Part shown: piece after piece, positions 1-61,485 of the stretch
How the letters are laid out: each line of letters starts with the position of its first letter
Position numbering within the stretch: position 1 is the first letter of the stretch
Origin: a virus
DNA length: 61,485 nucleotides
Strand: one strand, 5' to 3'
Virus record (IMG/VR): IMGVR_UViG_3300037067_026753
Notes under the pieces: model-generated
Databases searched by the model: none
What the model was told of the DNA's origin: nothing
What the model saw: only the letters and a program-made list of their open reading frames with translations
Position numbers and translations under genes: made by a program

Positions 1-80
1 GGAAAAACTTGATTAATTAATAGAACATTCATTTTTATCTCTTAGGTACTTGATTTTATAATTGAAAGCACCTATAAAAT

Positions 81-111
81 GCAAAAAGAGATAGAGGTTT
101 TTCTATCTCTT
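81..111 (-). terminator. Rho-independent terminator downstream of the 178..582 gene
   Basis: Perfect 9-bp inverted repeat agagataga/tctatctct (87-95, 103-111) with a 7-nt loop. On the minus strand it is followed by TTTTTGCATTTT. Confidence 0.55.
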
Positions 112-177
112 AGAATAATCATACTAGATTATATAACTCAATCTGTATAAAAATTGTAGAAAAGATTTGACGTAGAA

Positions 178-582
178 TTAGCTTTGTGGGACTATAGTAA
201 ATTTTGAAAACTTCGACCGGGACGGGTGTTGCTTTGTTATTCGTCTTTTTTGCATAAGCCATACAAGAGCATTTCTAACAGACCGTCGTTCTTGAATTTG
301 TTTTTCAAGATTTATCCAACTACGTCGAATCAACGTTTTAAAAATTTGATCTGAAGTCATTGAACCTTCTGTCTTGAGAACATATAAAATTTTCTCAGAC
401 CAATTTCTGGGTTTGAATTCTTTGACAGATAGAAAATCTTCAAGAGATTTTTCAAGAGCGTCAACGCTCTCTGTAATATCAGGGATAATCTGAGTTATAC
501 GCAAAAACGCATCATTGAATGCTTGTATAGATATTACAAGTTGTTCGAGTTCTGTTACAGTTTCTCTTAAACTTTTTGTCAT
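178..582 (-). CDS. Hypothetical protein (134 aa, helical)
   Basis: ORF from the supplied track. An AGGAGTGAG RBS lies 8 nt upstream of the ATG at 582 on the minus strand. Confidence 0.5.
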   Translation of the reverse strand: MTKSLRETVTELEQLVISIQAFNDAFLRITQIIPDITESVDALEKSLEDFLSVKEFKPRNWSEKILYVLKTEGSMTSDQIFKTLIRRSWINLEKQIQERRSVRNALVWLMQKRRITKQHPSRSKFSKFTIVPQS

Positions 583-590
583 AACTCACT

Positions 591-690
591 CCTATCTAAG
601 ATAGGAGGCAGGGGAAAAGAGTATCAATCTGTAAGAGGAGTCAAAGTTCTCCTCGAAAGGACTCTTAACATTCCCCTGCCCTCGCATACA
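591..690. promoter_or_regulatory. Structured intergenic element: a 15-bp palindrome overlapping the RBS plus a long nested hairpin
   Basis: cctatctaagatagg palindrome at 591-605. ggcaggggaa (604-613) pairs with ttcccctgcc (about 679-688), enclosing an inner gaggag..ctcctc hairpin. The element sits in the 315-nt gap between two minus-strand genes. Confidence 0.35.
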
Positions 691-897
691 TATCGTTTTT
701 GTTTTTTACAACAGCCATTAGATATTTTGACCAAAGGACATACCAATTAAATACCCACCCCCCAACCCTGTATTCCTGTCCATCCTACACTTCCTCTAAT
801 ATATTCATTACCTGTATTTATGTTTTCTTGTTTTTTCTTTTTTTCAGGAGGAATATCTAACGACTTACCTGTAGTAAGAAAAACAAATTTATTCTTT

Positions 898-1173
898 TTA
901 TTCGGTAAGGAATTTGATTTTTCTGTTGACATTAGCTTGACTTATCCTCAATTTTATTTTTTCAAGAATTTCGTTATAAACTTCTTCCATAAAATAAGCA
1001 TATTCTTTTTCGTCTAAATTCTTGGAAGTCTTCAAAGGCTCTAAAACTTGTATCCTTGAATTAATATCGTTCATCTGAGAAACTAATAAACCAGATAATG
1101 TTTTTGCTTGCACTTGTACTGTTTTCATTTTTGCCTTCAACGTATTAGATAACGTCCTTGCTGTCATCATCAT
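898..1173 (-). CDS. Hypothetical protein (91 aa)
   Basis: ORF from the supplied track; same strand as neighbours; charged helical composition. Confidence 0.4.
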   Translation of the reverse strand: MMMTARTLSNTLKAKMKTVQVQAKTLSGLLVSQMNDINSRIQVLEPLKTSKNLDEKEYAYFMEEVYNEILEKIKLRISQANVNRKIKFLTE

Positions 1174-1435
1174 GGAGCCACCTGAGTTTCCAGTTTACTT
1201 TCTCATTTTCTAAATTCTTTTTGATTTGTTCGTAACATTGTTTCATCCACTCAAACTCTTTAACCAAACGTTTTTCGGGTGGTAGCATTTTTAAAACTCT
1301 TGTCCAAAAAGCAAATTCATTATCAATAACTACTTTAAAATCAGCTTTATTTTTTACATATTTCCATTTTTGCTCTTGCACAAATTTATCAAATGCTTCA
1401 CATGTTTCGAAAAACTTCTTATACAATTCCTGCAT
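1145..1435 (-). CDS. Hypothetical protein (96 aa)
   Basis: ORF from the supplied track; short overlap with the downstream gene, as is typical in phage operons. Confidence 0.45.
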   Translation of the reverse strand: MQELYKKFFETCEAFDKFVQEQKWKYVKNKADFKVVIDNEFAFWTRVLKMLPPEKRLVKEFEWMKQCYEQIKKNLENEKVNWKLRWLHDDDSKDVI

Positions 1436-1472
1436 GTTATTTTTTATTACAAGTGCTTGTCAATTGGAAAAA

Positions 1473-1979
1473 TTAATTATCAATAAGGAAGGAAAATTTA
1501 CGTTTATCACGTCTTGTCTGTCTAAATTTCAATTCCTCTTGGATTTTATCCACAGCTTTGTTGTTCAGAACCTTCAAATCGTTAATTTCATTCTTTTTCA
1601 ATTCTGCTTGTGTATATAAACCACCTGCTCTACTTTTAATATTAAGCCATTGTTTGTTTAATGAAATCAATAGGTCTTGTAATCTCGAATCTTCATCAGA
1701 TATCTTTATTTCAACTCTATTTTTCCAAATACCCGTGTCTAAGAAAATTTGCAAACGTTGAGTAGCTTTCGAAGCAGTTCTTTTTAAAGCTTGTTTTTGT
1801 TGTTGTGTTTCTTTTTCGGCACTAATTTTAGCATTTTCTGCGTCAAATTCAATAGAATCATATGGTTCATAAGTGTTAGCCCAGTCTTCCCAAGAACCCT
1901 GTGAAAGTAAAGAAGAAATTTGTTTTATTTGTTTCCAAAAATCTTTTGTCATTGTATACTTTACATTAAACTGAGACAT
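1473..1979 (-). CDS. Hypothetical protein (168 aa)
   Basis: ORF from the supplied track. Confidence 0.5.
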   Translation of the reverse strand: MSQFNVKYTMTKDFWKQIKQISSLLSQGSWEDWANTYEPYDSIEFDAENAKISAEKETQQQKQALKRTASKATQRLQIFLDTGIWKNRVEIKISDEDSRLQDLLISLNKQWLNIKSRAGGLYTQAELKKNEINDLKVLNNKAVDKIQEELKFRQTRRDKRKFSFLIDN

Positions 1980-2509
1980 TTCTTTATTCTTTCATCTAAA
2001 TCTTTTTCTTTAATCTCTACTACATTTTGCTGTCCAAACATTTTAAAAATGCCCAATAAATCGGTATTAGATTTCTGTCTCCATTGTGCATCAAAATGTA
2101 AGTCTGGTCTAACACCGTCATCCTTAGGCTCAACACTTGGATCTAGATGAAATATTATATCATATCTACTATTAAGATTCAACAATCTCTTGAATAAATA
2201 ATTATATGCTATCAAATCTTTAGGATTCTCGAATAGGACAAGATCCATTGCAAACAAAAAACCAAGATATATAGGACTATCAGTTATCATAAAATCCGCC
2301 TGTTGTACGACACTGTCTTCCCATTCTATCTGTTTGCTAGTCACAATGATTTGTTCCCAAATGGTATCTATGGACCTATGCTTTGAAATATAACTACGGG
2401 CATACTCGCTGATTAGCTCGACATGTTTATCAATACATGCACTTGCTAAAGCTCTTGCTAATGTAGTTTTACCCGAACCAGGTATGCCCGAGATGCCAAT
2501 TCGCTTCAT
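1961..2509 (-). CDS. P-loop kinase, NadR-type nicotinamide riboside kinase-like
   Basis: Walker A GISGIPGSGKTTLA. The motifs SEYARSY, FMITDSP and DDGVRPD match my recollection of the E. coli NadR ribosylnicotinamide kinase domain. Confidence 0.55.
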   Translation of the reverse strand: MKRIGISGIPGSGKTTLARALASACIDKHVELISEYARSYISKHRSIDTIWEQIIVTSKQIEWEDSVVQQADFMITDSPIYLGFLFAMDLVLFENPKDLIAYNYLFKRLLNLNSRYDIIFHLDPSVEPKDDGVRPDLHFDAQWRQKSNTDLLGIFKMFGQQNVVEIKEKDLDERIKKCLSLM

Positions 2510-2853
2510 GGTAATTTAAAAACAAGGGTTTTACATTTAAATTCAGCTTGTACTTTTATATCTTTTGCAGGTTGTTTTAATCCAAAAAACTTGAAAAAAC
2601 CACGCACGTTTAAATAAGCATTCTTTTGATTTAACCCTCTTATAGACAATGGTGATTTATCAAAAGTAAGTCCAAAAGTAACACCTGCTTCTTTTGTTTC
2701 GGAATCGAACCACACTTGTGCTACATGATCATTTCGTAATTGAAGTTTTAAGATAATTGAGCGGCTTAAAAAGAGTTTTTCTTGTGGAGTCAGTCTGACT
2801 GTATAAATAGCAATTTTTCTACGATAAGGTTGGTCAAACAATTTCCATGTCAT
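2506..2853 (-). CDS. Hypothetical protein (115 aa)
   Basis: ORF from the supplied track; start/stop coupled to its neighbours. Confidence 0.45.
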   Translation of the reverse strand: MTWKLFDQPYRRKIAIYTVRLTPQEKLFLSRSIILKLQLRNDHVAQVWFDSETKEAGVTFGLTFDKSPLSIRGLNQKNAYLNVRGFFKFFGLKQPAKDIKVQAEFKCKTLVFKLP

Positions 2854-3323
2854 TTAGGATACACCACGACAGATTCATTTAAGAAAGTAACTTCTATCCC
2901 AGCTTGCTTAAATACATCTTCTGAAGCTGCTCCTTGATGGTATTTTTGCTTGCAAACAACACGTGCAATACCAACCTGAACTATACTCATAGCGCATCTC
3001 ATACAAGGCGTCATTGTACAATACAAAGTACCACCTTTGAGAGAAACACCAATATGTGCAGCTTGAAGTATTGCATTCATTTCAGCATGGATAGTCCTGT
3101 GACAATGTTCGGACTTTGTTCCATCCTGATGAACTACCGTTTCAAGTAAATGACCAACTTCAGAACAATCAGGAAACCCAGAAGGTGCCCCGACATAACC
3201 TGTCACCAAAATCCTGTTGTTTTTAGTAATGACACAACCAGATTTCCCTCGATCACACGTCGCTCGTAATCCAATCGTATCGACTGTCAACATGAAATAT
3301 TCATCCCAATTTGGCCGACTCAT
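2850..3323 (-). CDS. dCMP deaminase (cytidine/deoxycytidylate deaminase zinc-binding family)
   Basis: HAEMNAIL zinc-binding motif and the second motif CTMTPCMRCAMSIVQ(V)GI(A)RVV (PCxxC). Confidence 0.85.
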   Translation of the reverse strand: MSRPNWDEYFMLTVDTIGLRATCDRGKSGCVITKNNRILVTGYVGAPSGFPDCSEVGHLLETVVHQDGTKSEHCHRTIHAEMNAILQAAHIGVSLKGGTLYCTMTPCMRCAMSIVQVGIARVVCKQKYHQGAASEDVFKQAGIEVTFLNESVVVYPK

Positions 3324-6300
3324 ATACTCCTCTGCTTTCTAGAAATTAGTTTTGGTTTGCTTTCTTTGACTATTTCGTTAACAGTCTCAGAATCTGCCAC
3401 ACGTTTTTTTCTAGAAATCATTTTAATGGGTTCACCAAGTTCTAATCTAATAGCATTCGTCTCTGTTAAAGTAGCAGGTGTATCGTTCTTGAACAATTCT
3501 GTAAGTATCTCTTGCCTTGCTCCTTTCATTTTTCTCGAAATCAGCTTAGGTTTTTTAGGTTCTGTTTGTTCTGTTATTTCGGGTTGTTTTTCTGTTTGCA
3601 GATTGAATTTGCTCAAAGCATCATATCCTTCAGTGTTCTTTATTTTTGTGATATCTGACAAATAAAAAACATGATCAGAATATTTCTTGTTCTTTGCTTC
3701 TTCGAAATAAAGCTTACCTGAAACAAGATCGCCCTCTTCAATTTTCAAATCTTCTGCATCATTCAAAATACAATCATCTATTCTTGTAGTGCCATCATAA
3801 ATTGTTGCAAAATACATGATATACGGTTTTTGTGTTTTTTTGCCTATTCCAGCAAGTCTTCTAAACTTACTCACAAAAACAATCATTGGAATTGCATTAT
3901 TTCTACTCAAAGTCTTACCCTGAGCAGCAGCTTTTTCGACACCCTTTAAAGAATATTCTCTGTTTGTTGCTTCTTTCAAATCTTTTGAAACAATAAGACC
4001 TGTATGTTCAAATTGTTTTTGCAAGAAATTTGTCGTATCAATTTCTTCACCAATTTCTTTTTTGAACAACTCGACTGTATCATCAAATTTAATTGCTTCC
4101 GAATAAATAAGAGCTTTAATCACTCTTTTATTTACCACTCTTCTTGTTACTCTACTCAAAAAATCTTTAAAAGAAGTATAAGGTTGATTTTCTTGGATAT
4201 TTGTAGCAGCCTTAGACCCTACATCTTTTATATGCCCAAATGCATAACACAAAGAACCATCGGGTTTTATTCTAAACATATCAGCACCTGAATCGTTTAT
4301 GTCAGGTTTATTTATCTTTACATTAAAACTCTTTTGAATTTCTGTTACATAATTCTGAAAAAGATTTACTTTTTTGCCGTCTTGCATTGCTTCAGTATTT
4401 TCTGTGTTAGAAAGAAGAGAAGCAAAATACTCATTAGGATAATATGTTCTCAAATACATCATTATATAAGCCATCATAGCATAAGCGCAAGAATGGCTTC
4501 TATTAAACGAATATTTTGAAAAATTCTTCATTGTATCCATTATTTCTTCAATTCTTTTATCGTCATAATTTGTATTCTTATGACAACCTGCTCTAAACTT
4601 GTCCATCATATGATTAAACTCAGTATAATCTGTTTTGCCTTTAAATAGTAACTTGAAGACATGTCGAGACTCATCAGCTTCAGACAAAGTAAAGCCACCA
4701 AGTTCTTGGAATACTCTCATTGAAGATTCCTGGTACAGCATCATTCCATAAGAGTCAGCAAGAACACGTTCAAACGGATCCTGTTTTGCTTTCTCGTAAT
4801 CATAATTTTCTTTATTTTTGAGATACATTTCTAAACCGCCTGCTTGTATAACGGCAGGACGATACAAAGCGTTTATAGCAACAAGATCGACAAATTTTTC
4901 AGGTTTTGCTCTTTTGACGAACTTCGTAATGTTCTTTCCTTCAAACTGAAAAATGCTAAATGTTCTGGCTTGATTGAATTGTTCAAGTACTTTGGGATCA
5001 TCATCATTATCTATAATATCTTGTAATTTAACTTTGCCTTGTAATAATTTCAATGTGTCACTGATAATAGTGCAAGCATTTAAACCAAGAATATCAAATT
5101 TCATTAGACCAGCATCAGTCATTAATCGAGTATCACCACCTTCTGGGTACCCTGTTGCTATATTGTCACTAATCCGCATAATAGGGATGAATCGTTCTAG
5201 ATTATCAGGTGCAATAATAACACCACCTGCATGCATTGAATAATGACGGTTTTTCCCGACTAAAACTCTTGCAATATCAAATTGTTTTTTATGTTCTTCA
5301 ATAAAGTTCTTTGCCCAGTCACCTTCCAATGCAATCATTTTTTGAATTGCATCATCGAACACATCATCGTCATTTTCAAGGCATTTAGAAAGTCTATCGA
5401 CACTGTCTTTTTTTTCTGTCCCAAAATAAACTCTAAACGTATCCCTTATTGCATTCTTAATCCCGAATGTGCCAAATGAAATTACATGAGAAACAGAATT
5501 AATCCCATATTTACCCTTTAAATACTCTTCAATCTTGTATCTTGTTTTAGAATCAAAATCAAGATCAATATCAGGAGGATCTAATCTTTTTTCATTTAGA
5601 AAGCGTTCGAAATAGAGCCCATATTTTATAGGATCAATTTTTGTAATGCCAAGTAAATGAACCACTAAGCTACCGGCCCCGCTTCCACGGCCGCAGCCTA
5701 CAAGTACGTCATGTGTCTCGGCATAATTGACAATGTCAGCAACAATCAAGAAGTAATCTTCCATTCTTTTGAATTTGATTGTTTCAAGTTCTGATTTTAC
5801 TCTAGCCACATAATCAGGTCTATTGTCCCAACCTTTTTCTTTCAATGCTTCAAATGCTTTTCTCTCAAGAATTTCATATGAATTGTCAGCAAACTTAGGC
5901 ATAATAACTTCTGGCGCCCGAGTAAGCTTTACTTTTTCGATTTTGCTGTCTATTTCTAGTGTGCGATCTAAACATTGATTAATAAATTCTAGATCATATC
6001 CAAGAAATTGAGCTTCAGCAATGATATCCTCTCGTTTTTTGAGCCATAGATTTCTTGACTTATAAACTCTTTTTTGCCAACTATCGTCTTGAAATGAACC
6101 TTTAGAGTTTATAAGTTTCATTACATCATGTACTTCAGCATGTTCTGGTTTCAGATAATGTGTATCTGTTGTCCATATTAATTTTACGCCAAGACGTTTG
6201 TGATTATTTATAGCCCATTGATTAAATGCTGTCTGATCAGCCATTTGAATTTCCATAATTTCAATATAGAAATCCTCTCCAAAAGCTGACTTCATATAAT

Positions 6301-6781
6301 TGATAAATTCAATAGCTTCTGCTTCTTTGTTTTCTAAAACAAGTTTGGGTATTCTTCCACCCATACAAGCTGATGAAACAATTAAATTTTTATTGTATTG
6401 AACAAGATCTTCATAAAGGATAATTGGTTTGTAGTAGAATGTATTTCTCATAGCTTGACCAAGTAACCAGCAAAGATCTAAATATCCTTGATAATTTTTA
6501 GCAAGTAGGACTAAGTGATCACGCTCTCTTTTTTCTTCTTTGTCATCACTTTCAAATTCTTTTTTGAAAGCGCAATAAGCTTCAAGTCCAATAATAGATT
6601 TTATCCCAGCTTTATTAGCTACTTGATTGAAATAGAGAGAGGCGCATAGATTACCATGATCAGTTACACAAATAGAGGGATAATTATTTTCTTTTGCCCA
6701 TTTGACATATTCATCTACTCCGAGTAGAGCATCTCCATTTGAGAAGTCAGTATGTATATGCAGCGGTAAATAATGATTCAT
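3320..6781 (-). CDS. dnaE: DNA polymerase III alpha subunit (DnaE-type replicative polymerase with an N-terminal PHP domain)
   Basis: 1153 aa. The N-terminus LHIHTDFSNGDALLGVDEYVKWAKENNYPSICVTDHGNL is a PHP domain. The length and layout are typical of a PolIIIa catalytic core. Confidence 0.9.
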   Translation of the reverse strand: MNHYLPLHIHTDFSNGDALLGVDEYVKWAKENNYPSICVTDHGNLCASLYFNQVANKAGIKSIIGLEAYCAFKKEFESDDKEEKRERDHLVLLAKNYQGYLDLCWLLGQAMRNTFYYKPIILYEDLVQYNKNLIVSSACMGGRIPKLVLENKEAEAIEFINYMKSAFGEDFYIEIMEIQMADQTAFNQWAINNHKRLGVKLIWTTDTHYLKPEHAEVHDVMKLINSKGSFQDDSWQKRVYKSRNLWLKKREDIIAEAQFLGYDLEFINQCLDRTLEIDSKIEKVKLTRAPEVIMPKFADNSYEILERKAFEALKEKGWDNRPDYVARVKSELETIKFKRMEDYFLIVADIVNYAETHDVLVGCGRGSGAGSLVVHLLGITKIDPIKYGLYFERFLNEKRLDPPDIDLDFDSKTRYKIEEYLKGKYGINSVSHVISFGTFGIKNAIRDTFRVYFGTEKKDSVDRLSKCLENDDDVFDDAIQKMIALEGDWAKNFIEEHKKQFDIARVLVGKNRHYSMHAGGVIIAPDNLERFIPIMRISDNIATGYPEGGDTRLMTDAGLMKFDILGLNACTIISDTLKLLQGKVKLQDIIDNDDDPKVLEQFNQARTFSIFQFEGKNITKFVKRAKPEKFVDLVAINALYRPAVIQAGGLEMYLKNKENYDYEKAKQDPFERVLADSYGMMLYQESSMRVFQELGGFTLSEADESRHVFKLLFKGKTDYTEFNHMMDKFRAGCHKNTNYDDKRIEEIMDTMKNFSKYSFNRSHSCAYAMMAYIMMYLRTYYPNEYFASLLSNTENTEAMQDGKKVNLFQNYVTEIQKSFNVKINKPDINDSGADMFRIKPDGSLCYAFGHIKDVGSKAATNIQENQPYTSFKDFLSRVTRRVVNKRVIKALIYSEAIKFDDTVELFKKEIGEEIDTTNFLQKQFEHTGLIVSKDLKEATNREYSLKGVEKAAAQGKTLSRNNAIPMIVFVSKFRRLAGIGKKTQKPYIMYFATIYDGTTRIDDCILNDAEDLKIEEGDLVSGKLYFEEAKNKKYSDHVFYLSDITKIKNTEGYDALSKFNLQTEKQPEITEQTEPKKPKLISRKMKGARQEILTELFKNDTPATLTETNAIRLELGEPIKMISRKKRVADSETVNEIVKESKPKLISRKQRSI

Positions 6782-7156
6782 TTATACTCCAGCTATTGCT
6801 TTAAATTTTATATTGTCTTGTTTAATATCAGGTTTTGGTTGTTCTTCAGGTGAGAGTGGTGGCATAGGGAGTCGCGACATTCCCATAATTTGTCTTGCTC
6901 TTTCTATCTGTCTTGCTTTTGATTCTATAAAAGATTGTTGTCTTTGTCTTTCAGCTTCTAAAGCATCGTGTATTTGTATTGCTGAATCAATATAATCTAC
7001 ATATCGTTCTGGATCTCTCAAAACAGTATTCAAGCACGTCTGATGATAATATTGAAATGTAGTTGTATAACCAGGGTGTTCAACACGTGACAACGAATCG
7101 CCACCACATTTACAAAAAAAACATGTTCTGAAGATCCTAAATAAATCAACCGACAT
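6782..7156 (-). CDS. Small Zn-binding protein, paralog A of the FRIF-CxxC family
   Basis: N-terminal DLFRIFRTCFFCKC..YYHQTCL is shared with the next two genes. Confidence 0.5.
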   Translation of the reverse strand: MSVDLFRIFRTCFFCKCGGDSLSRVEHPGYTTTFQYYHQTCLNTVLRDPERYVDYIDSAIQIHDALEAERQRQQSFIESKARQIERARQIMGMSRLPMPPLSPEEQPKPDIKQDNIKFKAIAGV

Positions 7157-7489
7157 TCAAGTTCCATTGAATATTTGTTTAAATTTTACTAATTCTTCGC
7201 TTTTTAAAACTTCTTCAATTGCTTCTTGTTGAACATCTTTAATCCCTTGTAAAGATACAAATTGTTCGCACTGAAGTTGATGAGCATCACTTATTAATTG
7301 GTCATAAACCATTAATGCTTTTTTGATTTTTTTCAAATTATTTTGCGGATCATCAAGAACTCTTTGAAGACAGTCTTTATGGTAGTAAATATATTTGCCT
7401 GCAAAATTTATTCTAGACAAATTATCTTGACTATCGCATACAAAGCATGACTTAAATATTCTAAAAATATCAGGCATTATCATCTCCAA
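7157..7489 (-). CDS. Small Zn-binding protein, paralog B of the FRIF-CxxC family
   Basis: PDIFRIFKSCFVCDS..YYHKDCLQRVL. Confidence 0.5.
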   Translation of the reverse strand: MEMIMPDIFRIFKSCFVCDSQDNLSRINFAGKYIYYHKDCLQRVLDDPQNNLKKIKKALMVYDQLISDAHQLQCEQFVSLQGIKDVQQEAIEEVLKSEELVKFKQIFNGT

Positions 7490-8030
7490 ATATTTTCTTC
7501 ATCTTGTTTTGTTTATCAATTTTTTTGGGTAGTTCATTGTTTTCTTGTTGTTTACTATTTATAGGTGTTTTTTTAATATCTATTCTAAACGTAGGAGTCG
7601 TTCCAATTCCTACAGGCGATGTAGTTACTGTAGTCATATTCCATGTATAATCATCTGCATAATTTGTAAAATGAGCTAAATTTTGTGCTAATCTTGACTC
7701 GCCTGCTTCTTCTAAAGCTAATCGTATTTGATCATATCTTGTTTCAATTTCTTGTGTTGTTTGCATTTCTTGTTGGACATCAGATTGTCTTCGAAGTTCT
7801 TCTACATGTTGCAAATTTTGTTGTTGTTGCCCGAGAACTAATTGTGTAATTTCATGCGCAATAGTTCTTAAACCTTGAGGAATTTCTTGTGTCTGCATTG
7901 CTCTCAACAAACAAGAATGATGATAACTAATATAGGGTGGTCCTACGTGGCGTAATCTTTCTGATAATGAGATATGTGTTCTTCTATTACAAAAAACGCA
8001 TTTTCTGAATATTCTTAGAAAATCAGGCAT
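7470..8030 (-). CDS. Zn-binding protein, paralog C of the FRIF-CxxC family
   Basis: PDFLRIFRKCVFCN..ISYHHSCLLRAM. The tracked ORF starts at 8069, but by comparison with the paralogs the start is probably the internal Met at 8030. Confidence 0.5.
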   Translation of the reverse strand: MPDFLRIFRKCVFCNRRTHISLSERLRHVGPPYISYHHSCLLRAMQTQEIPQGLRTIAHEITQLVLGQQQQNLQHVEELRRQSDVQQEMQTTQEIETRYDQIRLALEEAGESRLAQNLAHFTNYADDYTWNMTTVTTSPVGIGTTPTFRIDIKKTPINSKQQENNELPKKIDKQNKMKKIFGDDNA

Positions 8031-8053
8031 TTTTCTTCTTCTTTTTAATCTAA

Positions 8054-8209
8054 TTAAAATTTTTTGCATTTGCTTTTGTCGACAGACTTAGAGCCACAAT
8101 TTGGACATTTACCATGCTCACCCCTACGAGCAGCATCGCAAGTGTCACACCAAAACTTATGTTTTGTCGCTTGCTTCGATTTGATTCTGTTCTGCTTTTT
8201 TAAGGACAT
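8054..8209 (-). CDS. Possible small zinc-ribbon protein (51 aa, not in the ORF track)
   Basis: My translation reads MSLKKQNRIKSKQATKHKFWCDTCDAARRGEHGKCPNCGSKSVDKSKCKKF (paired CxxC motifs). It overlaps the 3' end of the 8157..8549 ORF by 53 nt in another frame. Confidence 0.25.
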   Translation of the reverse strand: MSLKKQNRIKSKQATKHKFWCDTCDAARRGEHGKCPNCGSKSVDKSKCKKF

Positions 8210-8549
8210 TTACAACTCTTTCAAAATCAAAATTAACAATCTCTTCAGAAATTAAAATTTGTTTGTCTTTATTTACTAGAGCACAAACATCGCCTTCATT
8301 ATATGTCTCTATTGAAAGTTCTGCATCTTTCCATAAAAATTTTAAATAAACGCCACTTTCAATAGTACAAGTTACTGTTATGGGCTCCAAAGCATAATCT
8401 TGAAATAAATAAAAACATACGCCAAACGCATTAAATTTTGCTGTTCTATTAGGTGGTACAGCTCCTTGCTCTCTCCAATGTTCTGGTAGTTTAAGATTTT
8501 CTATTTTGGAATACAAAACTGAAAGAGTTTCAAAATCTGTTATATGCAT
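8157..8549 (-). CDS. Hypothetical protein (130 aa)
   Basis: ORF from the supplied track. Confidence 0.45.
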   Translation of the reverse strand: MHITDFETLSVLYSKIENLKLPEHWREQGAVPPNRTAKFNAFGVCFYLFQDYALEPITVTCTIESGVYLKFLWKDAELSIETYNEGDVCALVNKDKQILISEEIVNFDFERVVNVLKKAEQNQIEASDKT

Positions 8550-8555
8550 TTTCTC

Positions 8556-8810
8556 TCATTTCAAAAATAACATTGCAATCCAAGTAATAATAGTAACGGG
8601 CAAACTTAACTGTCCAAATGCCGGTACAAGTCCAATCAATGCGCCATGCCACCATAAAACAACTGGATCTTTGTCTGCAAACACAAGCCAAGTATTGATT
8701 GCATAGGGCCAGCAAAACGCACCAATAAAAGCGCTAATACCAAGTCCTATACTTATTGTTCCTCCACAACCTAAACCCATAGCTGCTAAAGTCGCTCTCA
8801 AACTAGACAT
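8556..8810 (-). CDS. Small membrane protein (84 aa, two or three TM helices)
   Basis: Hydrophobic, Gly-rich helices (GLGCGGTISIGLGISAFIGAF...). Confidence 0.5.
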   Translation of the reverse strand: MSSLRATLAAMGLGCGGTISIGLGISAFIGAFCWPYAINTWLVFADKDPVVLWWHGALIGLVPAFGQLSLPVTIITWIAMLFLK

Positions 8811-8821
8811 CTAAAACCTCC

Positions 8822-9331
8822 TCAAATATATTTGTGAAGTGAGAACACAAAAACTCTCATATAACCTTCTTCAATAAAATCTTCATATTTTTCTTTTAGT
8901 CTCTTGAACACTTCTTTATAACACAAATTGAACGTCTGACAATCAAAAACAAAGTTCCTGTCATAATCCATACTTCTGACATAAACATTCATGCAATATT
9001 TTCCATCTCTTACATAATGATGGAAATAAGCAATACAATGGTTGTCAGCATCATCATAATTATTGACAAATGCCCCTTGCCTCGAATTAAAATCAATATT
9101 TAAATACCCAAACATATCGATTGATCTACGTATTACAAATTGTCGCTCAATTTCTTCTTCGGGTACTGGTACAGGTGCTAATTCAAGACAATCTTCAGGT
9201 TGCAAACAAAATTCAAAATTAGTTATTTCACGAGTGTCTCTATTTCCCCCTATTCGAATTGATTCATAAAGCCCAGCTTCGAATTGTCTGTCAATTCTAC
9301 TTTTCCAATTCTCAATATTCATTTTCAACAT
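8822..9331 (-). CDS. Hypothetical protein (169 aa)
   Basis: ORF from the supplied track. Confidence 0.5.
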   Translation of the reverse strand: MLKMNIENWKSRIDRQFEAGLYESIRIGGNRDTREITNFEFCLQPEDCLELAPVPVPEEEIERQFVIRRSIDMFGYLNIDFNSRQGAFVNNYDDADNHCIAYFHHYVRDGKYCMNVYVRSMDYDRNFVFDCQTFNLCYKEVFKRLKEKYEDFIEEGYMRVFVFSLHKYI

Positions 9332-9397
9332 GATGTTTATTCCTTTTTCTATGTTTCTACGACCCAGTCTAGCCTATTTGTGTATATAACCTAATGG

Positions 9398-10327
9398 TTA
9401 CACCTTTTTAAGCATAAAAGCCCCTACAGCGGTATAGTCGCTGTGTACAAAGGGAGCGCAAATCATTTTAGCAAATTTTGGTGGCCAATTTTTATAAGCG
9501 TCTTGCAGAGCTTCTTCAATTACTATTGGGTACCCAAGTCTTTCTGTATTTGTAATTGCTTTTTCAAATGTAAGTAATGGAGAAAAATTTGCTATTTGAA
9601 AATAATCTTGTATCATATTTTCAAATTGAAATTTATCCCAGACATAATTATGGTCCCAATGATACAAATCTCTAAATTCATGCTCAAAAACTAACGTGAT
9701 ATAGAGATAACCACCCGGCTTCAAAACTCTTTGAATCTCAGAAACACATTGTTCTGCATAGAAAAACTTGTCTTTACAATGATCAAATGCTTCTTGGAAA
9801 TAAACAAGATCAAAAGAAGAATCTTTGAAATTAAGTAGTTTATTGAAATTACCTGAACAAAAATTGCTTACAAAAAGATTGTCTTCTTCTTTGAAAGCAT
9901 CTAAACCATCAACAATAAAAGAAAAATCAAAATCGACTCCCCAATATTCTTTGAATTTGAATCCATTACGTTGAAATAAACGAGAAACATGTCCATTGTT
10001 ACAACCTAATTCAAGAACGACTTTATCAGACTTTACTGGGATCAATCTATCAATCATTTTTAAGGCTGAGAAATTGTAGAGATAAAATGGAAGTGAATGT
10101 GAATTGTAAACATTCCCATAAGCTATTTTTTCGGCTGCTTCATTTGTAGAACAATTTCCTTTTTTTATCATTATAGTTTCAAAATTTTCAAGTTCTATCG
10201 AATTAAGAAACAATTTGTATTTTTCAAAATTACACATCTTAATTCTTGAAGGTTGTAAAAAAGGCGAGTTCTGTTGAACAGACACAAATCTATTTGTATT
10301 TATCAGATTACGTTCTCTATTTATCAT
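9398..10327 (-). CDS. Putative SAM-dependent methyltransferase
   Basis: VLELGCNNG resembles motif I of class I methyltransferases. The later LKPGGYLYI resembles the post-motif acidic/hydrophobic region. Confidence 0.45.
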   Translation of the reverse strand: MINRERNLINTNRFVSVQQNSPFLQPSRIKMCNFEKYKLFLNSIELENFETIMIKKGNCSTNEAAEKIAYGNVYNSHSLPFYLYNFSALKMIDRLIPVKSDKVVLELGCNNGHVSRLFQRNGFKFKEYWGVDFDFSFIVDGLDAFKEEDNLFVSNFCSGNFNKLLNFKDSSFDLVYFQEAFDHCKDKFFYAEQCVSEIQRVLKPGGYLYITLVFEHEFRDLYHWDHNYVWDKFQFENMIQDYFQIANFSPLLTFEKAITNTERLGYPIVIEEALQDAYKNWPPKFAKMICAPFVHSDYTAVGAFMLKKV

Positions 10328-10330
10328 ATG

Positions 10331-10819
10331 TCACCTGTTCGAAAAATGTTCGCTTGCATCTTCTAATGTTATCATATCTAAAACAGGGTCTACTTTTTCT
10401 TTAAGTTTTTGAGCAACAGTTTCAATAGAAGCTGAATTATCGATTTGAATAAATCTATCTGAATAATCTTTAAATTTTTTCTTGCATTCTTGGATGATTT
10501 GTTCGTAAATTTTTATGTGTTGTTTGAATGTCTGCAAACTTGATACATGTTTTTCGTTTCTAGCCAAAGCTCTTCCAAGCAAAACTTTAGAGTCGACTTT
10601 AATATAAACAAAACATGCGCCAAGATCCAAGAACTTTTCTATTAGTTTAAAATTTGTTTCTTTTCTTGATGTTTCTGTTCTATTATAGATTGTATCATAG
10701 ACTATATTGCAGATTGGCGATCTTGGACTCATATAATATTTATAATCATATAGTTTTGCAAGTTCATGCATCAGAGAGTCTTTGCCAGAACAGTCTGGAC
10801 CTAAAAATAAAACTATCAT
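10331..10819 (-). CDS. P-loop (d)NMP kinase-like protein (thymidylate kinase-like)
   Basis: Walker A LFLGPDCSGKDS at the N-terminus; the size is typical of small nucleotide kinases. Confidence 0.5.
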   Translation of the reverse strand: MIVLFLGPDCSGKDSLMHELAKLYDYKYYMSPRSPICNIVYDTIYNRTETSRKETNFKLIEKFLDLGACFVYIKVDSKVLLGRALARNEKHVSSLQTFKQHIKIYEQIIQECKKKFKDYSDRFIQIDNSASIETVAQKLKEKVDPVLDMITLEDASEHFSNR

Positions 10820-11865
10820 AACCAGTAAGGCTCCATTCCTATATTATTGATTATGCTTTCTATTGTCATTCTTATACCAGTTTCTAAAGGGATATACCCT
10901 TGATTACTTGCAAAATCTATCTTACAATAACGAAGTTTATCGTCAGACATGTTATGATAATGCAAGTAATCTCTTGTCCCATCAAAATCAATCCAATCAT
11001 CTATATGTCTATAAAAAACATCTGGGACGCAAATTCCTCGTACTGCAAATCTGTAAGCAACAAATTCAAAAAGCTCGAACCAAGTTTTTGAATTTGTATG
11101 ATTTTCGCCTATATTAAAAACAGGGCGATGTGAAGCACCACCAACGCAAGGAATTGTGTTGTCAAGCAATCTTTGTGCAAAACTCAAAATACATGTTGCT
11201 ATATTTTCGACTCTCGTATAAGATTTTGCAGTTCCTTTATTTAACAAAATTTTAAGTTTATGGTTTGCTGGTTGAGTGATATTCTTGTACATGATATAGA
11301 TAAATTTTGTTAGAGCACTATGCAAATCATCAGGATAATTTCCAAATCCAAAGACAGGACGTAGTACCAGATGTTTTGTGTGACATGTATTTTTTACTAT
11401 CAATTCTCCAGCATATTTGGTAATACCATAAAGAGTTTGGGGATTGATTTTTGTTTCTTCTGTCATTGGTTTCCTGGGCCCATAATCAGAAGGATCAAGT
11501 ATAGCTGTAGTCGACAAATAAATAAGCGGTATTTCATATTTATTACAAAGATCAACTATATTCTGCGTACCGACGACGTTCGTCCTTATAGCAAGACTAG
11601 GGTCCGAAGAACAATAATCAGTTCCAACAAATGCGCCTGAATGAATTACTAGATCTAAATTGCCCCAGGGCGCTCTTATCAGGTGAGACGTATCAAGGAA
11701 ATCAAGTTCAGGTTTCCTTACTTTAAAACTTTGGTGCGTTTTGAATGAGTCTAATAGTGTGTGTTCTAGTTGTGTATTGACAACTTCAAAACCAAAATTC
11801 TTTGCTATCCTTTGCATTTGCATTGGAATTGTGCCCGATTCTCCAGTTATTAAAATCTTTTTCAT
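10816..11865 (-). CDS. NAD-dependent epimerase/dehydratase (extended SDR)
   Basis: N-terminal Rossmann ILITGESG and the catalytic YGITKYAGE (YxxxK). Confidence 0.55.
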   Translation of the reverse strand: MKKILITGESGTIPMQMQRIAKNFGFEVVNTQLEHTLLDSFKTHQSFKVRKPELDFLDTSHLIRAPWGNLDLVIHSGAFVGTDYCSSDPSLAIRTNVVGTQNIVDLCNKYEIPLIYLSTTAILDPSDYGPRKPMTEETKINPQTLYGITKYAGELIVKNTCHTKHLVLRPVFGFGNYPDDLHSALTKFIYIMYKNITQPANHKLKILLNKGTAKSYTRVENIATCILSFAQRLLDNTIPCVGGASHRPVFNIGENHTNSKTWFELFEFVAYRFAVRGICVPDVFYRHIDDWIDFDGTRDYLHYHNMSDDKLRYCKIDFASNQGYIPLETGIRMTIESIINNIGMEPYWL

Positions 11866-12446
11866 TTTTGCTCCTTGCAGGCTTGTATTATAAAAGCTTT
11901 ATATTCCTCTGGTGTGCTTCTCTGATAAGAAAACACATAGCTTGGATGCCATATAGATCTAATAGGTATTTTTATATTGTTCTCTAGACATAGATCTAAT
12001 AGTATTTCAAAAACTTGTCTGCCCATAGCAATAATGATATGAGGTTTCAAGACATTAATTTCTTCTAATAAAAAAGAGAAGCAAGCTCGAGCACAAGAAT
12101 TATTTATCGCATTAGTAGATGTAGAGCAGTGAATTACATTGTCGCAAAATATCTCGTCAAACATACCTGTTTCTTTTAAGAGGTTGTTAAATTTTTCACC
12201 AGGCCCAGGGCTACCATTTACTCCTCCAAATGCGTATTCATGTCCAGCAAATCGGTTGTATGAAGGATTCATCCCGATAAACATAAAGCGGCACTTTTTA
12301 GTGCCGCCTCTCCAACCATAAAGTTTTCCAAAACCTTTAGAAATATCTTTTTTGTTTTCTTCTAGATTACATAACTCACACTTAGTACAGACTTGAATTT
12401 TTTCATTAATCTTTTTTAAGCCGTTTTCTACTTTTGGACTGAACAT
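11862..12446 (-). CDS. Uracil-DNA glycosylase superfamily protein (family 4/5-like, Cys cluster)
   Basis: FMFIGMNPS resembles the GE(A/G)PG motif A. WHPSYV resembles the HPSP motif B. N-terminal cysteines CTKCELC. Confidence 0.5.
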   Translation of the reverse strand: MFSPKVENGLKKINEKIQVCTKCELCNLEENKKDISKGFGKLYGWRGGTKKCRFMFIGMNPSYNRFAGHEYAFGGVNGSPGPGEKFNNLLKETGMFDEIFCDNVIHCSTSTNAINNSCARACFSFLLEEINVLKPHIIIAMGRQVFEILLDLCLENNIKIPIRSIWHPSYVFSYQRSTPEEYKAFIIQACKEQK

Positions 12447-13368
12447 ATGTTAAAAGCTCCATTGGAGTTTTGATTCTTATAAGTTTGTCATTCGCATAAA
12501 TACCATCTTGATTGTAAAGTTTCTCAAGTAAAAATACCAAGTGCCCTTCATGATTGAAATTTTTTGCATTATCTAAATTGTCTTCAACAATGTATTTGAT
12601 CTTAAACCTGAGTTTATAGATGTCTTCTTTTCTTTGAAAATCGGACCAGTAAATAGCATCAAAAGGTATATTATTTTTGTGTAACCAATAAAGCGTGTCT
12701 GTATAGATCACTTTGAACTTCGACACTGGTCTGTTTGTGAAGAGAATTATCGTTTCGCCCTGTGATTTAAGTAGATTCATCAATTTCAAAGTTTCTTTAT
12801 TGACAGGCTGATGCCTTTTTTCTCCTGAAAGTCTATATTCGACTTTCAACTCTTGATATGTTTTAAGATCTAACAAATCTTTCATTTGTTCGACAGATTC
12901 AAACTTATTTCCTTTTTTATTTACCCAATCTAAAAAACAATCAGGGAAATTGTTAATCACGCCGTCAACATCAAAAATGACTACTTTTTTATGAAGAAGA
13001 GATTGAAACTTCTTGTTTTGCTCATATTTTTGTTTTACTACTTCAGTTTTGTCGTTGTAACCTTTAATTACATCTTCGTAAGAAATCCCAAGCAATTGCC
13101 CAAGGCCCATAAAATATTTCAAAACATCTATATATTCTTCAACTAAATTGCTTGTGACAATAGTATCTTCTTTCTCGCTCACTTTATAATGCATTTTCCA
13201 GTGAGGGAGACAGTTTATAAGATCGGCTAATTCTTTATTAACATGAAAACAAAATTCTTTTGCCCAACGAATTTTTTCTTGTAAAGACAGATTATGAATA
13301 TCAAGTTTCTGATCTTTAAAAAACTCTTCATTGAATTCAAATTGATTGTCCCAGATTTTTTTATTCAT
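12406..13368 (-). CDS. HAD-superfamily phosphatase (5'-nucleotidase/Pnk-phosphatase-like)
   Basis: VVIFDVDGVINN is a DxDG motif I, and there is a downstream Lys/Asp motif. No kinase domain is present. Confidence 0.6.
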   Translation of the reverse strand: MNKKIWDNQFEFNEEFFKDQKLDIHNLSLQEKIRWAKEFCFHVNKELADLINCLPHWKMHYKVSEKEDTIVTSNLVEEYIDVLKYFMGLGQLLGISYEDVIKGYNDKTEVVKQKYEQNKKFQSLLHKKVVIFDVDGVINNFPDCFLDWVNKKGNKFESVEQMKDLLDLKTYQELKVEYRLSGEKRHQPVNKETLKLMNLLKSQGETIILFTNRPVSKFKVIYTDTLYWLHKNNIPFDAIYWSDFQRKEDIYKLRFKIKYIVEDNLDNAKNFNHEGHLVFLLEKLYNQDGIYANDKLIRIKTPMELLTYVQSKSRKRLKKD

Positions 13369-13628
13369 AATAATTTCTTTTTCTCTACTCTGTCGAAATC
13401 ATTGCAGGTAAAAAAATGCAAGTAAAAATTCTTAAAAACATTTAATCTTGATTTGCACTTTATGATTGTATAATTTAAAAACTTGTTATTATCAAAATAA
13501 GAAGCAATCATTATGCCAAACATCATCAAAATAGGATTTAAAAAAACTTTACGAATACTTCGATGATTTACTACTTGATCATGGTAATACAAAATGCCCA
13601 AGGGTTTAAACGTGTTTTTAATTTTCAT
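13365..13628 (-). CDS. Hypothetical protein (87 aa)
   Basis: ORF from the supplied track; weak. Confidence 0.3.
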   Translation of the reverse strand: MKIKNTFKPLGILYYHDQVVNHRSIRKVFLNPILMMFGIMIASYFDNNKFLNYTIIKCKSRLNVFKNFYLHFFTCNDFDRVEKKKLL

Positions 13629-14325
13629 TTATTATAAACTTCATTTTAGCTGCTTTATCTAACACAATTTCAGTTTTCGCTTCATCGCTAGCATTAGATA
13701 CCCAAGATGCTTCAAAAAAATTTGTTGCTTGCGAAAGTGTTGATGCAAGTCTTCTTGGAGACTGCATATGTCTTGAAACTATTATTTGAGAGCTTGGATC
13801 GTCATGTAAGATTCTAGCAATTGTAGGAAGCTCATGTTCAAGAGGTGTATAAACAGCAGGTGTATAAACAGCAGGTGTATAAACAGCAGGTCTATGATAA
13901 GCAGATCTACTATCTATAGAATAGAACCCGGCTACAAAATGGACTGTAGGAGAATCTCTAAACATTTCCATTATATTTTCAGCATCAGGAACTTCATCGG
14001 CATAAACATAAAAATCTTCAGATCTACCTCTCACTATTTGAGATAGTTCAAGTTCATATCTGCTTCTATTTCTCATATTATCAGTTGGAAATACAAAAGG
14101 TCGTACTTCAACACCTGCATAGTCTTGTAAAAGATTTCTATTTGGGACTAGAACAACATTATTTCTTTGACTATTTCCACGTATCAGTTCTTTTATACAA
14201 GTTGTCTTTCCAATTCTTCTCAAAGTACCACAATTAATATTGAGCGAATAGCCTTGATCCACGCACAAATTATACATAAACATTAATTCGCTAACAGACA
14301 TATTATTTCTTTGCTTTAAATGCAA
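13618..14325 (-). CDS. Hypothetical protein containing an in-frame PAVYT tandem repeat
   Basis: ORF contains GKTT and three copies of the PAVYT pentapeptide encoded by a 15-bp tandem repeat. Confidence 0.5.
   Translation of the reverse strand: MHLKQRNNMSVSELMFMYNLCVDQGYSLNINCGTLRRIGKTTCIKELIRGNSQRNNVVLVPNRNLLQDYAGVEVRPFVFPTDNMRNRSRYELELSQIVRGRSEDFYVYADEVPDAENIMEMFRDSPTVHFVAGFYSIDSRSAYHRPAVYTPAVYTPAVYTPLEHELPTIARILHDDPSSQIIVSRHMQSPRRLASTLSQATNFFEASWVSNASDEAKTEIVLDKAAKMKFIINEN
13844..13903. repeat. 15-bp tandem repeat, three copies plus a degenerate fourth
   Basis: ggtgtataaacagca repeated three times, followed by the degenerate copy ggtctatgataagca. Confidence 0.8.
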
Positions 14326-14430
14326 TTTTCAATACAACACAAGGGATAAGACAAACATAAAGCGTTCTTGATTTCCTGTCCCAAAAAAATCCAACCCAAA
14401 AATCATACCATGCAAAAAATAAAGAAATTT

Positions 14431-14616
14431 TCATATTTGAGGCTCAGTAGTCTGAGTAAGATTTTTTAGTCTTGCAATTTTTTCTCGACATTTCACTCCT
14501 GCTTCATAATTTGAAGTTTTCCATCCATGAACTGCAGCAAAAGAAACAATTGAATTTAATTCTTCAGTCAATAACTTTATATATTCATCATAGGCTTCAA
14601 TAAGTTGTGCAACCAT
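14431..14616 (-). CDS. Hypothetical small protein (61 aa)
   Basis: ORF from the supplied track. Confidence 0.3.
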   Translation of the reverse strand: MVAQLIEAYDEYIKLLTEELNSIVSFAAVHGWKTSNYEAGVKCREKIARLKNLTQTTEPQI

Positions 14617-14625
14617 TATAATCTC

Positions 14626-15555
14626 CTATGCTTGTGCTTCTTCTATTACTGTCTCAGTTTTCCAACGACGATTCCAAGTACCATACCGTCCCACAAATTT
14701 TACTGGCTTATCTTTCAATTCAAAATCATTTTCTAAAGAAATAATCTGATTGTTCTTTACAAGCCTAACAGCTTGATCAATAGGAATCGTAAAATATTTA
14801 GGATCTATATATTTCTTAAAATCAATAATTCTTGTTCCAACAACATCGCACACAACGCCCATCTTGCATTTAGTCATTCTATGAAATGGGGTGTCTGTTC
14901 TTGCATCATACACATAATCAAACTCTTTCAAGTCGAAAAAATCTTTTGACAATAAACAATAGGCCATATCAAAAGATTGTAATGCGATACTCAAGCCAGC
15001 AACACGGGCAAAAATGTTTAGTGGTATTGTAGATACTAGCTTACTGAACTTGAGTACCATATTACTATCTGTTGAAATCATTTGTTTTTCAAGATTTATA
15101 TGAGTTATACTTCCCATATAAATACGCTCTTCTAACTGATCAAACAATTTGGAAATCAATAATTTAAAGTCAACATCGCATACTTGAAACTCTTTAATAT
15201 TTGTGTTAAGGACAGTTGGATCAAAACCTTTCAAATCATTCTGCCCTCTTGACTTCATGAAATATTTTTGTCTGAACTCTGGTCCTGGATTATCTATCCA
15301 ACCTGTATCATCTAGATAACCAATTCTTATTGTTGAAAGTTTTAATGGAACTTCTAAATCTTCTAAGAACTTCTCGACATATTTTGATTTATTGTGAAGA
15401 TATCTCGGACCCAAGTCGAAATAAGAAATCATCTGACCACCTACTTGATCTGTCAAAATAAAGTGGTCAGTATGATACTTAGCCCATATTAAGCCTGCAA
15501 TTCCCCCACCTACTATAACATTCATAGGCAGTCTCTTACTTTTTCCGTAAAACAT
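14626..15555 (-). CDS. FAD/NAD(P)-binding oxidoreductase (UDP-galactopyranose mutase/amine-oxidase-like)
   Basis: N-terminal dinucleotide-binding motif VIVGGGIAGLIWA, then GGQM...GPRYLH. Confidence 0.45.
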   Translation of the reverse strand: MFYGKSKRLPMNVIVGGGIAGLIWAKYHTDHFILTDQVGGQMISYFDLGPRYLHNKSKYVEKFLEDLEVPLKLSTIRIGYLDDTGWIDNPGPEFRQKYFMKSRGQNDLKGFDPTVLNTNIKEFQVCDVDFKLLISKLFDQLEERIYMGSITHINLEKQMISTDSNMVLKFSKLVSTIPLNIFARVAGLSIALQSFDMAYCLLSKDFFDLKEFDYVYDARTDTPFHRMTKCKMGVVCDVVGTRIIDFKKYIDPKYFTIPIDQAVRLVKNNQIISLENDFELKDKPVKFVGRYGTWNRRWKTETVIEEAQA

Positions 15556-16106
15556 AAAGTTGCGAATTCTAACATTAATTTTTCAATTTCTTCTTTATTT
15601 TTCTTGATATTATAGTTAATATCTTGAATTATGCCATTTTTATGCGCATCGATTTCAGATTTACACACACCCGACGGACCCATGTGAAACACACCACCTT
15701 TTTGACAAGGAATAAGTTTATTTATTTTATCTGAGTAATATTCATTTTGTCCAATATTCTTGAGAAAGTCCCGCAAATTTTTAACAGCATTTACACTTAT
15801 ATCATAATCATCTACAATGCTGTAGATAAAAGAAAATTTGTCATATAAAATTTTAAATTGAGGGGATAGTACTATTTTATTTTTGTGTTTTCTCAATAAA
15901 AAGATAATACCCGAATCATAACTATGGTTCCTATGATAATTTTGGTGACATGTTGGACATATCGGTATCAAGTTTAATTCGTCATTATTGTCTCTATTTC
16001 CATCAATGTGGTGAATATCATTTGCAGTTATATTCCCGCAACAAATAGGGCATTTATAATCAAACAATTTAAGTAACGTGTCTCTTGTTGTATCTGTGTT
16101 TTTCAT
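15522..16106 (-). CDS. HNH homing endonuclease
   Basis: CPICCGN...IHHIDGNRDNN...IPICPTCHQNYH is an HNH motif with a zinc knuckle. Confidence 0.7.
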   Translation of the reverse strand: MKNTDTTRDTLLKLFDYKCPICCGNITANDIHHIDGNRDNNDELNLIPICPTCHQNYHRNHSYDSGIIFLLRKHKNKIVLSPQFKILYDKFSFIYSIVDDYDISVNAVKNLRDFLKNIGQNEYYSDKINKLIPCQKGGVFHMGPSGVCKSEIDAHKNGIIQDINYNIKKNKEEIEKLMLEFATLCFTEKVRDCL

Positions 16107-16152
16107 AATGTGCTCCTGAGTTTTCGATTATTGTTTGCAAATTAATTTAATA

Positions 16153-17151
16153 TCATTTGCTCTCGAAAAGGCTTTTGTCTTTTGGATCAAGTTTATCGTA
16201 ATCATTTTCTGTATACTTTACCCAACCGTCTCTTGGAACTATTTCGACATATTTTGCTAACTCATTATAATCTGAACAACTTCTATTGAATTCAGAATAT
16301 TCAACTTCGTCTGGCCAACGACCACAACCAGCAAACAGATTACTAAAATACTTTGTCAATCCTTCTGCACCACCATGATAAATACATTTCTTTGCTCCAT
16401 CGCATGCAGGTCGTAAATAATTTGCAATCAAAGGAGTCTGTTTTTTGATTTCTTCTCTCAATTTCCAATACATAAAAACTATTGGAGATTCTTCACAAGC
16501 CATAAGCCTTCTTGCCATTTGACCTTTTAAAGAAAGCAAATCAATAGAAGTAGTAAACGAATGATTATATGACATAGGAAGAACAGCTCTTGCTGTTTGA
16601 TACGAACCACAACCAAGATTCAAAATTTCACTATATAGATCCTTTGTTGCTTTCAACCAGCTTTCAAATCTTGATTTTAAATCTGGCTTATTTTGAATTT
16701 CTTCATATAGTTCTGGGTACAAAATTAAAGGAGCTTCAGTTTTCGCGTTGTCTCTACAGCCAATACTCTGGTGTGCGGCAAGTCTGACCCTCGCGTGTTG
16801 GTCAAACATGTGCCTTGGGCCACCATTGACACCGAATTGATATTTTACATTTTCCATTGCTAAAGGTAATGTTTCACCTTGCAATGAACTTAAAACCACA
16901 ATGAATCTATTTATTGGAGACAATTTTTCCCATTTATGACAAGATCCTTCGTTAGCTCCTATTTTTGCTGAGCCCCACGTAGAACAAGCTGCATTCACAA
17001 TATTTTTATACGGGTTGCAAGGCGAATCAAAAACTTCGACAGTCAAAGCATCATAAACGCTTAAATAATCATAGGTAACATTAGGAGTTCTATCTGGTAG
17101 AGTGTCAAGTGCTTCTCTTATGTTGTCGATTTGTTCTTTAGACATTGACAT
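16153..17151 (-). CDS. Flavin-dependent thymidylate synthase ThyX-like (long form)
   Basis: RHMFDQHARVRLAAHQS resembles the RHR..S motif. ARAVLPMSYNHSFTTSIDLLSLKGQMARRLMACEE is close to the ThyX C-terminal ARxVLP...R......E segment (T. maritima ThyX, from memory). Confidence 0.5.
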   Translation of the reverse strand: MSMSKEQIDNIREALDTLPDRTPNVTYDYLSVYDALTVEVFDSPCNPYKNIVNAACSTWGSAKIGANEGSCHKWEKLSPINRFIVVLSSLQGETLPLAMENVKYQFGVNGGPRHMFDQHARVRLAAHQSIGCRDNAKTEAPLILYPELYEEIQNKPDLKSRFESWLKATKDLYSEILNLGCGSYQTARAVLPMSYNHSFTTSIDLLSLKGQMARRLMACEESPIVFMYWKLREEIKKQTPLIANYLRPACDGAKKCIYHGGAEGLTKYFSNLFAGCGRWPDEVEYSEFNRSCSDYNELAKYVEIVPRDGWVKYTENDYDKLDPKDKSLFESK

Positions 17152-17885
17152 ATTTGCTCCTTTAACTTTTTTAAAGTATAAATGTTGACATTCTGAACTA
17201 CAAATAAATTATAATTTTTGGGAATTTTTTGTTTTCGACATTTAAAATATTCATCAAGCGTCCTGTATTCATATCTATATTTTTTACCTCTCCAAATTTC
17301 AATTCTTTTTGACAAACTTAAATTCTTGGGATTTGAATAACATTGATGATATTCGATTACGATATTGTTAATTAAAAAATCTACTTCTATACTATTAACT
17401 CTAACGTGACAATTTTCGCCTTCTTTTAAGATAAGACAAAATTCTTTTTCAAGAAAAATCGCGCATTGTTTTTCAGATTCACTCGAAAACTTTATACCGG
17501 CATGCTCAAATTTAGTTTTCGATCTAAAAGACTTTATCGAAACATGACCAGCAAAACAGCGTTGTGCTTTATAACGATTTGGGTGAGATTTATAGAATTT
17601 TAAATAACATTCTTTATTGCAAAACTTTTTCAAAGAAACTACATGTATTCTTTTGTTTTTTTCAGATAAAAGTCGTCTAATTGGTTTCTTGCAATGACCG
17701 CATTTATACGCTTTAGTTTTTTGTTCGTGCTTTCTAATAGCTTTGCAAGCACTGCAAAAATAACGTTTCTTATTTAATGTTTTAAGTATTTTTTTCTTTC
17801 TATTTACTGTAATAACTTTCTTAGTTTTGCATCTAAAACAAACAATTTCTGATAAAGGATTTCTTTTCCTATTTGTTTCAGACAT
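17118..17885 (-). CDS. Cys-rich zinc-finger protein (255 aa)
   Basis: Multiple CxxC pairs (CFRCKTKK, CSACKAIRKH, CGHCKKP). Confidence 0.5.
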   Translation of the reverse strand: MSETNRKRNPLSEIVCFRCKTKKVITVNRKKKILKTLNKKRYFCSACKAIRKHEQKTKAYKCGHCKKPIRRLLSEKNKRIHVVSLKKFCNKECYLKFYKSHPNRYKAQRCFAGHVSIKSFRSKTKFEHAGIKFSSESEKQCAIFLEKEFCLILKEGENCHVRVNSIEVDFLINNIVIEYHQCYSNPKNLSLSKRIEIWRGKKYRYEYRTLDEYFKCRKQKIPKNYNLFVVQNVNIYTLKKLKEQICQCLKNKSTT

Positions 17886-17929
17886 CTTTTTCCTTGTCTC
17901 TTGTGCTCTTTCAACTCCTTGTATCTCTT

Positions 17930-18361
17930 CTAGACTTTTACCCTTGTTAAAACTAAATTCCTCACAATGTTCTTTTTTATATTGCTTAAAACACGAATTG
18001 CTACAAAAAACCCTCTGTTCGTTTTTTCTAATTTCAAGAGTTTTTTTTGCAATGTTTGCATATCTTTAAACTTCTTTTCATTTAACAAAATTAAGCGTTT
18101 CTTGCGTCTTTCTTTAAGTTGTTCTTTAGAGAACTTTTTATTCCAGATTTGTTGAACATATGAAGGTCCAACATTATATTTTGCACCAACTTCTACAGAG
18201 CTATGCGCAAATTTTTCAAAATCATGTCCTATTAAACTTTTTAATTCTTCTAAATACTTTTTGTGCTCTAGACAATTTATTGCTGACATTTTGATATGAT
18301 GACTGACAGCAAGTTTGTTTTTTAATAATTTGTCACAAGAAGAAACATAACATTTAATCAT
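17930..18361 (-). CDS. Hypothetical protein (143 aa)
   Basis: ORF from the supplied track. Confidence 0.45.
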   Translation of the reverse strand: MIKCYVSSCDKLLKNKLAVSHHIKMSAINCLEHKKYLEELKSLIGHDFEKFAHSSVEVGAKYNVGPSYVQQIWNKKFSKEQLKERRKKRLILLNEKKFKDMQTLQKKLLKLEKTNRGFFVAIRVLSNIKKNIVRNLVLTRVKV

Positions 18362-18714
18362 TTTCTGTTATACATTGCTGTGTTAGAAAGGAAACTGTTT
18401 TTCCAGTCCCATTCGTCAAGGAAAAACTTGTCAAAGTCATGACTTGAGATTTCTACTTCATCTCTGACTTCGTACTCTACCATTTTTATAGCTTTTTGAT
18501 ACTCTTTTGCGTAAGAAACTGGTTTAGGTAACCTGACATCAATTACAGTTTCACGTGCTTTGTCAGAATTAAGCTCATCAAGAATATTATGGAGAGCTAC
18601 TTTGCATTTTTCAATCCAGCCAAGTAAAGCTTCTTCATAATCTTTTTCATGTTGGGCGAGATTTTTGTTAAGGACTTCAAGAACAGTTACTTTTTTAACT
18701 TTAATCATTTCCAT
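18358..18714 (-). CDS. Hypothetical protein (118 aa)
   Basis: ORF from the supplied track; start codon coupled to the upstream gene. Confidence 0.45.
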   Translation of the reverse strand: MEMIKVKKVTVLEVLNKNLAQHEKDYEEALLGWIEKCKVALHNILDELNSDKARETVIDVRLPKPVSYAKEYQKAIKMVEYEVRDEVEISSHDFDKFFLDEWDWKNSFLSNTAMYNRK

Positions 18715-18819
18715 AGTTTCCTCCTTTGATGTTCTAAATTATATCAAGTGAGGAAAATAAATTCACAAGTTTGTATTGGATTTATTTTTAAATATAAAAA
18801 ACTTAAAAGAGGAGAAAAA

Positions 18820-19374
18820 ATGCTTAAAATCGACAATATTGATGTATTAACTCGTTGGACAATGGTAATTGATGCTGCAAAAACTACTATTGGCAAGATA
18901 GCATCTAAGAAAGAACCTACATCGCATTGGAAGAAAATGATACTTCTTGCAGAGCATTCACCCATAAGAATTCTTTTAGTGAAGTGGAAATGGGTTGAAA
19001 TAAAATATTGGGTGAGCGTCCATTTTGTAAGACATAAAATTGGGATAGAACATTTTGTCAAATCGCAAAGATCAGACCGTACAGGCAATAATCGAGAAAA
19101 TTCTCCCCAGAATTCTCTAGTCGATCATGAGTGTGTTGCGAATGCTCAATCTATTATTAATATTTCAAGAAAAAGGCTTTGCAACAAAGCATCTAAAGAA
19201 ACACGCGAAGCTTGGCAAATATTCTTGGATAATCTAAAATTAACAGAACCAGAACTTGTAAGCGTGTGTGTGAAAGAATGTTTATATAGAGGGCACTGTT
19301 ACGAATTTGATTCGTGTGGTTATGTGAACACAGAAGATTATGCAATAGAACTTAATAATTATAGGTCGTTATAG
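18820..19374 (+). CDS. ThyX-like protein (short divergent paralog)
   Basis: Strong RBS AAGAGGAG 7 nt before the ATG at 18820. MLKIDNIDVL is like ThyX MKIDIL. EHSPIR and HFVRHKIGIEHFVKSQRS approximate HETPFEH and RHR..S..RY. Confidence 0.45.
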   Translation: MLKIDNIDVLTRWTMVIDAAKTTIGKIASKKEPTSHWKKMILLAEHSPIRILLVKWKWVEIKYWVSVHFVRHKIGIEHFVKSQRSDRTGNNRENSPQNSLVDHECVANAQSIINISRKRLCNKASKETREAWQIFLDNLKLTEPELVSVCVKECLYRGHCYEFDSCGYVNTEDYAIELNNYRSL

Positions 19375-19385
19375 AAATAAATTTT

Positions 19386-20165
19386 ATGAGTATATACAAA
19401 ATAACAAATTTATTAAACAACAAGATTTACGTTGGAAAATTAAAAGACACTTCTGTTTTTGAAACTTATTGGGGTTCGGGAATTCTTATACAACGAACTA
19501 TTACAAGATATGGTATAGAAAATTTTAAAAAAGAAATATTAGAAGAAGTTGCCGATGCAAACATAAATGACAGAGAAAGATATTGGATCAAACTATTTAA
19601 CGCTTATGATATTAAAATCGGATACAACTTAACTGAGGGTGGAGAAGGTGGTGATGTTTTTTCTAAAAAACCAGATTATTTAAAAAATATCACTAGAAAG
19701 AACATGTCAAAAGCACGTAAAGGTATGAAACAAACTCCAGAATGGATAAAAAATAGAATAGGTATGATTACAGGACCAAGAAATGGAATGTTTGGGAAAA
19801 AACTATCTGAAGTCACTAGAAAAAAGATAAGTTTGAAATTAAAAGGCAGAAAATTTACAGAAACACATAAGAAGAACATGTCCAACAGTAAAATTGGTAA
19901 TAAAAACCCAATATACAAGATTTTAGCAGATCCCAAAAAATATAGAAATTTTGTGAACAAAATGTCAGCAGTGACATCTGGTAGTAACAACCCAAGAGCA
20001 TTGAAAATAATTAGATCGGACATGCATGGAAATGAAACATTAAAAGAAGCTACTTTATCAATTGCATCGACAGATAAAAATATTTATTATCAATCAAGAA
20101 AAATAAAAGAAGCAATTGCTAATAATATGCTCCATAAAGAACACAAGTGGAAATTTGCGGAATAG
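19386..20165 (+). CDS. GIY-YIG homing endonuclease with NUMOD-type DNA-binding repeats
   Basis: IYKITNLLNNKIYVGK...YWGSG...REKYWI...NLTEGGEGG GIY-YIG domain. The C-terminus is lysine-rich with repeats (NMSKARKG, NMSNSKIGNKNP). Confidence 0.8.
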   Translation: MSIYKITNLLNNKIYVGKLKDTSVFETYWGSGILIQRTITRYGIENFKKEILEEVADANINDRERYWIKLFNAYDIKIGYNLTEGGEGGDVFSKKPDYLKNITRKNMSKARKGMKQTPEWIKNRIGMITGPRNGMFGKKLSEVTRKKISLKLKGRKFTETHKKNMSNSKIGNKNPIYKILADPKKYRNFVNKMSAVTSGSNNPRALKIIRSDMHGNETLKEATLSIASTDKNIYYQSRKIKEAIANNMLHKEHKWKFAE

Positions 20166-20217
20166 TAGGGACCTTTCGGTCCTTACCAATTCCGCTGCAA
20201 CTCCTGGGTAGGAAAGA

Positions 20218-20997
20218 TCAGTTGAAGAAGGAGTTATTCGCTCCGCCGACGGTTGTCTGACTGGTTCTTATGACGGATTTGCTCACCAGATCGACAGTCC
20301 TGCGTATTTCGCTCTCGGTAGCGTCAACTGTCATTTTGTTGATGAACCCGACGGAATCAGCAATTGCACCAAGATCATCATTGGGATCCTGCTTATAACC
20401 GATATAAACAGGGTAGAATCCCTCTTTTTTCAGTGATGCATCGACGACTGTTTTGCAATCGTCAGCTGAATGCTTGCGCGAATCATTATCGTCACCATCT
20501 GAAAAAACTGCAATGATGATTTTTGACCGTACACCACTACTCTTCAGATCCTTGGCGTAAGCTTGCGCTCCGGTCAATGCATCCATAAGAGCATCATACA
20601 GCGCCGTTGAACCACCTTTTGCAGCATACTGTTTTTCGATGGGACCGATATCTGTGGATTTTTTGAACCCATGGAGGATGGTTGCCCGTGTCGAAAAAAC
20701 AACCGTACTCACGAGAATCGAGCCACCCTGTTTTGAGCCTTTGAAGGAATTGATGAATTTGTCGTAGCATTCCCTGACGGTATTCTCATGCATGTTCATC
20801 GACAATGAACCGTCAAGGAGCACCTTAACCAGGGTGACATCGTCCGTTTCGATATCATCTACCGAAGCGCCCAAGCACCCGGTGAGATTTGTTCCGTTCA
20901 AACTGTTGATCATCAATGCTGATGCGGCCGGATCCATTGTCTGATCGTTCTGAAACAAGGATTGAATATCACCAACAGTTGGTTGACTTCCTGCCAT
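20218..20997 (-). CDS. von Willebrand factor A domain protein (TerY-like)
   Basis: MIDAS motif LLDGSLSM (DxSxS) and a downstream AVFSDGDDND. The region has elevated GC. The tracked ORF starts at 21108; an internal Met with a GGAAGG RBS at 20997 is the likelier start. Confidence 0.55.
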   Translation of the reverse strand: MAGSQPTVGDIQSLFQNDQTMDPAASALMINSLNGTNLTGCLGASVDDIETDDVTLVKVLLDGSLSMNMHENTVRECYDKFINSFKGSKQGGSILVSTVVFSTRATILHGFKKSTDIGPIEKQYAAKGGSTALYDALMDALTGAQAYAKDLKSSGVRSKIIIAVFSDGDDNDSRKHSADDCKTVVDASLKKEGFYPVYIGYKQDPNDDLGAIADSVGFINKMTVDATESEIRRTVDLVSKSVIRTSQTTVGGANNSFFN

Positions 20998-21016
20998 ATT
21001 AAACCGCCTTCCTATT

Positions 21017-21958
21017 TTAAAAGATTTTGTCTGTGCTATTGACGATGTGTACGCCTTCTTTGATGAAGCCGTCGAACTGTGCTTCAGCAATAGCATCGAA
21101 ATCGACATCCGGATTCTTGACCGAGCTCATGCAGTTTCTCAGGATCCATATCTTCTCGAGAATTGCAGTCTGTCCCTTGAAGAAAGCGATCAGCTGCCTG
21201 AGGGATTCAAGCACGCAGTGCGACTTTGCTTCGCCGACGACTATGATTTTGTCGTATTTCCCGAGTACATTGCAGAATCCCGTATTGATACCGGATGCCC
21301 TGGGGTTTTTGGGTACCAGGACTTCGGGCCGGAAAATACCATACATTTCGGTTTCCGGTACGTCGCCTTTGATTTGGAAACTGATTTGCGACCGGCGAAT
21401 CAATGCGTGGTAGTAAAGGATTTCATAGAGCGCCGGTACGAGAGCATGTCCCGGTGTACCGAGCATGGTGTGTTCCGGCCAGATAATCAGGGGCTGTTTG
21501 GTTTGTGCTTCGAGTGTTTTGATGTAATCAAGCGACCATACAGGGTCGATGACCGGTTTGAATTTGCCTTTTTCCACGTCTGCGGCCGTGATGAACGTGA
21601 ACGGCGCCGGATGCTGACCTTTTTCATCGAGCCACCAGTTCCCGTAGAAAATTTGGAAAACCAGGTGGGTATCGAGAGTTGGATAGATTGTTGTGATTCT
21701 ATCCATGTGCTCGAGAATGAAATCGATAATGTTGAACATATCCATTTCAGCATTATCAACGTACAGTTGACCGGTAGGCCGTGGGCAACAGAAATCCACC
21801 TGACAGTCAATTGCGAGTAATGCCGTTCTCTGTCCAGGTTTATCCATTACCGATGGTATTGGAGTAAGGCGAGCGGCCTCTTCCTTTACCCTGGTGATGT
21901 CTGGGACATATAGAGCCCCAATCTTCGACTGATCAAAGAAACTTGGTTTGGACGCCAT
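21017..21958 (-). CDS. Isochorismatase-family cysteine hydrolase (nicotinamidase PncA-like)
   Basis: ALLAIDCQVDF (compare ALLVIDMQNDF) and IVVGEAKSHCV (catalytic Cys region). Confidence 0.55.
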   Translation of the reverse strand: MASKPSFFDQSKIGALYVPDITRVKEEAARLTPIPSVMDKPGQRTALLAIDCQVDFCCPRPTGQLYVDNAEMDMFNIIDFILEHMDRITTIYPTLDTHLVFQIFYGNWWLDEKGQHPAPFTFITAADVEKGKFKPVIDPVWSLDYIKTLEAQTKQPLIIWPEHTMLGTPGHALVPALYEILYYHALIRRSQISFQIKGDVPETEMYGIFRPEVLVPKNPRASGINTGFCNVLGKYDKIIVVGEAKSHCVLESLRQLIAFFKGQTAILEKIWILRNCMSSVKNPDVDFDAIAEAQFDGFIKEGVHIVNSTDKIF

Positions 21959-21971
21959 ATCTGAACTCCTT

Positions 21972-23846
21972 CTATTTAATAAGTCTTAAAAATTTGGCAT
22001 CATGTTCCGAAACAGCTAATATTCCATCTTTATATATTGACAAAGAACAACCTGAGTCAACAAATTGTTCAGTTTCTTTCTTGAGAGTAAATTGTCCTTT
22101 TCGCTCGATTACTATCCCGGCATCCGTAGGATGTACTATAGAAGAACCGAGTAGAATTTTCCCTTCGATAGTTTTCAAGAATGGAGAACTTATTGATTCT
22201 TCTTTTTTAGAATCGAGAATTTTTCCTTCATCATCAATCAAATAATAATAGGAATAAGTTCGACCTTTGTCCAAAGTTTTAAATAAAAACAAGACAGTAC
22301 CTCTTGAAATTTCAGCACAATACTCAATAAGTTGTCCTTGAATCGAAGGAATTGCAGTTTCGTATCTACCTTTACCTGAAAAAACTACAAAATAGTATTG
22401 TTGGAATATCCTGTAAAACAAGATACCAAGACCGGATGGACCTACTGCAAACCATGTTTGATTTTGAAGCGTTTGCATTACGACAGTATCAGTCAGATTG
22501 CCTTGTACGACTTCTGTCGCAATCAAAGCTTGATCCGTCAAACGGTATAATTTTGAACCGCTACAACCAATCATAGTCTTATGGTCAAATTGTAATGTTG
22601 TTGTCTTTGCTACAGGTTTGAGTTGATTACCAGCAAGTTCGACGACCATGAGGTAGTTTGTTCCCACGACAAGGTAATTTTTGAAGAAATCAAAAACCGT
22701 ATCACGTTTATGGCCATCCCAAATTTTGTGGGTGTATCGAGCTTTTTCTGTTATTTCATGCACTTTGGTTTGACTACCAGCATATTCAACGATAATTACT
22801 CTATTGTCCTCAAGAACTTTAGAATAGAGTATTGAACCCTCGGTTTTAAATATTGTTTCAGACAAACATTTACCTGCATCTACGGTATGAGTAACCACTA
22901 TATGGGTTATGAGTGGTGCTGGTTGAACTGTTGTAACAAAGCACACAGGACATTTCGCTCTTCCTTTATAATACCAACCGTTACATTGATTGCATTTTTC
23001 AAATTGGTTTTTATGTGCTGTTAAAAGAGCAGCCGGTATATCAACCCTTTCGCCAAGCCTGAATATTTTGTCAAAGATGTCAAGCAATTCTGGGCTTATA
23101 GTTTCAGGTTTATTCGAAATCCTTGGATATGTTACTGAAGAATCCATGATATAGATTTTTCTTCTTGCTCTTTCGACAATAGAATCGTAGGTTGCATGAG
23201 TGCCGCCATAAGGGTGTGCTAAAAGTAGACATTTGAAAAGCATGACGGCAAAACTATACCAATCTGTTTCTTTTGTGAAATACGGTTTATCAGCAAGATT
23301 GAGCCCGTAAAGATTTGGATCAAGATAAGTATCTGTTCCTACAGCACATGGCCAATCACCAACCTGGAACGAATCGACATCTATGTAAATAGAACCAAAT
23401 TTCGGGGTAAACATTACATTCAAATCGTTATTGTCTCCGATAAATAATCTTGGTGCAACATGTATTGCATCCATTGTCAGTTTTGAGTCTACAAAAAAAT
23501 CAATAATATCATTAGGAGTGATTTGTTCTGTTTTCCTGAATTGTTTATTGGAAAGATTGATTACTTCTTTACCTTTTGCTAAAGGCATGGAAAATCCCAC
23601 GATGTCATTACCTCTTGCGTCCAAGATGACATCAATGGGATAAGCTATATTTGTTGGGAGTTTAAGACTTGAACCCACTTTTATAAATGCTAAAAGTTTC
23701 TCAGCCCTCGTTTTTGATGGTTGATGATAAACTTTTAGAGCTACTCCTTTATGAAGGACTACAGTAGCTTCACCACCGACACCTAATGCACTGGTATCAT
23801 CTACTAAGATCTTGTCATTCTTGTAGATTACTGTTTTGGTCGCCAT
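21972..23846 (-). CDS. Ser/Thr protein kinase-like protein with central zinc ribbon and C-terminal beta-rich domain
   Basis: Gly-loop LGVGGEATVV, VALKVY (VAIK-like) and DVDSFQVGDW (DFG-like). CNQCNGW...CPVCF zinc ribbon. Confidence 0.5.
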   Translation of the reverse strand: MATKTVIYKNDKILVDDTSALGVGGEATVVLHKGVALKVYHQPSKTRAEKLLAFIKVGSSLKLPTNIAYPIDVILDARGNDIVGFSMPLAKGKEVINLSNKQFRKTEQITPNDIIDFFVDSKLTMDAIHVAPRLFIGDNNDLNVMFTPKFGSIYIDVDSFQVGDWPCAVGTDTYLDPNLYGLNLADKPYFTKETDWYSFAVMLFKCLLLAHPYGGTHATYDSIVERARRKIYIMDSSVTYPRISNKPETISPELLDIFDKIFRLGERVDIPAALLTAHKNQFEKCNQCNGWYYKGRAKCPVCFVTTVQPAPLITHIVVTHTVDAGKCLSETIFKTEGSILYSKVLEDNRVIIVEYAGSQTKVHEITEKARYTHKIWDGHKRDTVFDFFKNYLVVGTNYLMVVELAGNQLKPVAKTTTLQFDHKTMIGCSGSKLYRLTDQALIATEVVQGNLTDTVVMQTLQNQTWFAVGPSGLGILFYRIFQQYYFVVFSGKGRYETAIPSIQGQLIEYCAEISRGTVLFLFKTLDKGRTYSYYYLIDDEGKILDSKKEESISSPFLKTIEGKILLGSSIVHPTDAGIVIERKGQFTLKKETEQFVDSGCSLSIYKDGILAVSEHDAKFLRLIK

Positions 23847-24579
23847 TTTGTTTCTCGATTACTATGCAAGTTGCGTCATCCCCAAAGAGTTTTTGATCAT
23901 GCCACAAATTGAACTTTCTTTGAAGTTGACGTTTGTGCGTTCCATATAATTGCGAATCTAATCCATTATCAATAAGAGGCTGAATTCCATCTGTCCCTAT
24001 GATAATGGAATCAATTTCGTTTTGATCAAAAACTTTTATTGTAAAAAAACTAAGTTCAGTTGGCCGTTTTTCAAGGGCTTCTTTGGGTATGGCCTTGTAT
24101 GCAATATATTCAGGTGTTCCTGCTTGATGAATTTCGTGTATTTGTTTATTTAAAATGATGATTCCATCACCACAATTTCCGACAATTACTTTGTCGTTTA
24201 CCAAGATAGTAAACAGACATGTACTCAAAAGCATTTCCTTGACAAAGGAAATGCGTTCTGGTACCCAAACGTCATCAAAGAACAGAACCCCGAGAAGACG
24301 TTTTACAAAAAGATCTAATTCATATTCGATTAAATCTTTTAAACGTTCGGAGTCAATGACTTTGAATTTAGCATCTTGTAAAGTTCGCACAAAATTTACA
24401 ATATATGTGCCTATGAGAGTAGCACCCACTTCCGAATATTTACTTTCCCCACACCCATCGCACACTGTCGCTACTAAAAGCTCTGGTGTTTGATGGGAAT
24501 GAGCAAAGTCCTGCCTATTCTTAAATGAGAGCTGATGGTCTCGACCGACAATAGAAGCAGTGTTAATAAACCAATTCAA
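23815..24579 (-). CDS. PP2C-family Ser/Thr phosphatase
   Basis: VCDGCGES resembles the DGxGG metal site; IIIGTDGIQ resembles the C-terminal SDG motif. Confidence 0.55.
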   Translation of the reverse strand: MNWFINTASIVGRDHQLSFKNRQDFAHSHQTPELLVATVCDGCGESKYSEVGATLIGTYIVNFVRTLQDAKFKVIDSERLKDLIEYELDLFVKRLLGVLFFDDVWVPERISFVKEMLLSTCLFTILVNDKVIVGNCGDGIIILNKQIHEIHQAGTPEYIAYKAIPKEALEKRPTELSFFTIKVFDQNEIDSIIIGTDGIQPLIDNGLDSQLYGTHKRQLQRKFNLWHDQKLFGDDATCIVIEKQNGDQNSNLQE

Positions 24580-24591
24580 TGCTTTTCTCCT

Positions 24592-24987
24592 TTAATAATT
24601 GAGAAGCAGTTTGGCGCCCTTGGAATTTGACAGATCAATGACCAACGGTCCCAAAAGAGTTTTGAGAGCTGTCTGGTCAGAAACCGTTTTCCACCTGCGA
24701 TTGATATGCGTATGTGCTGCCTGAATAGAAATCAGATCGCTTGCACGCCTGCCGTAACAACGCCGGATGAAACCGACATCATCATTCTTTGTCGCAAATT
24801 CAGCAAGGACATAACCCTTTTTGGTAGGCAAAACGCCGATACCGTTGAGGCGCATGTTCCTGATGATTCGGAATATCGAGCACGGTCTCAAATGACACCG
24901 TTCTGCTAACTGTTTTGCTGTCTGGTACTCATTTTCGATAAGTGCCTGATGCACCTTCTCTACCATTTCAATTGACCTGGGTTTCAT
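24592..24987 (-). CDS. Winged-HTH transcriptional regulator
   Basis: Helix-turn-helix (QTAKQLAERCHLRPCSIFRIIRNM) followed by a wing. Confidence 0.45.
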   Translation of the reverse strand: MKPRSIEMVEKVHQALIENEYQTAKQLAERCHLRPCSIFRIIRNMRLNGIGVLPTKKGYVLAEFATKNDDVGFIRRCYGRRASDLISIQAAHTHINRRWKTVSDQTALKTLLGPLVIDLSNSKGAKLLLNY

Positions 24988-25415
24988 AGTCCTCCTTGCA
25001 TCGTTAAAGATTCACGGAAAATTGCGGCTGCTTCGCTTGCTTCGATTAAAGCGGTCGCGCTTTTTTGATAGAAAAGAGATTTCTTGAGCATATCAGCGAG
25101 ATTTGCAACATCTTCAGAAGATAAATTTTTGATTTTCTTTGAAAAACCTTGAGGTAACGAAAACCCTGCAGGAAAGGCCGGAGGTTCATGCTGATCGACA
25201 ACAGCAAGAAGATTCGATTTCCTCGTTCCTATAATCTTATACTTAAAATCGATACTTTTGATTTTTTGCCCAGTTTTCTTTTCGTTGAAAGCAAAAACTG
25301 CACTATATAAAGACTGCTTTGTTATATTGAGAGCAGTTAAAATTTCAGGTGCTGTCATACCGTCCGGATTTGCTTCTAACAATCGGGCTATTTTAATTTG
25401 AACTGTTTCTTTCAT
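24984..25415 (-). CDS. HTH DNA-binding protein
   Basis: N-terminal HTH (MTAPEILTALNITKQSLYSAV). Confidence 0.4.
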   Translation of the reverse strand: MKETVQIKIARLLEANPDGMTAPEILTALNITKQSLYSAVFAFNEKKTGQKIKSIDFKYKIIGTRKSNLLAVVDQHEPPAFPAGFSLPQGFSKKIKNLSSEDVANLADMLKKSLFYQKSATALIEASEAAAIFRESLTMQGGL

Positions 25416-25639
25416 TTTTCACTGTTCCTTTTTTGAAGGCCAAGTTTTAATAGATATCTTATTTCATTTTGAATAGTACGGTCGTCTTCTGCAGCAGCTT
25501 CAATGATTTCTCGATATGTTTGTTCTGTTACACGTAAGCTCGTCATGCCCAGTGTAGCTATCAATCTCTCTCCACTACTTTTCTCAACAGTTTGTTTTTT
25601 CATATTAGCATTACGTATATTTCTATGTCGCATTTGCAT
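25412..25639 (-). CDS. Ribbon-helix-helix (Arc/CopG-like) protein
   Basis: 75 aa. TSLRVTEQTYREIIEAAAEDDRTIQNEIRYLL follows a beta-strand plus two-helix pattern. Confidence 0.45.
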   Translation of the reverse strand: MQMRHRNIRNANMKKQTVEKSSGERLIATLGMTSLRVTEQTYREIIEAAAEDDRTIQNEIRYLLKLGLQKRNSEK

Positions 25640-25739
25640 GCGTGGATTGAAACATATGAACTATAATCTATAACATTTGCACAAACAAGGGTTAACAAAA
25701 ATTCACATTTTTTTACCTTGTTCGAACAAACAAAATAGT

Positions 25740-26102
25740 CTAAAGTTTTCGGTGAGCTTCGTCAATGTCAGTTTTGTACATCTCAGACATTTGATTCAAA
25801 AACTTAAGAGTTTCTTGATCATTCATCTGAGGCATGAAAGAAAGGTTTGTAGGTCCTAATTTGACAAGTGGCTTTGCAGTGCCAAACGGTTCGCCAGTAT
25901 CCCAATGAAATTCTTTTGTAAGATATGTTGGTCCATCTAGAACCCAGCAACCATTTTTTATAACATAGGTAGGTCTTGAATTTTCTCTACTAATTTTAAA
26001 AGAGTTGTCTTCTCTGCAAAAAATACCCAATTTGGCATTTCTTGCAGAGATGATATACAGAAAACCATCCTGACATTGTTCTAATGGAATATATTCCATC
26101 AA
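25740..26102 (-). CDS. Hypothetical protein (120 aa)
   Basis: ORF from the supplied track. Confidence 0.45.
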   Translation of the reverse strand: MMEYIPLEQCQDGFLYIISARNAKLGIFCREDNSFKISRENSRPTYVIKNGCWVLDGPTYLTKEFHWDTGEPFGTAKPLVKLGPTNLSFMPQMNDQETLKFLNQMSEMYKTDIDEAHRKL

Positions 26103-26479
26103 TAACCTGTAGCCTGACGCTCGAAATTGATTTCTTGCTTTTTACGAACTTCTTCTAAAAGTTCTGCAGCAGTCATGTTATGTGTAAGAGCCATATCCAT
26201 TACGAAAATAAACATATCAACAATTTCCACTTTGATTTCTTTTTCATCTTTGCCATCTTCTTGAGTTTTATGCGATTTGTAATTACCAACAGCTCCCATA
26301 AACTCAGCTACTTCTAAGAACAACAAAAAAGCAAGTTCCTTTGAAAACTTTGTTTTTTGTTTTTTATCAAATTCATGCAATAATCTGTTTGACCAATCAC
26401 CTTTTGAAATCAACAAGTTCTCAAACTCTTCTTGTCTCTTATAAAGTCGCTCAAATATGCTGTCCACAATCTCCTCCAT
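26099..26479 (-). CDS. MazG-like nucleotide pyrophosphohydrolase
   Basis: All-alpha protein. EVAEF...VDMFIFVMDMALTHNMTAAELLEEVRKKQEIN resembles the MazG/dimeric dUTPase-like EExxE/D motifs. Confidence 0.5.
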   Translation of the reverse strand: MEEIVDSIFERLYKRQEEFENLLISKGDWSNRLLHEFDKKQKTKFSKELAFLLFLEVAEFMGAVGNYKSHKTQEDGKDEKEIKVEIVDMFIFVMDMALTHNMTAAELLEEVRKKQEINFERQATGY

Positions 26480-27125
26480 CTTTTTTTATAAGAACTGCTG
26501 TTATGTGTCTTTCATCATTTTTCATATCATGTATTCTACATCTAAAACATTCAGAATTAATTTTTTCTTTTTGCTCATCATTCAAATATACGCTTTCGAT
26601 TTTTCCCGTATTCTGCAAACTTTGTAATGCTTTTAAAGAACTATTACTGAAATCAGGTAAACATTTTCCACCAGCCCATTCGTGGGGATTGTGCGGCAAA
26701 CTCGTATGCAAATCTTCTACAATATAAATTCCTCCAGGCGCAAGTGTCGGCCATAATAAAGCCAACGAAAGTTGTTGACCCATCATCGTATGGCTACCAT
26801 CATCAATAATCAAATCGAATTTTACTTCATGCCCTCCCATAAAATCTATTGCTTGAACGATAGAAATTCTATCTTCTTGATTCACATGAAAAGTATTTAT
26901 CTTAAGCCCAAAAGCATCAAGTGCATAATTTTTTATATCCCACCCAAACACCTTTGCATTTGGAAAATATTCACTCCACATTTTTAAACTATCACCTTCA
27001 TAAACGCCAATTTCAAGCATTGTCTTCACATTTTTTTGCGCCAAATAAATATCATAAATATCTATGAACCCGTGATCTAATTTATCCGTCTTATATTTTC
27101 TTGCTAACTGTTCTAAGAAAATCAT
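26451..27125 (-). CDS. Class I SAM-dependent methyltransferase
   Basis: MLEIGVYEGDS (motif I), FGWDI, LIIDDGSH. Confidence 0.55.
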   Translation of the reverse strand: MIFLEQLARKYKTDKLDHGFIDIYDIYLAQKNVKTMLEIGVYEGDSLKMWSEYFPNAKVFGWDIKNYALDAFGLKINTFHVNQEDRISIVQAIDFMGGHEVKFDLIIDDGSHTMMGQQLSLALLWPTLAPGGIYIVEDLHTSLPHNPHEWAGGKCLPDFSNSSLKALQSLQNTGKIESVYLNDEQKEKINSECFRCRIHDMKNDERHITAVLIKKDGGDCGQHI

Positions 27126-27847
27126 GTATTTCCTTCCATATCATTGAACACACCTGCTTCACCGTGATTATTGTCGAAGTCGTAAAGATCTATTCCTTTG
27201 ACTTTTGGAAAAGAACAAAGTGAATAGAACTTGCTATTTCGATTTGTCCCTATCCAACCTTCAGCTTCATTTCGTGTTCCAGCTGGTGTCCTCAATGTCT
27301 TTATATGACTCGATTTAGACCACCAAAAATTACCTGCAAAATAATGTTGACCTTCAACATAAAGAGCCCCGACAGCATCATATTCCTTTAGAAGTTCTAC
27401 ACACCCTTTGTGTCTTTCCATTATGTGATATGACATAACGCCACGCCAAGAACGGATGTTATGTTGAATTCGATCGGGAACATCTGGTCTACAATTGCTT
27501 ACACCCTTTGTATGCACATACCAGACATTATGATTTGAAATTTGAGCATCTTTATAAATACACTCAAAAGTTGGCCACTCAAAAAGAGCAATATTAGGAT
27601 CTATTAGACGAACAACATATTTTTTATGTCTTGAAAAAATATAATCATTTAAGACTTGAGCATGTTGAGCATCACCAAGAATTACGACGTTGATTGTATC
27701 AGTTGCATTGTAGAGACCCGATTGTAAAATCCTACCATGCATTTCTGATGCAACAATGATACCGCTTAAACCATGCATTAAAGCAACATGAAAATAACCG
27801 ATAGTTGGTGTTTTTGGTTCCACAAGCTTATTTATAACTTGTGGCAA
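27122..27847 (-). CDS. Hypothetical protein (241 aa)
   Basis: ORF from the supplied track; no motif I recognise with confidence. Confidence 0.5.
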   Translation of the reverse strand: MPQVINKLVEPKTPTIGYFHVALMHGLSGIIVASEMHGRILQSGLYNATDTINVVILGDAQHAQVLNDYIFSRHKKYVVRLIDPNIALFEWPTFECIYKDAQISNHNVWYVHTKGVSNCRPDVPDRIQHNIRSWRGVMSYHIMERHKGCVELLKEYDAVGALYVEGQHYFAGNFWWSKSSHIKTLRTPAGTRNEAEGWIGTNRNSKFYSLCSFPKVKGIDLYDFDNNHGEAGVFNDMEGNT

Positions 27848-27862
27848 ATAGAAAAGAAAAAA

Positions 27863-28231
27863 TTAGAGAGGTTTATTCATTTTTTCGAAAGCTCGACCAA
27901 GAGCTTCGCTAAAAGAACACGAGCCATTATAATACTTGATAGTGAAATCAATCATGCCATTTTCTGCTTTTTGTGCATCGAATATATCATCATCTTCTAA
28001 ATCTTTCATTTCAAGGATTTCATAGATAATATCATTTACAAATGCACCTACCTCTTTATAGAAGACATCATAAAACATTAAATCAGCTTCATCTTCAGCA
28101 CATCCTGCATAATAAGAAGGAACTTCGCGCCCTTTTGATTCTATGAATCGTGTTACATATTGTACTAATGTTTCGCCTGGTTCTCGTGGAAATTCTTTAA
28201 GTTTGCCCTTAAAGGCTTCTGTTTCACTCAT
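27863..28231 (-). CDS. Hypothetical acidic protein (122 aa)
   Basis: ORF from the supplied track. Confidence 0.45.
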   Translation of the reverse strand: MSETEAFKGKLKEFPREPGETLVQYVTRFIESKGREVPSYYAGCAEDEADLMFYDVFYKEVGAFVNDIIYEILEMKDLEDDDIFDAQKAENGMIDFTIKYYNGSCSFSEALGRAFEKMNKPL

Positions 28232-28292
28232 TACAACTCCATATAGTTATTTATGACATAAATCCAATTATACTCTACAAGGTCGAGCACCA

Positions 28293-29975
28293 TTAGAATT
28301 TTGAAAGTTTCCATGACTGAGCAATTGGTATTCTTCGTCCAAAACCAAATGCTTTCCTATGTAATTTAATACCTAAAGGAGCCTGCCTGCGTTTGAATTC
28401 GGCGTTCTTGATTAGCTGACAGACTCTTTTTACTGCTTCAGGATGTTGATCAGCAATAATTTTGTATTTTTCGTATTCTGCAGGATCTAACCAGTCGCCT
28501 TCAATAAAGAGCTCGAGCAAAGCATCAAGAACAGGATATGGTGGCAAACTGTCGACGTCCTTTTGTCCGGGAGCCAATTCAGCGGAAGGCGCCTTATCAA
28601 TGATCGCTTGTGATATTGCTCCCGGGTATAATGTGTTATAATAAGCAGCCAGTTCATAAACTTTCATTTTGGGTAGATCGGAAATTGGAGAGAGACCGCC
28701 GCACATATCCCCATACATAGTACAATATCCGACAGACAATTCGCTCTTATTTCCTGTCGAAAGGACTAAGTATCCAAAACGATTCGAGTAAGTCATAAGG
28801 ATCATGCCACGAATACGAGCTTGCAAATTTTCTTCAGCAATTCCCGTTTTTTCAGGTGTTCCAAAGCATTTGTTAAATTCTTTGAGAATTGTTTCATAGA
28901 TTCCCTTAATGGGAAGAGTATGAAAATCTATGCCAAGATTTTTGCAAAGAGCCTCTGAATCTTCATAACTTCCGGTCGATGAATATTCCGAGGGCATTGT
29001 ACAACCCATGACTCTTTTAGAGCCAAGAGCTTCTTTTGCAACAGCAGAAACAACAGCGCTGTCTATACCACCAGATTCTCCTATAGCCACTCCTTTGAAA
29101 CCACACTTTGTAACATAAGAACGAACACCGCATACTATTTGCTTGAAATAAAATTCGGCATTCGAAGCATACGGTATATGTTCAATACCACCAGGTGACA
29201 TGCCATGAGTGTGATAAGCAAGCATTAAAGAATCAATTTCAGATCGTTCCTGAACAAAATCCCCCGACTTGAGGATTATAGCACCACGTTTGTTTGTGAC
29301 AAAGCTGTTACCGTCAAAAACAATGTCATCATTACCACCAACCTGATTGACGTAAACAATGGGCATTGCATATTGCTTGCTGATCCGCTTTATCATTTCG
29401 ACTCTTTCTTGATGTTTTCCGACAACAGAAGGAGAGCCGTTGATTGAGATAATGAATTCGACATTTGCATTGAAAAGATCTTCAACAGGATTTATTGTAT
29501 AAATTGAATTGTTGTACCACAGATCCTCACAGATAACAATTCCAATACGTATGCCGCGAAATTGAAAAATGCCCGGTTTTTCTCCCGGTTGAAAATAACG
29601 AGACTCATCGAAAATATCATAGGTAGGTAGTAACCTTTTCCTGTAGTTGTATATGACTTCACCTTTATAGCAAACTGCAGCCGAATTATAGAGCTTTTTC
29701 CCATGGCCTGTATTTTTTTCTACATAGCCGATTATAATTGGAGAATTGATTTCTTTTGTTTGTTCGAGAAACCATTTTAATGCTTCGTCTTGATCTGCAA
29801 GAAAAGCTGAATAATCGACTAAATCAAGAAGAGGATAGCCAGGGATAGTGAGTTCTGGGAAAACATACATGAAAACGCCATTGTCAGTTTTTTGCTTTAT
29901 AAAGTCGATAACTTTTTGAGCATTCCCCATAAAATCACCAACAATCGTGTCGATCTGACATAAGACAATATTCAT
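28293..29975 (-). CDS. nadE: Glutamine-dependent NAD+ synthetase (NadE, CN-hydrolase plus PP-loop synthetase)
   Basis: The N-terminal nitrilase-like domain has the catalytic Glu in VFPELTIPGY and a Cys in VICEDLW. The C-terminal SGGIDSAVV is a PP-loop ATP pyrophosphatase motif. Confidence 0.85.
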   Translation of the reverse strand: MNIVLCQIDTIVGDFMGNAQKVIDFIKQKTDNGVFMYVFPELTIPGYPLLDLVDYSAFLADQDEALKWFLEQTKEINSPIIIGYVEKNTGHGKKLYNSAAVCYKGEVIYNYRKRLLPTYDIFDESRYFQPGEKPGIFQFRGIRIGIVICEDLWYNNSIYTINPVEDLFNANVEFIISINGSPSVVGKHQERVEMIKRISKQYAMPIVYVNQVGGNDDIVFDGNSFVTNKRGAIILKSGDFVQERSEIDSLMLAYHTHGMSPGGIEHIPYASNAEFYFKQIVCGVRSYVTKCGFKGVAIGESGGIDSAVVSAVAKEALGSKRVMGCTMPSEYSSTGSYEDSEALCKNLGIDFHTLPIKGIYETILKEFNKCFGTPEKTGIAEENLQARIRGMILMTYSNRFGYLVLSTGNKSELSVGYCTMYGDMCGGLSPISDLPKMKVYELAAYYNTLYPGAISQAIIDKAPSAELAPGQKDVDSLPPYPVLDALLELFIEGDWLDPAEYEKYKIIADQHPEAVKRVCQLIKNAEFKRRQAPLGIKLHRKAFGFGRRIPIAQSWKLSKF

Positions 29976-29983
29976 AACTCTCC

Positions 29984-30292
29984 TTATTCTATGACTTCAA
30001 ACAAACCGTAGAGAAAGTGCTTGTGATCTTTATATCGGAATGCAACAAATCCATCATATCGAACTACTCTTGCGCAGGAATCATAGACTTGAACAACAGA
30101 ACCATCGCAAGCATACCGAAGTATCTGATATGTTCTTGGTTTTTCTTCAGTTTTACTACAACTTATAATCAAAGTGACTATAAAGAGCAAATTACAACTT
30201 ATAATCAAGGTGACTATAAAGAATAATTTAACGGATGATTTGCATTTTGTTTGCTGTAACAAAATCTCCCCCAATAGAAAATTGATAGACAT
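29984..30292 (-). CDS. Hypothetical hydrophobic small protein with an internal duplication
   Basis: LFFIVTLIISC is duplicated by a 36-bp tandem repeat. It overlaps the 3' end of the upstream gene by 65 nt. Confidence 0.3.
   Translation of the reverse strand: MSINFLLGEILLQQTKCKSSVKLFFIVTLIISCNLLFIVTLIISCSKTEEKPRTYQILRYACDGSVVQVYDSCARVVRYDGFVAFRYKDHKHFLYGLFEVIE
30158..30229. repeat. Two tandem copies of a 36-bp direct repeat
   Basis: acaacttataatcaaagtgactataaagagcaaatt followed by acaacttataatcaaggtgactataaagaataattt. Confidence 0.8.
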
Positions 30293-33014
30293 AAGAACCA
30301 GAAGTTAGGTTTATGTTTGAACTATAAGTTCCGGCATTGGTCGTATGATTAAATTTATATACTGTGCTTCCATTCATTGAAAAAATTATCAGTTTGACAT
30401 TGTTTTGTTTTGCAACCGAGTATTTGACCATTCCATTAGAAATAGAAAAAGAATTAGTTAATTTTTGAGTTGCTGTTATTATAGATGTCGGAATTTCCGC
30501 AAGGACGATAACATGATAAACAACCTGGGATTTGCCATCAGAAATTATGAAAGTCAACGTGTCCGAAATTGCTTTTTTCAAAGACACCTTATAAGTTGAA
30601 TCTTCGATTTCTACGACAAGGCTAGACACATTGAAGGTGGAGGTATCAATGGAATATATTAACTCATCTCCATCAGGGTCTATGACCTTCGCGTTAATTG
30701 CTATAGGCGTGTTCAACTTTTTAAAAGTTATTGTAGTGTCATTTGGCACAACAGGTATTCTATTCTTATCTGAGACCGTTAGAGTAACAGTCCTTTCTAC
30801 AGCAAGTTCGCCATCAGAAACAACAACCTTAAAAGTCTGTGTCCCAGCTGACGTATAATTGGTAGTAATTTTATAAGTATTTGCCTGTGCCAGTAATGTA
30901 GTTCCGGAATACCATTTTACTATAGGTGTTGTTCCTTCAGGGTCGCTTGCTGTAACTGAAAGAGTTATGCTATCGGTTTCATTTATAGACGTGTCATTGG
31001 TAATTGCAACAATTACTGGTGCTCCGTTTATATGTTTGACTATTAGATTATAAGTTTGCTTTGTAAAAGCGCCATACGTATCTGTTGCAGTTATTGAAAT
31101 AACAAGATTACTCCCAGTATCCTGCAACGTGGGCAGCCAAGAGATTAACCCGGAAGATGTCATTGTCATTGTTGCAGGATGAACAATTAATGTATAGGTA
31201 ATAGGTTGATCGTCAACAGCTTGAACTTGATAACTATATTGTTGTCCTTCATTTACTGTAGTAATAGGAGTTGACGTAAATACTGGAGGGACATTGGTTG
31301 TTGAAACTGCAATGTTGTAAGTCAGCGTGTCAAATGTTGGTGTTACATTCTGTTTTTGAATTACATCATAGTGATTCGAACTGTCGGTCAAGATTATTTT
31401 GACTGTCGTGTCAACTGATGTATGAAGTGGTTCGCCTGAGATTGCAAATTGGTTTTTTGATATTCTTGTCATTGACAACCAAGAAGGAAGTTTCGAATAC
31501 GAAAGATATGATGAATCATCATCAGGATCTGAAGTTATAATTGCCTGTGTATATTGTGTTCCTTCGGAGGCTGTAGTAAGTACCGATTTTGACATTGAAA
31601 TATTTCTTGAATAGATTTTCAAATTCCAGGTTATTGTATCATAAATAGGAATAGAGAAATTATCTCTTACCTGAAACTTGATTGTGTATGTTCCTGTCGA
31701 TAAACTTGTGTCTATTGAAAAAATCGTATCGACGAGATTTATTCCTATCGGATTTTGAATTATGGAATAGGTTAGTTGCGAATTTGAAGAATGATCAAAA
31801 GCATGCAACGTATCGACGTAATTTATTTGTTTTGCTTCATTAAGCAACCCAAGAGAATCTGTAAAATGAGTGTTGTAGAAAAACGGAGCATAGTTTAAAT
31901 CGTATTTTACTAAACCATTTGTCCCTGCATCTGCAACCTGATATGTAATTTGTTGTGTTGCATAATCTACTATCAAGTCTCTTATTGTGCCCGATATAGA
32001 TCTTGGGAGATAACAAAGAAAATCGCCTTTTGTAGAAAGGATTTTTGTATTGTCGGTTATGAACCCGGATTGAAAGGATGTTGTCAGAGACGCTATTGGG
32101 CAATAGTCAACATCGACACCCGTACTTGAAATTTTACGTGAATCGTAGAAAAATGTCGTGTCGACTGGATTGACCGCAAAAATCTTATGTACGTAACCTG
32201 AAGTTTTTACAGTAATACGTATTCCATTATAATATGAAAGTTGTCCTGAAGGATTTGTCAACCAGATACCATTGTTATCAACAAAATATCCAAGTACGTT
32301 TGGAATGATTGTGGTAGTATTGCAATTATCCGTTAATTCATAAAGTGTATCATTTGAAACAAAACGGATTGTATTGTCTTTGCAAGTAAGAGTAAGCAAC
32401 GTAGCATCGGATGATGTCGTTATCGTCGAATTCAATCTCCAGATTCCAAGATGATTTTTATAGATTTTTATTGTTCTCGATTTGGGTATTGCAATTGCAG
32501 TATAAATAGAATCAAGTTTGAAAATTTGAATATATGTATTGATTGTATCTCTCCGCGAGTCGGCAGCTCCGACCATAAACAAACCATCAGAAGCAGACCC
32601 TCGTATATCAGGATGTGCTTTCCATTCTGTGTTGAGATATCTTTTAACTGAATCAATGTCAACTTGAAAATTCGGATCGCCTGCCTTTGCTATACCGAAA
32701 AAAGGGCTTTGTTGGTAGACACCAATTCCTAAAGTGTCGATTGTGTCGGCAGGTGTACTAACTGTTATTCTACCTTTCTTTGCATAAAGACCCCAGTATG
32801 TGTCATCGATTTCAGCAGCCAAATACCAACTCTTACTCAGATTTGAAAACTCTGTTATGGGAGAAGACGTGTAAGTTGCATTCTGTTGTTTCGGCATTGC
32901 CGCCATAACTTCCAGCATTAAAACAACGATCATGATGATAGATTTGTGAAGCATATAGAACCTCCTGCTTTGGGTGTAGTGTTTATATCGTGAGATATAT
33001 TTTAACACAGCCAA
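30228..33014 (-). CDS. Large secreted Ig/cadherin-like repeat protein with a T9SS C-terminal sorting domain
   Basis: N-terminal signal peptide (MLHKSIIMIVVLMLEVMAA), Thr/Ser-rich beta repeats, and a C-terminal segment of about 80 aa (VKYSVAKQNNVKLIIFSMNGSTVYKF...SGSYVYQFSIGGDFVTANKMQIIR). The C-terminal segment matches the Por-secretion (T9SS) CTD pattern. Confidence 0.65.
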   Translation of the reverse strand: MAVLKYISRYKHYTQSRRFYMLHKSIIMIVVLMLEVMAAMPKQQNATYTSSPITEFSNLSKSWYLAAEIDDTYWGLYAKKGRITVSTPADTIDTLGIGVYQQSPFFGIAKAGDPNFQVDIDSVKRYLNTEWKAHPDIRGSASDGLFMVGAADSRRDTINTYIQIFKLDSIYTAIAIPKSRTIKIYKNHLGIWRLNSTITTSSDATLLTLTCKDNTIRFVSNDTLYELTDNCNTTTIIPNVLGYFVDNNGIWLTNPSGQLSYYNGIRITVKTSGYVHKIFAVNPVDTTFFYDSRKISSTGVDVDYCPIASLTTSFQSGFITDNTKILSTKGDFLCYLPRSISGTIRDLIVDYATQQITYQVADAGTNGLVKYDLNYAPFFYNTHFTDSLGLLNEAKQINYVDTLHAFDHSSNSQLTYSIIQNPIGINLVDTIFSIDTSLSTGTYTIKFQVRDNFSIPIYDTITWNLKIYSRNISMSKSVLTTASEGTQYTQAIITSDPDDDSSYLSYSKLPSWLSMTRISKNQFAISGEPLHTSVDTTVKIILTDSSNHYDVIQKQNVTPTFDTLTYNIAVSTTNVPPVFTSTPITTVNEGQQYSYQVQAVDDQPITYTLIVHPATMTMTSSGLISWLPTLQDTGSNLVISITATDTYGAFTKQTYNLIVKHINGAPVIVAITNDTSINETDSITLSVTASDPEGTTPIVKWYSGTTLLAQANTYKITTNYTSAGTQTFKVVVSDGELAVERTVTLTVSDKNRIPVVPNDTTITFKKLNTPIAINAKVIDPDGDELIYSIDTSTFNVSSLVVEIEDSTYKVSLKKAISDTLTFIISDGKSQVVYHVIVLAEIPTSIITATQKLTNSFSISNGMVKYSVAKQNNVKLIIFSMNGSTVYKFNHTTNAGTYSSNINLTSGSYVYQFSIGGDFVTANKMQIIR

Positions 33015-33058
33015 TGAGGGCCTATATTAAGGATATAACAAATCGGGTGGGTTTTAAA

Positions 33059-33709
33059 CTACAAAATTATCTTTTTTTCATGGCCGACATGTAATTGAGG
33101 ATCTACGAAGATTTGATAGCCTTTTTCTTTAATCAAACGACAAAAAGAAACATCTTCTGAACAAAAATCTTTTATTCCGTTAAAATCATAAAATAAAGGA
33201 CGAAACCATGGATATGATAAAGATTCAAATACACCTTTTTTAATAAGCATAAAACCCATACCAGTATATGCTACATCAAGTAACCCTTTGTCTTTTATAT
33301 CATTATGGGTTAAGAAATCAAAACACCCTTGTTTTTTAAATTTTTCTTCATCCCATTCTTTAACCGTGGCAAAATGCATTTGATCCGACATAAGATATAT
33401 GCCAGAAATAATATTTTTGTCGTAATCAAGTAGTTTTTGAAATTGAGCAGGTTTAAAAATTATGTCGTTGTCTATCCACATCAAATGTGTATAATCAATT
33501 TTCCCATCAAAAGGTTTTTGGTTTTCTCCCCGCAGAACATCACCACCCAAGCACATATTTCTAGCATAATAAACTACTGGAGATTCGCCTCGGGTAAAAA
33601 CAAATCTTATTTTTTGCCTGACGCAATACACTACTAGTTCTAAGAAACAATCAAAAAATCTACCAGAAAACGAGGTCCCAGTCAAACAGAAGACGATTTT
33701 ACTTTCCAT
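33059..33709 (-). CDS. Hypothetical protein, possibly a glycosyltransferase-like fold
   Basis: WIDNDIIF (DxD-like) and GMGFMLIKKGVFE. Weak. Confidence 0.35.
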   Translation of the reverse strand: MESKIVFCLTGTSFSGRFFDCFLELVVYCVRQKIRFVFTRGESPVVYYARNMCLGGDVLRGENQKPFDGKIDYTHLMWIDNDIIFKPAQFQKLLDYDKNIISGIYLMSDQMHFATVKEWDEEKFKKQGCFDFLTHNDIKDKGLLDVAYTGMGFMLIKKGVFESLSYPWFRPLFYDFNGIKDFCSEDVSFCRLIKEKGYQIFVDPQLHVGHEKKIIL

Positions 33710-34574
33710 GACCTATTTCGTCTCTAAAAAATTCACATTGGGCATAGACGTTTTGTGAATCTTTTTTGCAGGTCTTGCATGTGGTATCTTTTTCTTCTAA
33801 TCTTCCGAATGTTTCGCATGTCCTTGCCGATTCAATTAACTGTTTAATTTCATCAGCAAGCCAGATCCCTTTGCTTAATCTTTCAACTTTATCTACATTT
33901 TTAATTGTTTCACAAATATTTTCAAGTTGAAATTGATAATGTTTTATTTCTTCTTTTAGTTCTTCAATAACCATTGATTCCGAGTCAAGTTTCTCAGTTT
34001 CATCGAGCATTGTTTTTATGCTCATCTTTCTGTCAGGTATATCGCCTTCAACTTCTCTCTTCAATTCTCTATATTTTAAAATACATGATTTTCGTGTTTT
34101 TTCTTTTAAAAGTTGTGGGTATTCTTCAACAGCTTGGAGCCCTTCTAATAAACTCCAAATTTTCTGTTTGCTTACTTTTTGTTGTTTTTCAAGAAATTCA
34201 AAATCAACTTCATGCCCTAAAGATTGCAAACGTTTAAGCGCTTTCAATTCTTCTTGCCAAGTAAGTTGTTTTCGTCCAAGATTCTCATTGAACATCAATT
34301 GAGTTCTTTGCAGATCAGTTAAATTGTCATAAATAATGACAAGAGCATTAGGGATACCTGTTGATTTTAATCCTAAAAGACGTCTTTCACCTGAAACTAG
34401 ATCGTATCGATCGCCTTTTCTACAAACAATGATTGGTTGAATGTTGCCATTTGTAGACTTTAAACTTTCTTCAAGATCTCGAGTTTCTTCAGTTCCGAAT
34501 TCTTCTCTTATATTAAATGCTGGTATAATATCGATTGAATCAACAGGGATTTCGTCTAGTGTCATGTTTTTCAT
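33699..34574 (-). CDS. ParB/Srx-like nuclease domain protein
   Basis: LVSGERRLLGLK (GERR motif box) in the N-terminal domain. Coiled-coil C-terminus with Cys pairs. Confidence 0.6.
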   Translation of the reverse strand: MKNMTLDEIPVDSIDIIPAFNIREEFGTEETRDLEESLKSTNGNIQPIIVCRKGDRYDLVSGERRLLGLKSTGIPNALVIIYDNLTDLQRTQLMFNENLGRKQLTWQEELKALKRLQSLGHEVDFEFLEKQQKVSKQKIWSLLEGLQAVEEYPQLLKEKTRKSCILKYRELKREVEGDIPDRKMSIKTMLDETEKLDSESMVIEELKEEIKHYQFQLENICETIKNVDKVERLSKGIWLADEIKQLIESARTCETFGRLEEKDTTCKTCKKDSQNVYAQCEFFRDEIGHGK

Positions 34575-34876
34575 AATTGCTCTTCTGTATAATAGATAAT
34601 GTAATTTTCATCGCAAAGAGAACACTTAAAGCTTTTATCAGGTATTTCAGAGCTATTTTTAAATGCTATATAATTGCCACAGGGGCAAGAAAGAGCTAAA
34701 TAAACTGGGCCCAGAATCTCATTGGATTCTGAGCTCAGTAAGAAATCACCTTTTACTATCTCAATGCTTTTATGTCCTGTTTGATTCTTCATATGAATCA
34801 AACCATCTATGAAACCAATAAGATAATCTCTATTTTTTGCTTTTATAATCGCTGTTATTTCATTGCTCTGCACCAT
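34571..34876 (-). CDS. Hypothetical small protein with Cys pairs (101 aa)
   Basis: CPCGN...CSLC. Confidence 0.4.
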   Translation of the reverse strand: MVQSNEITAIIKAKNRDYLIGFIDGLIHMKNQTGHKSIEIVKGDFLLSSESNEILGPVYLALSCPCGNYIAFKNSSEIPDKSFKCSLCDENYIIYYTEEQL

Positions 34877-35291
34877 GTTCTTCTTTCGTTTCTACATGCT
34901 CAAGTTGTTCTTCATGTTCTTCATCTATTACAACCTTTTTAGGCGTTAAAATTTGAATTCTATCAGCAAGAATTTCTACAACAGACATCTCACTACCGCT
35001 TATTTGTCTTGTTTGTAAAGATCCTTCGATATAGACTTTATCACCTTTTTCAAGGTTTTGTTCGCAGAGTTCGGCAAGTTGGAGCCAAGCTGTAACACTT
35101 ACATAACATGAATCTTCTTTCAATTCACCAGCTTTTGTTCTAAATTTTCTTGAACATGCAATTCTAAAATTAGCGACTTTCTTTTTATTTCCGTGCGTGA
35201 GATTCACCCTTGGTTCGCAAACAACATTCCCTGCAATCATGACTTTATTGATCATAGGAGCACTGAAATAATTAGCCATTATAAACTCCAA
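34860..35291 (-). CDS. ssb: Single-stranded DNA-binding protein (OB fold)
   Basis: NKVMIAGNVV..R.T..G..VANFRIA......E..SCYVSVTAWLQLAE.....LEKGDKVYIEGSLQTR with an acidic C-terminal tail. Confidence 0.75.
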   Translation of the reverse strand: MEFIMANYFSAPMINKVMIAGNVVCEPRVNLTHGNKKKVANFRIACSRKFRTKAGELKEDSCYVSVTAWLQLAELCEQNLEKGDKVYIEGSLQTRQISGSEMSVVEILADRIQILTPKKVVIDEEHEEQLEHVETKEEHGAEQ

Positions 35292-35292
35292 G

Positions 35293-35532
35293 TTATTCAG
35301 CAGCTTTTGGTTCTTTTTCTGTTTTTGAAATTGTCGGGATAATTTCTTGAATATCTTTTCTGATAAAACGAGTCAGTTTTGCTATTGAAAGCAAAGCTTT
35401 CCTAGCTCTATGGCCAGACACCTTTTTCTGTTTCTCAGTCAAAAGACTGTATTCAAGCTTAAATTCAGCAAAAAGTTTGTCAAAATCAGAAATTCTTTCT
35501 GCTGGTGTTGCCGGTACCTTGTAACTTGCCAT
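35293..35532 (-). CDS. Hypothetical small basic protein (79 aa)
   Basis: ORF from the supplied track. Confidence 0.4.
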   Translation of the reverse strand: MASYKVPATPAERISDFDKLFAEFKLEYSLLTEKQKKVSGHRARKALLSIAKLTRFIRKDIQEIIPTISKTEKEPKAAE

Positions 35533-36292
35533 AGTTCCTCCTAAAAGATAAAAGTGTTTTCAAGCCAATTTCTAAATTGACAAGTGGCTCCCATTTATAA
35601 AATTTGAAATTATCACAATTGAAAGCAATCTCAAGTTTTTTTCTTCTCCATTGAATATTGATATTATTAAATTGTCTTGTCTTTTTTATTAGTTCTACTA
35701 ATTTTCTTAATTCAATTGACTGTCCACTCGCAATATCAAATACACCAGAAACTTCTTTTCTCAATGCAATTTCGATTGCGCTTATTACATCGCCATCATA
35801 AATAAAATCTCGAATAGAATTTTCAAATTCTCCAGAATTGACAAACAACAATTGCTCTATAAGACTCCCTGGCATAGACAAACCATAAACTTCAGAAACT
35901 CTAAAAATCACATATTGTTTTCTAGAATCTATGATTTTTTTCTCAATTGCAAGATATTTTTCGCATATTTCGTTCTTGGGGATAACTTTAGAATAAACAC
36001 TAAATGGAAGAGCATTTTTGCTATTCAAATAAAGATCTAATGCGTTTTCTATCAAAATGATTTTTCTTGTCCTGCTTTCTAAAACATCGTTAATTATTGT
36101 TTCTGTTTGTTCATCAAATTCATAAAGATCGACTATGACAATTGTAGGGTCATGTTTTGTAGGCAGAACAGAACCATATTCAGAATCAAGTGAGTCTTCT
36201 ACAAGACATGAATTTATATGCCTTGTCAGATAGCTGTTCTTGTTAGATGCAATAAAAATCTTATTTTCACTTGGTAGCATTTTTTTGCTCAA
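35486..36292 (-). CDS. Hypothetical protein (268 aa)
   Basis: ORF from the supplied track. Confidence 0.5.
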   Translation of the reverse strand: MSKKMLPSENKIFIASNKNSYLTRHINSCLVEDSLDSEYGSVLPTKHDPTIVIVDLYEFDEQTETIINDVLESRTRKIILIENALDLYLNSKNALPFSVYSKVIPKNEICEKYLAIEKKIIDSRKQYVIFRVSEVYGLSMPGSLIEQLLFVNSGEFENSIRDFIYDGDVISAIEIALRKEVSGVFDIASGQSIELRKLVELIKKTRQFNNINIQWRRKKLEIAFNCDNFKFYKWEPLVNLEIGLKTLLSFRRNYGKLQGTGNTSRKNF

Positions 36293-36548
36293 AATATTCT
36301 AATATTGCTTTGCACACATTTATCACTTTATCTTTATCATAACCCAATATATAATCAATCAATTTCATGCCATTGTGAATAGCAAGAATTTCTAGAAATA
36401 CGTAATCTGTTTTTGGATCAAAACGAAAATTGATTGCATTTCTTGTATGCAAATCGTTAGACTCAAAAGTCGACAACAAAGAAATGATCAAATCTAACTT
36501 TGAAGGATCTAATTCAGGGATTTCTCCCTTAGGCGATTTGAAAATCAT
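36267..36548 (-). CDS. Hypothetical protein (93 aa)
   Basis: ORF from the supplied track. Confidence 0.4.
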   Translation of the reverse strand: MIFKSPKGEIPELDPSKLDLIISLLSTFESNDLHTRNAINFRFDPKTDYVFLEILAIHNGMKLIDYILGYDKDKVINVCKAILEYFEQKNATK

Positions 36549-37441
36549 TCTTTCACCCTCACATCTTTCAAATCTTTTACCTTAGCCTCAAAAGACTTAT
36601 TGATTTCTTCTTCAATCCCGACCAGTTCTCTTTGAAACTCTTTATAGAATTGTGCTTTTTCATGTTGATCTACAGATAACGAAGTATCGACAGAAGATTT
36701 AATCCTCTTGATCAAGCATTCGATAACCGTTCTTAAATAAAGTCGTTCTGCTTCTTTATACAAAGCAGGATTGATTGATTCAGCTTTTAAACCAAGAAAA
36801 TCTGCTGTTTTAGGATCAAGGAATTGAAGTTGTCTATCAAGGTACTCAGCTTGCTTGCTTTGAAGCATAGCTTTTGACCACATTTTTAATTTTGATATGA
36901 CATTCATTTGGAGGTTGTTCATGATAGTCTCTTGTTTCATGATCAAATTTTCCAAGTTAAATGTCCTACCCTCTTTTATCCTGTCATTTTTTATCGTGTC
37001 TAATTCTTGGAGACGCTTGATCTGTTCTTTCATAGAGAGTTCTAATAGTTCTAAGTCATTGACTCTTCTACTAGCAAGAACAGAAAACACGTCTTTCATT
37101 TCTTTTTGTTCAACGGCAGGGAGATTACCAAATCCCATTTTCCTGTTGAATTCAGCAATTGCTGCACCTGTACACTCGAAATGTTTCGAAAAATGCTCTG
37201 AAACTGTTGCAAGTTCTAAATTTTTACCTGTAGCGAGTAGAACTTCTTCTGAAAATTCTTCAACAATAGATTTGTATGTTGAACCTGCAAGATAAGCTCT
37301 ATTTATTCTGATAGCAATGGAAGGTAGATTACAACAGGGACAATGAGGATCTGGTTGAATATATTTCGAGACAATAGAATCTTTATCTTCTTCAATCAAC
37401 GTATCAATCGGACGTATTTCAAGTTGTCTTTCATCTGGCAT
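36545..37441 (-). CDS. Hypothetical protein (298 aa) with an N-terminal Cys motif
   Basis: HCPCCN near the N-terminus; helical. Confidence 0.5.
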   Translation of the reverse strand: MPDERQLEIRPIDTLIEEDKDSIVSKYIQPDPHCPCCNLPSIAIRINRAYLAGSTYKSIVEEFSEEVLLATGKNLELATVSEHFSKHFECTGAAIAEFNRKMGFGNLPAVEQKEMKDVFSVLASRRVNDLELLELSMKEQIKRLQELDTIKNDRIKEGRTFNLENLIMKQETIMNNLQMNVISKLKMWSKAMLQSKQAEYLDRQLQFLDPKTADFLGLKAESINPALYKEAERLYLRTVIECLIKRIKSSVDTSLSVDQHEKAQFYKEFQRELVGIEEEINKSFEAKVKDLKDVRVKE

Positions 37442-37444
37442 TTT

Positions 37445-37663
37445 CTATCCCTTAGCTTCTAGAGCTTCTATAAACCGACTGATTTCATTTAATTCTCTAG
37501 CATTAATTTGTACATATCTTATAGGAGAAAATAAAGTAGATCCACCTAAACGCTGAATAACTCCTATACATTTGCTTCTCTTATAGACATCATGCAACCA
37601 ATAAGTGCGTGCTTTTTTCTTGAATGTTAAAGTTTTTGTTTTATGTACAATTACTTCATTCAT
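37445..37663 (-). CDS. Hypothetical small protein (72 aa)
   Basis: ORF from the supplied track. Confidence 0.4.
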   Translation of the reverse strand: MNEVIVHKTKTLTFKKKARTYWLHDVYKRSKCIGVIQRLGGSTLFSPIRYVQINARELNEISRFIEALEAKG

Positions 37664-38541
37664 AAATTTTTAAACCATGTACGGCTAAATGATGTGTTGT
37701 CTTTTTCCGACCAACCGTTTGTATATTTAAGCAAGTCAAGATGATTCAATGTTGAACTTATTTCATCAGCTCTATGAAGAATATAGGATTCTTTTGTCTT
37801 GCAAACTATAGGACTACCACAGTTTAATTCTCCATGGTGACTAAGAATAAGGTGATAAAGAAGCATGATTTTTGTCTGATCTACATCATTGGGTGCAATT
37901 TTTGATACAAACAAAGCTGAAATAGAAAGATGTCCCAACAATGCTTCCCAATTTGTTTTTGAAATTTTACCTTCATCATCAAGATCATAAGCTTTTAATT
38001 TTCCAATATCATGCAACAATCCTGCTGTTATCAACAATTCTCTATCGACGTCGCTAAAATATTGTCCAATCAATAAACTTATATCGACAACTTCAATGCT
38101 ATGCTGGACTAAACCATGTATGTAATTGTGATGATTGCCTTGAGCGGCTGGGTATTCAAAATATAACTCTTTGACATCTTCATTAAAACAATTATCAAGT
38201 ACTTTTTTATAATCTACATCTGTGACACTTGCAATAAGCTCGTAAAATCTGTCTATATACTTTTGAACATCAAATTTTTTATCTATCTGTGTATCTAGCA
38301 TATGTTTTGACAAATAAATAATATCAAGACAAAAATATTTCCTTCTTTTTCTAACACGTCCCTTACAAATAATTTTTTCACCAACACTATACGTTTTAGA
38401 AAACAGATCTATATTGTCTTTCAAAAGCCCAATTATTTTAGTTGTTCCATCATTAAGCTCTATCTCGACAACATGATCTCTAAACGTAATTCTTTCAATT
38501 GTGAAAGAACCTGTAATTATTTTGCCCGATTCAAATTCCAT
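37660..38541 (-). CDS. HD-domain phosphohydrolase with an N-terminal OB fold (YhaM-like 3'-5' exonuclease architecture)
   Basis: HHNYIHGLVQHSIEV......LLHDIGK HD motif, with a beta-rich domain N-terminal to it. Confidence 0.55.
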   Translation of the reverse strand: MEFESGKIITGSFTIERITFRDHVVEIELNDGTTKIIGLLKDNIDLFSKTYSVGEKIICKGRVRKRRKYFCLDIIYLSKHMLDTQIDKKFDVQKYIDRFYELIASVTDVDYKKVLDNCFNEDVKELYFEYPAAQGNHHNYIHGLVQHSIEVVDISLLIGQYFSDVDRELLITAGLLHDIGKLKAYDLDDEGKISKTNWEALLGHLSISALFVSKIAPNDVDQTKIMLLYHLILSHHGELNCGSPIVCKTKESYILHRADEISSTLNHLDLLKYTNGWSEKDNTSFSRTWFKNL

Positions 38542-38573
38542 AATATTCTAACTCTTGATATGTGAAAAGTAAA

Positions 38574-39146
38574 CTAGTTTTTAAGTTGCTTCAAAGCTTC
38601 AAGCCTTGCTAATGATTTATCGATCACTTTTTCGTTCACTAACCAACGTCTTCTCATTCTTGAAAGAGCAGCCTGACTTGCAGCATTAGCAGCAGGAAGA
38701 TTATTTTTTTCAACCATTTTGAAAACTTTTTTCAATCTTTCATACCCGTCTTTACGAAGATCCTCACGTTTTCTACTCATAACTTCAAGAACGCTAAGTA
38801 ACTCCGTCTTGAAATTAGCAGCTTTCTCGATAGTAAGTTCCTCGACAGTCATTCTTGACATTGAAACAACTGTCTCATGAAATACACTCATCAACTTGCC
38901 AATTTCTTCATTTTCCTTTTGCTCGTCCTTTTGTTGATCAATAATATGTTGTTGCTGACGTATACCTGCATCAAGATCGGGTACGTGAGCCATATTATCG
39001 CCAAAAAAACAAACATCTAACGAACCATCATCATTTACTTGAATTCCACGACGTTTGCAAGCTTCAACTACCCATTCATTGTAAGCCATTTTGAACCTCA
39101 TGTTGTCTTGATTTTGTATAGCAATTTTGACATAGACCTTTTGCAA
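38574..39146 (-). CDS. Hypothetical protein (190 aa)
   Basis: ORF from the supplied track. Confidence 0.45.
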   Translation of the reverse strand: MQKVYVKIAIQNQDNMRFKMAYNEWVVEACKRRGIQVNDDGSLDVCFFGDNMAHVPDLDAGIRQQQHIIDQQKDEQKENEEIGKLMSVFHETVVSMSRMTVEELTIEKAANFKTELLSVLEVMSRKREDLRKDGYERLKKVFKMVEKNNLPAANAASQAALSRMRRRWLVNEKVIDKSLARLEALKQLKN

Positions 39147-39330
39147 ATACCGGTTTGCTACAACCTAAATTTTTACAAAATTTATCTATGTATAGCTCCT
39201 TTTTTTCTACCACTTTGCCATGAAACTTGATCTGTTGATAATGCTTAGAACAATATCCTTTGCAAAAAGCATTGTTCTTACATCCAGTTATTGAACAAGT
39301 TTTCCCTTTATTCCTAATCACATTCTTCAA
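39076..39330 (-). CDS. Cys-rich small protein (84 aa)
   Basis: CSITGCKNNAFCKGYCSKHY...CKNLGCSKPVFAKGLCQNCY. It overlaps the downstream gene by 71 nt, so its boundaries are uncertain. Confidence 0.35.
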   Translation of the reverse strand: MKNVIRNKGKTCSITGCKNNAFCKGYCSKHYQQIKFHGKVVEKKELYIDKFCKNLGCSKPVFAKGLCQNCYTKSRQHEVQNGLQ

Positions 39331-39535
39331 GATATATTATGATTGAGTCACAATAAATATTTACTATTTTTGTCATTATCATTTTAAATTCAACTTCACG
39401 AACAACATACCTAACAGTCCTTGCTATCTTATTATTCAAAAGTTCTATTTTTGTTCCCTTAGAAGGTATAGGACAGTCACTAGACGTTGACGAAACCTGT
39501 TCGTCTAATCCTGGGATATCAAAAAGTACATTCAT
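39314..39535 (-). CDS. Hypothetical small protein (73 aa)
   Basis: ORF from the supplied track. Confidence 0.35.
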   Translation of the reverse strand: MNVLFDIPGLDEQVSSTSSDCPIPSKGTKIELLNNKIARTVRYVVREVEFKMIMTKIVNIYCDSIIIYLEECD

Positions 39536-41163
39536 CTTTTCTTCAACACACTTGGTTTTGATAAAATTTCATTGAACAGAGCATCAATATCGTCTTCTCT
39601 ATCACTAGCGTAATTTGCTCTTATCCCATCCTTTTTCTCGTCATCCCATCCAACCCACTGTACAAGATAATCGAGATCTTCTTGCATAGTTTTCTGCACA
39701 GAAATTTTTGATTGAAGAGCCTTAAGTATATGATCCTGTCGTAATGGAACATCTTTGTGAGTCGTATTTCTTTCATGCCACATTTCGACAAGTGAAGCTT
39801 TAACAACCTGATCGATTTCACGTCCTGTAAGCAACGGGCTATTCAAACCAAGATGTTGAACATCAATATTCAATTTTTTAGGATCACGTCCAGTCTTCCT
39901 GAGATGAATATCAAAAATCGAAGCTCTATCAGATGCTGAGGGCAGCGGCACAAAGAACTTATCATCAAACCTTGAAATAAGTTCTGGTGGCAAATATTGA
40001 ATACTGTTGCATGTTGCAACTATAAAAATTGGTGCAGTACAATCTTGGTACCATGTTAAAAATGAACCAATGACTCTGGCTGTTGTTCCTGCATCACTGA
40101 ATGTCGAACTTTGAGAACCAGCAAATTGTTTTTCAATTTCATCAATCAGAACTGCACATGGTGCTACACTCTCAATTATTTTGAGAGCTTTCATGAGCCG
40201 CATTTCGCTTTCACCAACTCTTGATGAAAATATTTTGCTTGGCGTAAAAGCAATCAAAGGTAGCCCCCAATAATTACCAATTGCCTTTGCAAGCAATGAT
40301 TTCCCGCAACCTGTAACGCCGAGCATTAAAACACCCTTTGCTGGTGGAATCTTTAACCGAACAGCTTCCTCTGACCATACTCCTTTTCGTTTTTCAAACC
40401 AATGCTTGATTCTACCAAGACCACCGATCTCGTCAAATGTAACATTGGTTTCTAAGACATCCAACAGATCAGTCTTTCTCAAGATAGTCTTTTTGTAAGC
40501 ATTGATTTCTTCAATGTCAAGTTTTTTCTTTTTCTTGAGAGAAGCCATTACGATCTGCTCTACTTCAAAAAGAGTCAAACCACGAAATCCCATCTTCACG
40601 GTTTCATCGATTTCAGTAGAAAGGCGCTGATTCCCGGGGGAAACTGAATTGAATTCTCCCAACAAGTATTGCACTTTTTTAGTGATTGCTTCATCATCAG
40701 GAAGATCATAAAAAACAACTTCGAAATAACGTTGCAACTTTGTGGGAATTGAAAGCGTCGATGAAACAATAATCAGAGACTTGAGATGAGTATAATCATG
40801 GTATATATTGAGCACCATGTCTTTGAGTTTGCGAATATTTTGAAAATTTGCAGGTTGCGTTTCATACAAATGATGATCAATATCCAAAAGAATATAGATC
40901 AAACGCTTGTCTGTTGACTGATTTTGTTGAATTGCTGTCAGAGCTGCATGAATAGGCATTGTTTTAGAGTCAATAATATCTTCTTTCTTGTCAGCTTCTT
41001 TTGCATATTCATTGTAGGGAACAATACCTGTCGTTGTTCTATAAACAAAAATTTGAGAATTGTTTTTTGTCTGTTCATAAATATCTTGAATCAGACAATC
41101 TTCTTCCTCAGTAACGACGTGTATTAGAGGGCGCAGAATATCTAGATTAGATTTTAAATCCAT
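39532..41163 (-). CDS. AAA+ ATPase
   Basis: Walker A GVTGCGKSLLAKAIG, Walker B AVLIDEIEK, and an arginine-finger region. Confidence 0.75.
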   Translation of the reverse strand: MDLKSNLDILRPLIHVVTEEEDCLIQDIYEQTKNNSQIFVYRTTTGIVPYNEYAKEADKKEDIIDSKTMPIHAALTAIQQNQSTDKRLIYILLDIDHHLYETQPANFQNIRKLKDMVLNIYHDYTHLKSLIIVSSTLSIPTKLQRYFEVVFYDLPDDEAITKKVQYLLGEFNSVSPGNQRLSTEIDETVKMGFRGLTLFEVEQIVMASLKKKKKLDIEEINAYKKTILRKTDLLDVLETNVTFDEIGGLGRIKHWFEKRKGVWSEEAVRLKIPPAKGVLMLGVTGCGKSLLAKAIGNYWGLPLIAFTPSKIFSSRVGESEMRLMKALKIIESVAPCAVLIDEIEKQFAGSQSSTFSDAGTTARVIGSFLTWYQDCTAPIFIVATCNSIQYLPPELISRFDDKFFVPLPSASDRASIFDIHLRKTGRDPKKLNIDVQHLGLNSPLLTGREIDQVVKASLVEMWHERNTTHKDVPLRQDHILKALQSKISVQKTMQEDLDYLVQWVGWDDEKKDGIRANYASDREDDIDALFNEILSKPSVLKKR

Positions 41164-41190
41164 AATACAACCTGTCTATAAAGTCTTCAG

Positions 41191-41487
41191 TTATTGAACG
41201 ACTATGACAATCTCGTCCTTGGTTTCTGTCACTTCATATGTTTCGCCGCGAATTGCTCTTTCATGCAGCTGATAGTCTCTCTGATACTCAGCTTTGATAT
41301 TTTCGATCAAAGAACGATCAACTGAATCCCCTGAAATTTCATTCTGAGAGATAAGCAACGGCATATAGTTTCTGCTGATCGAAAGACCATTCTTAGTCTT
41401 CTTGTAAGAAAGACCAAGTTTTTTGAGCGTGTCTTCCATGATCAACATATTTGTAACCTGAAATGAGCAAGCAATTTTTCCTGACAT
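41191..41487 (-). CDS. Hypothetical protein (98 aa)
   Basis: ORF from the supplied track. Confidence 0.4.
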   Translation of the reverse strand: MSGKIACSFQVTNMLIMEDTLKKLGLSYKKTKNGLSISRNYMPLLISQNEISGDSVDRSLIENIKAEYQRDYQLHERAIRGETYEVTETKDEIVIVVQ

Positions 41488-41497
41488 GTTTTTCTCC

Positions 41498-41683
41498 TTA
41501 TTCTACAATGTGAACTTGATCGTGGACTGGGACATCATCGCCATGGTTGACTGGCACGGAGCTTATGATTTTGAGGTGCTGAGTGACGTCATGCACTGCT
41601 GCACAACTGGTTGAATCCAATGTTTCAACCGTAACTTCACCTGCATGTGCTCCCCTTCTGGGAATTGTAATTTTGTAAGCCAT
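41498..41683 (-). CDS. Hypothetical small protein (61 aa)
   Basis: ORF from the supplied track. Confidence 0.3.
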   Translation of the reverse strand: MAYKITIPRRGAHAGEVTVETLDSTSCAAVHDVTQHLKIISSVPVNHGDDVPVHDQVHIVE

Positions 41684-41695
41684 GAAATTTCCTCC

Positions 41696-42001
41696 TCATA
41701 AATGTGAACGTATTATCTTTTCTACAAGGTCTTTATTTCTAAATCCCTCTACTCTATCTATTTCAGCACAATTTCTGAAAAGAACAAATGTTGGGAGTTT
41801 AGTTACGTGATATATTTCTATCAAGTGCACTTCTTCAAGTATATTTATTTTAACAATATTACATCGTCCTTGATAAGCTTTTTGCAAAATTTCTAAATAC
41901 GGTTCTGCTTGAATGCAAGGCGCACATGATGTGTCCCAAAACTCTACAAGAGTTAATGATGCAATAATAGTTCTAAATTCTTGAAAACTAGAACTTTTCA
42001 T
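41696..42001 (-). CDS. Thioredoxin-fold protein
   Basis: FWDTSCAPCIQ resembles the thioredoxin WCxPC active site. Confidence 0.55.
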   Translation of the reverse strand: MKSSSFQEFRTIIASLTLVEFWDTSCAPCIQAEPYLEILQKAYQGRCNIVKINILEEVHLIEIYHVTKLPTFVLFRNCAEIDRVEGFRNKDLVEKIIRSHL

Positions 42002-42309
42002 GAAAAATAAATTTGTAAAATTCTTTTGAGTTCGTCATCGCTTGCGTATTTAACGGAACACTTGATTTTTCCCATATGACGCTTTTTTATTTCCTCGGGC
42101 GTGTAGACTTTAACGCTCATACCAGTAAATTCATTGGCTTTAGATGCGTCTTCTAATTGTACACGTTTTTTCATGATCAAAGCCTTTTTCAAACTTGGAT
42201 CATATACCATTGTATAGTTCTTGACTATCCTTACTTCGCCAAATTTTGAAAGTTCAGACTTCTCCACTTGAGCCTCCTTTGTTATAGATACTATTCTATA
42301 TCTTAACAA
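41998..42309 (-). CDS. Hypothetical protein (103 aa)
   Basis: ORF from the supplied track. Confidence 0.4.
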   Translation of the reverse strand: MLRYRIVSITKEAQVEKSELSKFGEVRIVKNYTMVYDPSLKKALIMKKRVQLEDASKANEFTGMSVKVYTPEEIKKRHMGKIKCSVKYASDDELKRILQIYFS

Positions 42310-42321
42310 GGGAACTATGCA

Positions 42322-42921
42322 TTAATAAATAAAATCATAATCTTTTGTGCCAGAACGCTGGCTCCAAATTAAAGCATCATACACAGCCACACTAACACCC
42401 TGGTTTATTGCCCGAGCCCGTACTTCATCCTCTATCGAAAAATAATCAAATTTCTTGCCCGTGACACAAAGATGTTGCAAAATATGCGTATCCACAATAG
42501 CCAAATCCTCTATCCCTAAATTCCTTAGAAAATGACTAGCCGCTTTCAAACCTATGCCTTTAATTTCCCTTACAACAAAAGTCCTTATTGCTCGTGTGTC
42601 ACGCTCTGATTCAAGCATTGGGCTCAATTTTTTATAAAATTCATCGAATTTGTATTTTGCAGCTAAAAGATAATCAACTTTGCGGTTCTTAAATCTTATT
42701 ATAGAAATAATCTTGAGTAACTCTTCTCGGTATATTGGCCTTGCATAAAACCTCTCGTCCTTGAGCATATTTATAACACTCAAAACTGTTTTAAATTTTG
42801 TCTGGGGAACTAGAACACAAAAACAAAGATTATAAAAAACATCTAATTTTGTTTTAGGTTTTTTAAAGCGTTGTACTATTTCTTTTGCTTGCGCAATTTG
42901 GTCTTTTGTAAAATAAATCAT
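42322..42921 (-). CDS. HhH-GPD family N-glycosylase/DNA lyase (Ogg/EndoIII-like)
   Basis: IKGIGLKAASHFLRNLG helix-hairpin-helix and the catalytic Asp in IVDTH. Confidence 0.6.
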   Translation of the reverse strand: MIYFTKDQIAQAKEIVQRFKKPKTKLDVFYNLCFCVLVPQTKFKTVLSVINMLKDERFYARPIYREELLKIISIIRFKNRKVDYLLAAKYKFDEFYKKLSPMLESERDTRAIRTFVVREIKGIGLKAASHFLRNLGIEDLAIVDTHILQHLCVTGKKFDYFSIEDEVRARAINQGVSVAVYDALIWSQRSGTKDYDFIY

Positions 42922-42971
42922 AATACTCCCTTGCTATTTTTTATATAATAAAACTACATGGAGGGAGTAAC

Positions 42972-43175
42972 ATGATGGAAGAAAAAACAATTTTCAGCAT
43001 TACGTTGAATAATAAAAACGAAATTCGTTCAAATATGGATCTTTCGAGTATCTTGGGAGAAGAAGATGCTCTACGATTTATTCATTCCTTGCTTGATGAA
43101 TTTAAACAAGATGTGCTGAGGAAAATCAGAGAAATTAAAGCACCTGTAAAAGAAGATGATGAATTTGATTTTTAA
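42972..43175 (+). CDS. Hypothetical small acidic protein (67 aa)
   Basis: GGAGGGAG RBS upstream; one of the few plus-strand genes. Confidence 0.4.
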   Translation: MMEEKTIFSITLNNKNEIRSNMDLSSILGEEDALRFIHSLLDEFKQDVLRKIREIKAPVKEDDEFDF

Positions 43176-43633
43176 AGATAAAACCCGGACATTCTTTCGT
43201 TTTTAGCAATATCTTCTAAAACAAAAAAATCATTCACTTCAGAAAGTTTTTCACAATATAGTCTACAAAATTCAAAAATTTGACGCGTACTTGTTTTAAC
43301 ATAAACTTTTATCGACCTACAAAAATTTTGAATATCTTTATTTTTTTGAAATTCAAAAGCTAATCTTGTTAGCCTGTGGTTTCCATCTGAAAAAACAAAC
43401 TCATCATTTTTAAAATGGCCACACATCGGTAAATTCGTAATTCTTTCATAATCTACATCTCCAACAATCATATTATCATTATTAAAATCTTGCTCTCTAA
43501 AAGTTCTCAAATTCCAACTTGAATTGAAATTAATCGCATTAATAATTGGAATGTCACTTAAACAATAAAAACCAGGTTCGACTTGTCTTGCCTTGCATAA
43601 TACATAAACCTGATTACTTGAATAGATTAACAT
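43172..43633 (-). CDS. Hypothetical protein (153 aa)
   Basis: ORF from the supplied track. Confidence 0.45.
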   Translation of the reverse strand: MLIYSSNQVYVLCKARQVEPGFYCLSDIPIINAINFNSSWNLRTFREQDFNNDNMIVGDVDYERITNLPMCGHFKNDEFVFSDGNHRLTRLAFEFQKNKDIQNFCRSIKVYVKTSTRQIFEFCRLYCEKLSEVNDFFVLEDIAKNERMSGFYL

Positions 43634-43652
43634 ATTTAAAGCATCTTGATAG

Positions 43653-44495
43653 TCAATTTTTTGTCTTTTTTTTGCATCTTGTTATATAAAAATCTAACAT
43701 ATAAGTTTTTATCCATTTGTTGACTTTTTGAGTTTTTATTTTTAAAAGCTTTGAAACCTCACTTACCCAACCATTTTTTGAAAAATCTATAGAACTATTC
43801 TCAATTATCTTTATTTTCTCAAATTGCTTAAGTAATTGTAATAAAGATCTTATCTTAGATTTCTGCTGTAATTTAAGTTTTTTAGAATTATCTCTAGCTA
43901 TTCTTAAAGTTTTGTTTTTAAGCATATGATTTTCAAGAGATTTCTGAACATACTCATATTTATCCAAACTACTTAACAAATCTAAGAATGAATTGATTTT
44001 TTCTTGATTTATTTCGTTATAAGCAATTCTTACGACTTTCCAACCTTTCAATAACAAATGCTTATCTTTCTCTAAGTCATGTTCAAATCTAGTATTCCCA
44101 TGCGAAAAATGTGCTGGTCCATCAAGTTCAATAGCAAGTTTTATATTGACAAATGCAAAATCAATAAAATATGGAAATTCAGCATATTCACTTACAATGT
44201 CATATTTTTCGTTTAAGTTAAATTTCAAAATAACTTTGTCTATAAACCATTGCTCTAAAGAACTTGGGATCTGTTTACTTCTTTTTTCCCAAGCTGTTTT
44301 ACCTGTCCGCTTTTTAAGATATTCAAATCTTGCTTTTCTAATCTTATTTTTTGTTACAGTTGTGTGTTTAAAAATTTCTGGATGTTTCAAGTGCAACAAC
44401 TTAAAGGCTTCAGATAGAGATCTACATTTATCTCTTAGAGCTATTGTTACTAGATCTTTGGGATAACCTATTTTTATAATTTCACCAGAAGACAT
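43653..44495 (-). CDS. Vsr/DUF559-like (restriction-endonuclease fold) homing-endonuclease-like protein
   Basis: C-terminal IELDGPAHFSHGNTRFEHDLEKDKHLLLKGWKVVRI. It is a paralog of 54168..55100 and sits next to the tRNA array. Confidence 0.45.
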   Translation of the reverse strand: MSSGEIIKIGYPKDLVTIALRDKCRSLSEAFKLLHLKHPEIFKHTTVTKNKIRKARFEYLKKRTGKTAWEKRSKQIPSSLEQWFIDKVILKFNLNEKYDIVSEYAEFPYFIDFAFVNIKLAIELDGPAHFSHGNTRFEHDLEKDKHLLLKGWKVVRIAYNEINQEKINSFLDLLSSLDKYEYVQKSLENHMLKNKTLRIARDNSKKLKLQQKSKIRSLLQLLKQFEKIKIIENSSIDFSKNGWVSEVSKLLKIKTQKVNKWIKTYMLDFYITRCKKKTKN

Positions 44496-44848
44496 ACCAG
44501 AAGAATATAAATTTCTAACTTCGTCAACTTAAAAAATCTTTTACATTTGACGCACTGATATTTTTCAATACCAAAAGTATTTGATGTTATTTTTTTTCTA
44601 GTACCTATTAAATAAGATTTCTTTAAATTTTTACTTGCATTATGTTTTCTTTTTATATCTTTAATATAAAACACAATATTTTTCTTAGAATATCCTTTTT
44701 TTATGATTTCTGTCAACAGCAAACCAGACAAATACAAGCTTTTAATTTCTTGTATTTTATTTTTTGACAAAACGCAAAATTTTTTGTGTTGTTTAAAACC
44801 AGTTAAATTCTTTAGGATTTTACCACATTTATTGCATACAAAACTCAT
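44474..44848 (-). CDS. C2H2-like zinc-finger small protein
   Basis: CNKCGKILKNLTGFKQHKKFC. Confidence 0.4.
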   Translation of the reverse strand: MSFVCNKCGKILKNLTGFKQHKKFCVLSKNKIQEIKSLYLSGLLLTEIIKKGYSKKNIVFYIKDIKRKHNASKNLKKSYLIGTRKKITSNTFGIEKYQCVKCKRFFKLTKLEIYILLVCLLVKL

Positions 44849-44868
44849 ATTTTTACTCGTTAAAAAAC

Positions 44869-44940
44869 TGGGGTAGAAGGATTTGCACCTCCGACACCCG
44901 GCTCCAAGGGCCAGCGTTCTTCTACTGAACTATACCCCAA
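44869..44940 (-). tRNA. tRNA-Gln (anticodon TTG) with a non-canonical anticodon loop CCUUGGA
   Basis: Cloverleaf folds by hand, with a U1-A72 pair and G73 as expected for Gln. Anticodon stem CTGGC/GCCGG. Position 33 is C. Confidence 0.6.
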
Positions 44941-44953
44941 TAAATTTCAAACT

Positions 44954-45026
44954 AGCCACAAAGAGACTTGAACTCTTAACCTACAGTTTAGGAAACTGTG
45001 ACTCTATCCAATTGAGCTATGTGGCT
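44954..45026 (-). tRNA. tRNA-Arg (anticodon CCT)
   Basis: Acceptor AGCCACA/TGTGGCT, anticodon loop TTCCTAA, T-loop TTCAAGT. Confidence 0.8.
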
Positions 45027-45031
45027 AAAAA

Positions 45032-45108
45032 TGGTCGGAACGAGCAGAGTTGAACTGCTGACCCCCTGCACCCCATGCAGGTGCGCTACCAGGCTGCGCC
45101 ACGTTCCG
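45032..45108 (-). tRNA. tRNA-Pro (anticodon GGG), CCA encoded
   Basis: Acceptor CGGAACG/CGTTCCG, anticodon loop ATGGGGT (as I remember E. coli proL), T-loop TTCAACT, 3'-terminal CCA. Confidence 0.8.
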
Positions 45109-45126
45109 TTGTTCAAAGAACTTAAA

Positions 45127-45201
45127 TCGGAGTGAGTGGATTTGAACCACCGGCCTTGTGATCCCGGATCACACGTTCTAACCAGGCTGAACTACACTCC
45201 G
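45127..45201 (-). tRNA. tRNA-Pro (anticodon CGG) with C33
   Basis: Acceptor CGGAGTG/CACTCCG, anticodon stem TGTGA/TCACA, loop TCCGGGA (C at position 33). Confidence 0.65.
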
Positions 45202-45205
45202 TATT

Positions 45206-45280
45206 CTGGGGTGAGAAGACTTGAACTTCTAACTTCTGGTTTCAGAGACCAGCGTTCTAAACCAATTGAACTACACCCCA
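45206..45280 (-). tRNA. tRNA-Gln (anticodon CTG)
   Basis: Acceptor TGGGGTG/CACCCCA (U1-A72, G73), anticodon loop CTCTGAA. Confidence 0.8.
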
Positions 45281-45286
45281 ATAAAA

Positions 45287-45364
45287 TGGTCGGGATGAGA
45301 GGATTTGAACCTCCGACACCTGCGTCCCAGGCGCAGTGCTCTAACCAGACTGAGCTACATCCCG
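45287..45364 (-). tRNA. tRNA-Pro (anticodon TGG) with C33, CCA encoded
   Basis: Acceptor CGGGATG/CATCCCG, anticodon stem CTGCG/CGCAG, loop CCTGGGA. Confidence 0.65.
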
Positions 45365-45388
45365 TAATTCAAAGAACTCTAAACAAAA

Positions 45389-45415
45389 CGGCCCCTCTTT
45401 TTTGGAGAGGAGCCG
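45389..45415. terminator. Bidirectional rho-independent terminator
   Basis: cggcccctc/gaggagccg stem with a T-rich loop. It is flanked by aaaacaaaa on one side and tttgaaattt on the other, so there is a T-tract on both strands. Confidence 0.55.
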
Positions 45416-45561
45416 TTTGAAATTTCGTTTTTGTCTTTCAGTTATTTCAACAGCAGCCCTCTCCAGGTTATGTTCCTGGGTTGTTGTGGTTGCGGCTGTT
45501 GAAAAAATATTTTCATAGTTTAAATATAACATAAATTATTGCAAGTGTAAATATTTTTATG

Positions 45562-46041
45562 TCATAATACAAAAAATTCTGCATAATTGTTTTCATAAAG
45601 TCTCATATTGTCTAGAATATTTGGCTCTACTTCTAACATATTGTCTTTTCTAAGAGGATATAAAAAACAATTATCCTCTGGGCTCGGATCCATTACGAGA
45701 ATTTTGTTGTTGTTCTTTTTTATTCGTACTGCATGATTAAACCAAGGCAAAGGACTTCCATTACTTTTATGAAAAATGATGACAATAACGTCTTGATTGG
45801 GATACTTTGAGAATATTTCAAAAGTTTTGATACCTGAATCTTTGTAAATATAGAACCCGTTAAATGTTTCATTTAGAAAATCATAAGTATTAAGGAGATT
45901 AGTTGTGCCAGTTTGTTCAGCAAGCTGAATATTAATATGATATTGATATTCTAAATTTTTTATATAATAAGTGTTATATGAAATTCTTATATTTATTTTG
46001 TTTGTTTTGTTTGTGTTCAAGTTCAGCACCATGGTTGTCAT
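45562..46041 (-). CDS. Hypothetical protein (159 aa)
   Basis: ORF from the supplied track. Confidence 0.45.
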   Translation of the reverse strand: MTTMVLNLNTNKTNKINIRISYNTYYIKNLEYQYHINIQLAEQTGTTNLLNTYDFLNETFNGFYIYKDSGIKTFEIFSKYPNQDVIVIIFHKSNGSPLPWFNHAVRIKKNNNKILVMDPSPEDNCFLYPLRKDNMLEVEPNILDNMRLYENNYAEFFVL

Positions 46042-46182
46042 ATAGCGTCATATATGTAGGTTCTGAAAAAGAATGTGACATGCTTTTGAAGGAATTAGAA
46101 AAGAAAAATCAAGAATGTAGAGTGATTTGTCATGATAGTGGTGCTGTTTACGAAATCAATTATAGACCAATCAAATAGTTTT

Positions 46183-47052
46183 TTAGACTCCTTTAGCAAG
46201 ATAATCCCAAACTTTTTGTTCGTTTATAGCAACCAGAACATAATCACCATTTTCATCAAGTCTCGATCCCCATTCACCTTTTTCACTGTAAGGTTTTGCT
46301 CTGACCCATGTCCCAATTTCTGGATGCAAATGACATACCGCAGCAGTAGGATCATGAAATTTTTTCCCATCACTACCAAGTTTAAATCTCCACGTCATAC
46401 CTTCGCGGAATAATTCAGCAGCTCGATCTTTTGGGGGAACACTTGTTATGTATTTATGAGTATCAAGATTATACATCATATAATGACAAACATTTTTACC
46501 AACAAAATGTCTTTCTTTGATATCCATTTTTAAGAAGTTAAAAGCACCCTTTTTGTCACCATTTAAATTGAAAGTTGGGACTGTTTGTTTTCCTTTGAAT
46601 TTATCAAGCATTTTCACAGTAATACCATGTGTCATATAACCAATAAAACCACCTTGCATAGTTGCACAATTTAATTGTACGGGCAAATTATAATGGCCTA
46701 AATTTTGAAGAGGTCCACATCCGAAAAAATCAACATCATCATCAACAAGAACACGTCTGATAACTTCATTTGCAAGAATTGCGTTTGAAGAATAATATGG
46801 AAATTTATATTGATCAAGCATTGCTTTATGAATGTTTGTTGGATGTTCTTTTCTTCTTCCAAGTAAGGGGACACCTATGAGAACATCTTTCTTTCCCAGA
46901 ATTTGAAGTAAAAAATCCACAATAGCGATTTGCATCTCATCACCCGGGCTAATAAGAATACCTTTAATATTCACCCCAGCTGAAAATAAATAACATAAAG
47001 CAAAAAAATCATCTGGGTCATGACCTATATCTGTTTCGACTAATAGATTCAT
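46183..47052 (-). CDS. Nucleoside hydrolase (IU-NH family)
   Basis: N-terminal ETDIGHDPDDFFAL matches the DxDxxxDD Ca2+/ribose-binding motif. Confidence 0.6.
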   Translation of the reverse strand: MNLLVETDIGHDPDDFFALCYLFSAGVNIKGILISPGDEMQIAIVDFLLQILGKKDVLIGVPLLGRRKEHPTNIHKAMLDQYKFPYYSSNAILANEVIRRVLVDDDVDFFGCGPLQNLGHYNLPVQLNCATMQGGFIGYMTHGITVKMLDKFKGKQTVPTFNLNGDKKGAFNFLKMDIKERHFVGKNVCHYMMYNLDTHKYITSVPPKDRAAELFREGMTWRFKLGSDGKKFHDPTAAVCHLHPEIGTWVRAKPYSEKGEWGSRLDENGDYVLVAINEQKVWDYLAKGV

Positions 47053-47160
47053 ATTTACTCGACTTTATACGTAATTTTCAACACAATGTTTATGTTAATT
47101 ACTTGCAAAAGTTACAGATACTTCATTGTCGTTTTCAGTGAGACTAAACGCGAACATTTA

Positions 47161-47385
47161 TTACTTCCTGTTATATTGCCAGGGTTTTAAACACCATTTA
47201 CTCATTGTTTGTTTTGTTTCAAGCCATCTATAATCAGAAATGTCCCAAGATTCATAAAACTTTTTATAAGTTTTACCATTGGGTACATCTTCAGCTTTCC
47301 TTATCGTATGGTTAGCATATCTTTTTTCTTTACTTCGGCCTCTTGATCGATCTGTTACCCACGAAGTACAATATGATCGGGACAA
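47161..47385 (-). CDS. Hypothetical small basic protein (74 aa)
   Basis: ORF from the supplied track. Confidence 0.35.
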   Translation of the reverse strand: MSRSYCTSWVTDRSRGRSKEKRYANHTIRKAEDVPNGKTYKKFYESWDISDYRWLETKQTMSKWCLKPWQYNRK

Positions 47386-47398
47386 AATAAACTCCTTT

Positions 47399-48068
47399 TT
47401 AAAGTATTACATTTTTTCTCTCCTTTTTTGTTTTAGAAATTTTCTCCCTTACTTCTTTTCTCTTGGAAACATTGTTTTCACCACTTATTAAAATTTTTCT
47501 TTGTGGATTATTTTTCCAAAAATTTAAGACTGCTTTTGAAATATTTTGTTTTTGTTCTATTGTTCTTTTTCTTCCTCTTAAAATAAATTTAGGTTTGCCT
47601 TTTTGTTTTTTAGACGCATGCGACATTTTTTGTCTAGTAATTTCTGTCGGTTTTCTACCAGACATTGCAAGACTCACTTTTTTCTTGCGCTGTTCTGTCC
47701 AAGGAGATTTTATAAAACAATCTTTTTTCCCATTCGCAGTATCTTCTTTATACTTACTTCTAATTTCTTCTCTTCGCGGATTATTTGAAAAACAATCGCC
47801 CCCATCACCACCTTTTGTTATATCCAACAGGTGCTCTTGAATTAAGAAACTCTATCCAATATTTTTCTCTTTCATTTAGCTGATCTACTTGACATTCTTC
47901 TATAATATCTTTTCGAAAATTTTCTTGGCCATATTTTATTATTGCTTTTCGTATAAGTATACCTGATCCATAATATTGAATATTATACTTTAATTCTTTC
48001 CCGATATAAATTTTGCCATTCAAAAGATTTGTAATTTTATAAATTACGCTTAAACTTGCCATAATCAT
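47399..48068 (-). pseudogene. GIY-YIG homing endonuclease interrupted by a frameshift
   Basis: ORF 47805..48068 encodes the GIY-YIG domain (IYKITNLLNGKIYIGK...YYGSG...REKYWIE...N). ORF 47399..47827 encodes the lysine-rich NUMOD-like C-terminal half. The two ORFs overlap by 23 nt in different frames. Confidence 0.55.
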
Positions 48069-49084
48069 CTTTTTCTAAGTGTTCGTTCATAATCTTCAAA
48101 ACGTATTTTTGCGATTTTTGAACGCTGTTCTGTTCGAACTACAACTCCTTCAGGTTTTCCCAATGCATCATTTTCAAGCAAAGCGTTTGACATGCCCGGG
48201 AGCAGATTTTTCAACCAATCATAAGTCCCTTGAATGGTTTGTGGTGGACATGCTCCAATAATAGAAGGCACTATTAGACATCTTATATCTGCTGCTACAC
48301 TTGCAATTGTTCTGACTCCAACAAAATTTTGTCCCCCATTATCTCTCCAAGCAGCTATTTTTTCTATGGGCAAATCAAGTAAATCTTCAAACTCTTTTGC
48401 TTCCATCATTATGACATCAAACAACCTGAAACCAAGTTTCCCTGTTTTTGTATAATTTTTTGCCGTTCCTGCTTTACCCCCATAAACTTCCCCAAATAAT
48501 ACAAAAACAGATTGTTCAAGTTGGTCCCAGTAAATTCTTCTTGCATTGTCAGCCACAGTTTGAATTGTATCAACAATATCTAATGTAGGATTATGAATCC
48601 AATCTCCAAAACCATAAAGAAGTTCTTCACGAGAACCAATTAGATATGTCCCTTTAGGAAACAAAATAATACGAGCATTTGTACCATCAATTTTCTCAGA
48701 AAGAAAAATTTCGTCATCTGCTGAAAAAGATACAAGAACTTCTTCTTTCAAAGAACCTCTATCCCCAAGAGCATGATATGTAAGAATACTTGGGTATTTT
48801 GTAGCCGAATTGATTTTTTTCAAATCAAAAGCTCGCATATTCACACAATATTTACCATAATCAGGATTATGTTTCTTCATAATGTCGTATGTTGCCGGTC
48901 TTACTTTCCAGCCTACATTGTCGCAATTACCACAAGCTATACTCATGCTCATAGCAGCTACATCACCTGGCATAATTTCTTCGCTATTACAATTAGAACA
49001 AGTCATTACTACAAATGCTGACGGTGGACAAATCTTACCCTCATGCTTTATACCACAAAAAATACAATGCTTAGCTTCACTCAT
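48065..49084 (-). CDS. ATP-dependent RNA ligase (Rnl2-like nucleotidyltransferase) with an N-terminal zinc finger
   Basis: Motif I EKIDGTNARI (compare Rnl2 KIHGTN). N-terminal Cys clusters CIFCG...CP, CSNCNS and CGNCDN. Confidence 0.55.
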   Translation of the reverse strand: MSEAKHCIFCGIKHEGKICPPSAFVVMTCSNCNSEEIMPGDVAAMSMSIACGNCDNVGWKVRPATYDIMKKHNPDYGKYCVNMRAFDLKKINSATKYPSILTYHALGDRGSLKEEVLVSFSADDEIFLSEKIDGTNARIILFPKGTYLIGSREELLYGFGDWIHNPTLDIVDTIQTVADNARRIYWDQLEQSVFVLFGEVYGGKAGTAKNYTKTGKLGFRLFDVIMMEAKEFEDLLDLPIEKIAAWRDNGGQNFVGVRTIASVAADIRCLIVPSIIGACPPQTIQGTYDWLKNLLPGMSNALLENDALGKPEGVVVRTEQRSKIAKIRFEDYERTLRKR

Positions 49085-49850
49085 TCTCTTTATCCCCTGC
49101 AGCCATAGCCTTTATGACTTCATTCAACACCGGTGCTTGACATTCTCCTGGTTTTGTAGCAGTAAGCTCTACTCCTGCATTTTCTGCAAAAAACATATCA
49201 CCCTGATTGAAACGTAGAGCATCAGCTTGCTTGCACTTCTCTATCCATTCTTTAAAACCATTTTCATAATCATCGGTTAGACTGGAAAGCCATTTGAAAA
49301 ATTCTTCCAAAGTCGAAGGAAGTACGCCCACCCAATCAGAACCATAGTCATAAGGGCCCTGTGTTTGCTCATCCCAATAATCTATATGTTCTGATTCTCC
49401 ATTTTCAAGATAACGATCTATATAATGTTTTCCTGTATGATCACTACCAGAAAACCAAACTTCGTCATCTTTGGGCTCGCGTCCAAGTGATTTAAGAACT
49501 TCAGTCACTTTATCTTTATAGCCTGCACAACCTATGCCAGCAAAACGATGATAAACAGGTTTTTCAGGTTCTTTTTTATAATCAGTACAACTTGCATAAA
49601 TAAAAATGCCGTTTTGAGGACCTCTGATTGATACAATATCAAATCCTGCAAGTTGTACATCTCCTGAATTTATTGCTGCAATTGTTGGCTTTGTAAAATC
49701 ATGTTCTTCATGCCACATTTCTTCGCTCGAAACATAAGCCCAATTTTTATAAATTGAAATTGAAGATTTTAATTTGTAATGATTGAACGTGCCATTACAA
49801 GCTTGAGCGTCAGAATTAAAAGCTAAACAATCCCAATTTGAGAGTGCCAT
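49077..49850 (-). CDS. Hypothetical protein (257 aa)
   Basis: ORF from the supplied track. Confidence 0.5.
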   Translation of the reverse strand: MALSNWDCLAFNSDAQACNGTFNHYKLKSSISIYKNWAYVSSEEMWHEEHDFTKPTIAAINSGDVQLAGFDIVSIRGPQNGIFIYASCTDYKKEPEKPVYHRFAGIGCAGYKDKVTEVLKSLGREPKDDEVWFSGSDHTGKHYIDRYLENGESEHIDYWDEQTQGPYDYGSDWVGVLPSTLEEFFKWLSSLTDDYENGFKEWIEKCKQADALRFNQGDMFFAENAGVELTATKPGECQAPVLNEVIKAMAAGDKENE

Positions 49851-49871
49851 TAGAACATACTCCTTAAGCCA

Positions 49872-50696
49872 TCAATCCACGAATTTTACATTTGCCCTTG
49901 CACGTGCTTTGGATTCAGTATTGACAAGTACTTTATGCCATACGCTTCCAAGATTCACAGTAGCATGTTCTTCATGCGAAATTTTGCCCTTGGCATACAC
50001 ATTGGGATCAGCCATCATAGAACGGTAACGCTTTGCACTATCAGGTTGCTCTTTTAAGAGCTTTTGATAATCTTTCACTTCAATAACGTTACTCCCAAGA
50101 ACATAAACTTGTCTTCCACCTACTCTGTACAAAAATTCAGCATAGTGAAAGTGAGAACCTCCACCTCTCATCGGTTCGTTCTTCCAGACTTTTGTCAAGT
50201 TCCCTTTGGGCGGCTCAAAATTCGGTTGAGGAACAAACATGAATTCGCCTTGACGGTGAATTTTCTTTCCCGACTTCAAAAGACGGTGTCTCTTATGCGC
50301 ATTCTTTTTGTTGACACCCTCTTTCGATTCAATGTCAATAAGTTCTTTGGGTTTTAAAGCTTGTTTGGCACCAATTACCGTAGTAACTCTTGAAGATTCA
50401 GGGATAGCACAAGTGAACCAGTGACGTTCATCATGTCCACAAAGAAATTTCGACTTGATTTCGCTTGTCTTATCGCCTTTTCTGTTGATAACAGGTACTT
50501 TTGTCATCAAAAGCAAATGTCTGTCAGCTTTTTGAGCATCAAGAATCAACATTTCTATTTCTTTTGTGACTTGAAGCTCAAAATACTCGCCTTCACTGTC
50601 TCTTCTGACATCAATAGAAAAACCATCTCTACGTGGCTCAATGACTTTTACTCGAGCCCCGATTGCTTCGAATTTCTTTTCGATTGTTGTTGTCAT
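49872..50696 (-). CDS. Hypothetical protein (274 aa)
   Basis: ORF from the supplied track. Confidence 0.5.
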   Translation of the reverse strand: MTTTIEKKFEAIGARVKVIEPRRDGFSIDVRRDSEGEYFELQVTKEIEMLILDAQKADRHLLLMTKVPVINRKGDKTSEIKSKFLCGHDERHWFTCAIPESSRVTTVIGAKQALKPKELIDIESKEGVNKKNAHKRHRLLKSGKKIHRQGEFMFVPQPNFEPPKGNLTKVWKNEPMRGGGSHFHYAEFLYRVGGRQVYVLGSNVIEVKDYQKLLKEQPDSAKRYRSMMADPNVYAKGKISHEEHATVNLGSVWHKVLVNTESKARARANVKFVD

Positions 50697-51142
50697 ATAA
50701 CCTCTAAATAAAGCGTGCTTCCAATAAATTTTTCAAGAACTTTACCATGATCAAAAGCAAGATCAGGTAAATTATTTATATCAAAAAATTCAAGTTTCCT
50801 TGCATCATCTTTAGCTTTAGGCTCACCAGTGCATCTATGTACATAATAAACATGATCTATCACATGTCCTCTTGGATCTCTTTTGGGATCAGAATTGACC
50901 ATGAATAATTCAAGATGTCTGGGCTCCACAACTAAATTTGTTTCTTCATAAAACTCCCTTGCTCCTGCAACCTCCAAACTTTCTTGATCACAGTTCAAAA
51001 ATCCACCCGGTAATGCCCACATACCAACAAAGGGTTCATGATCTCTCTGAATCAACAAAATTTTATTTGTTTTGTTTGTAGTCATGTAAATCAAACTAGC
51101 AGTCGAAGCTGCATTTTTAAAATCATGAATATCAGTTGGCAT
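50693..51142 (-). CDS. Nudix hydrolase
   Basis: Nudix box GGFLNCDQESLEVAGAREFYEETNLVV (Gx5Ex7REUxEExGU). Confidence 0.8.
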   Translation of the reverse strand: MPTDIHDFKNAASTASLIYMTTNKTNKILLIQRDHEPFVGMWALPGGFLNCDQESLEVAGAREFYEETNLVVEPRHLELFMVNSDPKRDPRGHVIDHVYYVHRCTGEPKAKDDARKLEFFDINNLPDLAFDHGKVLEKFIGSTLYLEVI

Positions 51143-51443
51143 TTAATGCTCCTTGAACAATTTCCTTATAATGATTCGTATTACCTTTGACAGACAAATA
51201 GCATTCCTTAACTAATTCAAGAATACTTTTCGGAGCAAAGAAAGTTGAATTTTTCATATGCGCATGGCTCGAATAAACAAAGCCTTTTCCATTCAGATTG
51301 AGAGCTACACCACCAGACTTATCAATATTATCTATACAAAGAGAGCCACCTACATAATAAATAGGCCCCTCTCGCGTAATTATACGTTTTGCAATATGCC
51401 GCCAGCAAACAGGAAATGTATTGTAGTTTGTTTCAACCATCAA
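51132..51443 (-). CDS. Hypothetical protein (103 aa)
   Basis: ORF from the supplied track. Confidence 0.4.
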   Translation of the reverse strand: MMVETNYNTFPVCWRHIAKRIITREGPIYYVGGSLCIDNIDKSGGVALNLNGKGFVYSSHAHMKNSTFFAPKSILELVKECYLSVKGNTNHYKEIVQGALNAN

Positions 51444-51649
51444 TGTCTCCTTGAAAAATCAAATGGTATACGTCGTATAGCCATTATTAGACTTACCGGT
51501 GCAAAAACAAAATTCAAGGCTACAGCAAACTTTTGTTCCAAGAATCGTGTCTCATGCATTGCAAACTCAGCTCTTACACAAAAAATTGTCCATAAAGCGC
51601 ACATCATTATATAAAGAACAATAAACAATATCAAGAAAAACATTGTCAT
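51440..51649 (-). CDS. Small membrane protein (69 aa)
   Basis: Two hydrophobic helices. Confidence 0.4.
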   Translation of the reverse strand: MTMFFLILFIVLYIMMCALWTIFCVRAEFAMHETRFLEQKFAVALNFVFAPVSLIMAIRRIPFDFSRRH

Positions 51650-51705
51650 ATTAAATTTCCTTCTTGTGATATTATATTAAAAAACATTTTAAAAGGAAAA
51701 TTTCT

Positions 51706-51990
51706 ATGCAAATCTCAAAAGCATCAGATGATCTTTATCGTATTGTTATTACCTTCGACGCAAAAGAAGACACAGATGTTGCACGACAAACATGTTTCTT
51801 CCAATTAAGAGATTTGAATAATATTTACAAAATCAAACCAAGAGGAAAACAAAGAGTCAAATCAATAACTATTGAGCCGTTCAATAAAAAGAAACTAGAG
51901 CCCAAAGGCCCTAGTCCCGATCGAGACACACGTTCCAATAGATGTAGTCAACCCAAGTCTCGTGCGGTATCTCAGCATCGAGCCTCCTGA
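51706..51990 (+). CDS. Possible small plus-strand protein
   Basis: AAGGAAA RBS before the ATG at 51706. The 3' end runs antisense into the HNH gene, so the true extent is uncertain. Confidence 0.3.
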   Translation: MQISKASDDLYRIVITFDAKEDTDVARQTCFFQLRDLNNIYKIKPRGKQRVKSITIEPFNKKKLEPKGPSPDRDTRSNRCSQPKSRAVSQHRAS

Positions 51991-52465
51991 CAACCTGAAT
52001 TGGTGCGGATTTGCTAAGACGAGGAATATAAGGTTTCCTTATCAAATCCCTTTTATAGTTCTTAACATGCTTGCAACCTTTTTGCCCATTGCATCTTATG
52101 CAGCTCACTACAATGTTGTCCCACCAAGTCTTACCGCCGTCTTGCCGTGGAATTACATGGTCAAACGTGAAATTTGAAAGAGTAACCTTCTTACCGCAAT
52201 ACATGCAACATCCAGCATCTCTGAGATAAACATTTTTCCTTGTAAAAGGAAGCACGTTTGTAAAATGCTTTGGTACATAGTCAGAGTCAATGCACTTGAT
52301 CACTGAAGGTATCGGCATTACAAAATTTACTCCACAGAATTTCTGCTCATAGTTTTCTAAAGCAATAGCTCTCTGTGTTGAGACTAATGCAATAGCCCTA
52401 CGAGTTGAGACAATTGAAACTGGGATCATACCGATATTGAGCATTAAAGTTTGCATAATGGACAC
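51911..52465 (-). CDS. HNH endonuclease
   Basis: CMYCGKKVTLSNFTFDHVIPRQDGGKTWWDNIVVSCIRCNGQKG. Confidence 0.7.
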   Translation of the reverse strand: MSIMQTLMLNIGMIPVSIVSTRRAIALVSTQRAIALENYEQKFCGVNFVMPIPSVIKCIDSDYVPKHFTNVLPFTRKNVYLRDAGCCMYCGKKVTLSNFTFDHVIPRQDGGKTWWDNIVVSCIRCNGQKGCKHVKNYKRDLIRKPYIPRLSKSAPIQVVRRLDAEIPHETWVDYIYWNVCLDRD

Positions 52466-52534
52466 CTGACTATATATTAAATATAAATTCTTGCTATTTC
52501 AAAGCAAACACGTTAAAGATTTAGATCCATAAGA

Positions 52535-53410
52535 TTAAATGCCCAAGGCCGGGGTCGAACCGACATGAGACTCAGTCTCGGCAGGTCTTAAGCCTGCAGT
52601 GTCTCCCAATTTCACCACTTGGGCTCGAAAATTATCTGAATCAAAAGTAAAATATTGCTTTAAATTATGGCCTTCTGTAATTAATTTTATATAGTTGTCA
52701 ATTGGAATATTTCTTCTTCTAAAAAACTTAATAATCTCAAGCAATGTTTCATAAAAAATTACTCTAATCACATAACCATTATTTTTAAAAGCTTCTACAA
52801 CTTTATCAACATGAGACCCTCGAAAACCTTTTATTTCATATAGCTTGCCTTCAATATCAAAATCATTTATTCTTGTCGATCCATTATACTGCACTCTTAT
52901 ATTCTCATAATCAAATTTAATGTGTTTATAAACTAGATAAAGAGCAAAAATAAACTCAAAAGTGCTTCTCAAAAGAACTTTTTTGTTATTAAAGATAAAA
53001 TAAGAATATTTTCCTCTACCAATTCCTTTTGCAGGTGTCAACAAACCTTGAGCATATAATTTTTTTCTAGTTTCTGATTGTTTTATATGTGCAGGATGAT
53101 TTTTAGTTTTTGATCTTTCTATGCTTGCTTTGACAAAAGGGTTATTAAAACCTATTTTTTTTAATCTTATTGAATTCGCTTCACTTATACGTCGTATCGC
53201 TTCTGATGTTTGCTTTGTTAACCCTTTTGCCCATGCTCTTTTTTTGTCCAATTGTTTTGTCGGAATTCTTCCTTCTTTATGTGCTTTCTTAATTGCTTCA
53301 GAATTTTTCTTCCTTATTTTTGGACAAGAGTTCCACGAGTTTGAACAACACCATTTCTTATTACTTAACTGAAACTTTGCTTCTTGTTCGCATCCATATT
53401 CGCACTGCAT
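52535..53410 (-). CDS. Putative homing-endonuclease-like protein (N-terminal zinc finger, basic repeats, C-terminal D..E.K motif)
   Basis: N-terminal CEYGCE...CCSNSWNSCP, a lysine-rich middle, and DFDIEGKLYEIKG (PD-(D/E)xK-like). The 3' end reads through the tRNA-Leu gene, so the true stop is uncertain. Confidence 0.4.
   Translation of the reverse strand: MQCEYGCEQEAKFQLSNKKWCCSNSWNSCPKIRKKNSEAIKKAHKEGRIPTKQLDKKRAWAKGLTKQTSEAIRRISEANSIRLKKIGFNNPFVKASIERSKTKNHPAHIKQSETRKKLYAQGLLTPAKGIGRGKYSYFIFNNKKVLLRSTFEFIFALYLVYKHIKFDYENIRVQYNGSTRINDFDIEGKLYEIKGFRGSHVDKVVEAFKNNGYVIRVIFYETLLEIIKFFRRRNIPIDNYIKLITEGHNLKQYFTFDSDNFRAQVVKLGDTAGLRPAETESHVGSTPALGI
52540..52624 (-). tRNA. tRNA-Leu (anticodon TAA), type II
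   Basis: Acceptor GCCCAAG/CTTGGGC, anticodon loop CTTAAGA, long variable arm, T-loop TTCGACC. Confidence 0.8.
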
Positions 53411-53490
53411 GCTTACTCCTTTTATTAGAAGTAAGCATATAAAAACTTTAATAATTAAGACTGTTGTGTATGCCTTACATAAGCTTAAAA

Positions 53491-54114
53491 TTACCCTTTG
53501 CGTTGGTGTGCTAATTTCCTAAAACTAAATTTGTCGTACCCGTGCGATTCAGCTTTCAACTTGTCTGAAATCGGCCATGGCTCTTTTTCTTTATTTGTCA
53601 AAACTCCACTTATAAACTGCTGTACCTTTTGAAACATAGTAAATGGGTCAATGATTTTTTCAAAATTAAAGTTTTTAAGACAAGAGTCTTTTTCGTTAAA
53701 CATTTGTCTATTGCATTTTTCTTGTTGCGTAATAATCGGCGTTCTATACTTTATATGCTCATTAAACAACTTTTCAGAAATTTCAATTTTAAAATCTGTC
53801 TCAATGTACTTGTTCCGTTTAATCAATTCTTCATAATATTTTGCGTTAGCAGTTCTAATAGCTTGTATAAATGATTCTACTTCATAGTAATACTTATCTT
53901 CATAATACAAACCTTTATAAACAGTCCCACAAACAGAAACTTTAAACTTTCTTACAAGTTCACGATCATAATAAAAAAATCGTTCAAATGCAGATTTATC
54001 ATTAAAAATGTCTTCTTTAATTTCTTCTGTTTTACGTTTATAAACAATGGACTTATCTATACCAAATGTCTTGATGGTATCATAATAATCATGAAATTTC
54101 GAAACAATCAACAT
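53491..54114 (-). CDS. Hypothetical protein
   Basis: The likely start is MLIVSK at 54114, with an AAGGAAAT RBS. The tracked ORF extends to 54159. Confidence 0.5.
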   Translation of the reverse strand: MLIVSKFHDYYDTIKTFGIDKSIVYKRKTEEIKEDIFNDKSAFERFFYYDRELVRKFKVSVCGTVYKGLYYEDKYYYEVESFIQAIRTANAKYYEELIKRNKYIETDFKIEISEKLFNEHIKYRTPIITQQEKCNRQMFNEKDSCLKNFNFEKIIDPFTMFQKVQQFISGVLTNKEKEPWPISDKLKAESHGYDKFSFRKLAHQRKG

Positions 54115-54132
54115 GATGATTTCCTTAACAAA

Positions 54133-54204
54133 TAGCGGGGGAGAGAATCGAACTCCCACTCTTTGGGTTATGAGCCCAATATCTTGCCATTAGAAGACCC
54201 CGCA
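54133..54204 (-). tRNA. Initiator-type tRNA-fMet (anticodon CAT)
   Basis: Positions 2-7 are GCGGGG, pairing with CCCCGC. Positions 1 and 72 are unpaired (U and U). The anticodon arm is TTGGG-CTCATAA-CCCAA with three G-C pairs next to the loop. It is near-identical to E. coli tRNA-fMet as I recall it. Confidence 0.7.
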
Positions 54205-55100
54205 AATTTCAAAGTATCTGACAATTTCAATAAGCACTTATCAATGTCTTTTTTTACTTCTGAAGCAGTAAAACGTAACACTTCCCAACCATTTGATTTA
54301 GACCAGTTATCTCGCTTCTGATCTTTTTGTTTTACTACATCAAGTTCATGACTCTTTCCATCAATCTCTACATCAACTTTTATATCAACAAAAGCAATGT
54401 CATATTCATAAATTCCAATTTGATATCTTGCTGTCCATCCAGATATATTATTTTTAATTAAAGCTTGTTTAAATAATTCTTCGACATAAGAAAGTTTTGA
54501 ACTGTGATATAAACGATAAGGTAATCTATCAGGGTGTTCGCTAAAAAACTTAATTGCATGTTTTGAAATTTTTTGTTTTGCTTGTTCTGACAAATGTACT
54601 TTCTTTTTACAATTTTTCAAAGCGATTCTAATAAGTTCGACACCAAATAACTTTCTAAGCTCTTCTTTTGATTCTCCAAGTTCCCATCTGTTTTTGATAT
54701 TCTGTATAATATTTGGATAATTTTTGATTAAATATGCTGCACATTTTTTCTTGTGCTTTGAAAAATTCCCTTTATTGAAATCTCTACCACAAACACACTG
54801 TACTTGCTCTCTAAATCCATAAAAACCTATTTTTGTCGATTTCTTTCTTTTGCAACTTGCATGAGAACATTTTTGACTTTCACTTATTGTTCTTTTTGGA
54901 GTGTTCCTTAGAGCATAAACTATAATTTTTTTAGAAATTAGTCCTTCTTGTCGAATTTCATTTATAGACATACCAGAATTGTATTTTTTAACAATCTCAT
55001 CATAACTATCAATTGACAAATTACATCTTGAATTATGTTGAGTACAACCTGATTTTGTATTGAAACTCCTATTACATTTTTTGCAAAAATACATATTCAA
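54168..55100 (-). CDS. Vsr/DUF559-like homing-endonuclease-like protein with N-terminal zinc fingers
   Basis: N-terminal CKKCNRSF...CTQHNSRC. C-terminal DVEIDGKSHELDVVKQKDQKRDNWSKSNGWEVLRF. Paralog of 43653..44495. The 3' end overlaps tRNA-fMet. Confidence 0.5.
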   Translation of the reverse strand: MNMYFCKKCNRSFNTKSGCTQHNSRCNLSIDSYDEIVKKYNSGMSINEIRQEGLISKKIIVYALRNTPKRTISESQKCSHASCKRKKSTKIGFYGFREQVQCVCGRDFNKGNFSKHKKKCAAYLIKNYPNIIQNIKNRWELGESKEELRKLFGVELIRIALKNCKKKVHLSEQAKQKISKHAIKFFSEHPDRLPYRLYHSSKLSYVEELFKQALIKNNISGWTARYQIGIYEYDIAFVDIKVDVEIDGKSHELDVVKQKDQKRDNWSKSNGWEVLRFTASEVKKDIDKCLLKLSDTLKFAGSSNGKILGS

Positions 55101-55102
55101 AA

Positions 55103-55432
55103 TTACTCAAAACGGTCACTGACATTCTTCCAGTCCTTACCATCCGTTCTTACTTTTCTTCTGCCCCACTTTTCAGCTTCCTTTGCTTGCAATCTAACAA
55201 GCAGCTTAGCTTCAGGCATTACTTGTATCATTCTTCGAGCCTCAGAAAATGAAACGCACAAATTTGCTTCAACCAATCTCTTAGGCTCTATTTTTTCCAT
55301 TTGACACCAACCATAAGATTTTCTTTCAAAAGCTATTCCACATTTTTCACACACTCTTATTTTATCGTCCTCGGCAATTTGATCACATGCCCACCCGCAC
55401 CGACATGTACAAGCATCACCTAACCAACTCAT
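55103..55432 (-). CDS. Cys-rich small protein (109 aa)
   Basis: CTCRCGWACD...CEKCG...C. Confidence 0.4.
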   Translation of the reverse strand: MSWLGDACTCRCGWACDQIAEDDKIRVCEKCGIAFERKSYGWCQMEKIEPKRLVEANLCVSFSEARRMIQVMPEAKLLVRLQAKEAEKWGRRKVRTDGKDWKNVSDRFE

Positions 55433-55671
55433 TTTTTACATTTCTGACATAAGTTATCAATATGATTTGTCATTTGCACGCATTTTTCACAAAACTCAAG
55501 TTCCATTTCTTTAATCTCGAGCACCCAACGCCATGCATATCTACATGTGCAATCAATACAATATAACCCGTTAGGGTCATTTGGCCACACAGGGCACAAC
55601 TTTGCGTCATCTTTTTCCTGAGCAACATCGCATTGCGCTATTGCTTGTTCTATTTGCTCTTTTGTTTTCAT
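55429..55671 (-). CDS. Cys-rich small protein (80 aa)
   Basis: CPVWPN...CIDCTCRYAW...CEKCVQMTNHIDNLCQKCKK. Confidence 0.4.
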   Translation of the reverse strand: MKTKEQIEQAIAQCDVAQEKDDAKLCPVWPNDPNGLYCIDCTCRYAWRWVLEIKEMELEFCEKCVQMTNHIDNLCQKCKK

Positions 55672-56366
55672 TTTTTCACGCCAAAAACACTATAATTGCC
55701 AAATGTTGGACGTTTAAAATATACGGTCATATCGGGTTCTAAACCCGTTTTCCTTACATATATTTCAAATTTACTGTCAAGCAAACTATGCAGCTCTTTT
55801 TCAGTATAATGCTTGACATGATATTTTACTATTTTATGATCAGGGTATCTTTCACCATTTGGAGTAGTAAAGCACCAGATACCATTGGGCTTCAAAACTC
55901 TATAAACTTCGCTAATTACTTTTTCAACCTCTTCAACATGTTCAAATGTTTCTACCGAAACAACAGTATCAAAAAGACTGTCAATTTCAGGGATTTGCTT
56001 GATATCCCCTACATCATATTTTATATTTAAAGCATTGTAATGTTCTTTTGCAAAATCAATACTTTCTTTATCGATGTCGTAACCATGTACTCTTAATGCT
56101 CTACTGGCAAGCATTTTTGTGCCCATGCCACAACCACAAGCAATATCGAGCACTAATTTGTTTTCAACTGCAACTAGAAATTCACGATACATTAAATCAT
56201 GGATGTCTATATTGCCCTGGCCAGCTTTACCTGCGTGTTCTGGGATTATTCGTTCGCCGGTATATTGCATTGTTCCCTCGGATCTATAACAATTCCACGT
56301 AGCGCATTTGCACAAATCGTACAAACTCCTGGAACAAGTGCAGAAGCTATACCTTGTTGATTGCAT
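55668..56366 (-). CDS. Class I SAM-dependent methyltransferase
   Basis: VLDIACGCGMGT (motif I), HGYDID, VVSVETFEHV, LKPNG. Confidence 0.65.
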   Translation of the reverse strand: MQSTRYSFCTCSRSLYDLCKCATWNCYRSEGTMQYTGERIIPEHAGKAGQGNIDIHDLMYREFLVAVENKLVLDIACGCGMGTKMLASRALRVHGYDIDKESIDFAKEHYNALNIKYDVGDIKQIPEIDSLFDTVVSVETFEHVEEVEKVISEVYRVLKPNGIWCFTTPNGERYPDHKIVKYHVKHYTEKELHSLLDSKFEIYVRKTGLEPDMTVYFKRPTFGNYSVFGVKK

Positions 56367-56570
56367 TGAGAACAGAGAATTTCCATATTACCATTCCTTA
56401 AATTTGGGATCGGAACGTATTTCTTCTACAAATTCTTTAAGATGTTCACAAGGCGGTTCTTCTTTTCCAATTCTCCAAGCAGCACCACAACTGGAACATA
56501 TAATTACGTTTGGAACAAGATCCCATTTTCTTATTGTTTTTTCAGCATTCAAAATAAAAGGCTCCAAAAA

Positions 56571-56654
56571 CGGAGGTACCAGGAATTGAACCTGGGGAGC
56601 TTTTCAGCTTTGCTTGTTTTCGAAACAAGGCCCTCGACCAACCGGACTACCTCC
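56571..56654 (-). tRNA. tRNA-Ser (anticodon CGA), type II, with an atypical acceptor/D-arm junction
   Basis: Acceptor GGAGGTA/TACCTCC, G73, anticodon stem CTTGT/ACAAG with loop TTCGAAA, long variable arm, T-loop TTCAATT. No U8 is identifiable by hand. Confidence 0.6.
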
Positions 56655-56676
56655 ATATATAGTTTCATTAACCTTA

Positions 56677-57003
56677 TTATTCGTCTATGCTAGACTGTGT
56701 CGTAGTTAACATTAGTTTGCATATATCCTGTATTAAAAGTTCTTCTTTTTCTCTAGCCTTTTCATAATGCTCATGTTTAAAACTATAAATCACTTGTGCC
56801 ATTGCTATATGGAGCACTTCGTGTACAAGATAATCTTCTGGTTCTTTTTCGTCAGAATACCACGTATAAACTGTTGCTTTCTTTGTTTTTACGTTCTTGC
56901 AACAGTGACCCTTATATTGACTATCAGAATCATACTCGATTTTCCAATCAGATAAAATTCTGATCTTCTTTACTATATTTGCTAATCTGTCTTCAGCTTT
57001 CAT
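56677..57003 (-). CDS. Hypothetical protein (108 aa)
   Basis: ORF from the supplied track. Confidence 0.4.
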   Translation of the reverse strand: MKAEDRLANIVKKIRILSDWKIEYDSDSQYKGHCCKNVKTKKATVYTWYSDEKEPEDYLVHEVLHIAMAQVIYSFKHEHYEKAREKEELLIQDICKLMLTTTQSSIDE

Positions 57004-57425
57004 TTCGTCAAGACCACTCTAACAACTTTATCAATTACGCCATTGGACACAAGTTTAAATTGCGGCATCCCCATTTCTTCTGCAAAAGGGTTACTATAAA
57101 AATTCATAAAGGAATTCTCATTAAAGAAATGGCAATGCTCTATGCACTCAACAGCTGATTCACTATGCCAATAAGGCACTTCTATTAAAAACACGCCTTT
57201 ATTTTCAAGTAAGTCATAGATATCTTTGATAATCTGTTTCAAAACTTTTGATGATTCGATATGTTCGAATACATGGCTCGCTTCAATATAACTAAATTTT
57301 CCTTCCAATTTAGGGAGCCCGTCATTCAAGTCCCACACTACATCAGCCCATTTGGGAACTATATCGACTCTAATTTTATCAGGTTCTGGTTTGCTATATG
57401 GTCCTTCACCCAACATTAAGCGCAT
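57000..57425 (-). CDS. Methyltransferase-domain-like protein, possibly truncated
   Basis: ASHVFEHIE and LLENKGVFLIEVPY resemble methyltransferase motifs II and III. No clear motif I. Confidence 0.4.
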   Translation of the reverse strand: MRLMLGEGPYSKPEPDKIRVDIVPKWADVVWDLNDGLPKLEGKFSYIEASHVFEHIESSKVLKQIIKDIYDLLENKGVFLIEVPYWHSESAVECIEHCHFFNENSFMNFYSNPFAEEMGMPQFKLVSNGVIDKVVRVVLTK

Positions 57426-57445
57426 ATTTTTACTCCAAATTTAAG

Positions 57446-57519
57446 AGACCCAGGGCGGATTTGAACCGACCGTAATGCTAGTTTTGCAGACTAGTGCCTT
57501 ACCGCTTGGCTACTGGGTC
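57446..57519 (-). tRNA. tRNA-Cys (anticodon GCA)
   Basis: Acceptor GACCCAG/CTGGGTC, discriminator U73 as expected for Cys, anticodon loop CTGCAAA, T-loop TTCAAAT. Confidence 0.75.
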
Positions 57520-57675
57520 ATGATATATTGTGTAATTCTTCAGCACATTCATAATAAACAGCTCGTTCGACATCAGTAATACAGCTAGACTGTGCTTTCT
57601 CAGTCCACTTCCTCACCAAATCATGGCAAGCATTTTTCAAAATTTGCAATTTATCTTTATCTGTCGACAAGTCTA

Positions 57676-58032
57676 TCATATTCGTTCATATACAAATTTG
57701 AATTTGTTTTGCTTATCTAATTTTTCTTCAGCTAATAAATAATCTTCTGGAAGAGACGCATTATTTATTGTCCCGTGTTTGCCAATAAACAAAATTTCTT
57801 TTAAAGTCGAATTAAGGTAAACATGAGCACCAAATAATGTTCCTATCAACTCACCATATCCAAGCTTAGAAAAAGTATCACTATCTGTATACGGATCAAA
57901 ACAATCAAGTAGATGATAGAGCAATTCTTGATGAATCTCTGCATTTATGCAAATAGATTCTACACGCTCATCTCCTATCTCGATTCGTGCAATGCCATCA
58001 ACAATTAATTTTCGTAATTTTTCTTTTTTCAT
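57676..58032 (-). CDS. Hypothetical protein (118 aa)
   Basis: ORF from the supplied track. Confidence 0.45.
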   Translation of the reverse strand: MKKEKLRKLIVDGIARIEIGDERVESICINAEIHQELLYHLLDCFDPYTDSDTFSKLGYGELIGTLFGAHVYLNSTLKEILFIGKHGTINNASLPEDYLLAEEKLDKQNKFKFVYERI

Positions 58033-58040
58033 AATTCAAA

Positions 58041-58113
58041 AGCCGATGAAGGGATTCGAACCCCCGACCTGCACATTACGAATGTATTGCTCTACCAACT
58101 GAGCTACATCGGC
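58041..58113 (-). tRNA. tRNA-Thr (anticodon CGT)
   Basis: Acceptor GCCGATG/CATCGGC, D-arm GCTC/GAGC, anticodon loop TTCGTAA (the stem has an A-C mismatch at 27-43), T-loop TTCGAAT. Confidence 0.6.
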
Positions 58114-58119
58114 AAAAAA

Positions 58120-58204
58120 TGGCGGAGGAAGAGGGACTCGAACCCCCAAGCCCTTTCGGGCGGCAGTTTTCAAGACTGCTCGTCTACCATTGACGTATTC
58201 CTCC
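58120..58204 (-). tRNA. tRNA-Ser (anticodon TGA), type II, CCA encoded
   Basis: Acceptor GGAGGAA/TTCCTCC, G73, anticodon stem GCAGT/ACTGC with loop CTTGAAA, variable arm CGCCCGAAAGGGCTT. Confidence 0.8.
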
Positions 58205-58209
58205 AAAAT

Positions 58210-58377
58210 TTACTTCTTTGCATACCTTTCGCTTTTTTCAGCATAAGGTAAACTATTTAATTCTACATCTAAATCAAACAAATGCCAGTTTTTACAACAA
58301 AAACATTCCTTTGATTTTGCCTTTGTGCAATCTAAACAGGTAAAAAGGCCGTTCCGTCTCTTATCTAATTCAGTCAT
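58210..58377 (-). CDS. Possible Cys-rich mini-protein (55 aa, not in the ORF track)
   Basis: My translation reads MTELDKRRNGLFTCLDCTKAKSKECFCCKNWHLFDLDVELNSLPYAEKSERYAKK. It lies between two tRNA genes. Confidence 0.3.
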   Translation of the reverse strand: MTELDKRRNGLFTCLDCTKAKSKECFCCKNWHLFDLDVELNSLPYAEKSERYAKK

Positions 58378-58425
58378 AAGAACCTCCCGTTTACCAGTAG
58401 ATTCTTATATACTTTTTAGAAAAAT

Positions 58426-58498
58426 TGTTAGCGAAAGGACTTGAACCTTCAACCGACAGATTATGATTCTGTTGCTCTACCAATTAAGCTACGCTAAC
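58426..58498 (-). tRNA. tRNA with CAT anticodon (elongator Met or Ile2/lysidine type)
   Basis: Acceptor GTTAGCG/CGCTAAC, A73, anticodon stem ACAGA/TCTGT with loop ATCATAA, T-loop TTCAAGT. Confidence 0.7.
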
Positions 58499-58784
58499 AT
58501 GACACTAAAAAACGCATTTTTGCGTGTTTATCCTCACTCTCAAGTTTTTTATTCTCGACAATCATAAACATATCTAACAAGGGTTCATATTGAACTTTCA
58601 ATTGTATTCTATCATTACAATCTATATAAACAGGTTTCTTAAAACTTTCTTGATAATGTCGTAAATTCACGGGGTCTCCTCCCCAATCTAATTTAAGTCT
58701 ATAGGGAGAATAATTAAACTGATGAGGATCGCCTTGGAGAACCTTTTTTACTTCATCAGATGACATATAACATCGAAAACTCAT
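58494..58784 (-). CDS. Hypothetical protein
   Basis: The tracked ORF starts at 58817, inside the tRNA-like locus. Internal Met 58784 is the likelier start. Confidence 0.4.
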   Translation of the reverse strand: MSFRCYMSSDEVKKVLQGDPHQFNYSPYRLKLDWGGDPVNLRHYQESFKKPVYIDCNDRIQLKVQYEPLLDMFMIVENKKLESEDKHAKMRFLVSC

Positions 58785-58790
58785 AAATTT

Positions 58791-59023
58791 TGCCCTTGGT
58801 GGGATTTGAACCCACATAACATTGATTAGAGTTCCTCTTTGGAAACGCGATTCCTGCCGCTGTTTACAAACCCTCCAAAGCTGTCGCCAGATCTTTGGCA
58901 GCGTATCAGTTCTGCCGCAACCATGGAACTCGCCTAAGAACAGTTTCCCGTTCGGTCAATGCCCTCCGTTAAGAGTCACGGTCCGTTTTTCCGAGTGCAC
59001 TTTCCATTTTATGCTACAAGGGC
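58791..59023 (-). ncRNA. tRNA-like gene whose perfectly matching acceptor halves are separated by an insert of about 160 nt (intron-containing tRNA or tmRNA-like RNA)
   Basis: The 5' part, GCCCTTG-TA-GCAT-AAAATGGAAA-GTGC, at 58996-59023 forms an acceptor 5' strand and a full D-arm. The 3' part, GTGGG-TTCAAAT-CCCAC-CAAGGGC-A, at 58791-58815 forms the T-arm and a 3' acceptor strand with 7/7 complementarity to the 5' strand. The interval between them is GC-richer than its surroundings. Confidence 0.5.
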
Positions 59024-59076
59024 CTAAAATTTAAAAATTGGTTGCATCTGAGTTATCAATGCTGTTTTTCTTTTTG

Positions 59077-59185
59077 ACAGTTCTTGAGACTGTTGCCTGA
59101 ACCAGTTCGGCTAACCCGGCACCCAATTGACATAAGCTCAGCCACAATCAACTGAGTGCCGGGTCTTGGATTTGAACCAAGATAA
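59077..59185 (-). ncRNA. Candidate circularly permuted tRNA-Leu(CAA)-like gene
   Basis: Reading the minus strand, the order is: T-arm CTTGG-TTCAAAT-CCAAG, then 3' acceptor strand ACCCGGC plus A, then a 33-nt linker, then 5' acceptor strand GCCGGGT, TA, D-arm GCC-GAACTGGTTCA-GGC, and the anticodon arm ACAGT-CTCAAGA-ACTGT. The acceptor halves are exactly complementary, and there are flanking A5/T5 tracts. Confidence 0.45.
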
Positions 59186-59240
59186 AAATGTAAGCACTAA
59201 TTGTTAAAAGATACAACCAATTAATTTCAAAGATCAAATT

Positions 59241-59326
59241 TGGCCAGAAAGGGACTTGAACCCTTACGGACCTCACGGTCCCTCGGATTTTGAGTCCGAG
59301 TTGTCTCCCGATTCCAGCATCTGGCC
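59241..59326 (-). tRNA. tRNA-Leu (anticodon CAA), type II
   Basis: Acceptor GGCCAGA/TCTGGCC, A73, D-loop GAATCGGGAGA, anticodon loop CTCAAAA, variable arm GGGACCGTGAGGTCCGT, T-loop TTCAAGT. Confidence 0.75.
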
Positions 59327-59644
59327 TATATCTGTATGTTCACCAACTCTTCTAAGCAAAGGTGGTGATTTCATTTCGACATATCTTTCATTACCTGTCT
59401 TTTTATCTTTAAATTTTTTATAATCCTGTCGCCAATTTCTAGGAATTATAGGTTCAAGTTTAGAATTAACTTGATTTATTTTTTCGATTTCATTTTCCGT
59501 TAAATTAACTTTACCATCTCGCAAAAAAGCAAATTTATTTTTAGTAGTTTTTTTCTTGATTTCTTCTAACTCTTTAAGTTCTACCTGTGTAGGTTCATGT
59601 TTTCGTAACCTGAAAATTGCTTCTAAATCTTCAACTTCAGCCAT
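59273..59644 (-). CDS. Hypothetical charged protein (123 aa)
   Basis: ORF from the supplied track. Its last 18 codons overlap tRNA-Leu(CAA). Confidence 0.4.
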   Translation of the reverse strand: MAEVEDLEAIFRLRKHEPTQVELKELEEIKKKTTKNKFAFLRDGKVNLTENEIEKINQVNSKLEPIIPRNWRQDYKKFKDKKTGNERYVEMKSPPLLRRVGEHTDIGQMLESGDNSDSKSEGP

Positions 59645-59787
59645 TTTATCTCCTGGCCAAAACAGCGACTTTTAAATATTGAATTAGCAATTTCATGAAT
59701 CAGACCTAATCTTTTTATTACAAAAGAATGACAATTGGAACATAAAAACCAAACATTGTCTCTTAAAAACTGAATTAGCAATTTATA

Positions 59788-59872
59788 TGGTGCCCAGGGG
59801 GAGACTTCAACTCCCACGCCTTTCGGCGCCAGGTCCTAAGCCTGGTGCGTCTAGCGATTCCGCCACCCGGGC
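59788..59872 (-). tRNA. tRNA-Leu (anticodon TAG), type II, CCA encoded, with a C19/G56 swap
   Basis: Acceptor GCCCGGG/CCTGGGC, anticodon stem CCAGG/CCTGG with loop CTTAGGA, variable arm CGCCGAAAGGCGT. The D-loop is GAATCGCTAGA (no GG), and the T-loop is TTGAAGT (G where C56 is expected). Confidence 0.7.
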
Positions 59873-59873
59873 A

Positions 59874-60083
59874 TTAATCTTGACATTCAATATCAATATG
59901 CTCAAAACTTTCTTCTTCACTTATAAAGAATGGACATCGCTCTTTTTCTTGTCCATAAGTTGTATCAGGCAATGTCCCTTTATGAAAAGAAATACAAAGA
60001 TCTAGATTTCTCGGACATTCAAAAGGTCTATATACTAAAACATCTAAAACAGTCCAATCCATCCGAGCATTTGTTTTATGCAT
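59874..60083 (-). CDS. Hypothetical small protein (69 aa)
   Basis: ORF from the supplied track. Confidence 0.3.
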   Translation of the reverse strand: MHKTNARMDWTVLDVLVYRPFECPRNLDLCISFHKGTLPDTTYGQEKERCPFFISEEESFEHIDIECQD

Positions 60084-60110
60084 ATCTTGTTCAATATCTC
60101 CATTTGTTCA

Positions 60111-60365
60111 TTAATTGTGAACAACATCAAAAGTTATATGCTCATAAACTTTTATTCGAATTGGATTATCTTTAAAAATTCTATCTGCTAAAATCTGGTA
60201 TCCCATCAACCTTCTGTATTTTTTTGGTTGCACCCACCAGTCTTTAGAAATAGTCGATTGTCTCCTAATTTCTTTATATACTTGTTTTATTTCCTTTTCA
60301 TATCCTTTTACATCATATTTGTTCATAAAAGACTTGAAGTTACCAAAACCTGCAGCCAAGTACAT
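60111..60365 (-). CDS. Hypothetical protein
   Basis: The tracked ORF runs to 60479, but its first 25 codons are the antisense of tRNA-Ser(GCT). An internal Met is the likelier start. Confidence 0.35.
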   Translation of the reverse strand: MYLAAGFGNFKSFMNKYDVKGYEKEIKQVYKEIRRQSTISKDWWVQPKKYRRLMGYQILADRIFKDNPIRIKVYEHITFDVVHN

Positions 60366-60405
60366 CAACAAAGCTTTAAACCAATCGCCTTGTTTTATTA
60401 AAATA

Positions 60406-60487
60406 CGGAGAGACGGGGATTCGAACCCCGAAGTCCTTTCGGACGCAAGTTTAGCAAACTTGTTGCTTCCCGTTAGCATATCTCTCC
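60406..60487 (-). tRNA. tRNA-Ser (anticodon GCT), type II
   Basis: Acceptor GGAGAGA/TCTCTCC, G73, anticodon stem CAAGT/ACTTG with loop TTGCTAA, variable arm CGTCCGAAAGGACTT, T-loop TTCGAAT. Confidence 0.8.
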
Positions 60488-60496
60488 AAATCTCTT

Positions 60497-61192
60497 TTAT
60501 TCTTTCCTTACGCCTTCAATCTGCAAATTCGGGAACTGAGTTCGAACATCATTCAACAAATCATCCAAATCCTTGCCGAGAGCTTTCTTTGTAAGTGTCG
60601 CTTTGGCTCTACGGAGCAGACGATCTGTCTGTTCGAGTCTTCTCTCAAGTTCGGAAATCTGTTTATTGACTTCATATTTTTGTTTTGTCAAGTCTTCTCT
60701 GTCCTGCACAAGTTTTACTAAATGCTCATCGAAAGGAGCCTCAACAAAAAATGTTACGGCATTATTAAGAGTATTTCGATCCATTTCTTTATTCGTAATG
60801 GTAAGTGAAACCACTACTATATTGTCGCGATTTTCATGAGTTGGATCATATACAAGTCGTGGACGTCTTTTCTTTGGGAGTATATTGCCGTCGGTTATTT
60901 CTGTACTGATCACAGCTGCAGGCGTCAATAGCTTCAATGTATCGGTCAAAGTTCGAATTTGTGAATCAAATTTCTCTTGGACAAATTTTTCCATGTAGCT
61001 GTCAGCATCTTTATCTGCTTGCTCGACTCGTTTTGTCAGTTGTTCGCTCTGTTGTTTGAGCGTAGTAATTTGATTCTCGATAAGTTGTTCTTGCTCGGTC
61101 ACGAGCACGTCAAAAATGTCTTTGATATCGAGGCTCATGTCGACCTTGAGTTTTGAATCAGTAGCTTTAAAGACACTTGGTAACTCATTCAT
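60497..61192 (-). CDS. Hypothetical coiled-coil protein (231 aa)
   Basis: ORF from the supplied track; heptad-rich and charged. Confidence 0.5.
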   Translation of the reverse strand: MNELPSVFKATDSKLKVDMSLDIKDIFDVLVTEQEQLIENQITTLKQQSEQLTKRVEQADKDADSYMEKFVQEKFDSQIRTLTDTLKLLTPAAVISTEITDGNILPKKRRPRLVYDPTHENRDNIVVVSLTITNKEMDRNTLNNAVTFFVEAPFDEHLVKLVQDREDLTKQKYEVNKQISELERRLEQTDRLLRRAKATLTKKALGKDLDDLLNDVRTQFPNLQIEGVRKE

Positions 61193-61268
61193 AAATACTC
61201 CTTTTTAAAGTAATACAAGAGAATCATTAGAGTATTTATAACAAGTGTTTTGTGTAATATTTAAAAAA

Positions 61269-61340
61269 CATGGATGGAGGGACTTGAACCCCCAACCGTC
61301 GGTTTTGGAGACCGGTGCTCTACCATTGAGCTACATCCAT
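61269..61340 (-). tRNA. tRNA-Trp (anticodon CCA)
   Basis: Acceptor ATGGATG/CATCCAT, G73, D-arm GCTC-AATGGTA-GAGC, anticodon loop CTCCAAA, T-loop TTCAAGT. Confidence 0.75.
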
Positions 61341-61379
61341 ATAAAATTGCCATTAGCTGCTTTTTATAATTCAAAAGAA

Positions 61380-61485
61380 TAGCGCGCCCATTTCTGGTTC
61401 ATGGCCAAGCCGCCAATGGCGCCTCTTAGATTCTCAGGGTATCATCCGGCTTCCCCGGCTACTTTCCCAGTCAAACCTACCAGAT
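61380..61485. other. GC-rich non-coding segment at the window edge (possible partial structured RNA)
   Basis: Locally high GC in an AT-rich genome. There is no ORF in the track across this interval. The minus-sense strand contains GGGAAAGTAGCCGGGGAAGCCGG, which only loosely resembles an RNase P P4-like motif. Truncated by the window. Confidence 0.2.

Follow-up and report, generated by a model that had tools for sequence, protein, structure and literature searches.

Gene content of the locus

The window analysed here, the whole stretch of 61,485 nt of viral DNA in IMG/VR record IMGVR_UViG_3300037067_026753, carries a four-gene cassette that lies entirely on the minus strand in the order PP2C–kinase–hydrolase–vWA. 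The features of the cassette and of its surroundings are as follows.

19386–20165, plus strand: free-standing GIY-YIG/NUMOD3 homing endonuclease (PHROG 314)
20157–20195 (core 20169–20182), minus strand: stem-loop with a GAAA tetraloop (folding z −4.3)
20218–20997, minus strand: vWA protein of 259 aa with an intact MIDAS and a Ser-rich C-terminal tail, VSxSxIRxSQ (Pfam VWA)
21017–21958, minus strand: nicotinamidase-like (PncA/Pnc1-like) metal-dependent cysteine hydrolase of 313 aa (AlphaFold2, Foldseek, profile)
21972–23846, minus strand: YegI-family Ser/Thr kinase with a zinc ribbon and a seven-bladed β-propeller (AlphaFold2, Foldseek, hhalign)
23815–24579, minus strand: PP2C-type Ser/Thr phosphatase of 254 aa, PphC-like, with a TTG start (Pfam PP2C_2)
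24592–24987, minus strand: small protein of 131 aa, possible winged HTH (sub-threshold)
24984–25415, minus strand: small protein of 143 aa, possible N-terminal HTH (sub-threshold), lineage-specific
25412–25639, minus strand: small protein of 75 aa, RHH-like pattern by eye only
28293–29975, minus strand: glutamine-dependent NAD+ synthetase NadE (Pfam NAD_synthase 235 bits, CN_hydrolase 96 bits)

Phosphatase and kinase

The kinase comprises a kinase domain (residues 1–270), a zinc ribbon (C285, C288, C299 and C302) and a propeller (residues 320–624, approximately). The Pfam kinase match of the window protein is below the cut-off (25.5 versus 31.7 bits); the AlphaFold2 model (pLDDT 90.3) and its Foldseek matches, which are protein kinases and the DDB1 BPB propeller, agree on an atypical kinase with a zinc ribbon and a β-rich domain, as proposed in the initial annotation, and identify the latter domain as a seven-bladed propeller. 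Residues G24, G25, E26, K38, D138, N143, D156 and D158 and the four ribbon cysteines are invariant in the kinase homologs, and the hhalign alignment with Escherichia coli YegI (99.5%, E = 3.7e-22) spans both the kinase domain and the CxxC..CxxC ribbon. The homology to YegI makes the triad TerY-P/YegL–PphC–YegI-like, so that the TerY-P label given to it earlier holds both by architecture and through the kinase.

The phosphatase was matched by Pfam PP2C_2 with 59.7 bits (E = 3.9e-16; cut-off 24), its N-terminus aligns with E. coli PphC from residue 1 (24% identity, E = 0.009) and its gene overlaps that of the kinase by exactly 32 nt, in agreement with the earlier description. A PP2C homolog is found upstream of the kinase in almost all of the loci.

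The vWA protein and the nicotinamidase-like hydrolase

The true start of the vWA protein corresponds to M38 of a 296-aa open reading frame. The protein exceeds the Pfam VWA cut-off (33.8 versus 23.8 bits), and the MIDAS residues D62, S64, S66, T131 and D167 are conserved across 15 family members, with D62, S66, T131 and D167 being invariant; the Ser-rich tail is conserved as well. Several vWA homologs bear the JGI name `YegL', and hhalign aligns the protein weakly with E. coli YegL (55.7%, E = 1e-4), tail included. In a tblastn search of 72,556 plasmids, no TerY-annotated gene was present among the matches listed.

The hydrolase gave a Pfam isochorismatase score below the cut-off (20.9 versus 27 bits for the window protein), and its AlphaFold2 model (pLDDT 95.4) has an isochorismatase-like, nicotinamidase fold. 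The best Foldseek matches are nicotinamidases, namely 2wta (E = 1e-13), yeast Pnc1 and the Leishmania and Pyrococcus PncA enzymes, with target-normalized TM-scores of 0.73–0.81, and the family profile matches Pnc1 with E = 3e-7. The catalytic residues D51, K197 and C248, which are invariant in 50 sequences, align with D8, K122 and C167 of Pnc1, and the equally invariant metal-site residues D96, H98 and H163 align with D51, H53 and H94. In the PncA/Pnc1 nicotinamidases the Asp-His-His metal site binds the pyridine nitrogen. The hydrolase resembles the PncA/Pnc1 enzymes (A. baumannii 2wta, yeast 2h0r and M. tuberculosis 3pl1) in its isochorismatase fold, Asp-Lys-Cys triad and Asp-His-His site, whereas its identity to them is only 16–19% and it exceeds them by ∼100 residues, having an N-terminal extension of 45 aa and an enlarged insert that separates the two segments binding the metal; it is, moreover, always paired with a vWA gene. 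From the residues and the modelled fold, we infer that its substrate is nicotinamide, although it could be another amide. The fold and the two residue sets, as well as the conserved MIDAS above the Pfam cut-off, bear out the earlier calls of an isochorismatase/nicotinamidase-like cysteine hydrolase and of a vWA protein with an intact MIDAS motif.

Small proteins, stem-loop and homing endonuclease

The initial annotation had listed three small HTH/RHH proteins; the helix–turn–helix part is retained only as sub-threshold matches and the RHH part is unproven. The 131-aa protein matched HTH_24 with E = 0.015 (sub-threshold) and winged-HTH regulator profiles from the PDB with E = 0.09–0.3, and is found only in the closest relatives of the window (80–82% identity in locus L023 and 64% in locus L001). 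The 143-aa protein matched HTH_23, MarR_2 and HTH_20 with E = 0.03–0.06 and the ComA and BirA HTH domains with E = 0.03–0.15, and has homologs only in the same two loci. The 75-aa protein, the start of which is more likely to be M13 (giving 25412–25603), is conserved in both loci and gave no family match in profile searches. An LRVT-helix-helix pattern was seen directly in its sequence.

The stem-loop, which had been placed at 20170–20190, is real: it lies 23–61 nt downstream of the vWA stop codon in a convergent intergenic region, with a minimum free energy of −28.2 kcal/mol for its 76-nt segment. The neighbouring endonuclease was likewise confirmed as a GIY-YIG enzyme through PHROG 314 (E = 4.7e-33) and NUMOD3 (32 bits). 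The hairpin core GGGACCTTTCGG(T/C)CC is kept after the vWA gene of L023, and the corresponding 38-bp intergenic region of that locus contains no endonuclease. The stem-loop may mark where the cassette transcript ends or is terminated, and on this sequence comparison the endonuclease is a separate insertion beside the 3' hairpin of the cassette and not a cassette mobility gene.

Conservation across huge phages and bacteria

The earlier description of the genome as phage-like can be made more specific, since the exact-match kinase cluster P0001 includes a contig of 424 kb, the longest listed, and the relatives are IMG/VR viral contigs of 42–545 kb, which identifies the source as a huge phage. 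The same gene order is found in every fetched related huge-phage locus that spans the cassette. In L023, the closest relative, the proteins are 89–93% identical to those of the window and the same GC excess is present (0.44/0.43 versus 0.33); the cassette is also syntenic in L001.

The order extends to most of 80 bacterial loci (Chloroflexota, Patescibacteria and Myxococcota); 37 bacterial loci were counted with PP2C–kinase–hydrolase–vWA and ten with the permuted order hydrolase–vWA–PP2C–kinase, which suggests that the cassette consists of two sub-units. The four genes co-diverge (r = 0.82–0.89) with an identical ranking of neighbours for all four, the bacterial sequences group by taxon, and in Candidatus Chlorohelix the module is chromosomal and lies between housekeeping genes. 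Judging from these comparisons, the cassette is an old module that is common to many bacteria and other huge phages.

Base composition and codon usage

In 500-bp segments, the GC content is 0.41, 0.46, 0.49 and 0.45 across positions 20001–22000 and 0.45 at 24501–25000, compared with a mean of 0.345 for the window; the tRNA array at 45.0–45.5 kb is the only other part of the window with comparable GC. The GC rise described earlier is thus present at 20.2–21.9 kb and 24.5–25.0 kb but not at 25.0–25.5 kb (0.366). By gene, the GC and GC3 values are 0.482 and 0.56 for the hydrolase, 0.465 and 0.49 for the vWA protein, 0.457 and 0.49 for the 131-aa protein, 0.363 and 0.27 for the kinase and 0.367 and 0.30 for PP2C. 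Because the background GC3 is 0.259 ± 0.055 (74 other genes), the first three genes are 4–5.5 standard deviations above it; the atypical GC3 is limited to these three, and the kinase, PP2C and two other small genes are at background.

The shift is selective among codons, with TTC, ATC, TAC and CAG raised and GAT, GAA and AAA barely altered: the TTC fraction is 0.81 in the GC-rich genes versus 0.22 in the background, and that of CAG is 0.70 versus 0.21. In 54 of 62 loci (p = 4e-9), TTC is used more in the hydrolase and vWA genes than in those of the kinase and PP2C, with GAG equal. Of 50 bacterial loci, 41 also have the codon shift, and the elevated GC of the hydrolase and vWA genes is likewise seen again in relatives among both phages and bacteria. 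Such a codon-specific shift is better accounted for by translational selection than by foreign origin. The GC excess resides in the codon usage of the hydrolase, vWA and 131-aa genes and is not a mark of recent transfer, and this codon usage is consistent with stronger translational selection on, or higher expression of, these three genes.

NAD+ gene context

The NadE gene, 3.7 kb upstream of the cassette and co-directional with it, provides functional context from outside the cassette. A gene of Preiss–Handler NAD+ salvage, NadE and/or nicotinate phosphoribosyltransferase (NAPRTase, PncB), is encoded within 10 kb of the cassette in eight of ∼16 distinct phage lineages and also in several Patescibacteria loci. 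PncB is adjacent in L002, L009, L010, L018, L033, L039 and L070, in varied arrangements: NAPRTase and NadE lie directly upstream of PP2C in phage L002, NAPRTase lies directly upstream in phage L010, both lie between PP2C and the kinase in phage L018, NAPRTase directly follows the vWA gene in the WWE3 loci L033 and L039, and the cassette of the bacterial locus L070 is flanked by NadE and NAPRTase. A kinase-less hydrolase–vWA pair in Variovorax has genes for a macro protein, two Nudix proteins, a nucleoside 2-deoxyribosyltransferase and NAD kinase as neighbours. Within the 61-kb window no open reading frame matches the NAPRTase of L002, and the examined flanks show no NAD gene in roughly half of the phage loci and in the majority of the Chloroflexota loci. 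In L070 a canonical isochorismatase-family protein of 223 aa is additionally encoded beside NadE, and the long hydrolase therefore need not be the sole PncA of an organism.

Comparison with known systems

The E. coli YegL–PphC–YegI genes form the same three-gene set of a vWA protein, a PP2C phosphatase and an atypical Hanks-type kinase; the kinase and phosphatase have been characterized biochemically by Rajagopalan and Dworkin (10.1101/819920, 10.1101/303594), and the substrates of YegI were reported as unknown (10.1101/819920). YegI and the window kinase share the motifs GxGGE, KIYHxP, VGDxN, IDxDSFQ and HPYxG and a CPxC ribbon, and S159 of the window kinase aligns with Ser-162, the essential autophosphorylation site of YegI. 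In both cases the kinase gene overlaps or directly adjoins that of the phosphatase, and the Ser-rich C-terminal tails of YegL and the window vWA protein are alike. However, the C-terminus of YegI is membrane-spanning, whereas the window kinase has a zinc ribbon and a soluble seven-bladed propeller; the E. coli operon lacks the nicotinamidase-like gene present here; the vWA gene is first in E. coli and last here; and the similarity of the vWA and PP2C proteins to their E. coli counterparts is weak (55.7% probability and 24% identity, respectively).

The TerY-P triad of Anantharaman, Iyer and Aravind (2012), as represented in PMC11090510 and PMC4978471, has in common with the window cassette a vWA protein with MIDAS (TerY-like in that account and possibly so here), a PP2C, a Ser/Thr kinase with a C-terminal zinc ribbon and a compact co-directional layout. 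Relative to that account, the window cassette lacks the Ter, McrBC/CoCoNuT, helicase–nuclease and WXG100/FtsK partners, the kinase has the propeller in addition, and the hydrolase is added as a nearly always linked fourth gene. Neither the window nor the annotated flanks of its relatives contain Ter or DNA restriction/processing genes, and no description of a triad-linked nicotinamidase-like hydrolase was found in the literature searched. The TerY-P-like system that acts alone in defence (Gao et al. 2020, cited in PMC11090510) shares the vWA, PP2C and kinase architecture, but its kinase ends in an OB fold, whereas that of the window ends in a β-propeller.

Phage sets for NAD+ synthesis or reconstitution comprise NadV, NadM and NadR (PMC9503650, PMC7824862), and gut jumbo phages carry pncB–nadD–nadE clusters (PMC11662467). 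These sets resemble the present case in that salvage enzymes are clustered in large phages, NadE being encoded by this phage and NAPRTase by relatives beside the cassette; they have been described without a kinase, phosphatase and vWA layer and without the long nicotinamidase-like family.

Discussion

All four proteins retain catalytic or metal-binding residues, and we consider it somewhat probable, on the basis of sequences and models, that they form a phospho-regulated nicotinamidase module of two sub-units that feeds NAD+ salvage. The first sub-unit, composed of the YegI-family kinase and the PphC-like phosphatase, would be a reversible phosphorylation switch, with the propeller presumably being a sensor or partner-binding domain, and the second would be an output pair composed of the nicotinamidase-like hydrolase and the MIDAS vWA protein, possibly of the YegL/TerY kind. 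The hydrolase would deamidate nicotinamide to nicotinate, which would be converted by NAPRTase, then by an adenylyltransferase (presumably the host NadD) and finally by NadE (encoded by the phage at 28293–29975) to NAD+. The kinase and phosphatase would tune this recycling of nicotinamide through phosphorylation, the most likely target of which may be the Ser-rich tail of the vWA protein or the hydrolase itself, and the phage would thereby keep up or rebuild NAD+ while infecting, also once host NADases have released nicotinamide.

The cassette might instead be a generic stress- or metal-sensing switch, as in the original TerY-P hypothesis, in which the substrate of the hydrolase is a non-NAD amide, or the protein is a ligand sensor and not a metabolic enzyme, and the proximity of NAD genes reflects incidental clustering of auxiliary metabolic genes in the nucleotide-metabolism region of huge phages. 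The window is indeed rich in nucleotide-metabolism genes overall (ThyX, a dUTPase_2-like protein, PolIII alpha and RNA ligase), NAD genes are missing near the cassette in many bacterial loci, and isochorismatase-fold enzymes hydrolyse many amides, with biuret, maleamate and carbamoylsarcosine enzymes among the weaker Foldseek matches of the hydrolase. We nevertheless regard this explanation as unlikely: the Asp-His-His site is invariant alongside the Asp-Lys-Cys triad, nicotinamidases lead the other structural matches by 3–6 orders of magnitude in E-value, and independent bacterial lineages, among them the one with the kinase-less Variovorax pair, have NAD genes as immediate neighbours.

Anti-phage defence of the TerY-P kind, or superinfection exclusion by which a huge phage excludes competitors with the hydrolase as effector or helper, is decidedly improbable. 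Phages do carry defence systems, OB-fold-kinase TerY-P-like modules act as stand-alone defence and TerY-P triads accompany restriction systems according to PMC11090510, and the kinase gave weak PADLOC matches to PD-T4-6 and mad6 (E of about 1e-3). Against this, PADLOC 2.0.0, which may hold no TerY-P models, gave no match for the vWA protein, PP2C or hydrolase; the cassette is not linked to a nuclease, a toxin or any other effector; toxicity is not an obvious property of a nicotinamidase; and in Chloroflexota and Patescibacteria the inheritance follows taxonomy and the cassette is surrounded by housekeeping genes, not by a defence island. The neighbouring genes for NAD salvage also speak against defence.

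A recently acquired GC-rich island, as favoured in the initial annotation, in which a TerY-P cassette for signalling or counter-defence is mobile and perhaps travelled with the homing endonuclease, is very improbable: although the composition is clearly atypical, the endonuclease and hairpin abut the cassette and bacterial homologs exist, so that transfer between cells and phages occurred at some time, the recent-island reading fails because related huge phages have the same gene order and GC excess, which is the pattern that the initial annotation itself had named as a sign of an ancient core. In addition, the four genes co-diverge with one neighbour ranking, the composition of the kinase and PP2C genes is that of the background, the codon shift is restricted to certain codons and recurs in bacteria, and L023 has the hairpin without the endonuclease. 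A mobile signalling or counter-defence function may still apply in the phage; in Chloroflexota and Patescibacteria, however, the module also occurs as an operon of the chromosome that follows taxonomy.

In conclusion, the phospho-regulated nicotinamidase module may, as a wider and rather doubtful proposal that we advance tentatively, represent a previously undescribed entry into NAD+ salvage in which a YegI-type kinase/PP2C pair and a vWA protein control, or are controlled by, a dedicated nicotinamidase; in huge phages it would then provide, together with the phages' own NAPRTase and NadE, a third, deamidating route of NAD+ reconstitution, possibly answering the nicotinamide burst from host TIR and SIR2 NADase immune effectors. 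If true, this would be the first physiological output for a triad of the TerY-P/YegI–PphC–YegL type.

Gene content and protein folds of the cassette

The cassette consists of four minus-strand genes, listed here with the basis of each identity.

23815–24579, minus strand: PP2C phosphatase (PP2C_2, 59.7 bits against a cut-off of 24)
21972–23846, minus strand: protein kinase (AlphaFold2 and Foldseek; Pfam match below threshold)
21017–21958, minus strand: nicotinamidase-like hydrolase of 313 aa (AlphaFold2, Foldseek and family profile)
20218–20997, minus strand: vWA protein (VWA, 33.8 bits against a cut-off of 23.8)

The initial annotation had named a vWA protein with an intact MIDAS motif, an isochorismatase/nicotinamidase-like cysteine hydrolase, an atypical kinase fused to a zinc ribbon and a beta-rich domain, and a PP2C phosphatase overlapping the kinase gene by 32 nt, and all of these assignments were borne out, the overlap being exact. 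The true start of the vWA protein, judged from the N-termini of its homologs, is M38 of the longer ORF, and its MIDAS residues D62, S64, S66, T131 and D167 show family-wide conservation. The AlphaFold2 model of the kinase, built on 53 homologs, has a pLDDT of 90.3; in Foldseek searches its first 270 residues match protein kinases and its last 300 match seven-bladed propellers, DDB1 BPB among them. Within the kinase domain, the glycine loop and the residues K38, D138, N143 and D156/D158 show no variation, and the same holds for four cysteines (C285, C288, C299 and C302) between this domain and the propeller.

The model of the hydrolase has a pLDDT of 95.4, and its top structural match is Acinetobacter baumannii PncA (E 1e-13), followed by yeast Pnc1, Leishmania PNC1 and Pyrococcus PncA, whereas amidases of the isochorismatase fold that are not nicotinamidases match at least three orders of magnitude worse. 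The family profile matches Pnc1 (E 3e-7); in the alignment D51, K197 and C248, all invariant, fall on the catalytic triad of Pnc1, and the likewise invariant D96, H98 and H163 fall on its zinc ligands. Searches of NCBIfam and PADLOC with the vWA, PP2C and hydrolase proteins returned nothing useful.

The surrounding phage genome and its relatives

The genome, called phage-like in the initial annotation, is that of a huge phage. Besides the cassette it carries genes for PolIII alpha (PHROG 405), NadE, ThyX, RNA ligase, and ParB-like and AAA proteins, together with 17 tRNAs; the relatives of the cassette lie on IMG/VR viral contigs of 42–545 kb, and the longest contig listed for the cluster of exact matches to the kinase (P0001) is 424 kb. 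The bacterial-type PolIII alpha gene (3320–6781, minus strand; PHP, NTPase, finger and HHH_6 domains; E 2e-245) is a candidate for the phage replicase.

Comparison of window positions 18–28 kb with 50,697 GenBank phage records by megablast gave no match. Searches by tblastn with the kinase and hydrolase gave only distant matches, to the uncultured huge phages LR756511, LR745208 and LR756500 and one fecal contig, with no cultured phage among them; the PncA-like protein of phage G (PMC12484599) was set aside as a relative, no phage G record being among these matches.

Two ThyX-like genes are present in the window: a clear one (16153–17151, minus strand; Thy1, 46 bits) is only 59% identical to its counterpart in L023, the closest phage relative, whereas its neighbours are 80–93% identical, and a second one (18748–19374, plus strand; 208 aa) matches Thy1 weakly (E 6e-4). 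The latter is kept in L023 (55% identity), there too opposite in strand to the cassette, and is therefore a real gene and no fragment. In the related locus L001, a uracil-DNA glycosylase-like gene (19119–20825; 568 aa) contains an intein with Hint, Intein_splicing and endonuclease domains; the orthologs in the window (11862–12446; 194 aa) and in L023 (192 aa) are intein-free. In one phage lineage (L002, L003 and L007) the kinase and hydrolase genes are separated by a gene for an RRM_1-type RNA-binding protein of 94 aa (11874–12158 in L002).

Base composition and codon usage

The initial annotation had reported GC rises at 20.2–21.9 and 24.6–25.5 kb. The first is evident, the four 500-bp windows of 20001–22000 having GC contents of 0.41, 0.46, 0.49 and 0.45 against a mean of 0.345; the second holds for 24501–25000 (0.45) but not for 25.0–25.5 kb (0.366). 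The sole comparable peak is the tRNA array at 45.0–45.5 kb. The excess is restricted to the hydrolase and vWA genes and the gene for a 131-aa protein upstream of the cassette, and the kinase and PP2C genes are of ordinary composition although they are flanked by these three.

Base composition of the cassette genes and the 131-aa gene
Hydrolase: GC 0.482, GC3 0.56
vWA: GC 0.465, GC3 0.49
131-aa protein: GC 0.457, GC3 0.49
Kinase: GC 0.363, GC3 0.27
PP2C: GC 0.367, GC3 0.30

The 74 other genes have a GC3 of 0.259 ± 0.055, and none exceeds 0.43. In the GC3-rich genes the codon fractions are raised for TTC (0.81 against 0.22 in the background), ATC (0.59 against 0.17), TAC (0.52 against 0.17) and CAG (0.70 against 0.21), and likewise for CTC/CTG, CCG and ACC, whereas GAT, GAA and AAA are still preferred. 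Across 62 loci, the hydrolase–vWA pair prefers TTC over the kinase–PP2C pair in 54 (p 4e-9) and CAG in 47 (p 2e-7), and the two pairs do not differ in the use of GAG. Since the codons for Asp, Glu and Lys are barely altered, a uniform mutational shift is rejected, and a uniform GC difference of a donor would not account for the pattern either. Such a selective shift is the pattern expected of stronger translational selection, which would mean higher expression of these genes.

The 17 tRNA genes lie on the minus strand at 44867–45364 and 52540–61341, and the ARAGORN calls at 52540–52624 and 54132–54205 overlap ORFs and may be false. Several of the tRNAs (Gln-CTG, Pro-CGG, Pro-GGG, Arg-CCT, Ser-CGA, Thr-CGT and Leu-TAG) decode codons that end in G or C and are seldom used in this AT-rich genome, and the codons read match those over-represented in the hydrolase, vWA and 131-aa genes (CAG, CCG, CCC, AGG, TCG and CTG). 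Antisense ORFs within the hydrolase gene (21047–21820, plus strand, 257 aa; 21027–21413, plus strand, 128 aa) are partly retained in L023 and are most simply explained by the high local GC content together with conservation of the sense frame.

Conservation of the cassette in phages and bacteria

The GC-rich genes had been taken for a recently acquired island. This claim is wrong: the same gene order and the same GC excess, which the initial annotation had itself named as counting against its reading, are present in related phages. The order PP2C–kinase–hydrolase–vWA is kept in every phage locus that spans the cassette (about 16 distinct lineages, with kinase identities of 25–89% and genome GC contents of 31–58%), and every phage relative has a higher GC content in its hydrolase and vWA genes than in its kinase and PP2C genes or its flanks. 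Among the other relatives, L020 has a partial kinase match only and no detectable hydrolase, and L014 has its vWA gene upstream of the PP2C gene. L023 has syntenic flanks and is 80% (PP2C), 89% (kinase), 91% (hydrolase) and 93% (vWA) identical to the window; its hydrolase and vWA genes have GC contents of 0.44 and 0.43 against 0.33 for the locus. The hydrolase and vWA identities also dismiss a separate replacement of this pair in the present lineage, an idea raised by the database's next-best hydrolase match of 74%.

A kinase scan of one genome per GTDB species gave 489 relatives, from which 80 loci were kept. The gene order of the window is found in 37 of these and the permuted order hydrolase–vWA–PP2C–kinase in ten, all of the Anaerolineae type; the remainder are mostly truncated at contig ends or have PP2C and kinase alone within the flank. 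The carriers are chiefly Chloroflexota, Patescibacteria and Myxococcota, with Mb-scale contigs and the isolate Ktedonospora formicarum SOSP1-1 (locus L078) among them. The cassette of Candidatus Chlorohelix is flanked by housekeeping genes such as those for a tRNA synthetase and GreA. On one 1.87-Mb contig (L021) the hydrolase gene stands alone, with no vWA, kinase or PP2C gene detected beside it. The GC3 excess of the hydrolase and vWA genes recurs in 41 of 50 bacterial four-gene loci (Wilcoxon p 3e-7) and peaks in AT-rich Patescibacteria.

Pairwise distances of the four proteins are correlated (r 0.82–0.89, 62 loci), and the neighbours of the window rank essentially alike for all four (L023, L001, then L024, L006, L002 and L009), except that L024 ranks lower for PP2C. 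In a neighbour-joining tree of the concatenated distances, the bacteria group by taxon and the phages form two deep clades with stragglers. Some assignments depart from their labels: P0001 contains an NCBI MAG entry named 'Candidatus Nanoarchaeia archaeon', the 33-kb 'Spirochaetales' contig L024 groups within the phage clade, the kinase of the 15-kb contig L025 is close to phage versions (42% identity), and five 'uncultured Pseudomonadales' contigs (L034, L044, L046, L056 and L065) group with Collierbacteria/Patescibacteria. All of these are likely to be mis-binned or mislabelled MAG contigs.

Flanking endonuclease, stem-loop and small proteins

The neighbouring plus-strand gene (19386–20165) encodes a GIY-YIG/NUMOD3 homing endonuclease, as had been proposed, and the hairpin claimed at 20170–20190 is the 3' stem-loop of the cassette (20157–20195; −28.2 kcal/mol for the 76 nt containing it, z −4.3). 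The compact cassette lying next to these two had been read as suggesting a mobile signalling or counter-defence module. The matching intergenic region of L023, of 38 bp, lacks the endonuclease and keeps the hairpin core (GGGACCTTTCGG), so the endonuclease is an independent insertion beside the stem-loop. The sites of GIY-YIG/NUMOD3 genes vary among related phages: they follow the vWA gene in the window and the ThyX gene in L001 (15649–16389), and lie between the NadE and NAPRTase genes in L018 (7564–8220). A short ORF of the window (47805–48068) resembles the L001 endonuclease. The HTH/RHH assignments of the three small upstream proteins (131, 143 and 75 aa) gained no significant profile support, the HTH signals staying below threshold and the 75-aa protein giving no signal.

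Association with NAD genes

NadE is encoded 3.7 kb upstream of the cassette. In L002 the NAPRTase and NadE genes, and in L010 the NAPRTase gene, lie immediately upstream of the PP2C gene, L018 has both between its PP2C and kinase genes, and L001, L004, L009 and L019 have NadE or NAPRTase within 10 kb. NAD genes are thus near the cassette in eight of about 16 phage lineages, far above the roughly 5–10% expected by chance on a rough, informal estimate from about 20 kb sampled of genomes of 200–500 kb. In bacteria, NAPRTase is the very next gene after vWA in two WWE3 genomes (L033 and L039), and NadE and NAPRTase flank the cassette on the Falkowbacteria contig L070. Many cassette loci have no NAD gene in their flanks. 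L070 also has a canonical 223-aa isochorismatase-family gene (1793–2464) adjoining NadE just upstream of the cassette, so that short and long nicotinamidase-like enzymes can coexist in one locus.

The best plasmid match to the vWA protein is encoded on a Variovorax megaplasmid just after a 'cysteine hydrolase' sharing 29% identity with the window enzyme (E 8e-29). This pair is without kinase or PP2C, and its neighbours are macro-domain, two Nudix, nucleoside 2-deoxyribosyltransferase and NAD kinase genes. In Peptoclostridium, the gene for a relative of the vWA protein comes after that for an O-acetyl-ADP-ribose deacetylase. Together, these loci point to the hydrolase–vWA pair as a core tied to NAD/ADP-ribose metabolism, to which the kinase–PP2C pair would be a regulatory add-on, and the permuted Anaerolineae order supports this view of two sub-units.

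Relation to TerY-P and YegL–PphC–YegI

The passages of PMC11090510 on the TerY-P triad describe it as a TerY-like vWA protein, a PP2C and an STK with a C-terminal zinc ribbon, a definition taken second-hand from this source and PMC4978471. All three components are found in the cassette, as had been proposed. The corresponding gene set of Escherichia coli K-12 is yegL-pphC-(yegJ)-yegI. The kinase family profile matches YegI over the kinase domain and ribbon (99.5% probability, E 3.7e-22), with idiosyncratic motifs shared, and S159 (in IDVDSFQ) aligns with the essential autophosphorylation residue Ser-162 of YegI, as counted on the hhalign output allowing a two-residue length difference between strains. 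YegI itself has no known substrates (10.1101/819920). The PP2C aligns weakly with PphC from residue 1 (24% identity, E 0.009). The vWA match to YegL is marginal (55.7%), with the Ser-rich C-terminal tail aligned, and several vWA homologs carry the JGI label 'YegL'. No TerY-annotated plasmid relative of the vWA protein was among the matches listed in the plasmid search.

In contrast to known triads, the cassette kinase carries a propeller instead of the membrane segment, there are no Ter, McrBC or other DNA-processing neighbours, the vWA and PP2C proteins have no PADLOC match, and a fourth gene is nearly always linked. No account linking a nicotinamidase-like gene to a TerY-P/YegI-type triad was found in full-text searches for the triad with nicotinamidase/isochorismatase, in the Aravind-laboratory surveys of jumbo phages and viral NAD+/ADPr systems (PMC7824862 and PMC9503650), in a jumbo-phage NAD+ paper (PMC11662467) or in the phage G paper (PMC12484599); the 2012 TerY-P paper may mention one.

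Conclusions

In conclusion, the four genes are a conserved module, which we consider may well encode a phospho-regulated nicotinamidase feeding the Preiss–Handler route. In this scheme, drawn from sequence and predicted structure, the hydrolase, a predicted nicotinamidase, would supply the route, and the genomic context agrees with its predicted nicotinamidase-type active site. It is plausible, although less certain, that the module serves counter-defence in the phage by restoring NAD+ once NADase immunity has acted.

The locus is also a caution on method, as an abrupt GC3 island within an AT-rich phage can stem from codon usage that is conserved in particular genes and need not by itself be evidence of recent transfer. 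TerY-P/YegI–PphC–YegL triads are widespread, and to our knowledge nobody knows what they control. Here a triad is linked to NAD+ salvage genes and to an enzyme whose active site can be read, which gives this poorly understood signalling system a testable output in nicotinamide deamidation and NAD+ pools. That the Patescibacteria keep the cassette in their minimal genomes suggests its importance for cofactor economy. Phage routes of NAD+ reconstitution are central to escaping NAD+-depleting immunity, and the cassette adds to the known routes a candidate regulated Preiss–Handler branch, a possible regulated branch of NAD+ salvage in huge phages.

Follow-up and report, generated by a model that had tools for sequence, protein, structure and literature searches.

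A putative nicotinamide-recycling module and a nicotinamidase-like gene within a vWA/PP2C/kinase cassette of an uncultured megaphage

The stretch of viral DNA analysed here (61,485 nucleotides, IMG/VR record IMGVR_UViG_3300037067_026753; hereafter the window) comes from an uncultured megaphage, from the part of its genome devoted to replication and nucleotide metabolism, and probably carries a partial, dispersed Preiss-Handler nicotinamide-recycling module that serves NAD+ availability. Proteins identical to those of the window were found on a 424-kb contig. The initial annotation had drawn five open reading frames together as one NAD+ salvage and synthesis set (NAD+ synthetase, NadR-type kinase, nicotinamidase-like hydrolase, nucleoside hydrolase and Nudix hydrolase); each was recovered at the position listed below, on the minus strand and within one long co-directional gene array, and each belongs to the superfamily that had been named for it. 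It had overlooked that the nicotinamidase-like gene is one of a tight four-gene cassette, alongside von Willebrand factor A (vWA), PP2C phosphatase and Ser/Thr kinase genes, an association that appears to be new. The features under discussion are:

1961-2509, minus strand: stand-alone NadR-RNK-like P-loop kinase, 182 aa (Pfam AAA_28, Walker A motif, PDB profile match)
20218-20997, minus strand: vWA-domain protein, 259 aa, directly downstream of the PncA-like gene (Pfam VWA, 33.3 bits)
21017-21958, minus strand: predicted divergent nicotinamidase (PncA-like cysteine hydrolase), 313 aa (profile, fold, active site, context)
21972-23846, minus strand: Ser/Thr-kinase-like protein, 624 aa (kinase domain, zinc ribbon and C-terminal domain)
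23815-24579, minus strand: PP2C-type protein phosphatase, 254 aa, opening the cassette (Pfam PP2C_2, 55.3 bits)
28293-29975, minus strand: NadE, predicted glutamine-dependent NAD+ synthetase, 560 aa (Pfam, NCBIfam, PDB, motifs)
46183-47052, minus strand: nucleoside N-ribohydrolase of the IU-NH fold, 289 aa (fold match of an AF2 model, invariant residues)
50693-51142, minus strand: Nudix hydrolase of the ADP-ribose pyrophosphatase / NadM-Nudix / NrtR type, 149 aa (Pfam, NCBIfam, PDB)

The five genes of the initial set are scattered over 50 kb amid those for dCMP deaminase, ThyX, a dUTPase-like protein, UDG, kinases and methyltransferases. The gap between NadE and the cassette measures 3.7 kb and is filled by eight unrelated small genes, the Nudix gene is 21 kb distant, and the same phage encodes an NAD+-dependent DNA ligase (LigA-type) about 13 kb to the left of the window.

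Enzymes encoded in the window

The sequence of the 28293-29975 product identifies it as a bona fide glutamine-dependent NAD+ synthetase, predicted to amidate NaAD to NAD+. As initially annotated it is full-length, with an N-terminal glutaminase of the nitrilase type (Pfam CN_hydrolase, 96.5 bits, residues 5-239) followed by a C-terminal NAD synthetase domain (NAD_synthase, 235 bits, residues 278-532), and it scores 612.6 bits against the NCBIfam equivalog NF010588 (cut-off 479). It aligns over its full length with the solved glutamine-dependent NAD+ synthetases 5kha (1.7e-116, residues 3-556) and 4f4h. The residues E41 (in FPEL), K113 (KRLLP) and C149 (ICED), which by the established features of the family form the Glu-Lys-Cys glutaminase triad, and SGGIDS at 301-306, its SGGxDS PP-loop ATP-binding motif, are all present and are invariant in an alignment of three phage sequences.

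The 313-aa protein is, on profile, modelled-fold and active-site evidence, a divergent predicted nicotinamidase of the PncA type. Its earlier placement among isochorismatase/nicotinamidase-like hydrolases is upheld by profile and fold despite a sub-threshold Pfam score (Isochorismatase, PF00857: 20.9 bits against a cut-off of 27, with a matched span of residues 194-280 only); NCBIfam and PHROG returned zero matches. A profile built from 26 homologues matches only nicotinamidases in the PDB, and a fold search with the AF2 model (pLDDT 92.9) returned nicotinamidases as its ten best PDB matches (2wta at 5.8e-12, TM to target 0.75), with other cysteine hydrolases starting at rank 11. The catalytic triad (D51, K197 and C248) and the metal site (D96, H98 and H163) are invariant across the 26 homologues and align with the corresponding positions of yeast Pnc1 and Mycobacterium tuberculosis PncA; the invariant nicotinamidase-specific positions include the 'WPxH' and 'QxDF...GxLxV' motifs. 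The fold, the Asp-Lys-Cys triad and the Asp-His-His metal site are common to it and the canonical nicotinamidases (Pnc1 2h0r, PncA 3pl1 and A. baumannii PncA 2wta). Identity to these is just 17-20%, and the protein is longer by about 40 residues at its N-terminus and by an internal insertion of about 50. Because the protein scores under the Pfam gathering threshold and exceeds the characterised enzymes by about 100 residues (typical single-domain nicotinamidases have 180-220 aa), its substrate could differ.

The Nudix assignment was likewise borne out (Pfam NUDIX, 64.3 bits; Nudix box E54-x7-R62-E63-x2-E66-E67 present), and the nearest relatives fall in the NadM-Nudix/NrtR group: the best NCBIfam matches are to NtrR and to bifunctional NMNAT/Nudix enzymes, in their Nudix halves, and among the PDB matches are 3gz8 and 3gz5, both entered as MutT/nudix family proteins, as well as the NadM-Nudix structures 2qjt and 2qjo. 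In the window the gene shares an operon with an RNA ligase and has tRNA genes around it, surroundings from which an RNA-related role could be read instead.

For the two remaining enzymes of the initial set, family membership stood and the link to NAD genes did not. The stand-alone kinase scores 52.5 bits against AAA_28 (cut-off 27) and has an intact Walker A motif (G8-xx-G11-x-G13-K14-T15); the best PDB match of its family profile is residues 173-345 of 9x6f (2e-6), the RNK domain of the phage NadR-like protein Bas30_86; deoxyguanosine kinase 2jas (8.5e-4) ranks next, and L. lactis NadR 6gye (0.002) after it. Its E62 and D117 seem to correspond to E230 and D275 in the pocket of Bas30_86, assuming a six-residue offset of the PDB chain. 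Unlike NadR and NARP3, it has within the window neither a fused nor an adjoining NMNAT or PnuC; its best PHROG label is 'thymidylate kinase', and the gene belongs to the operon of DNA Pol III alpha and dCMP deaminase. The nucleoside hydrolase falls below the cut-off of Pfam IU_nuc_hydro (PF01156; 26.2 bits against 34.2) and its family profile finds zero PDB sequences at E 0.01 or better; all 50 of the PDB fold matches listed for its AF2 model (pLDDT 95.1) are nucleoside hydrolases (RihA 3g5i at 1.5e-13), and D8, D12, D14, D15, N162, H233 and D234 are invariant across 21 homologues, the Asp cluster being one residue more than the canonical DxDxxxDD. Neither conserved neighbours nor NAD genes within 10 kb were found at the 18 viral loci of the kinase or the 22 of the hydrolase, which leaves homology as the ground for placing them in an NAD+ pathway; most likely they are separate nucleoside/nucleotide-metabolism genes.

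The cassette around the nicotinamidase-like gene

The PP2C phosphatase keeps its metal-binding Asp residues (D41, D138, D197, D234 and D235). The kinase scores 24.6 bits against Pfam Pkinase, which is under the cut-off, and its family keeps G24-G25, K38, D138, N143 and D156; the kinase domain is followed by a zinc ribbon (C285-x2-C288 ... C299-x2-C302) and by an uncharacterised C-terminal domain of about 300 aa. For the vWA protein we adopted the start called in a public MAG (the longest open reading frame, of 296 aa, reaches 21108), and its MIDAS motif (D99-x-S101-x-S103 in the numbering of the 296-aa frame) is kept in 22 lineages. Across phages, the PncA-like gene is accompanied by an adjacent vWA gene in 22 of 28 lineages, by PP2C in 23 and by the kinase in 23. 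The order PP2C-kinase-PncA-vWA also occurs in MAG contigs of Chloroflexota, Polyangiaceae and Spirochaetales, where a Nudix gene like that of the window lies directly upstream at two loci and NadE three genes downstream at one; at many bacterial loci the hydrolase occurs on its own, in unrelated contexts. PARP+WGR proteins, which use up NAD+ and give off nicotinamide, are among the cassette neighbours in other phages.

In the TerY-P triad, as defined by Anantharaman et al. 2012 (via PMC10542128), a TerY-like vWA protein and a PP2C phosphatase are combined with a Ser/Thr kinase that bears a zinc ribbon at its C-terminus. Such triads are modules joined to restriction/defence systems, and triads related to them serve on their own as anti-phage systems (PMC10542128). 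The vWA, PP2C and zinc-ribbon kinase genes of the window fit this one-operon definition, as an architectural match only: the MIDAS of the vWA protein is intact, the PP2C retains its metal-binding Asp residues, and the catalytic residues of the kinase precede a CxxC...CxxC ribbon. Unlike TerY-P, the cassette has a nicotinamidase-like gene between kinase and vWA, its kinase bears the additional C-terminal domain of about 300 aa, and it is phage-borne and tied to NAD+ synthesis genes, not to tellurite-resistance or restriction genes. When the PADLOC models (including known defence and TerY-P-type systems) were searched, the vWA protein, PP2C and hydrolase were left unmatched at E 0.01 or better, and the kinase gave 16-bit matches only (PD-T4-6 and mad6).

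Gene linkage across phages and the missing steps

The initial proposal of one NAD gene set holds in part: NadE, the PncA-like gene and the Nudix gene show recurrent linkage in other phages, and the kinase and nucleoside hydrolase are unlinked. In 79 IMG/VR loci of the PncA-like gene, reduced to 28 lineages, NadE lay within 10 kb in 7 lineages and PncB (identified by Pfam NAPRTase and NAPRTase_N) likewise in 7, as compared to neither gene at any of 40 control loci, which were those of the RNK-like kinase and nucleoside hydrolase genes in comparable large phages; the grouping of NadE with the PncA-like gene (7/28 vs 0/40, Fisher p = 0.0012) exceeds chance. The association is seen from the other side as well, since around 11 viral full-length NadE genes (10 kb range) PncB was present at 8 loci, the cassette kinase at 6, the PncA-like gene at 4 and NadD at 1; Nudix homologues resembling that of the window (35-40% identity, E 1e-18 to 1e-24) lay 0-2 genes downstream of PncB-NadE at 3. 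One locus (L010) is contiguous as PncB-NadE-PP2C-kinase-PncA-vWA and another (L071) reads PncA-vWA-PP2C-kinase-PncB-NadE. An island of PncA-like, vWA, PP2C, Ser/Thr kinase, PncB, NadE and Nudix genes recurs in other phages, where NadE, the PncA-like gene and the Nudix gene are functionally associated jointly with PncB. In the complete megaphage genomes LR756500 and LR756511 the PncA-like, PncB and NadE genes are dispersed over 30-60 kb, and NadD was detected in neither. Phage-wide, these genes are rare and concentrated in huge phages: among 50,697 records, NadE was found in 38, PncB in 13 and the PncA-like gene in 4. On the other hand, about three of every four lineages have the cassette with neither NadE nor PncB within 10 kb, which indicates that it functions independently of their proximity.

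From the complete Preiss-Handler set (PncA, PncB, NadD and NadE), the window contains the PncA-like gene and NadE only. The earlier remark that an NMN adenylyltransferase could not be recognised still holds after a Pfam scan of all window open reading frames of at least 60 aa, in which NMNAT, NadD, PncB, NAMPT and PRPP-synthetase-like proteins were all missing, as were PnuC and the Pribosyltran/PRPS, NAPRTase/NAMPT and CTP_transf_like/NMNAT families. A tblastn search of the window with phage PncB sequences found no PncB, and phmmer found no NadD/NadM there with either a phage NadD or an N-terminal domain of putative NadM-like type as the query. The contig of the closest relative does carry PncB. 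NadD is absent from the window and went undetected in most of the related phage genomes and loci that were examined, so the host presumably provides it.

Proposed route, alternatives and known systems

In the partial Preiss-Handler module that we favour, the PncA-like enzyme would deamidate nicotinamide to nicotinate, the nicotinamide being released by NAD+-cleaving enzymes, either NADases of host defence or ADP-ribosyltransferases of phage or host. PncB, which is absent from the window but encoded by the closest relative and which might come from the host, would then form NaMN; NadD, presumably of host origin, would convert this to NaAD, and the glutamine-dependent NadE of the phage would complete NAD+. 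ADP-ribose, the other product of the cleavage, is probably removed or reused by the Nudix hydrolase, which would turn it into AMP and ribose-5-phosphate. The PncA-like gene would be the enzymatic member of a TerY-P-type phospho-switch cassette, and the most likely task of this switch is to control or localise the nicotinamidase; the coupling of the island's first enzyme to a kinase/phosphatase/vWA switch points to a regulated, not a constitutive, NAD+ salvage. The net outcome would be that NAD+ is kept up for phage consumers, such as the LigA-type ligase, and against NAD+-depleting immunity. Since the phage has an NAD+-dependent ligase of its own, an everyday need for NAD+ would account for these genes equally well.

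NAD+ depletion is a major anti-phage strategy, and a role in counter-defence may be considered for the module. In its dedicated form, which we regard as possible though not as the probable reading, the PncA-like enzyme, PncB, NadE and the Nudix hydrolase would make up a fourth NAD+ reconstitution pathway that rebuilds NAD+ from the nicotinamide freed by TIR, SIR2 or SEFIR NADase effectors, with the vWA/PP2C/kinase triad turning it on when depletion is sensed; by taking the deamidated route it would be independent of NMN or ADPR-PP. The existence of such depletion defences and of three phage reconstitution pathways is established, the NADase product nicotinamide is exactly what the gene set would recycle, and the ADP-ribose type of the Nudix hydrolase, the macro-like and PARP genes in the islands of other phages (typical of NAD+/ADP-ribose conflict systems) and the rarity of the genes among phages, with their concentration in huge ones, are consistent with it. 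Against this, the route requires four enzymes, two of its steps consume ATP, all phage loci examined except one (L225) lack at least one step, the same cassette also sits in ordinary bacterial chromosomes, and the NAD+-consuming ligase of the phage suffices to explain NAD+ supply genes. A wider proposal, which we hold to be doubtful, is that phages and some bacteria share a hitherto unnoticed, regulated nicotinamide-recycling island (TerY-P-wired nicotinamidase, PncB, NadE and ADP-ribose Nudix) constituting a fourth, deamidated-route pathway that phosphorylation would turn on upon NAD+ cleavage, and that would let megaphages escape NADase-based immunity while depending on the host for nothing but its essential NadD.

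It is unlikely, in our opinion, that the cassette works on its own as a TerY-P-type signalling or exclusion system with NadE as an unrelated auxiliary metabolic gene nearby, its hydrolase acting on something other than free nicotinamide (e.g. an amide-bearing signal or a modified nucleotide). The role of such triads in restriction/defence and of related ones as stand-alone anti-phage systems (PMC10542128) would agree with this, as would the retention of the cassette in 22-23 of 28 lineages with NadE/PncB alongside in only about 25%, the atypical length and sub-threshold Pfam score of the hydrolase and its many solitary bacterial copies; the nicotinamidase-specific residues (D-K-C triad and D-H-H metal site), however, are all invariant, nicotinamidases outrank other isochorismatase-like hydrolases in both profile and fold searches, and linkage to PncB/NadE is significantly enriched from both directions. 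More improbable still, we consider, is that the pathway does not exist and that the five genes are unrelated parts of a megaphage nucleotide-metabolism repertoire whose co-occurrence reflects genome size. Their dispersal over 50 kb among nucleotide-metabolism genes would agree with this. The other features in its favour (the lack of conserved neighbours, the thymidylate kinase label and the polymerase / dCMP deaminase operon) belong to the RNK-like kinase and, for the first of these, the nucleoside hydrolase, and it fits these two genes only: homologues of NadE, the PncA-like gene and the Nudix gene repeatedly adjoin each other and PncB in distantly related phages.

If the genes merely feed the NAD+-dependent ligase, the favoured module would amount to ordinary auxiliary metabolism of a megaphage. 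Beyond this, the cassette offers a candidate for the enzymatic output of TerY-P-type triads, which are poorly understood, and the window and its related loci represent a recurrent phage island that would use the deamidated route, which figures in none of the three NAD+-rebuilding pathways demonstrated in phages. These are NARP1 (Adps, PRPS-like, and Namat), NARP2 (Nampt and Nmnat) and NARP3 (PnuC and the bifunctional NadR-like Bas30_86). The enzyme composition of the window had been described as unlike the first two, and this can be extended to NARP3, as the defining enzymes of all three are missing from the window. The proposed aim, NAD+ rebuilt in the infected cell, is shared with them, the starting material nicotinamide overlaps, and the stand-alone kinase of the window is nearest to the RNK domain of the NARP3 protein (9x6f); the proposed route differs in being deamidated (nicotinate, NaMN and NaAD) and in ending in NadE, which NARP1-3 lack.

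The gene set had also been taken for a possibly undescribed one, and in this respect it was anticipated: 'NAD-jumbo phages' with pncA, pncB, nadD and nadE, including pncB-nadD-nadE clusters, are already in print, together with a speculation on counter-defence (Microbiome 2024, PMC11662467). The phage studied here resembles them in being huge, in combining NadE with a predicted nicotinamidase, in having PncB in close relatives, in the same deamidated salvage chemistry and in the proposed sustaining or restoring of NAD+ during infection. It differs from them in that the window is devoid of PncB and NadD and its genes are dispersed instead of clustered, in that an ADP-ribose-type Nudix hydrolase is part of the recurrent island, and in that the predicted nicotinamidase is a divergent 313-aa form encoded within a vWA/PP2C/kinase cassette (the word kinases has zero occurrences in the text of PMC11662467). 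The supply of NAD+ by phage genes is hence already published, and its tie to the cassette appears to be the unreported twist.

Candidate enzymes of NAD+ metabolism in the window

The initial annotation had proposed a dispersed set of five NAD+ salvage genes as a possible counter-defence variant, and its family assignments were borne out for the following genes:

28293-29975, minus strand, glutamine-dependent NAD+ synthetase (NadE), with both Pfam domains
21017-21958, minus strand, PncA-like protein of 313 aa, a putative divergent nicotinamidase
50693-51142, minus strand, Nudix hydrolase, well above the Pfam threshold
46183-47052, minus strand, predicted IU-type nucleoside hydrolase of 289 aa
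1961-2509, minus strand, NadR-type ribosylnicotinamide kinase (RNK)-like P-loop kinase (Pfam AAA_28, 52.5 bits)

Judged by sequence, the family assignment of NadE is unambiguous: the protein reached 612.6 bits against its NCBIfam equivalog (cut-off 479), aligned over its full length with solved glutamine-dependent enzymes (5kha, 1.7e-116), and has its E41/K113/C149 and SGGIDS motifs intact. The Nudix hydrolase most resembled NrtR-type proteins and the Nudix moiety of NadM-type NMNAT/Nudix enzymes.

The PncA-like protein scored 20.9 bits against Pfam Isochorismatase (below the cut-off of 27), had no NCBIfam or PHROGs match, and as a single sequence retrieved nothing useful from the PDB. Many of its 673 homologues carry the JGI name nicotinamidase, and across 26 aligned homologues neither the residues of the catalytic triad (D51, K197, C248) nor those that bind the metal (D96, H98, H163) varied. 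The only PDB matches of the family profile were yeast Pnc1, the PncA proteins of M. tuberculosis and P. horikoshii, and one cysteine hydrolase, while the ten best fold matches of the structural model (pLDDT 92.9) were all nicotinamidases, ranking above biuret hydrolases and other isochorismatase-like enzymes. We considered that the weak isochorismatase score might be a spurious Rossmann-like match due to the neighbouring vWA gene, and rejected this explanation on the basis of the invariant site residues and of the profile and fold matches. The protein is thus accepted as a predicted divergent nicotinamidase, with nicotinamide as its putative substrate.

The identity of the nucleoside hydrolase was settled by structure prediction only. 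The protein fell below the cut-off of Pfam IU_nuc_hydro (26.2 bits vs 34.2), and neither its sequence nor its family profile found anything useful among PDB sequences; its model (pLDDT 95.1) matched nucleoside hydrolase folds only (E ~1e-13), and the Asp cluster (D8, D12, D14, D15) and H233-D234 are invariant. For the RNK-like family, the best solved relative was the RNK domain of Bas30_86 (9x6f, 2e-6), the NadR-like enzyme of the phage NAD+ reconstitution pathway NARP3, ahead of a deoxyguanosine kinase (2jas, 8.5e-4) and NadR of L. lactis (6gye, 0.002); among PHROGs, the top match carries the label thymidylate kinase. Another small P-loop kinase (162 aa, 10331-10819) matched PHROGs annotated as thymidylate or guanylate kinase. 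With two or more nucleotide-kinase-like genes in the phage, there is less reason to take the AAA_28 protein by default as the dNMP kinase.

The nicotinamidase-like gene, its cassette and its linkage to NadE and PncB

The neighbourhoods of the PncA-like gene were collected from 79 viral loci (28 lineages at 90% identity) and all neighbouring ORFs were clustered. Three neighbours were near-constant, namely a PP2C phosphatase (23/28 lineages), a kinase-like protein of ~600 aa (23/28) and a vWA protein (22/28), and in the window the PncA-like gene is the third of a tight PP2C-kinase-PncA-vWA operon, whose members were recognised by this clustering:

20218-20997, minus strand, vWA protein
21972-23846, minus strand, kinase-like protein (~600-aa family)
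23815-24579, minus strand, PP2C phosphatase
20218-24579, minus strand, the four-gene cassette as a whole (found also among the related loci L009-L087 and L136-L215)

In the vWA protein the MIDAS motif is complete, and in the PP2C protein the metal-binding aspartates are conserved. Conserved in the kinase family are the glycine loop and residues K38, D138, N143 and D156, and these kinases also contain a zinc ribbon (CxxC...CxxC). A PADLOC scan of the cassette and NAD proteins gave no meaningful match. Contigs from MAGs classified as Chloroflexota, Polyangiaceae and Spirochaetales show the same gene order.

The next commonest neighbours were NadE and a ~400-aa protein (each in 7 of 28 lineages), the latter identified by Pfam as nicotinate phosphoribosyltransferase (PncB). 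Two related loci hold all of these genes contiguously:

L010, PncB-NadE-PP2C-kinase-PncA-vWA
L071, PncA-vWA-PP2C-kinase-PncB-NadE

In 40 control loci, taken from comparable phages around their nucleoside hydrolase or RNK-like genes, neither NadE nor PncB occurred (Fisher p = 0.0012). Furthermore, a reciprocal scan with full-length NadE as query yielded 11 viral loci, in which PncB (8 loci), the cassette kinase (6) and the PncA-like gene (4) lay within 10 kb; a Nudix gene like that of the window (35-40% identity, E 1e-18 to 1e-24) stood 0-2 genes downstream of PncB-NadE in three of them, and a canonical NadD was present in one. The proposed unity of the five genes was consequently upheld in part: NadE, the PncA-like protein and the Nudix hydrolase recur together with PncB and credibly form a functional group (three of the five genes), of which PncB is a fourth member seen in relatives only, while the RNK-like kinase and the nucleoside hydrolase, around which loci of comparable phages showed no conserved neighbours, are unlinked to it.

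In the published complete megaphage genomes LR756500 and LR756511, the PncA-like gene, PncB and NadE are scattered across 30-60 kb, and a dispersed layout such as that of the window is therefore normal for such phages; NadD was not detected in either. PncB is present in the closest relative (IMGVR_UViG_3300048599_000816) and absent from the window, in which Pfam (ORFs of at least 60 aa) and further sequence searches found no NMNAT, NadD, PncB, NAMPT, PRPS-like protein or PnuC. The caveat of the initial annotation, that no NMNAT was recognised, hence stands for the window by Pfam and phmmer. An NMNAT 'HxGH' regular expression also had no match in the window or the cassette loci. Directly upstream of the L071 cassette lies a 304-aa protein (L071:8479-9393) that ends in a Nudix domain; its N-terminal half contains 'DLHEGH' and is not recognised by Pfam. 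By sequence, this protein is a possible divergent NMNAT-Nudix of NadM type. Since the expression missed this candidate it was too strict, and the absence of NMNAT is weaker for the related loci than for the window, which was also searched by Pfam and phmmer.

In other phages, proteins with PARP catalytic and WGR domains (Pfam) flank the island (L062:7072-8475, L013:1060-2268, L055:7-1161 and in L077, family 54), and small proteins beside it (L010:11870-12373, L062:9455-9946) appear macro-like by eye, with no Pfam match. These neighbours suggest a wider NAD+/ADP-ribose island in those phages.

Genome setting and phage identity

The window (G+C 34.5% over 61,485 bp) carries nearly all of its genes on the minus strand. 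A Pfam scan of all ORFs of at least 60 aa revealed a replication and nucleotide-metabolism block with dCMP deaminase, ThyX, UDG and a dUTPase_2-like protein, as well as SSB, ParB, an AAA ATPase, thioredoxin, Ogg, RNA ligase and several methyltransferases; it found no virion genes. Two features bear on the origin of the DNA:

3320-6781, DNA polymerase III alpha (Pfam)
44867-61341, 17 tRNA genes, among them three tRNA-Pro, two tRNA-Gln, two tRNA-Met, three tRNA-Leu and three tRNA-Ser

The tRNA genes alternate with DUF559/MTES_1575, HNH and GIY-YIG/NUMOD3 endonuclease-like ORFs. Other observations concern a 928-aa protein (30228-33014) adjoining NadE upstream, an odd member of the replication block that combines a hydrophobic N-terminal segment with Ig repeats (Big_9/PKD-like) and is kept in the closest relative; an HD-domain protein (37660-38541) with weak Cas3-HD-like PADLOC matches; and a 543-aa AAA ATPase (39532-41163) matching PADLOC IetA models (3.3e-17).

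DNA identical to the window is contained in several metagenome assemblies and in one MAG (GCA_028717785.1; contigs JAQUND010000010.1 and JAQUND010000020.1) labelled 'Candidatus Nanoarchaeia archaeon', and the RNK-like and nucleoside hydrolase proteins are identical to two proteins on a 424,144-bp contig. GenBank phages held no near-identical DNA, and the window end had no exact match in IMG/VR. Look-ups of end-proximal proteins added ~10 kb beyond the left end of the window (with topoisomerase, SLT and LigA) and nothing beyond its right end, near which all public assemblies of this DNA break. The cellular origin raised by the MAG label was rejected because Pol III alpha, SSB and LigA are of bacterial type, the 17 tRNAs are interleaved with homing-endonuclease-like genes, the genes are oriented on a single strand, and the nearest relatives are catalogued in IMG/VR as viral contigs of 190-470 kb. 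We read the window as part of a megaphage with a bacterial host, the label being probably a binning artefact.

A putative Preiss-Handler route and its relation to known systems

Homology, intact active sites and gene linkage indicate that NadE, the PncA-like protein and the Nudix hydrolase are most likely parts of an island, recurrent in phages, that would serve the Preiss-Handler route. The PncA-like enzyme would convert nicotinamide to nicotinate, PncB nicotinate to NaMN, NadD NaMN to NaAD, and NadE NaAD to NAD+. The window encodes the first and last of these steps only; PncB may come from elsewhere in the genome or from the host, and as no NadD was detected in the majority of related phage loci and genomes surveyed, the host's essential enzyme presumably serves for the third. 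The vWA/PP2C/kinase triad would most plausibly regulate or scaffold the nicotinamidase, and the Nudix hydrolase probably acts on ADP-ribose.

Another role for the latter is suggested by its surroundings: the Nudix gene shares 4 bp (ATGA) with the start of a 274-aa ORF of no detectable family, downstream of which lie a 257-aa protein without assigned family and an RNA ligase (PF09414). The stretch 48065-51142 might represent an operon for RNA repair or RNA-end processing, in which case the Nudix hydrolase would have a different role, such as NAD cap removal. As for the purpose of the Preiss-Handler genes, they could provide a general NAD+ supply, for which the same phage has a consumer:

L088:13612-15573, ~13 kb left of the window, NAD+-dependent DNA ligase of LigA type (DNA_ligase_aden, OB, BRCT)

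This ligase could alone justify NAD+ supply genes (its neighbours are genes for a topoisomerase, an SLT lytic transglycosylase and another ligase-like protein, of ATP type). They could equally serve recovery from NADase-based immunity, and we regard the specific counter-defence reading of the NAD genes as rather doubtful.

Among the experimentally established phage NAD+ pathways (NARP1, NARP2 and NARP3), none has any of its defining enzymes in the window, in agreement with the proposal that the enzyme composition differs from the known pairs; the sole resemblance is that of the stand-alone kinase to one half of the NARP3 enzyme, and this kinase has neither an NMNAT domain nor a PnuC partner. 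The set cannot, on the other hand, be called undescribed: pncB-nadD-nadE clusters are known in jumbo phages from metagenomic annotation, with phage pncA mentioned and the identical counter-defence speculation raised (PMC11662467), so that the general concept of Preiss-Handler genes in jumbo phages is already published. In the searchable literature we found neither the recurrent island of cassette, PncB, NadE and ADP-ribose-type Nudix nor a TerY-P-type triad with an embedded nicotinamidase. The cassette has the literature-defined architecture of the TerY-P triad (vWA, PP2C and zinc-ribbon kinase), the match being one of architecture, but differs from it in holding a nicotinamidase-like gene, and we consider this association to be the most interesting new element.

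Follow-up and report, generated by a model that had tools for sequence, protein, structure and literature searches.

Three tRNA genes in a virus genome fragment had been read, in a preliminary description, as carrying C at position 33 of the anticodon loop in place of the U-turn uridine. Are these genes real and intact, how did C33 arise in them, and what might maintain it in phage tRNAs? The sequence analysed (the window) is the whole 61,485-nt stretch of virus record IMGVR_UViG_3300037067_026753.

A six-gene tRNA cluster and its anticodon loops

ARAGORN and the Rfam RF00005 covariance model agree on six tightly packed tRNA genes on the minus strand (44867-45364; Table 1), all accepted by ARAGORN and all scoring 55-70 bits, above the RF00005 gathering score of 29 bits. 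Proline is served by all three isoacceptors, glutamine by both, and the sixth gene is Arg(CCU). What the preliminary description reported here, from the number of tRNAs and their anticodons to C33 in three loops, is real, and the E. coli loops given there for comparison (K-12 proK UUCGGGA, proM UUUGGGA) are right. The six-gene cluster stands, but the order in which it was listed is not that of transcription: because the genes lie on the minus strand, transcription order starts with Pro(UGG), followed by Gln(CUG), Pro(CGG), Pro(GGG), Arg(CCU) and Gln(UUG). The cluster would be a co-transcribed accessory tRNA set of an uncultivated phage with a large, AT-rich genome (about 110-195 kb). It lies in a dispersed region with 17 or more tRNA genes and homing endonucleases scattered among them. 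The Pro(GGG) gene has 65% G+C; the genome has 34.5%.

Table 1 Features of the tRNA cluster, its flanks and other window genes discussed in the text. Sites of C32 and C33 are plus-strand coordinates of the complementary G.
Feature	Position	Strand	Anticodon loop	Position 33	Rfam (bits)	Remarks
Deaminase, dCMP type	2850-3323					
Polynucleotide-kinase/phosphatase-like ORF	12406-13368					
ORF, DUF559 endonuclease fold	43653-44495	-				Downstream of cluster
ORF, zinc-finger-like	44474-44848	-				Directly downstream of cluster
tRNA-Gln(UUG)	44867-44940	-	CCUUGGA	C (44908)	55.3	Last in cluster; lowest score of the six
tRNA-Arg(CCU)	44952-45027	-	UUCCUAA	U	65.2	
tRNA-Pro(GGG)	45032-45108	-	AUGGGGU	U	56	Encoded CCA end
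tRNA-Pro(CGG)	45127-45201	-	UCCGGGA	C (45167)	61.0	
tRNA-Gln(CUG)	45205-45281	-	CUCUGAA	U	69.6	
tRNA-Pro(UGG)	45287-45364	-	CCUGGGA	C (45330)	63.7	First in cluster; encoded CCA end; C32 at 45331
Hairpin with U-tract	45386-45418	-				22 nt upstream of first tRNA; -20.9 kcal/mol, z = -5.9
Sigma-70-like promoter match	45523-45551	-				TTTACA-17-TATATT with TG; upstream of hairpin; consensus match only
ORF upstream of hairpin	45562-46041					
RNA ligase	48065-49084					
Paralogue of homing-endonuclease-like unit	54168-55100					Also among tRNA genes

All six loops are 7 nt long, with C33 in Pro(UGG), Pro(CGG) and Gln(UUG) and U33 in the other three, including Pro(GGG), as previously read. Refolding with ARAGORN and Rfam keeps C33, and no alternative tRNA register gives U33. 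The minimum-energy structure of Pro(UGG) shifts the register to a helix with a 5-nt loop, neither a tRNA anticodon arm nor a way back to U33; that of Pro(CGG) has a 7-bp stem and a triloop, and in a tRNA lacking m1G37 the pairs U32-A38 and C33-G37 could form, leaving a three-base loop. Assembly error is excluded, since window positions 42629-48125 are 100% identical in three independent public assemblies. The other invariant positions (U8, G18-G19, G53, T54, U55, C56, A58, C61) are intact in Pro(UGG) and Pro(CGG). ProRS recognises G35, G36, G72 and A73, and GlnRS recognises U35, G36, U1-A72, G2-C71, G3-C70 and G73; as read from the sequences, these elements are present in the proline and glutamine tRNAs of the cluster, with C1-G72 and A73 in Pro(UGG). 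Both Pro(UGG) and Pro(CGG) are intact tRNAs with a gene-encoded C33. All 11 further tRNAs in the window (52540-61341) have U33, giving C33 in 3/17, an excess over the measured phage baseline of 1.7% (P = 0.003, or P = 0.03 against the same baseline if C33 is taken as two independent events).

The hairpin upstream of the first tRNA, previously called a bidirectional terminator, scores as a terminator on the minus strand only, and the label ‘bidirectional’ is not needed because no credible plus-strand gene converges on it; it probably serves the upstream ORF as an intrinsic terminator. The promoter match is weak, as nine such matches were found where 6.0 were expected. The two ORFs downstream of the cluster form a predicted homing-endonuclease-like unit (43653-44848), syntenic in two related phages (L002 and L151) and with a paralogue elsewhere in the window.

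Origin of C33 in Pro(UGG) and Gln(UUG)

The closest homologues of the window Pro(UGG) are 83-87% identical and have UU at positions 32-33; the best of at least 120 U33 homologues are 86-87% identical, with loop UUUGGGA. The related phage L152 and the cultured Bacillus phage P59 share its stem (CUGCG/CGCAG) around the loop UUUGGGG, and relatives L151, L153 and L154 have U33. Positions 32, 33 and 38 set the window gene apart from its homologues in related phages and in cultured ones; the syntenic relative L002 has kept C33 in Pro(UGG), though all five stem pairs differ. Comparison with these homologues shows C33 in Pro(UGG) to be derived, by a double change from UU to CC at 32-33. A megablast search with the cluster against 50,697 phage records, run for a close cultured relative, returned only a Gordonia phage tRNA-Pro (83%, U33). 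The identical arm CUGCG-CCUGGGA-CGCAG recurs in tRNAs with quite dissimilar bodies. The idea of a mobile C33 anticodon-arm module was considered and rejected, as this stem is found with U33 at least 24 times as often (at least 120 contigs vs 5); CUGCG/CGCAG is simply the usual stem of Pro(UGG).

Gln(UUG) is a chimera, with a 5′ half resembling Gln(CUG), a variable loop and T arm resembling Pro(UGG), and the Pro(UGG) loop with G35U; G37-A38 in this tRNA stands against A37-U38 in E. coli. Window Gln(CUG) is orthologous to the Gln(UUG) of L002 and L151. Since Gln(UUG) carries the 3′ half of Pro(UGG), C33 in the window represents two events, not three, and Gln(UUG) obtained its CC loop by recombination with Pro(UGG). 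Gln(UUG) also has G55, a D loop without GG and a fold z-score of only -0.9, and may be impaired.

C33 across phage tRNAs

Among about 1,750 phage tRNAs chosen regardless of position 33, C33 occurs in 1.7% (1.7-2.4% overall). Other invariant positions deviate at similar or higher rates in 589 phage tRNAs (U8, 3.5%; T54, 4.2%; A58, 3.2%). Across phages, C33 is seen with 28 anticodons and favours neither Pro/Gln nor G37, and the rate does not differ between large arrays and contigs with few tRNAs (1.6% vs 2.3%). Distribution among genomes is far from even. With the index gene removed, C33 is found in 16/1168 (1.4%) tRNAs co-resident with a U33 Pro(UGG) vs 28/105 (27%) of those co-resident with a C33 Pro(UGG), or 11/77 (14%) without the most extreme contig (L021) and 9/61 if the window is also left out (Fisher p from 1e-6 to 1e-21 across these sets). 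C33 is also coupled to C32, present in 57/65 C33 tRNAs vs 1159/1914 U33 tRNAs (p = 3e-6) and, for Ile(GAU), in 7/7 vs 22/44. The L021 array has C33 in 18/29 tRNAs and C55 in 8/29, while C55 was found elsewhere in only 1/1877. The earlier suggestion that C33 is systematic is accordingly borne out as far as non-randomness goes (genome clustering and co-occurrence with C32), but within the window it comes down to about two events.

C33 tRNAs do not deviate significantly more often at other invariant positions than U33 tRNAs (20% vs 13.4%, p = 0.14); contigs with a C33 tRNA-Pro gene do (21% vs 13%, p = 0.02), which fits relaxed constraint. Nine C33 tRNA-Pro genes from different phages have kept the cloverleaf, with compensatory changes in 18/21 pairs, indicating purifying selection on it. 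That C33 is rare, yet clustered in particular phages, speaks for selection and against error or decay, although the clustering could in part reflect paralogy and gene conversion within arrays (compare Gln(UUG) and Pro(UGG)) as well as common descent of the case contigs. A methyltransferase shared between the L021 array and the window was sought as a link, and only generic class I similarity (E about 1e-3) was seen. Full-text literature searches returned nothing specific on C33 in phage tRNAs.

Candidate explanations for loss of the U-turn uridine

The explanation that we tentatively prefer, while holding it somewhat short of probable, is that the cluster supplies functional accessory tRNAs whose variant anticodon loop has been selected for avoiding a U-specific nuclease. 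C32-C33 would leave the tRNA usable by the ribosome while removing uridines from the 5′ side of the loop, so that the phage copy would be cut poorly by a uridine-specific endonuclease of the host that acts on anticodon loops and depletes host tRNAs during infection; candidates are HEPN-type enzymes, e.g. PrrC/RloC, Cas13 and type IX retron effectors. Such a nuclease is the best candidate for the selective pressure, albeit an unproven one. Phage tRNAs are known with anticodon-loop changes that are predicted to make them resistant to host anticodon nucleases (PMC10264068). The HEPN effector of a type IX retron cleaves tRNA anticodon loops at 5′-U|N-3′, the top fragment being tRNA-Leu G1-U33 (bioRxiv 10.64898/2026.07.14.738597), Cas13a cleaves anticodon loops at uridines (PMC11042736) and CdiA-CT(EC536) cleaves between positions 32 and 33 (PMC11724271). 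Yeast tRNA-Leu(GAG), with a natural C33, decodes near-normally (PMC13492127). A shield against colicin E5 or gamma-toxin was rejected, as U33C gives model substrates no protection from either (PMC1635277, PMC2275089), the two anticodon nucleases on which its effect has been measured.

Other features of the cluster and window bear on nuclease avoidance in both directions. Pro(CGG) retains U32, the 14 other window tRNAs retain U33, and the overall C33 rate (1.7-2.4%) does not exceed deviation at U8, T54 and A58 (3-4%), all of which count against it. In its favour, the window also encodes an RNA ligase and a polynucleotide-kinase/phosphatase-like protein, suggesting that this lineage meets tRNA damage; sequence searches found no homologues of solved structure for either. 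In T4, Pnkp and RNA ligase act against PrrC (PMC2610378, PMC10264068), and the window resembles T4 in combining RNA ligase-family and polynucleotide-kinase/phosphatase-like proteins with many tRNAs, but these are predicted repair-type proteins and the model preferred here is C33 avoidance, not repair.

Phage tRNAs proposed to escape host anticodon nucleases (van den Berg et al. 2023, PMC10264068; T5 vs PARIS and retron Eco7, PMC11464382, PMC11555353) likewise occur in phage arrays, carry loop changes outside the anticodon on an intact tRNA body, and cover whole isoacceptor families for which codon usage offers no obvious explanation. The published changes are tRNA-specific and lie at known cleavage or recognition sites (PMC10264068), whereas here the near-universal U33, together with position 32, is altered in many tRNA species across phages. 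Yeast tRNA-Leu(GAG) (PMC13492127) and eukaryotic initiator tRNA-Met (PMC5041475) also have a genomic C33 in an otherwise normal tRNA compatible with translation; they are single fixed cellular genes, in contrast to the labile, genome-clustered and C32-coupled C33 of these bacterial-type phage tRNAs.

Tolerated drift is a serious rival to a selected variant and a possible, if on the whole doubtful, account of C33. Accessory tRNAs under relaxed constraint would accept U33-to-C, a simple transition and the change that does least harm at that site, and duplication and recombination would spread it through arrays without any dedicated function. The baseline rate of C33, close to that of U8, T54 and A58 deviation in the 589 tRNAs, is consistent with this, as are the G55, G56 and G8 deviants also present in the window, the copying of C33 by recombination into the Gln(UUG) chimera, the lability of C33 among close relatives (C in the window and L002, U in L151), the slightly greater deviation of case contigs at other invariant positions and the near-neutrality of C33 in yeast (PMC13492127). 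Drift does not readily explain the 10- to 20-fold clustering by genome that persists with the index gene removed, the coupling to C32 (UC is expected in ~38% of single-transition products but was seen in 5/65) or the two substitutions needed in Pro(UGG), and cannot account for one array with C33 in 18/29 tRNAs.

A broader proposal, which we think rather unlikely, is that some phages systematically recode U-turn uridines to C, as a general countermeasure to a pan-tRNA, uridine-specific loop nuclease of the host or as the genomic footprint of C-to-U tRNA editing in bacteria or phages, with the window cluster a mild case. The strongest array in this respect has C32-C33 in up to 18/29 tRNAs and C55 in 8/29.

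Decay of the C33 copies into pseudogenes, or into tRNAs unused in translation, is improbable as a general explanation. Gln(UUG) would fit it, with three departures from consensus (C33, G55 and no D-loop GG), the lowest score and a fold no better than shuffled sequences. The pseudogene status raised earlier as a possibility is contradicted for Pro(UGG) and Pro(CGG), which score 61-64 bits, have no deviation at other invariant positions and retain the identity set of bacterial ProRS (G35, G36, G72, A73). Compensatory changes among C33 Pro genes argue for purifying selection on the cloverleaf, and the sequence is identical in several samples.

We likewise give little credence to altered decoding, in which C33 would shift U-turn geometry and so affect wobble range, frame maintenance or competition with host tRNAs on CCN/CAR codons. 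G36-G37-A38 is common to all three C33 tRNAs of the window, and a G37 that lacks methylation can pair with C33; in the decoding site, U33 touches nucleotides 35 and 36 (PMC5041475), and G33 in Candida tRNA-Ser changes decoding (as cited in PMC13492127). Set against this are the 28 anticodons found with C33 across phages, with no preference for G37 or Pro/Gln, and the only minor effects of C33 vs U33 in yeast (PMC13492127). Nor is the codon compensation previously proposed for this cluster suggested by the phage's own usage: proline codons are CCU 39, CCA 35, CCC 13 and CCG 12%, glutamine codons CAA 77 and CAG 23%, and AGG makes up 13% of Arg codons, so that 3/6 cluster tRNAs serve codons rare in the phage itself.

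C-to-U editing, by which a deaminase would restore U33 in the mature tRNA from a gene-encoded C, has very little likelihood. CDAT8 of Methanopyrus kandleri, which converts C8 to U8, provides a precedent, and C at a universal uridine in many tRNAs of one genome is a shared feature, clearest in L021; the window differs in having only three such tRNAs and no candidate editing enzyme found there. L021 has C at both U-turn uridines (U33 in 18/29 and U55 in 8/29), which looks systematic, and the preference for a CC context could mirror enzyme specificity. However, the sole deaminase in the window is of dCMP type (ComEB, 1e-33; PDB 2hvv, 3e-27; T4 Cd, 7e-21; TadA only 6e-6), no RNA cytidine deaminase was seen among about 60 window ORFs scanned and no deaminase lies in the 10 kb adjoining the L021 array; a tRNA-editing deaminase was rejected in both places. 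No benefit of editing is apparent, and we know of no C-to-U tRNA editing in bacteria or phages.

Capture of host tRNA-Pro and tRNA-Gln genes that were themselves C33 is scarcely credible: an identical C33 anticodon arm does occur in tRNA-Pro of two Clostridia MAGs (an Acutalibacteraceae and a Ruminococcus), but these are the only 2 of 185,579 species genomes with it, both on MAG contigs (one a phage-like 112-kb contig with dispersed tRNAs among small ORFs, the other a 5.5-kb fragment), the orthologous gene has U33 in related phages, and elongator tRNAs are described as hardly ever departing from U33 (PMC5041475). The evidence does not support a host origin of C33, and the host-specific feature proposed in the preliminary description is unlikely given U33 in the homologues of four related phages and of cultured phages.

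Structural models and engineering rules, like tRNA finders, take U33 to be invariant. If its replacement together with U32 is a repeated and selected event in phages, C33 tRNAs work in bacterial translation, and hosts probably possess an unrecognised class of activity that recognises or cleaves the U-turn uridine and is resisted by phage tRNA arrays. CC at 32-33 would then be a signature for such phages and, by inference, for the corresponding defences, and would guide the design of tRNAs that withstand nucleases, for use in phage therapy and synthetic biology. Either a nuclease countermeasure or an editing footprint would add a new layer to the tRNA arms race, at a supposedly invariant position; if C33 is only tolerated drift, it would still calibrate how far constraint on phage tRNAs is relaxed.

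The tRNA cluster and the phage that carries it

In the window ARAGORN identified 17 minus-strand tRNA genes, six of which lie 3–18 nt apart at 44867–45364 (Table). The Rfam tRNA covariance model recovered the same six (55–70 bits) in an anticodon-arm register identical to that of ARAGORN, confirming the preliminary description of three loops with C in place of the near-invariant U at position 33 (C33). The U33 loop given there for Pro(GGG) and the E. coli loops quoted for comparison (proK, UUCGGGA; proM, UUUGGGA) are also correct; that of E. coli glnU/W is UUUUGAU. All 11 tRNAs outside the cluster have U33. Positions 42629–48125 match three independent public assemblies with 100% identity (an ENA contig across all of the cluster and two Logan contigs across parts of it), so the cytidines are not assembly errors. 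The ‘bidirectional terminator’ said to precede the cluster is a strong hairpin plus U-tract (45386–45418, 5′ of the cluster on the coding strand), but the terminator call was confined to the minus strand; it probably ends transcription of the upstream ORF.

Accessory tRNA arrays such as this cluster are an ordinary kind of phage element. The phage's own codon usage does not point to the compensation first suggested: half of the cluster's tRNAs serve codons that are rare in its genes. Pro(GGG) has 65% G+C and by eye resembles enterobacterial proL, perhaps having been acquired recently from a bacterium. Leu(UAG) and Ser(CGA), outside the cluster, likewise deviate at invariant positions.

The phage behind the window is large and AT-rich (34.5% G+C), and among its annotated products are a DNA polymerase, NAD synthetase, dCMP deaminase, Thy1-domain protein, NUDIX hydrolase and several methyltransferases. 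The RNA ligase-family protein and the polynucleotide kinase/phosphatase-like ORF, neither with a solved structure detectable by sequence, could be a T4-like tRNA repair pair and are in keeping with a lineage that encounters tRNA damage. Two methyltransferase ORFs lie between tRNA genes. NAD synthetase, the NUDIX hydrolase and the AAA_28 ORF suggest phage NAD salvage, and the neighbouring ORFs at 21972–24579 would be a phage-encoded kinase/phosphatase pair.

Features of the window (cluster tRNAs numbered in transcription order)
Feature	Position	Strand	Details
tRNA-Pro(UGG), 1st		minus	loop CCUGGGA
tRNA-Gln(CUG), 2nd		minus	loop CUCUGAA
tRNA-Pro(CGG), 3rd		minus	loop UCCGGGA
tRNA-Pro(GGG), 4th	45032-45108	minus	loop AUGGGGU
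tRNA-Arg(CCU), 5th		minus	loop UUCCUAA
tRNA-Gln(UUG), 6th	44867-44940	minus	loop CCUUGGA
tRNA-Ser(CGA)	56570-56655	minus	G8
tRNA-Leu(UAG)	59788-59872	minus	G56 in T loop (TTGAAGT), D loop without GG
RNA ligase-family protein	48065-49084		PF09414, phrog_548
Polynucleotide kinase/phosphatase-like ORF	12406-13368		320 aa; phrog_415 families, HAD part
Homing-endonuclease-like genes	43653-44848, 51911-52465, 54168-55100, 47805-48068, 19386-20165		DUF559, HNH, faint GIY-YIG hit, NUMOD3
Class I SAM methyltransferase ORF	55668-56366		matches PHROG annotated ‘tRNA methyltransferase’ (phrog_4752, 3e-14)
Class I SAM methyltransferase ORF	57000-57425		
Neighbouring ORFs	21972-24579		weak protein-kinase match (624 aa); PP2C phosphatase domain (254 aa)
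NAD synthetase	28293-29975		
NUDIX hydrolase	50693-51142		resembles NadM/ADP-ribose pyrophosphatase type
AAA_28 kinase-like ORF	1961-2509		

Frequency and distribution of C33

The baseline was taken from two phage tRNA samples whose selection ignored position 33 of the tRNAs counted: 120 IMG/VR contigs with a common D-arm word (C33 in 14/589 usable tRNAs, 2.4%) and 120 contigs with the U33 form of the Pro stem (16 of 1,168 other tRNAs, 1.4%). The pooled rate, 30/1757 (1.7%), is independent of array size, and three cultured tRNA-rich phages have C33 in 1/63. As other invariant positions deviate at least as often in the first sample (U8, 3.5%; T54, 4.2%; A58, 3.2%), C33 is not in itself extraordinary in a phage tRNA. 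Against the 1.7% baseline, the chance probability is 0.003 for 3/17 and 0.03 for 2/16. Among bacteria, only 2/185,579 species genomes have the exact C33 Pro arm with a T loop after it, both matches being Clostridia MAG contigs and one phage-like in layout, making the proposed host-specific origin unlikely.

Exact matching of the C33 Pro arm yielded five IMG/VR contigs carrying it inside a tRNA. With the index gene, the tRNA-Pro(UGG) by which a contig was picked, excluded, C33 is present in 28/105 (27%) co-resident tRNAs of these contigs, two MAG loci and the window, in 11/77 when the extreme contig L021 (IMGVR_UViG_3300035564_000075) is left out and in 9/61 without L021 and the window, vs 16/1168 where the index gene has U33 (Fisher p 1e-6 to 1e-21), a clustering to be read with possible relatedness among the case contigs and recombination within tRNA arrays in mind. 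C32 accompanies C33 in 57/65 tRNAs vs 61% of U33 tRNAs (p = 3e-6), also within single anticodon classes (Ile(GAU), 7/7 vs 22/44). Deviation elsewhere is 20% in C33 tRNAs vs 13.4% (p = 0.14, not significant); in case contigs other invariant positions are slightly more often deviant (21% vs 13%).

The L021 array (1–17085) has C33 in 18/29 tRNAs, as confirmed by Rfam alignments. A sulfotransferase, a class I methyltransferase and a VWA protein are encoded in or beside it. The 29-tRNA array of another contig, L023, has C33 in 6/29 and a DUF2828/DUF7788/VWA protein mid-array (6348–7850). In the cultured Bacillus phage P59 (Herelleviridae, GenBank MT151604.1; our L155), tRNA-Ile(GAU) at 8680–8754 has the C33 loop CCGAUAA, also present in seven or more unrelated IMG/VR contigs.

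Origin of the C33 loops and turnover at the locus

Pro(UGG) of the window, with anticodon stem CUGCG/CGCAG, is of a tRNA-Pro type very common among phages. Its nearest homologues among the matches listed (83–87% identity), from L152, a more distant relative of the window, and many IMG/VR contigs, carry UUUGGGA or UUUGGGG as the loop; phage P59 combines an identical stem with UUUGGGG. Since these read UU at 32–33, CC is derived, by two substitutions. Gln(UUG) matches Gln(CUG) in the acceptor arm, D arm and 5′ anticodon stem and Pro(UGG) in the variable loop and T arm, and is a chimera of the two types. Apart from G35U its loop is that of Pro(UGG), which accounts for C33 as well as the un-Gln-like G37 (G37-A38 vs A37-U38 in E. 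coli tRNA-Gln). The ‘systematic’ C33 first reported thus reduces to about two independent events, not three. Gln(UUG) also has G55 and a D loop without GG, and may be impaired, as its model score is the lowest of the six. Pseudogene status is plausible for this gene only: nine C33 tRNA-Pro genes keep the cloverleaf, with compensatory changes in 18/21 pairs.

No close relative of the window was found among 50,697 deposited phage genomes. Uncultivated relatives include L002 (194.6-kb IMG/VR contig; syntenic, proteins ~56–81% identical), L151 (111.6-kb metagenome contig; 86% nucleotide identity around the RNA ligase) and, more distantly, L152, L153 and L154. At the orthologous site L002 and L151 have only Pro(UGG) and Gln(UUG), compared with six tRNAs in the window, which has gained ~365 nt containing Pro(CGG), Pro(GGG), Arg(CCU) and one Gln more, and in which the anticodon of the ancestral Gln is now CUG. 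Pro(UGG) of L002 has C33 and the same T arm as that of the window, with five stem pairs different, while that of L151 has U33 and a different tRNA body. The tRNA locus turns over quickly. Homing-endonuclease-like genes are scattered among the tRNA genes, and the differing tRNA content is consistent with endonuclease-driven turnover.

Explanations for C33

We favour, tentatively, nuclease avoidance as the role of C33. Several nucleases of defence or competition act exactly at this loop: PrrC, which cuts 5′ of the wobble base, a retron HEPN effector, Cas13a and CdiA-CT(EC536). The type IX retron HEPN effector cuts between U and N in anticodon loops, with tRNA-Leu G1-U33 the main tRNA fragment (bioRxiv 10.64898/2026.07.14.738597), Cas13a cuts at loop uridines (PMC11042736) and CdiA-CT(EC536) cleaves between 32 and 33 (PMC11724271). 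Replacing U32 and U33 by C would remove scissile or recognised uridines and keep pyrimidines, and loss of both fits the C32-C33 coupling. Evasion of host tRNA nucleases via anticodon-arm differences has been proposed for phage tRNAs and demonstrated in a few cases (PMC10264068, PMC11464382, PMC11555353). Exceptions to U33 are otherwise described as rare (PMC5041475), and C33 in yeast tRNA-Leu(GAG) is compatible with near-normal decoding (PMC13492127). Against avoidance, U33C gives no protection from colicin E5 or gamma-toxin (PMC1635277, PMC2275089), and most window tRNAs keep U33.

Tolerated drift, spread by recombination, would account for the baseline rate, the lability of C33 and the Gln(UUG) chimera, but fails on the clustering by genome, the CC coupling and L021, and we consider it somewhat less likely than avoidance. 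An effect on decoding, in which C33 could pair with unmethylated G37, is improbable given that C33 shows no anticodon preference across phages. Editing of C back to U is about as improbable: it is suggested by L021, which also has C for U55 (T loop TCCRANY) in 8/29 tRNAs vs 1/1877 control phage tRNAs, but the sole deaminase in the window is the dCMP deaminase and there is none in the 10 kb adjacent to the L021 array. Positions 33 and 55 are both U-turn uridines, each the second position of a 7-nt loop.

The original observation is correct and beyond chance, its specific interpretations only partly right. We found no description in the literature of the wider pattern in uncultivated phages to which C33 in the window belongs. 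Here C33 is unusual, affecting a position that hardly varies, and apparently selected; Ile(GAU) of Bacillus phage P59 provides an experimentally tractable C33 phage tRNA.
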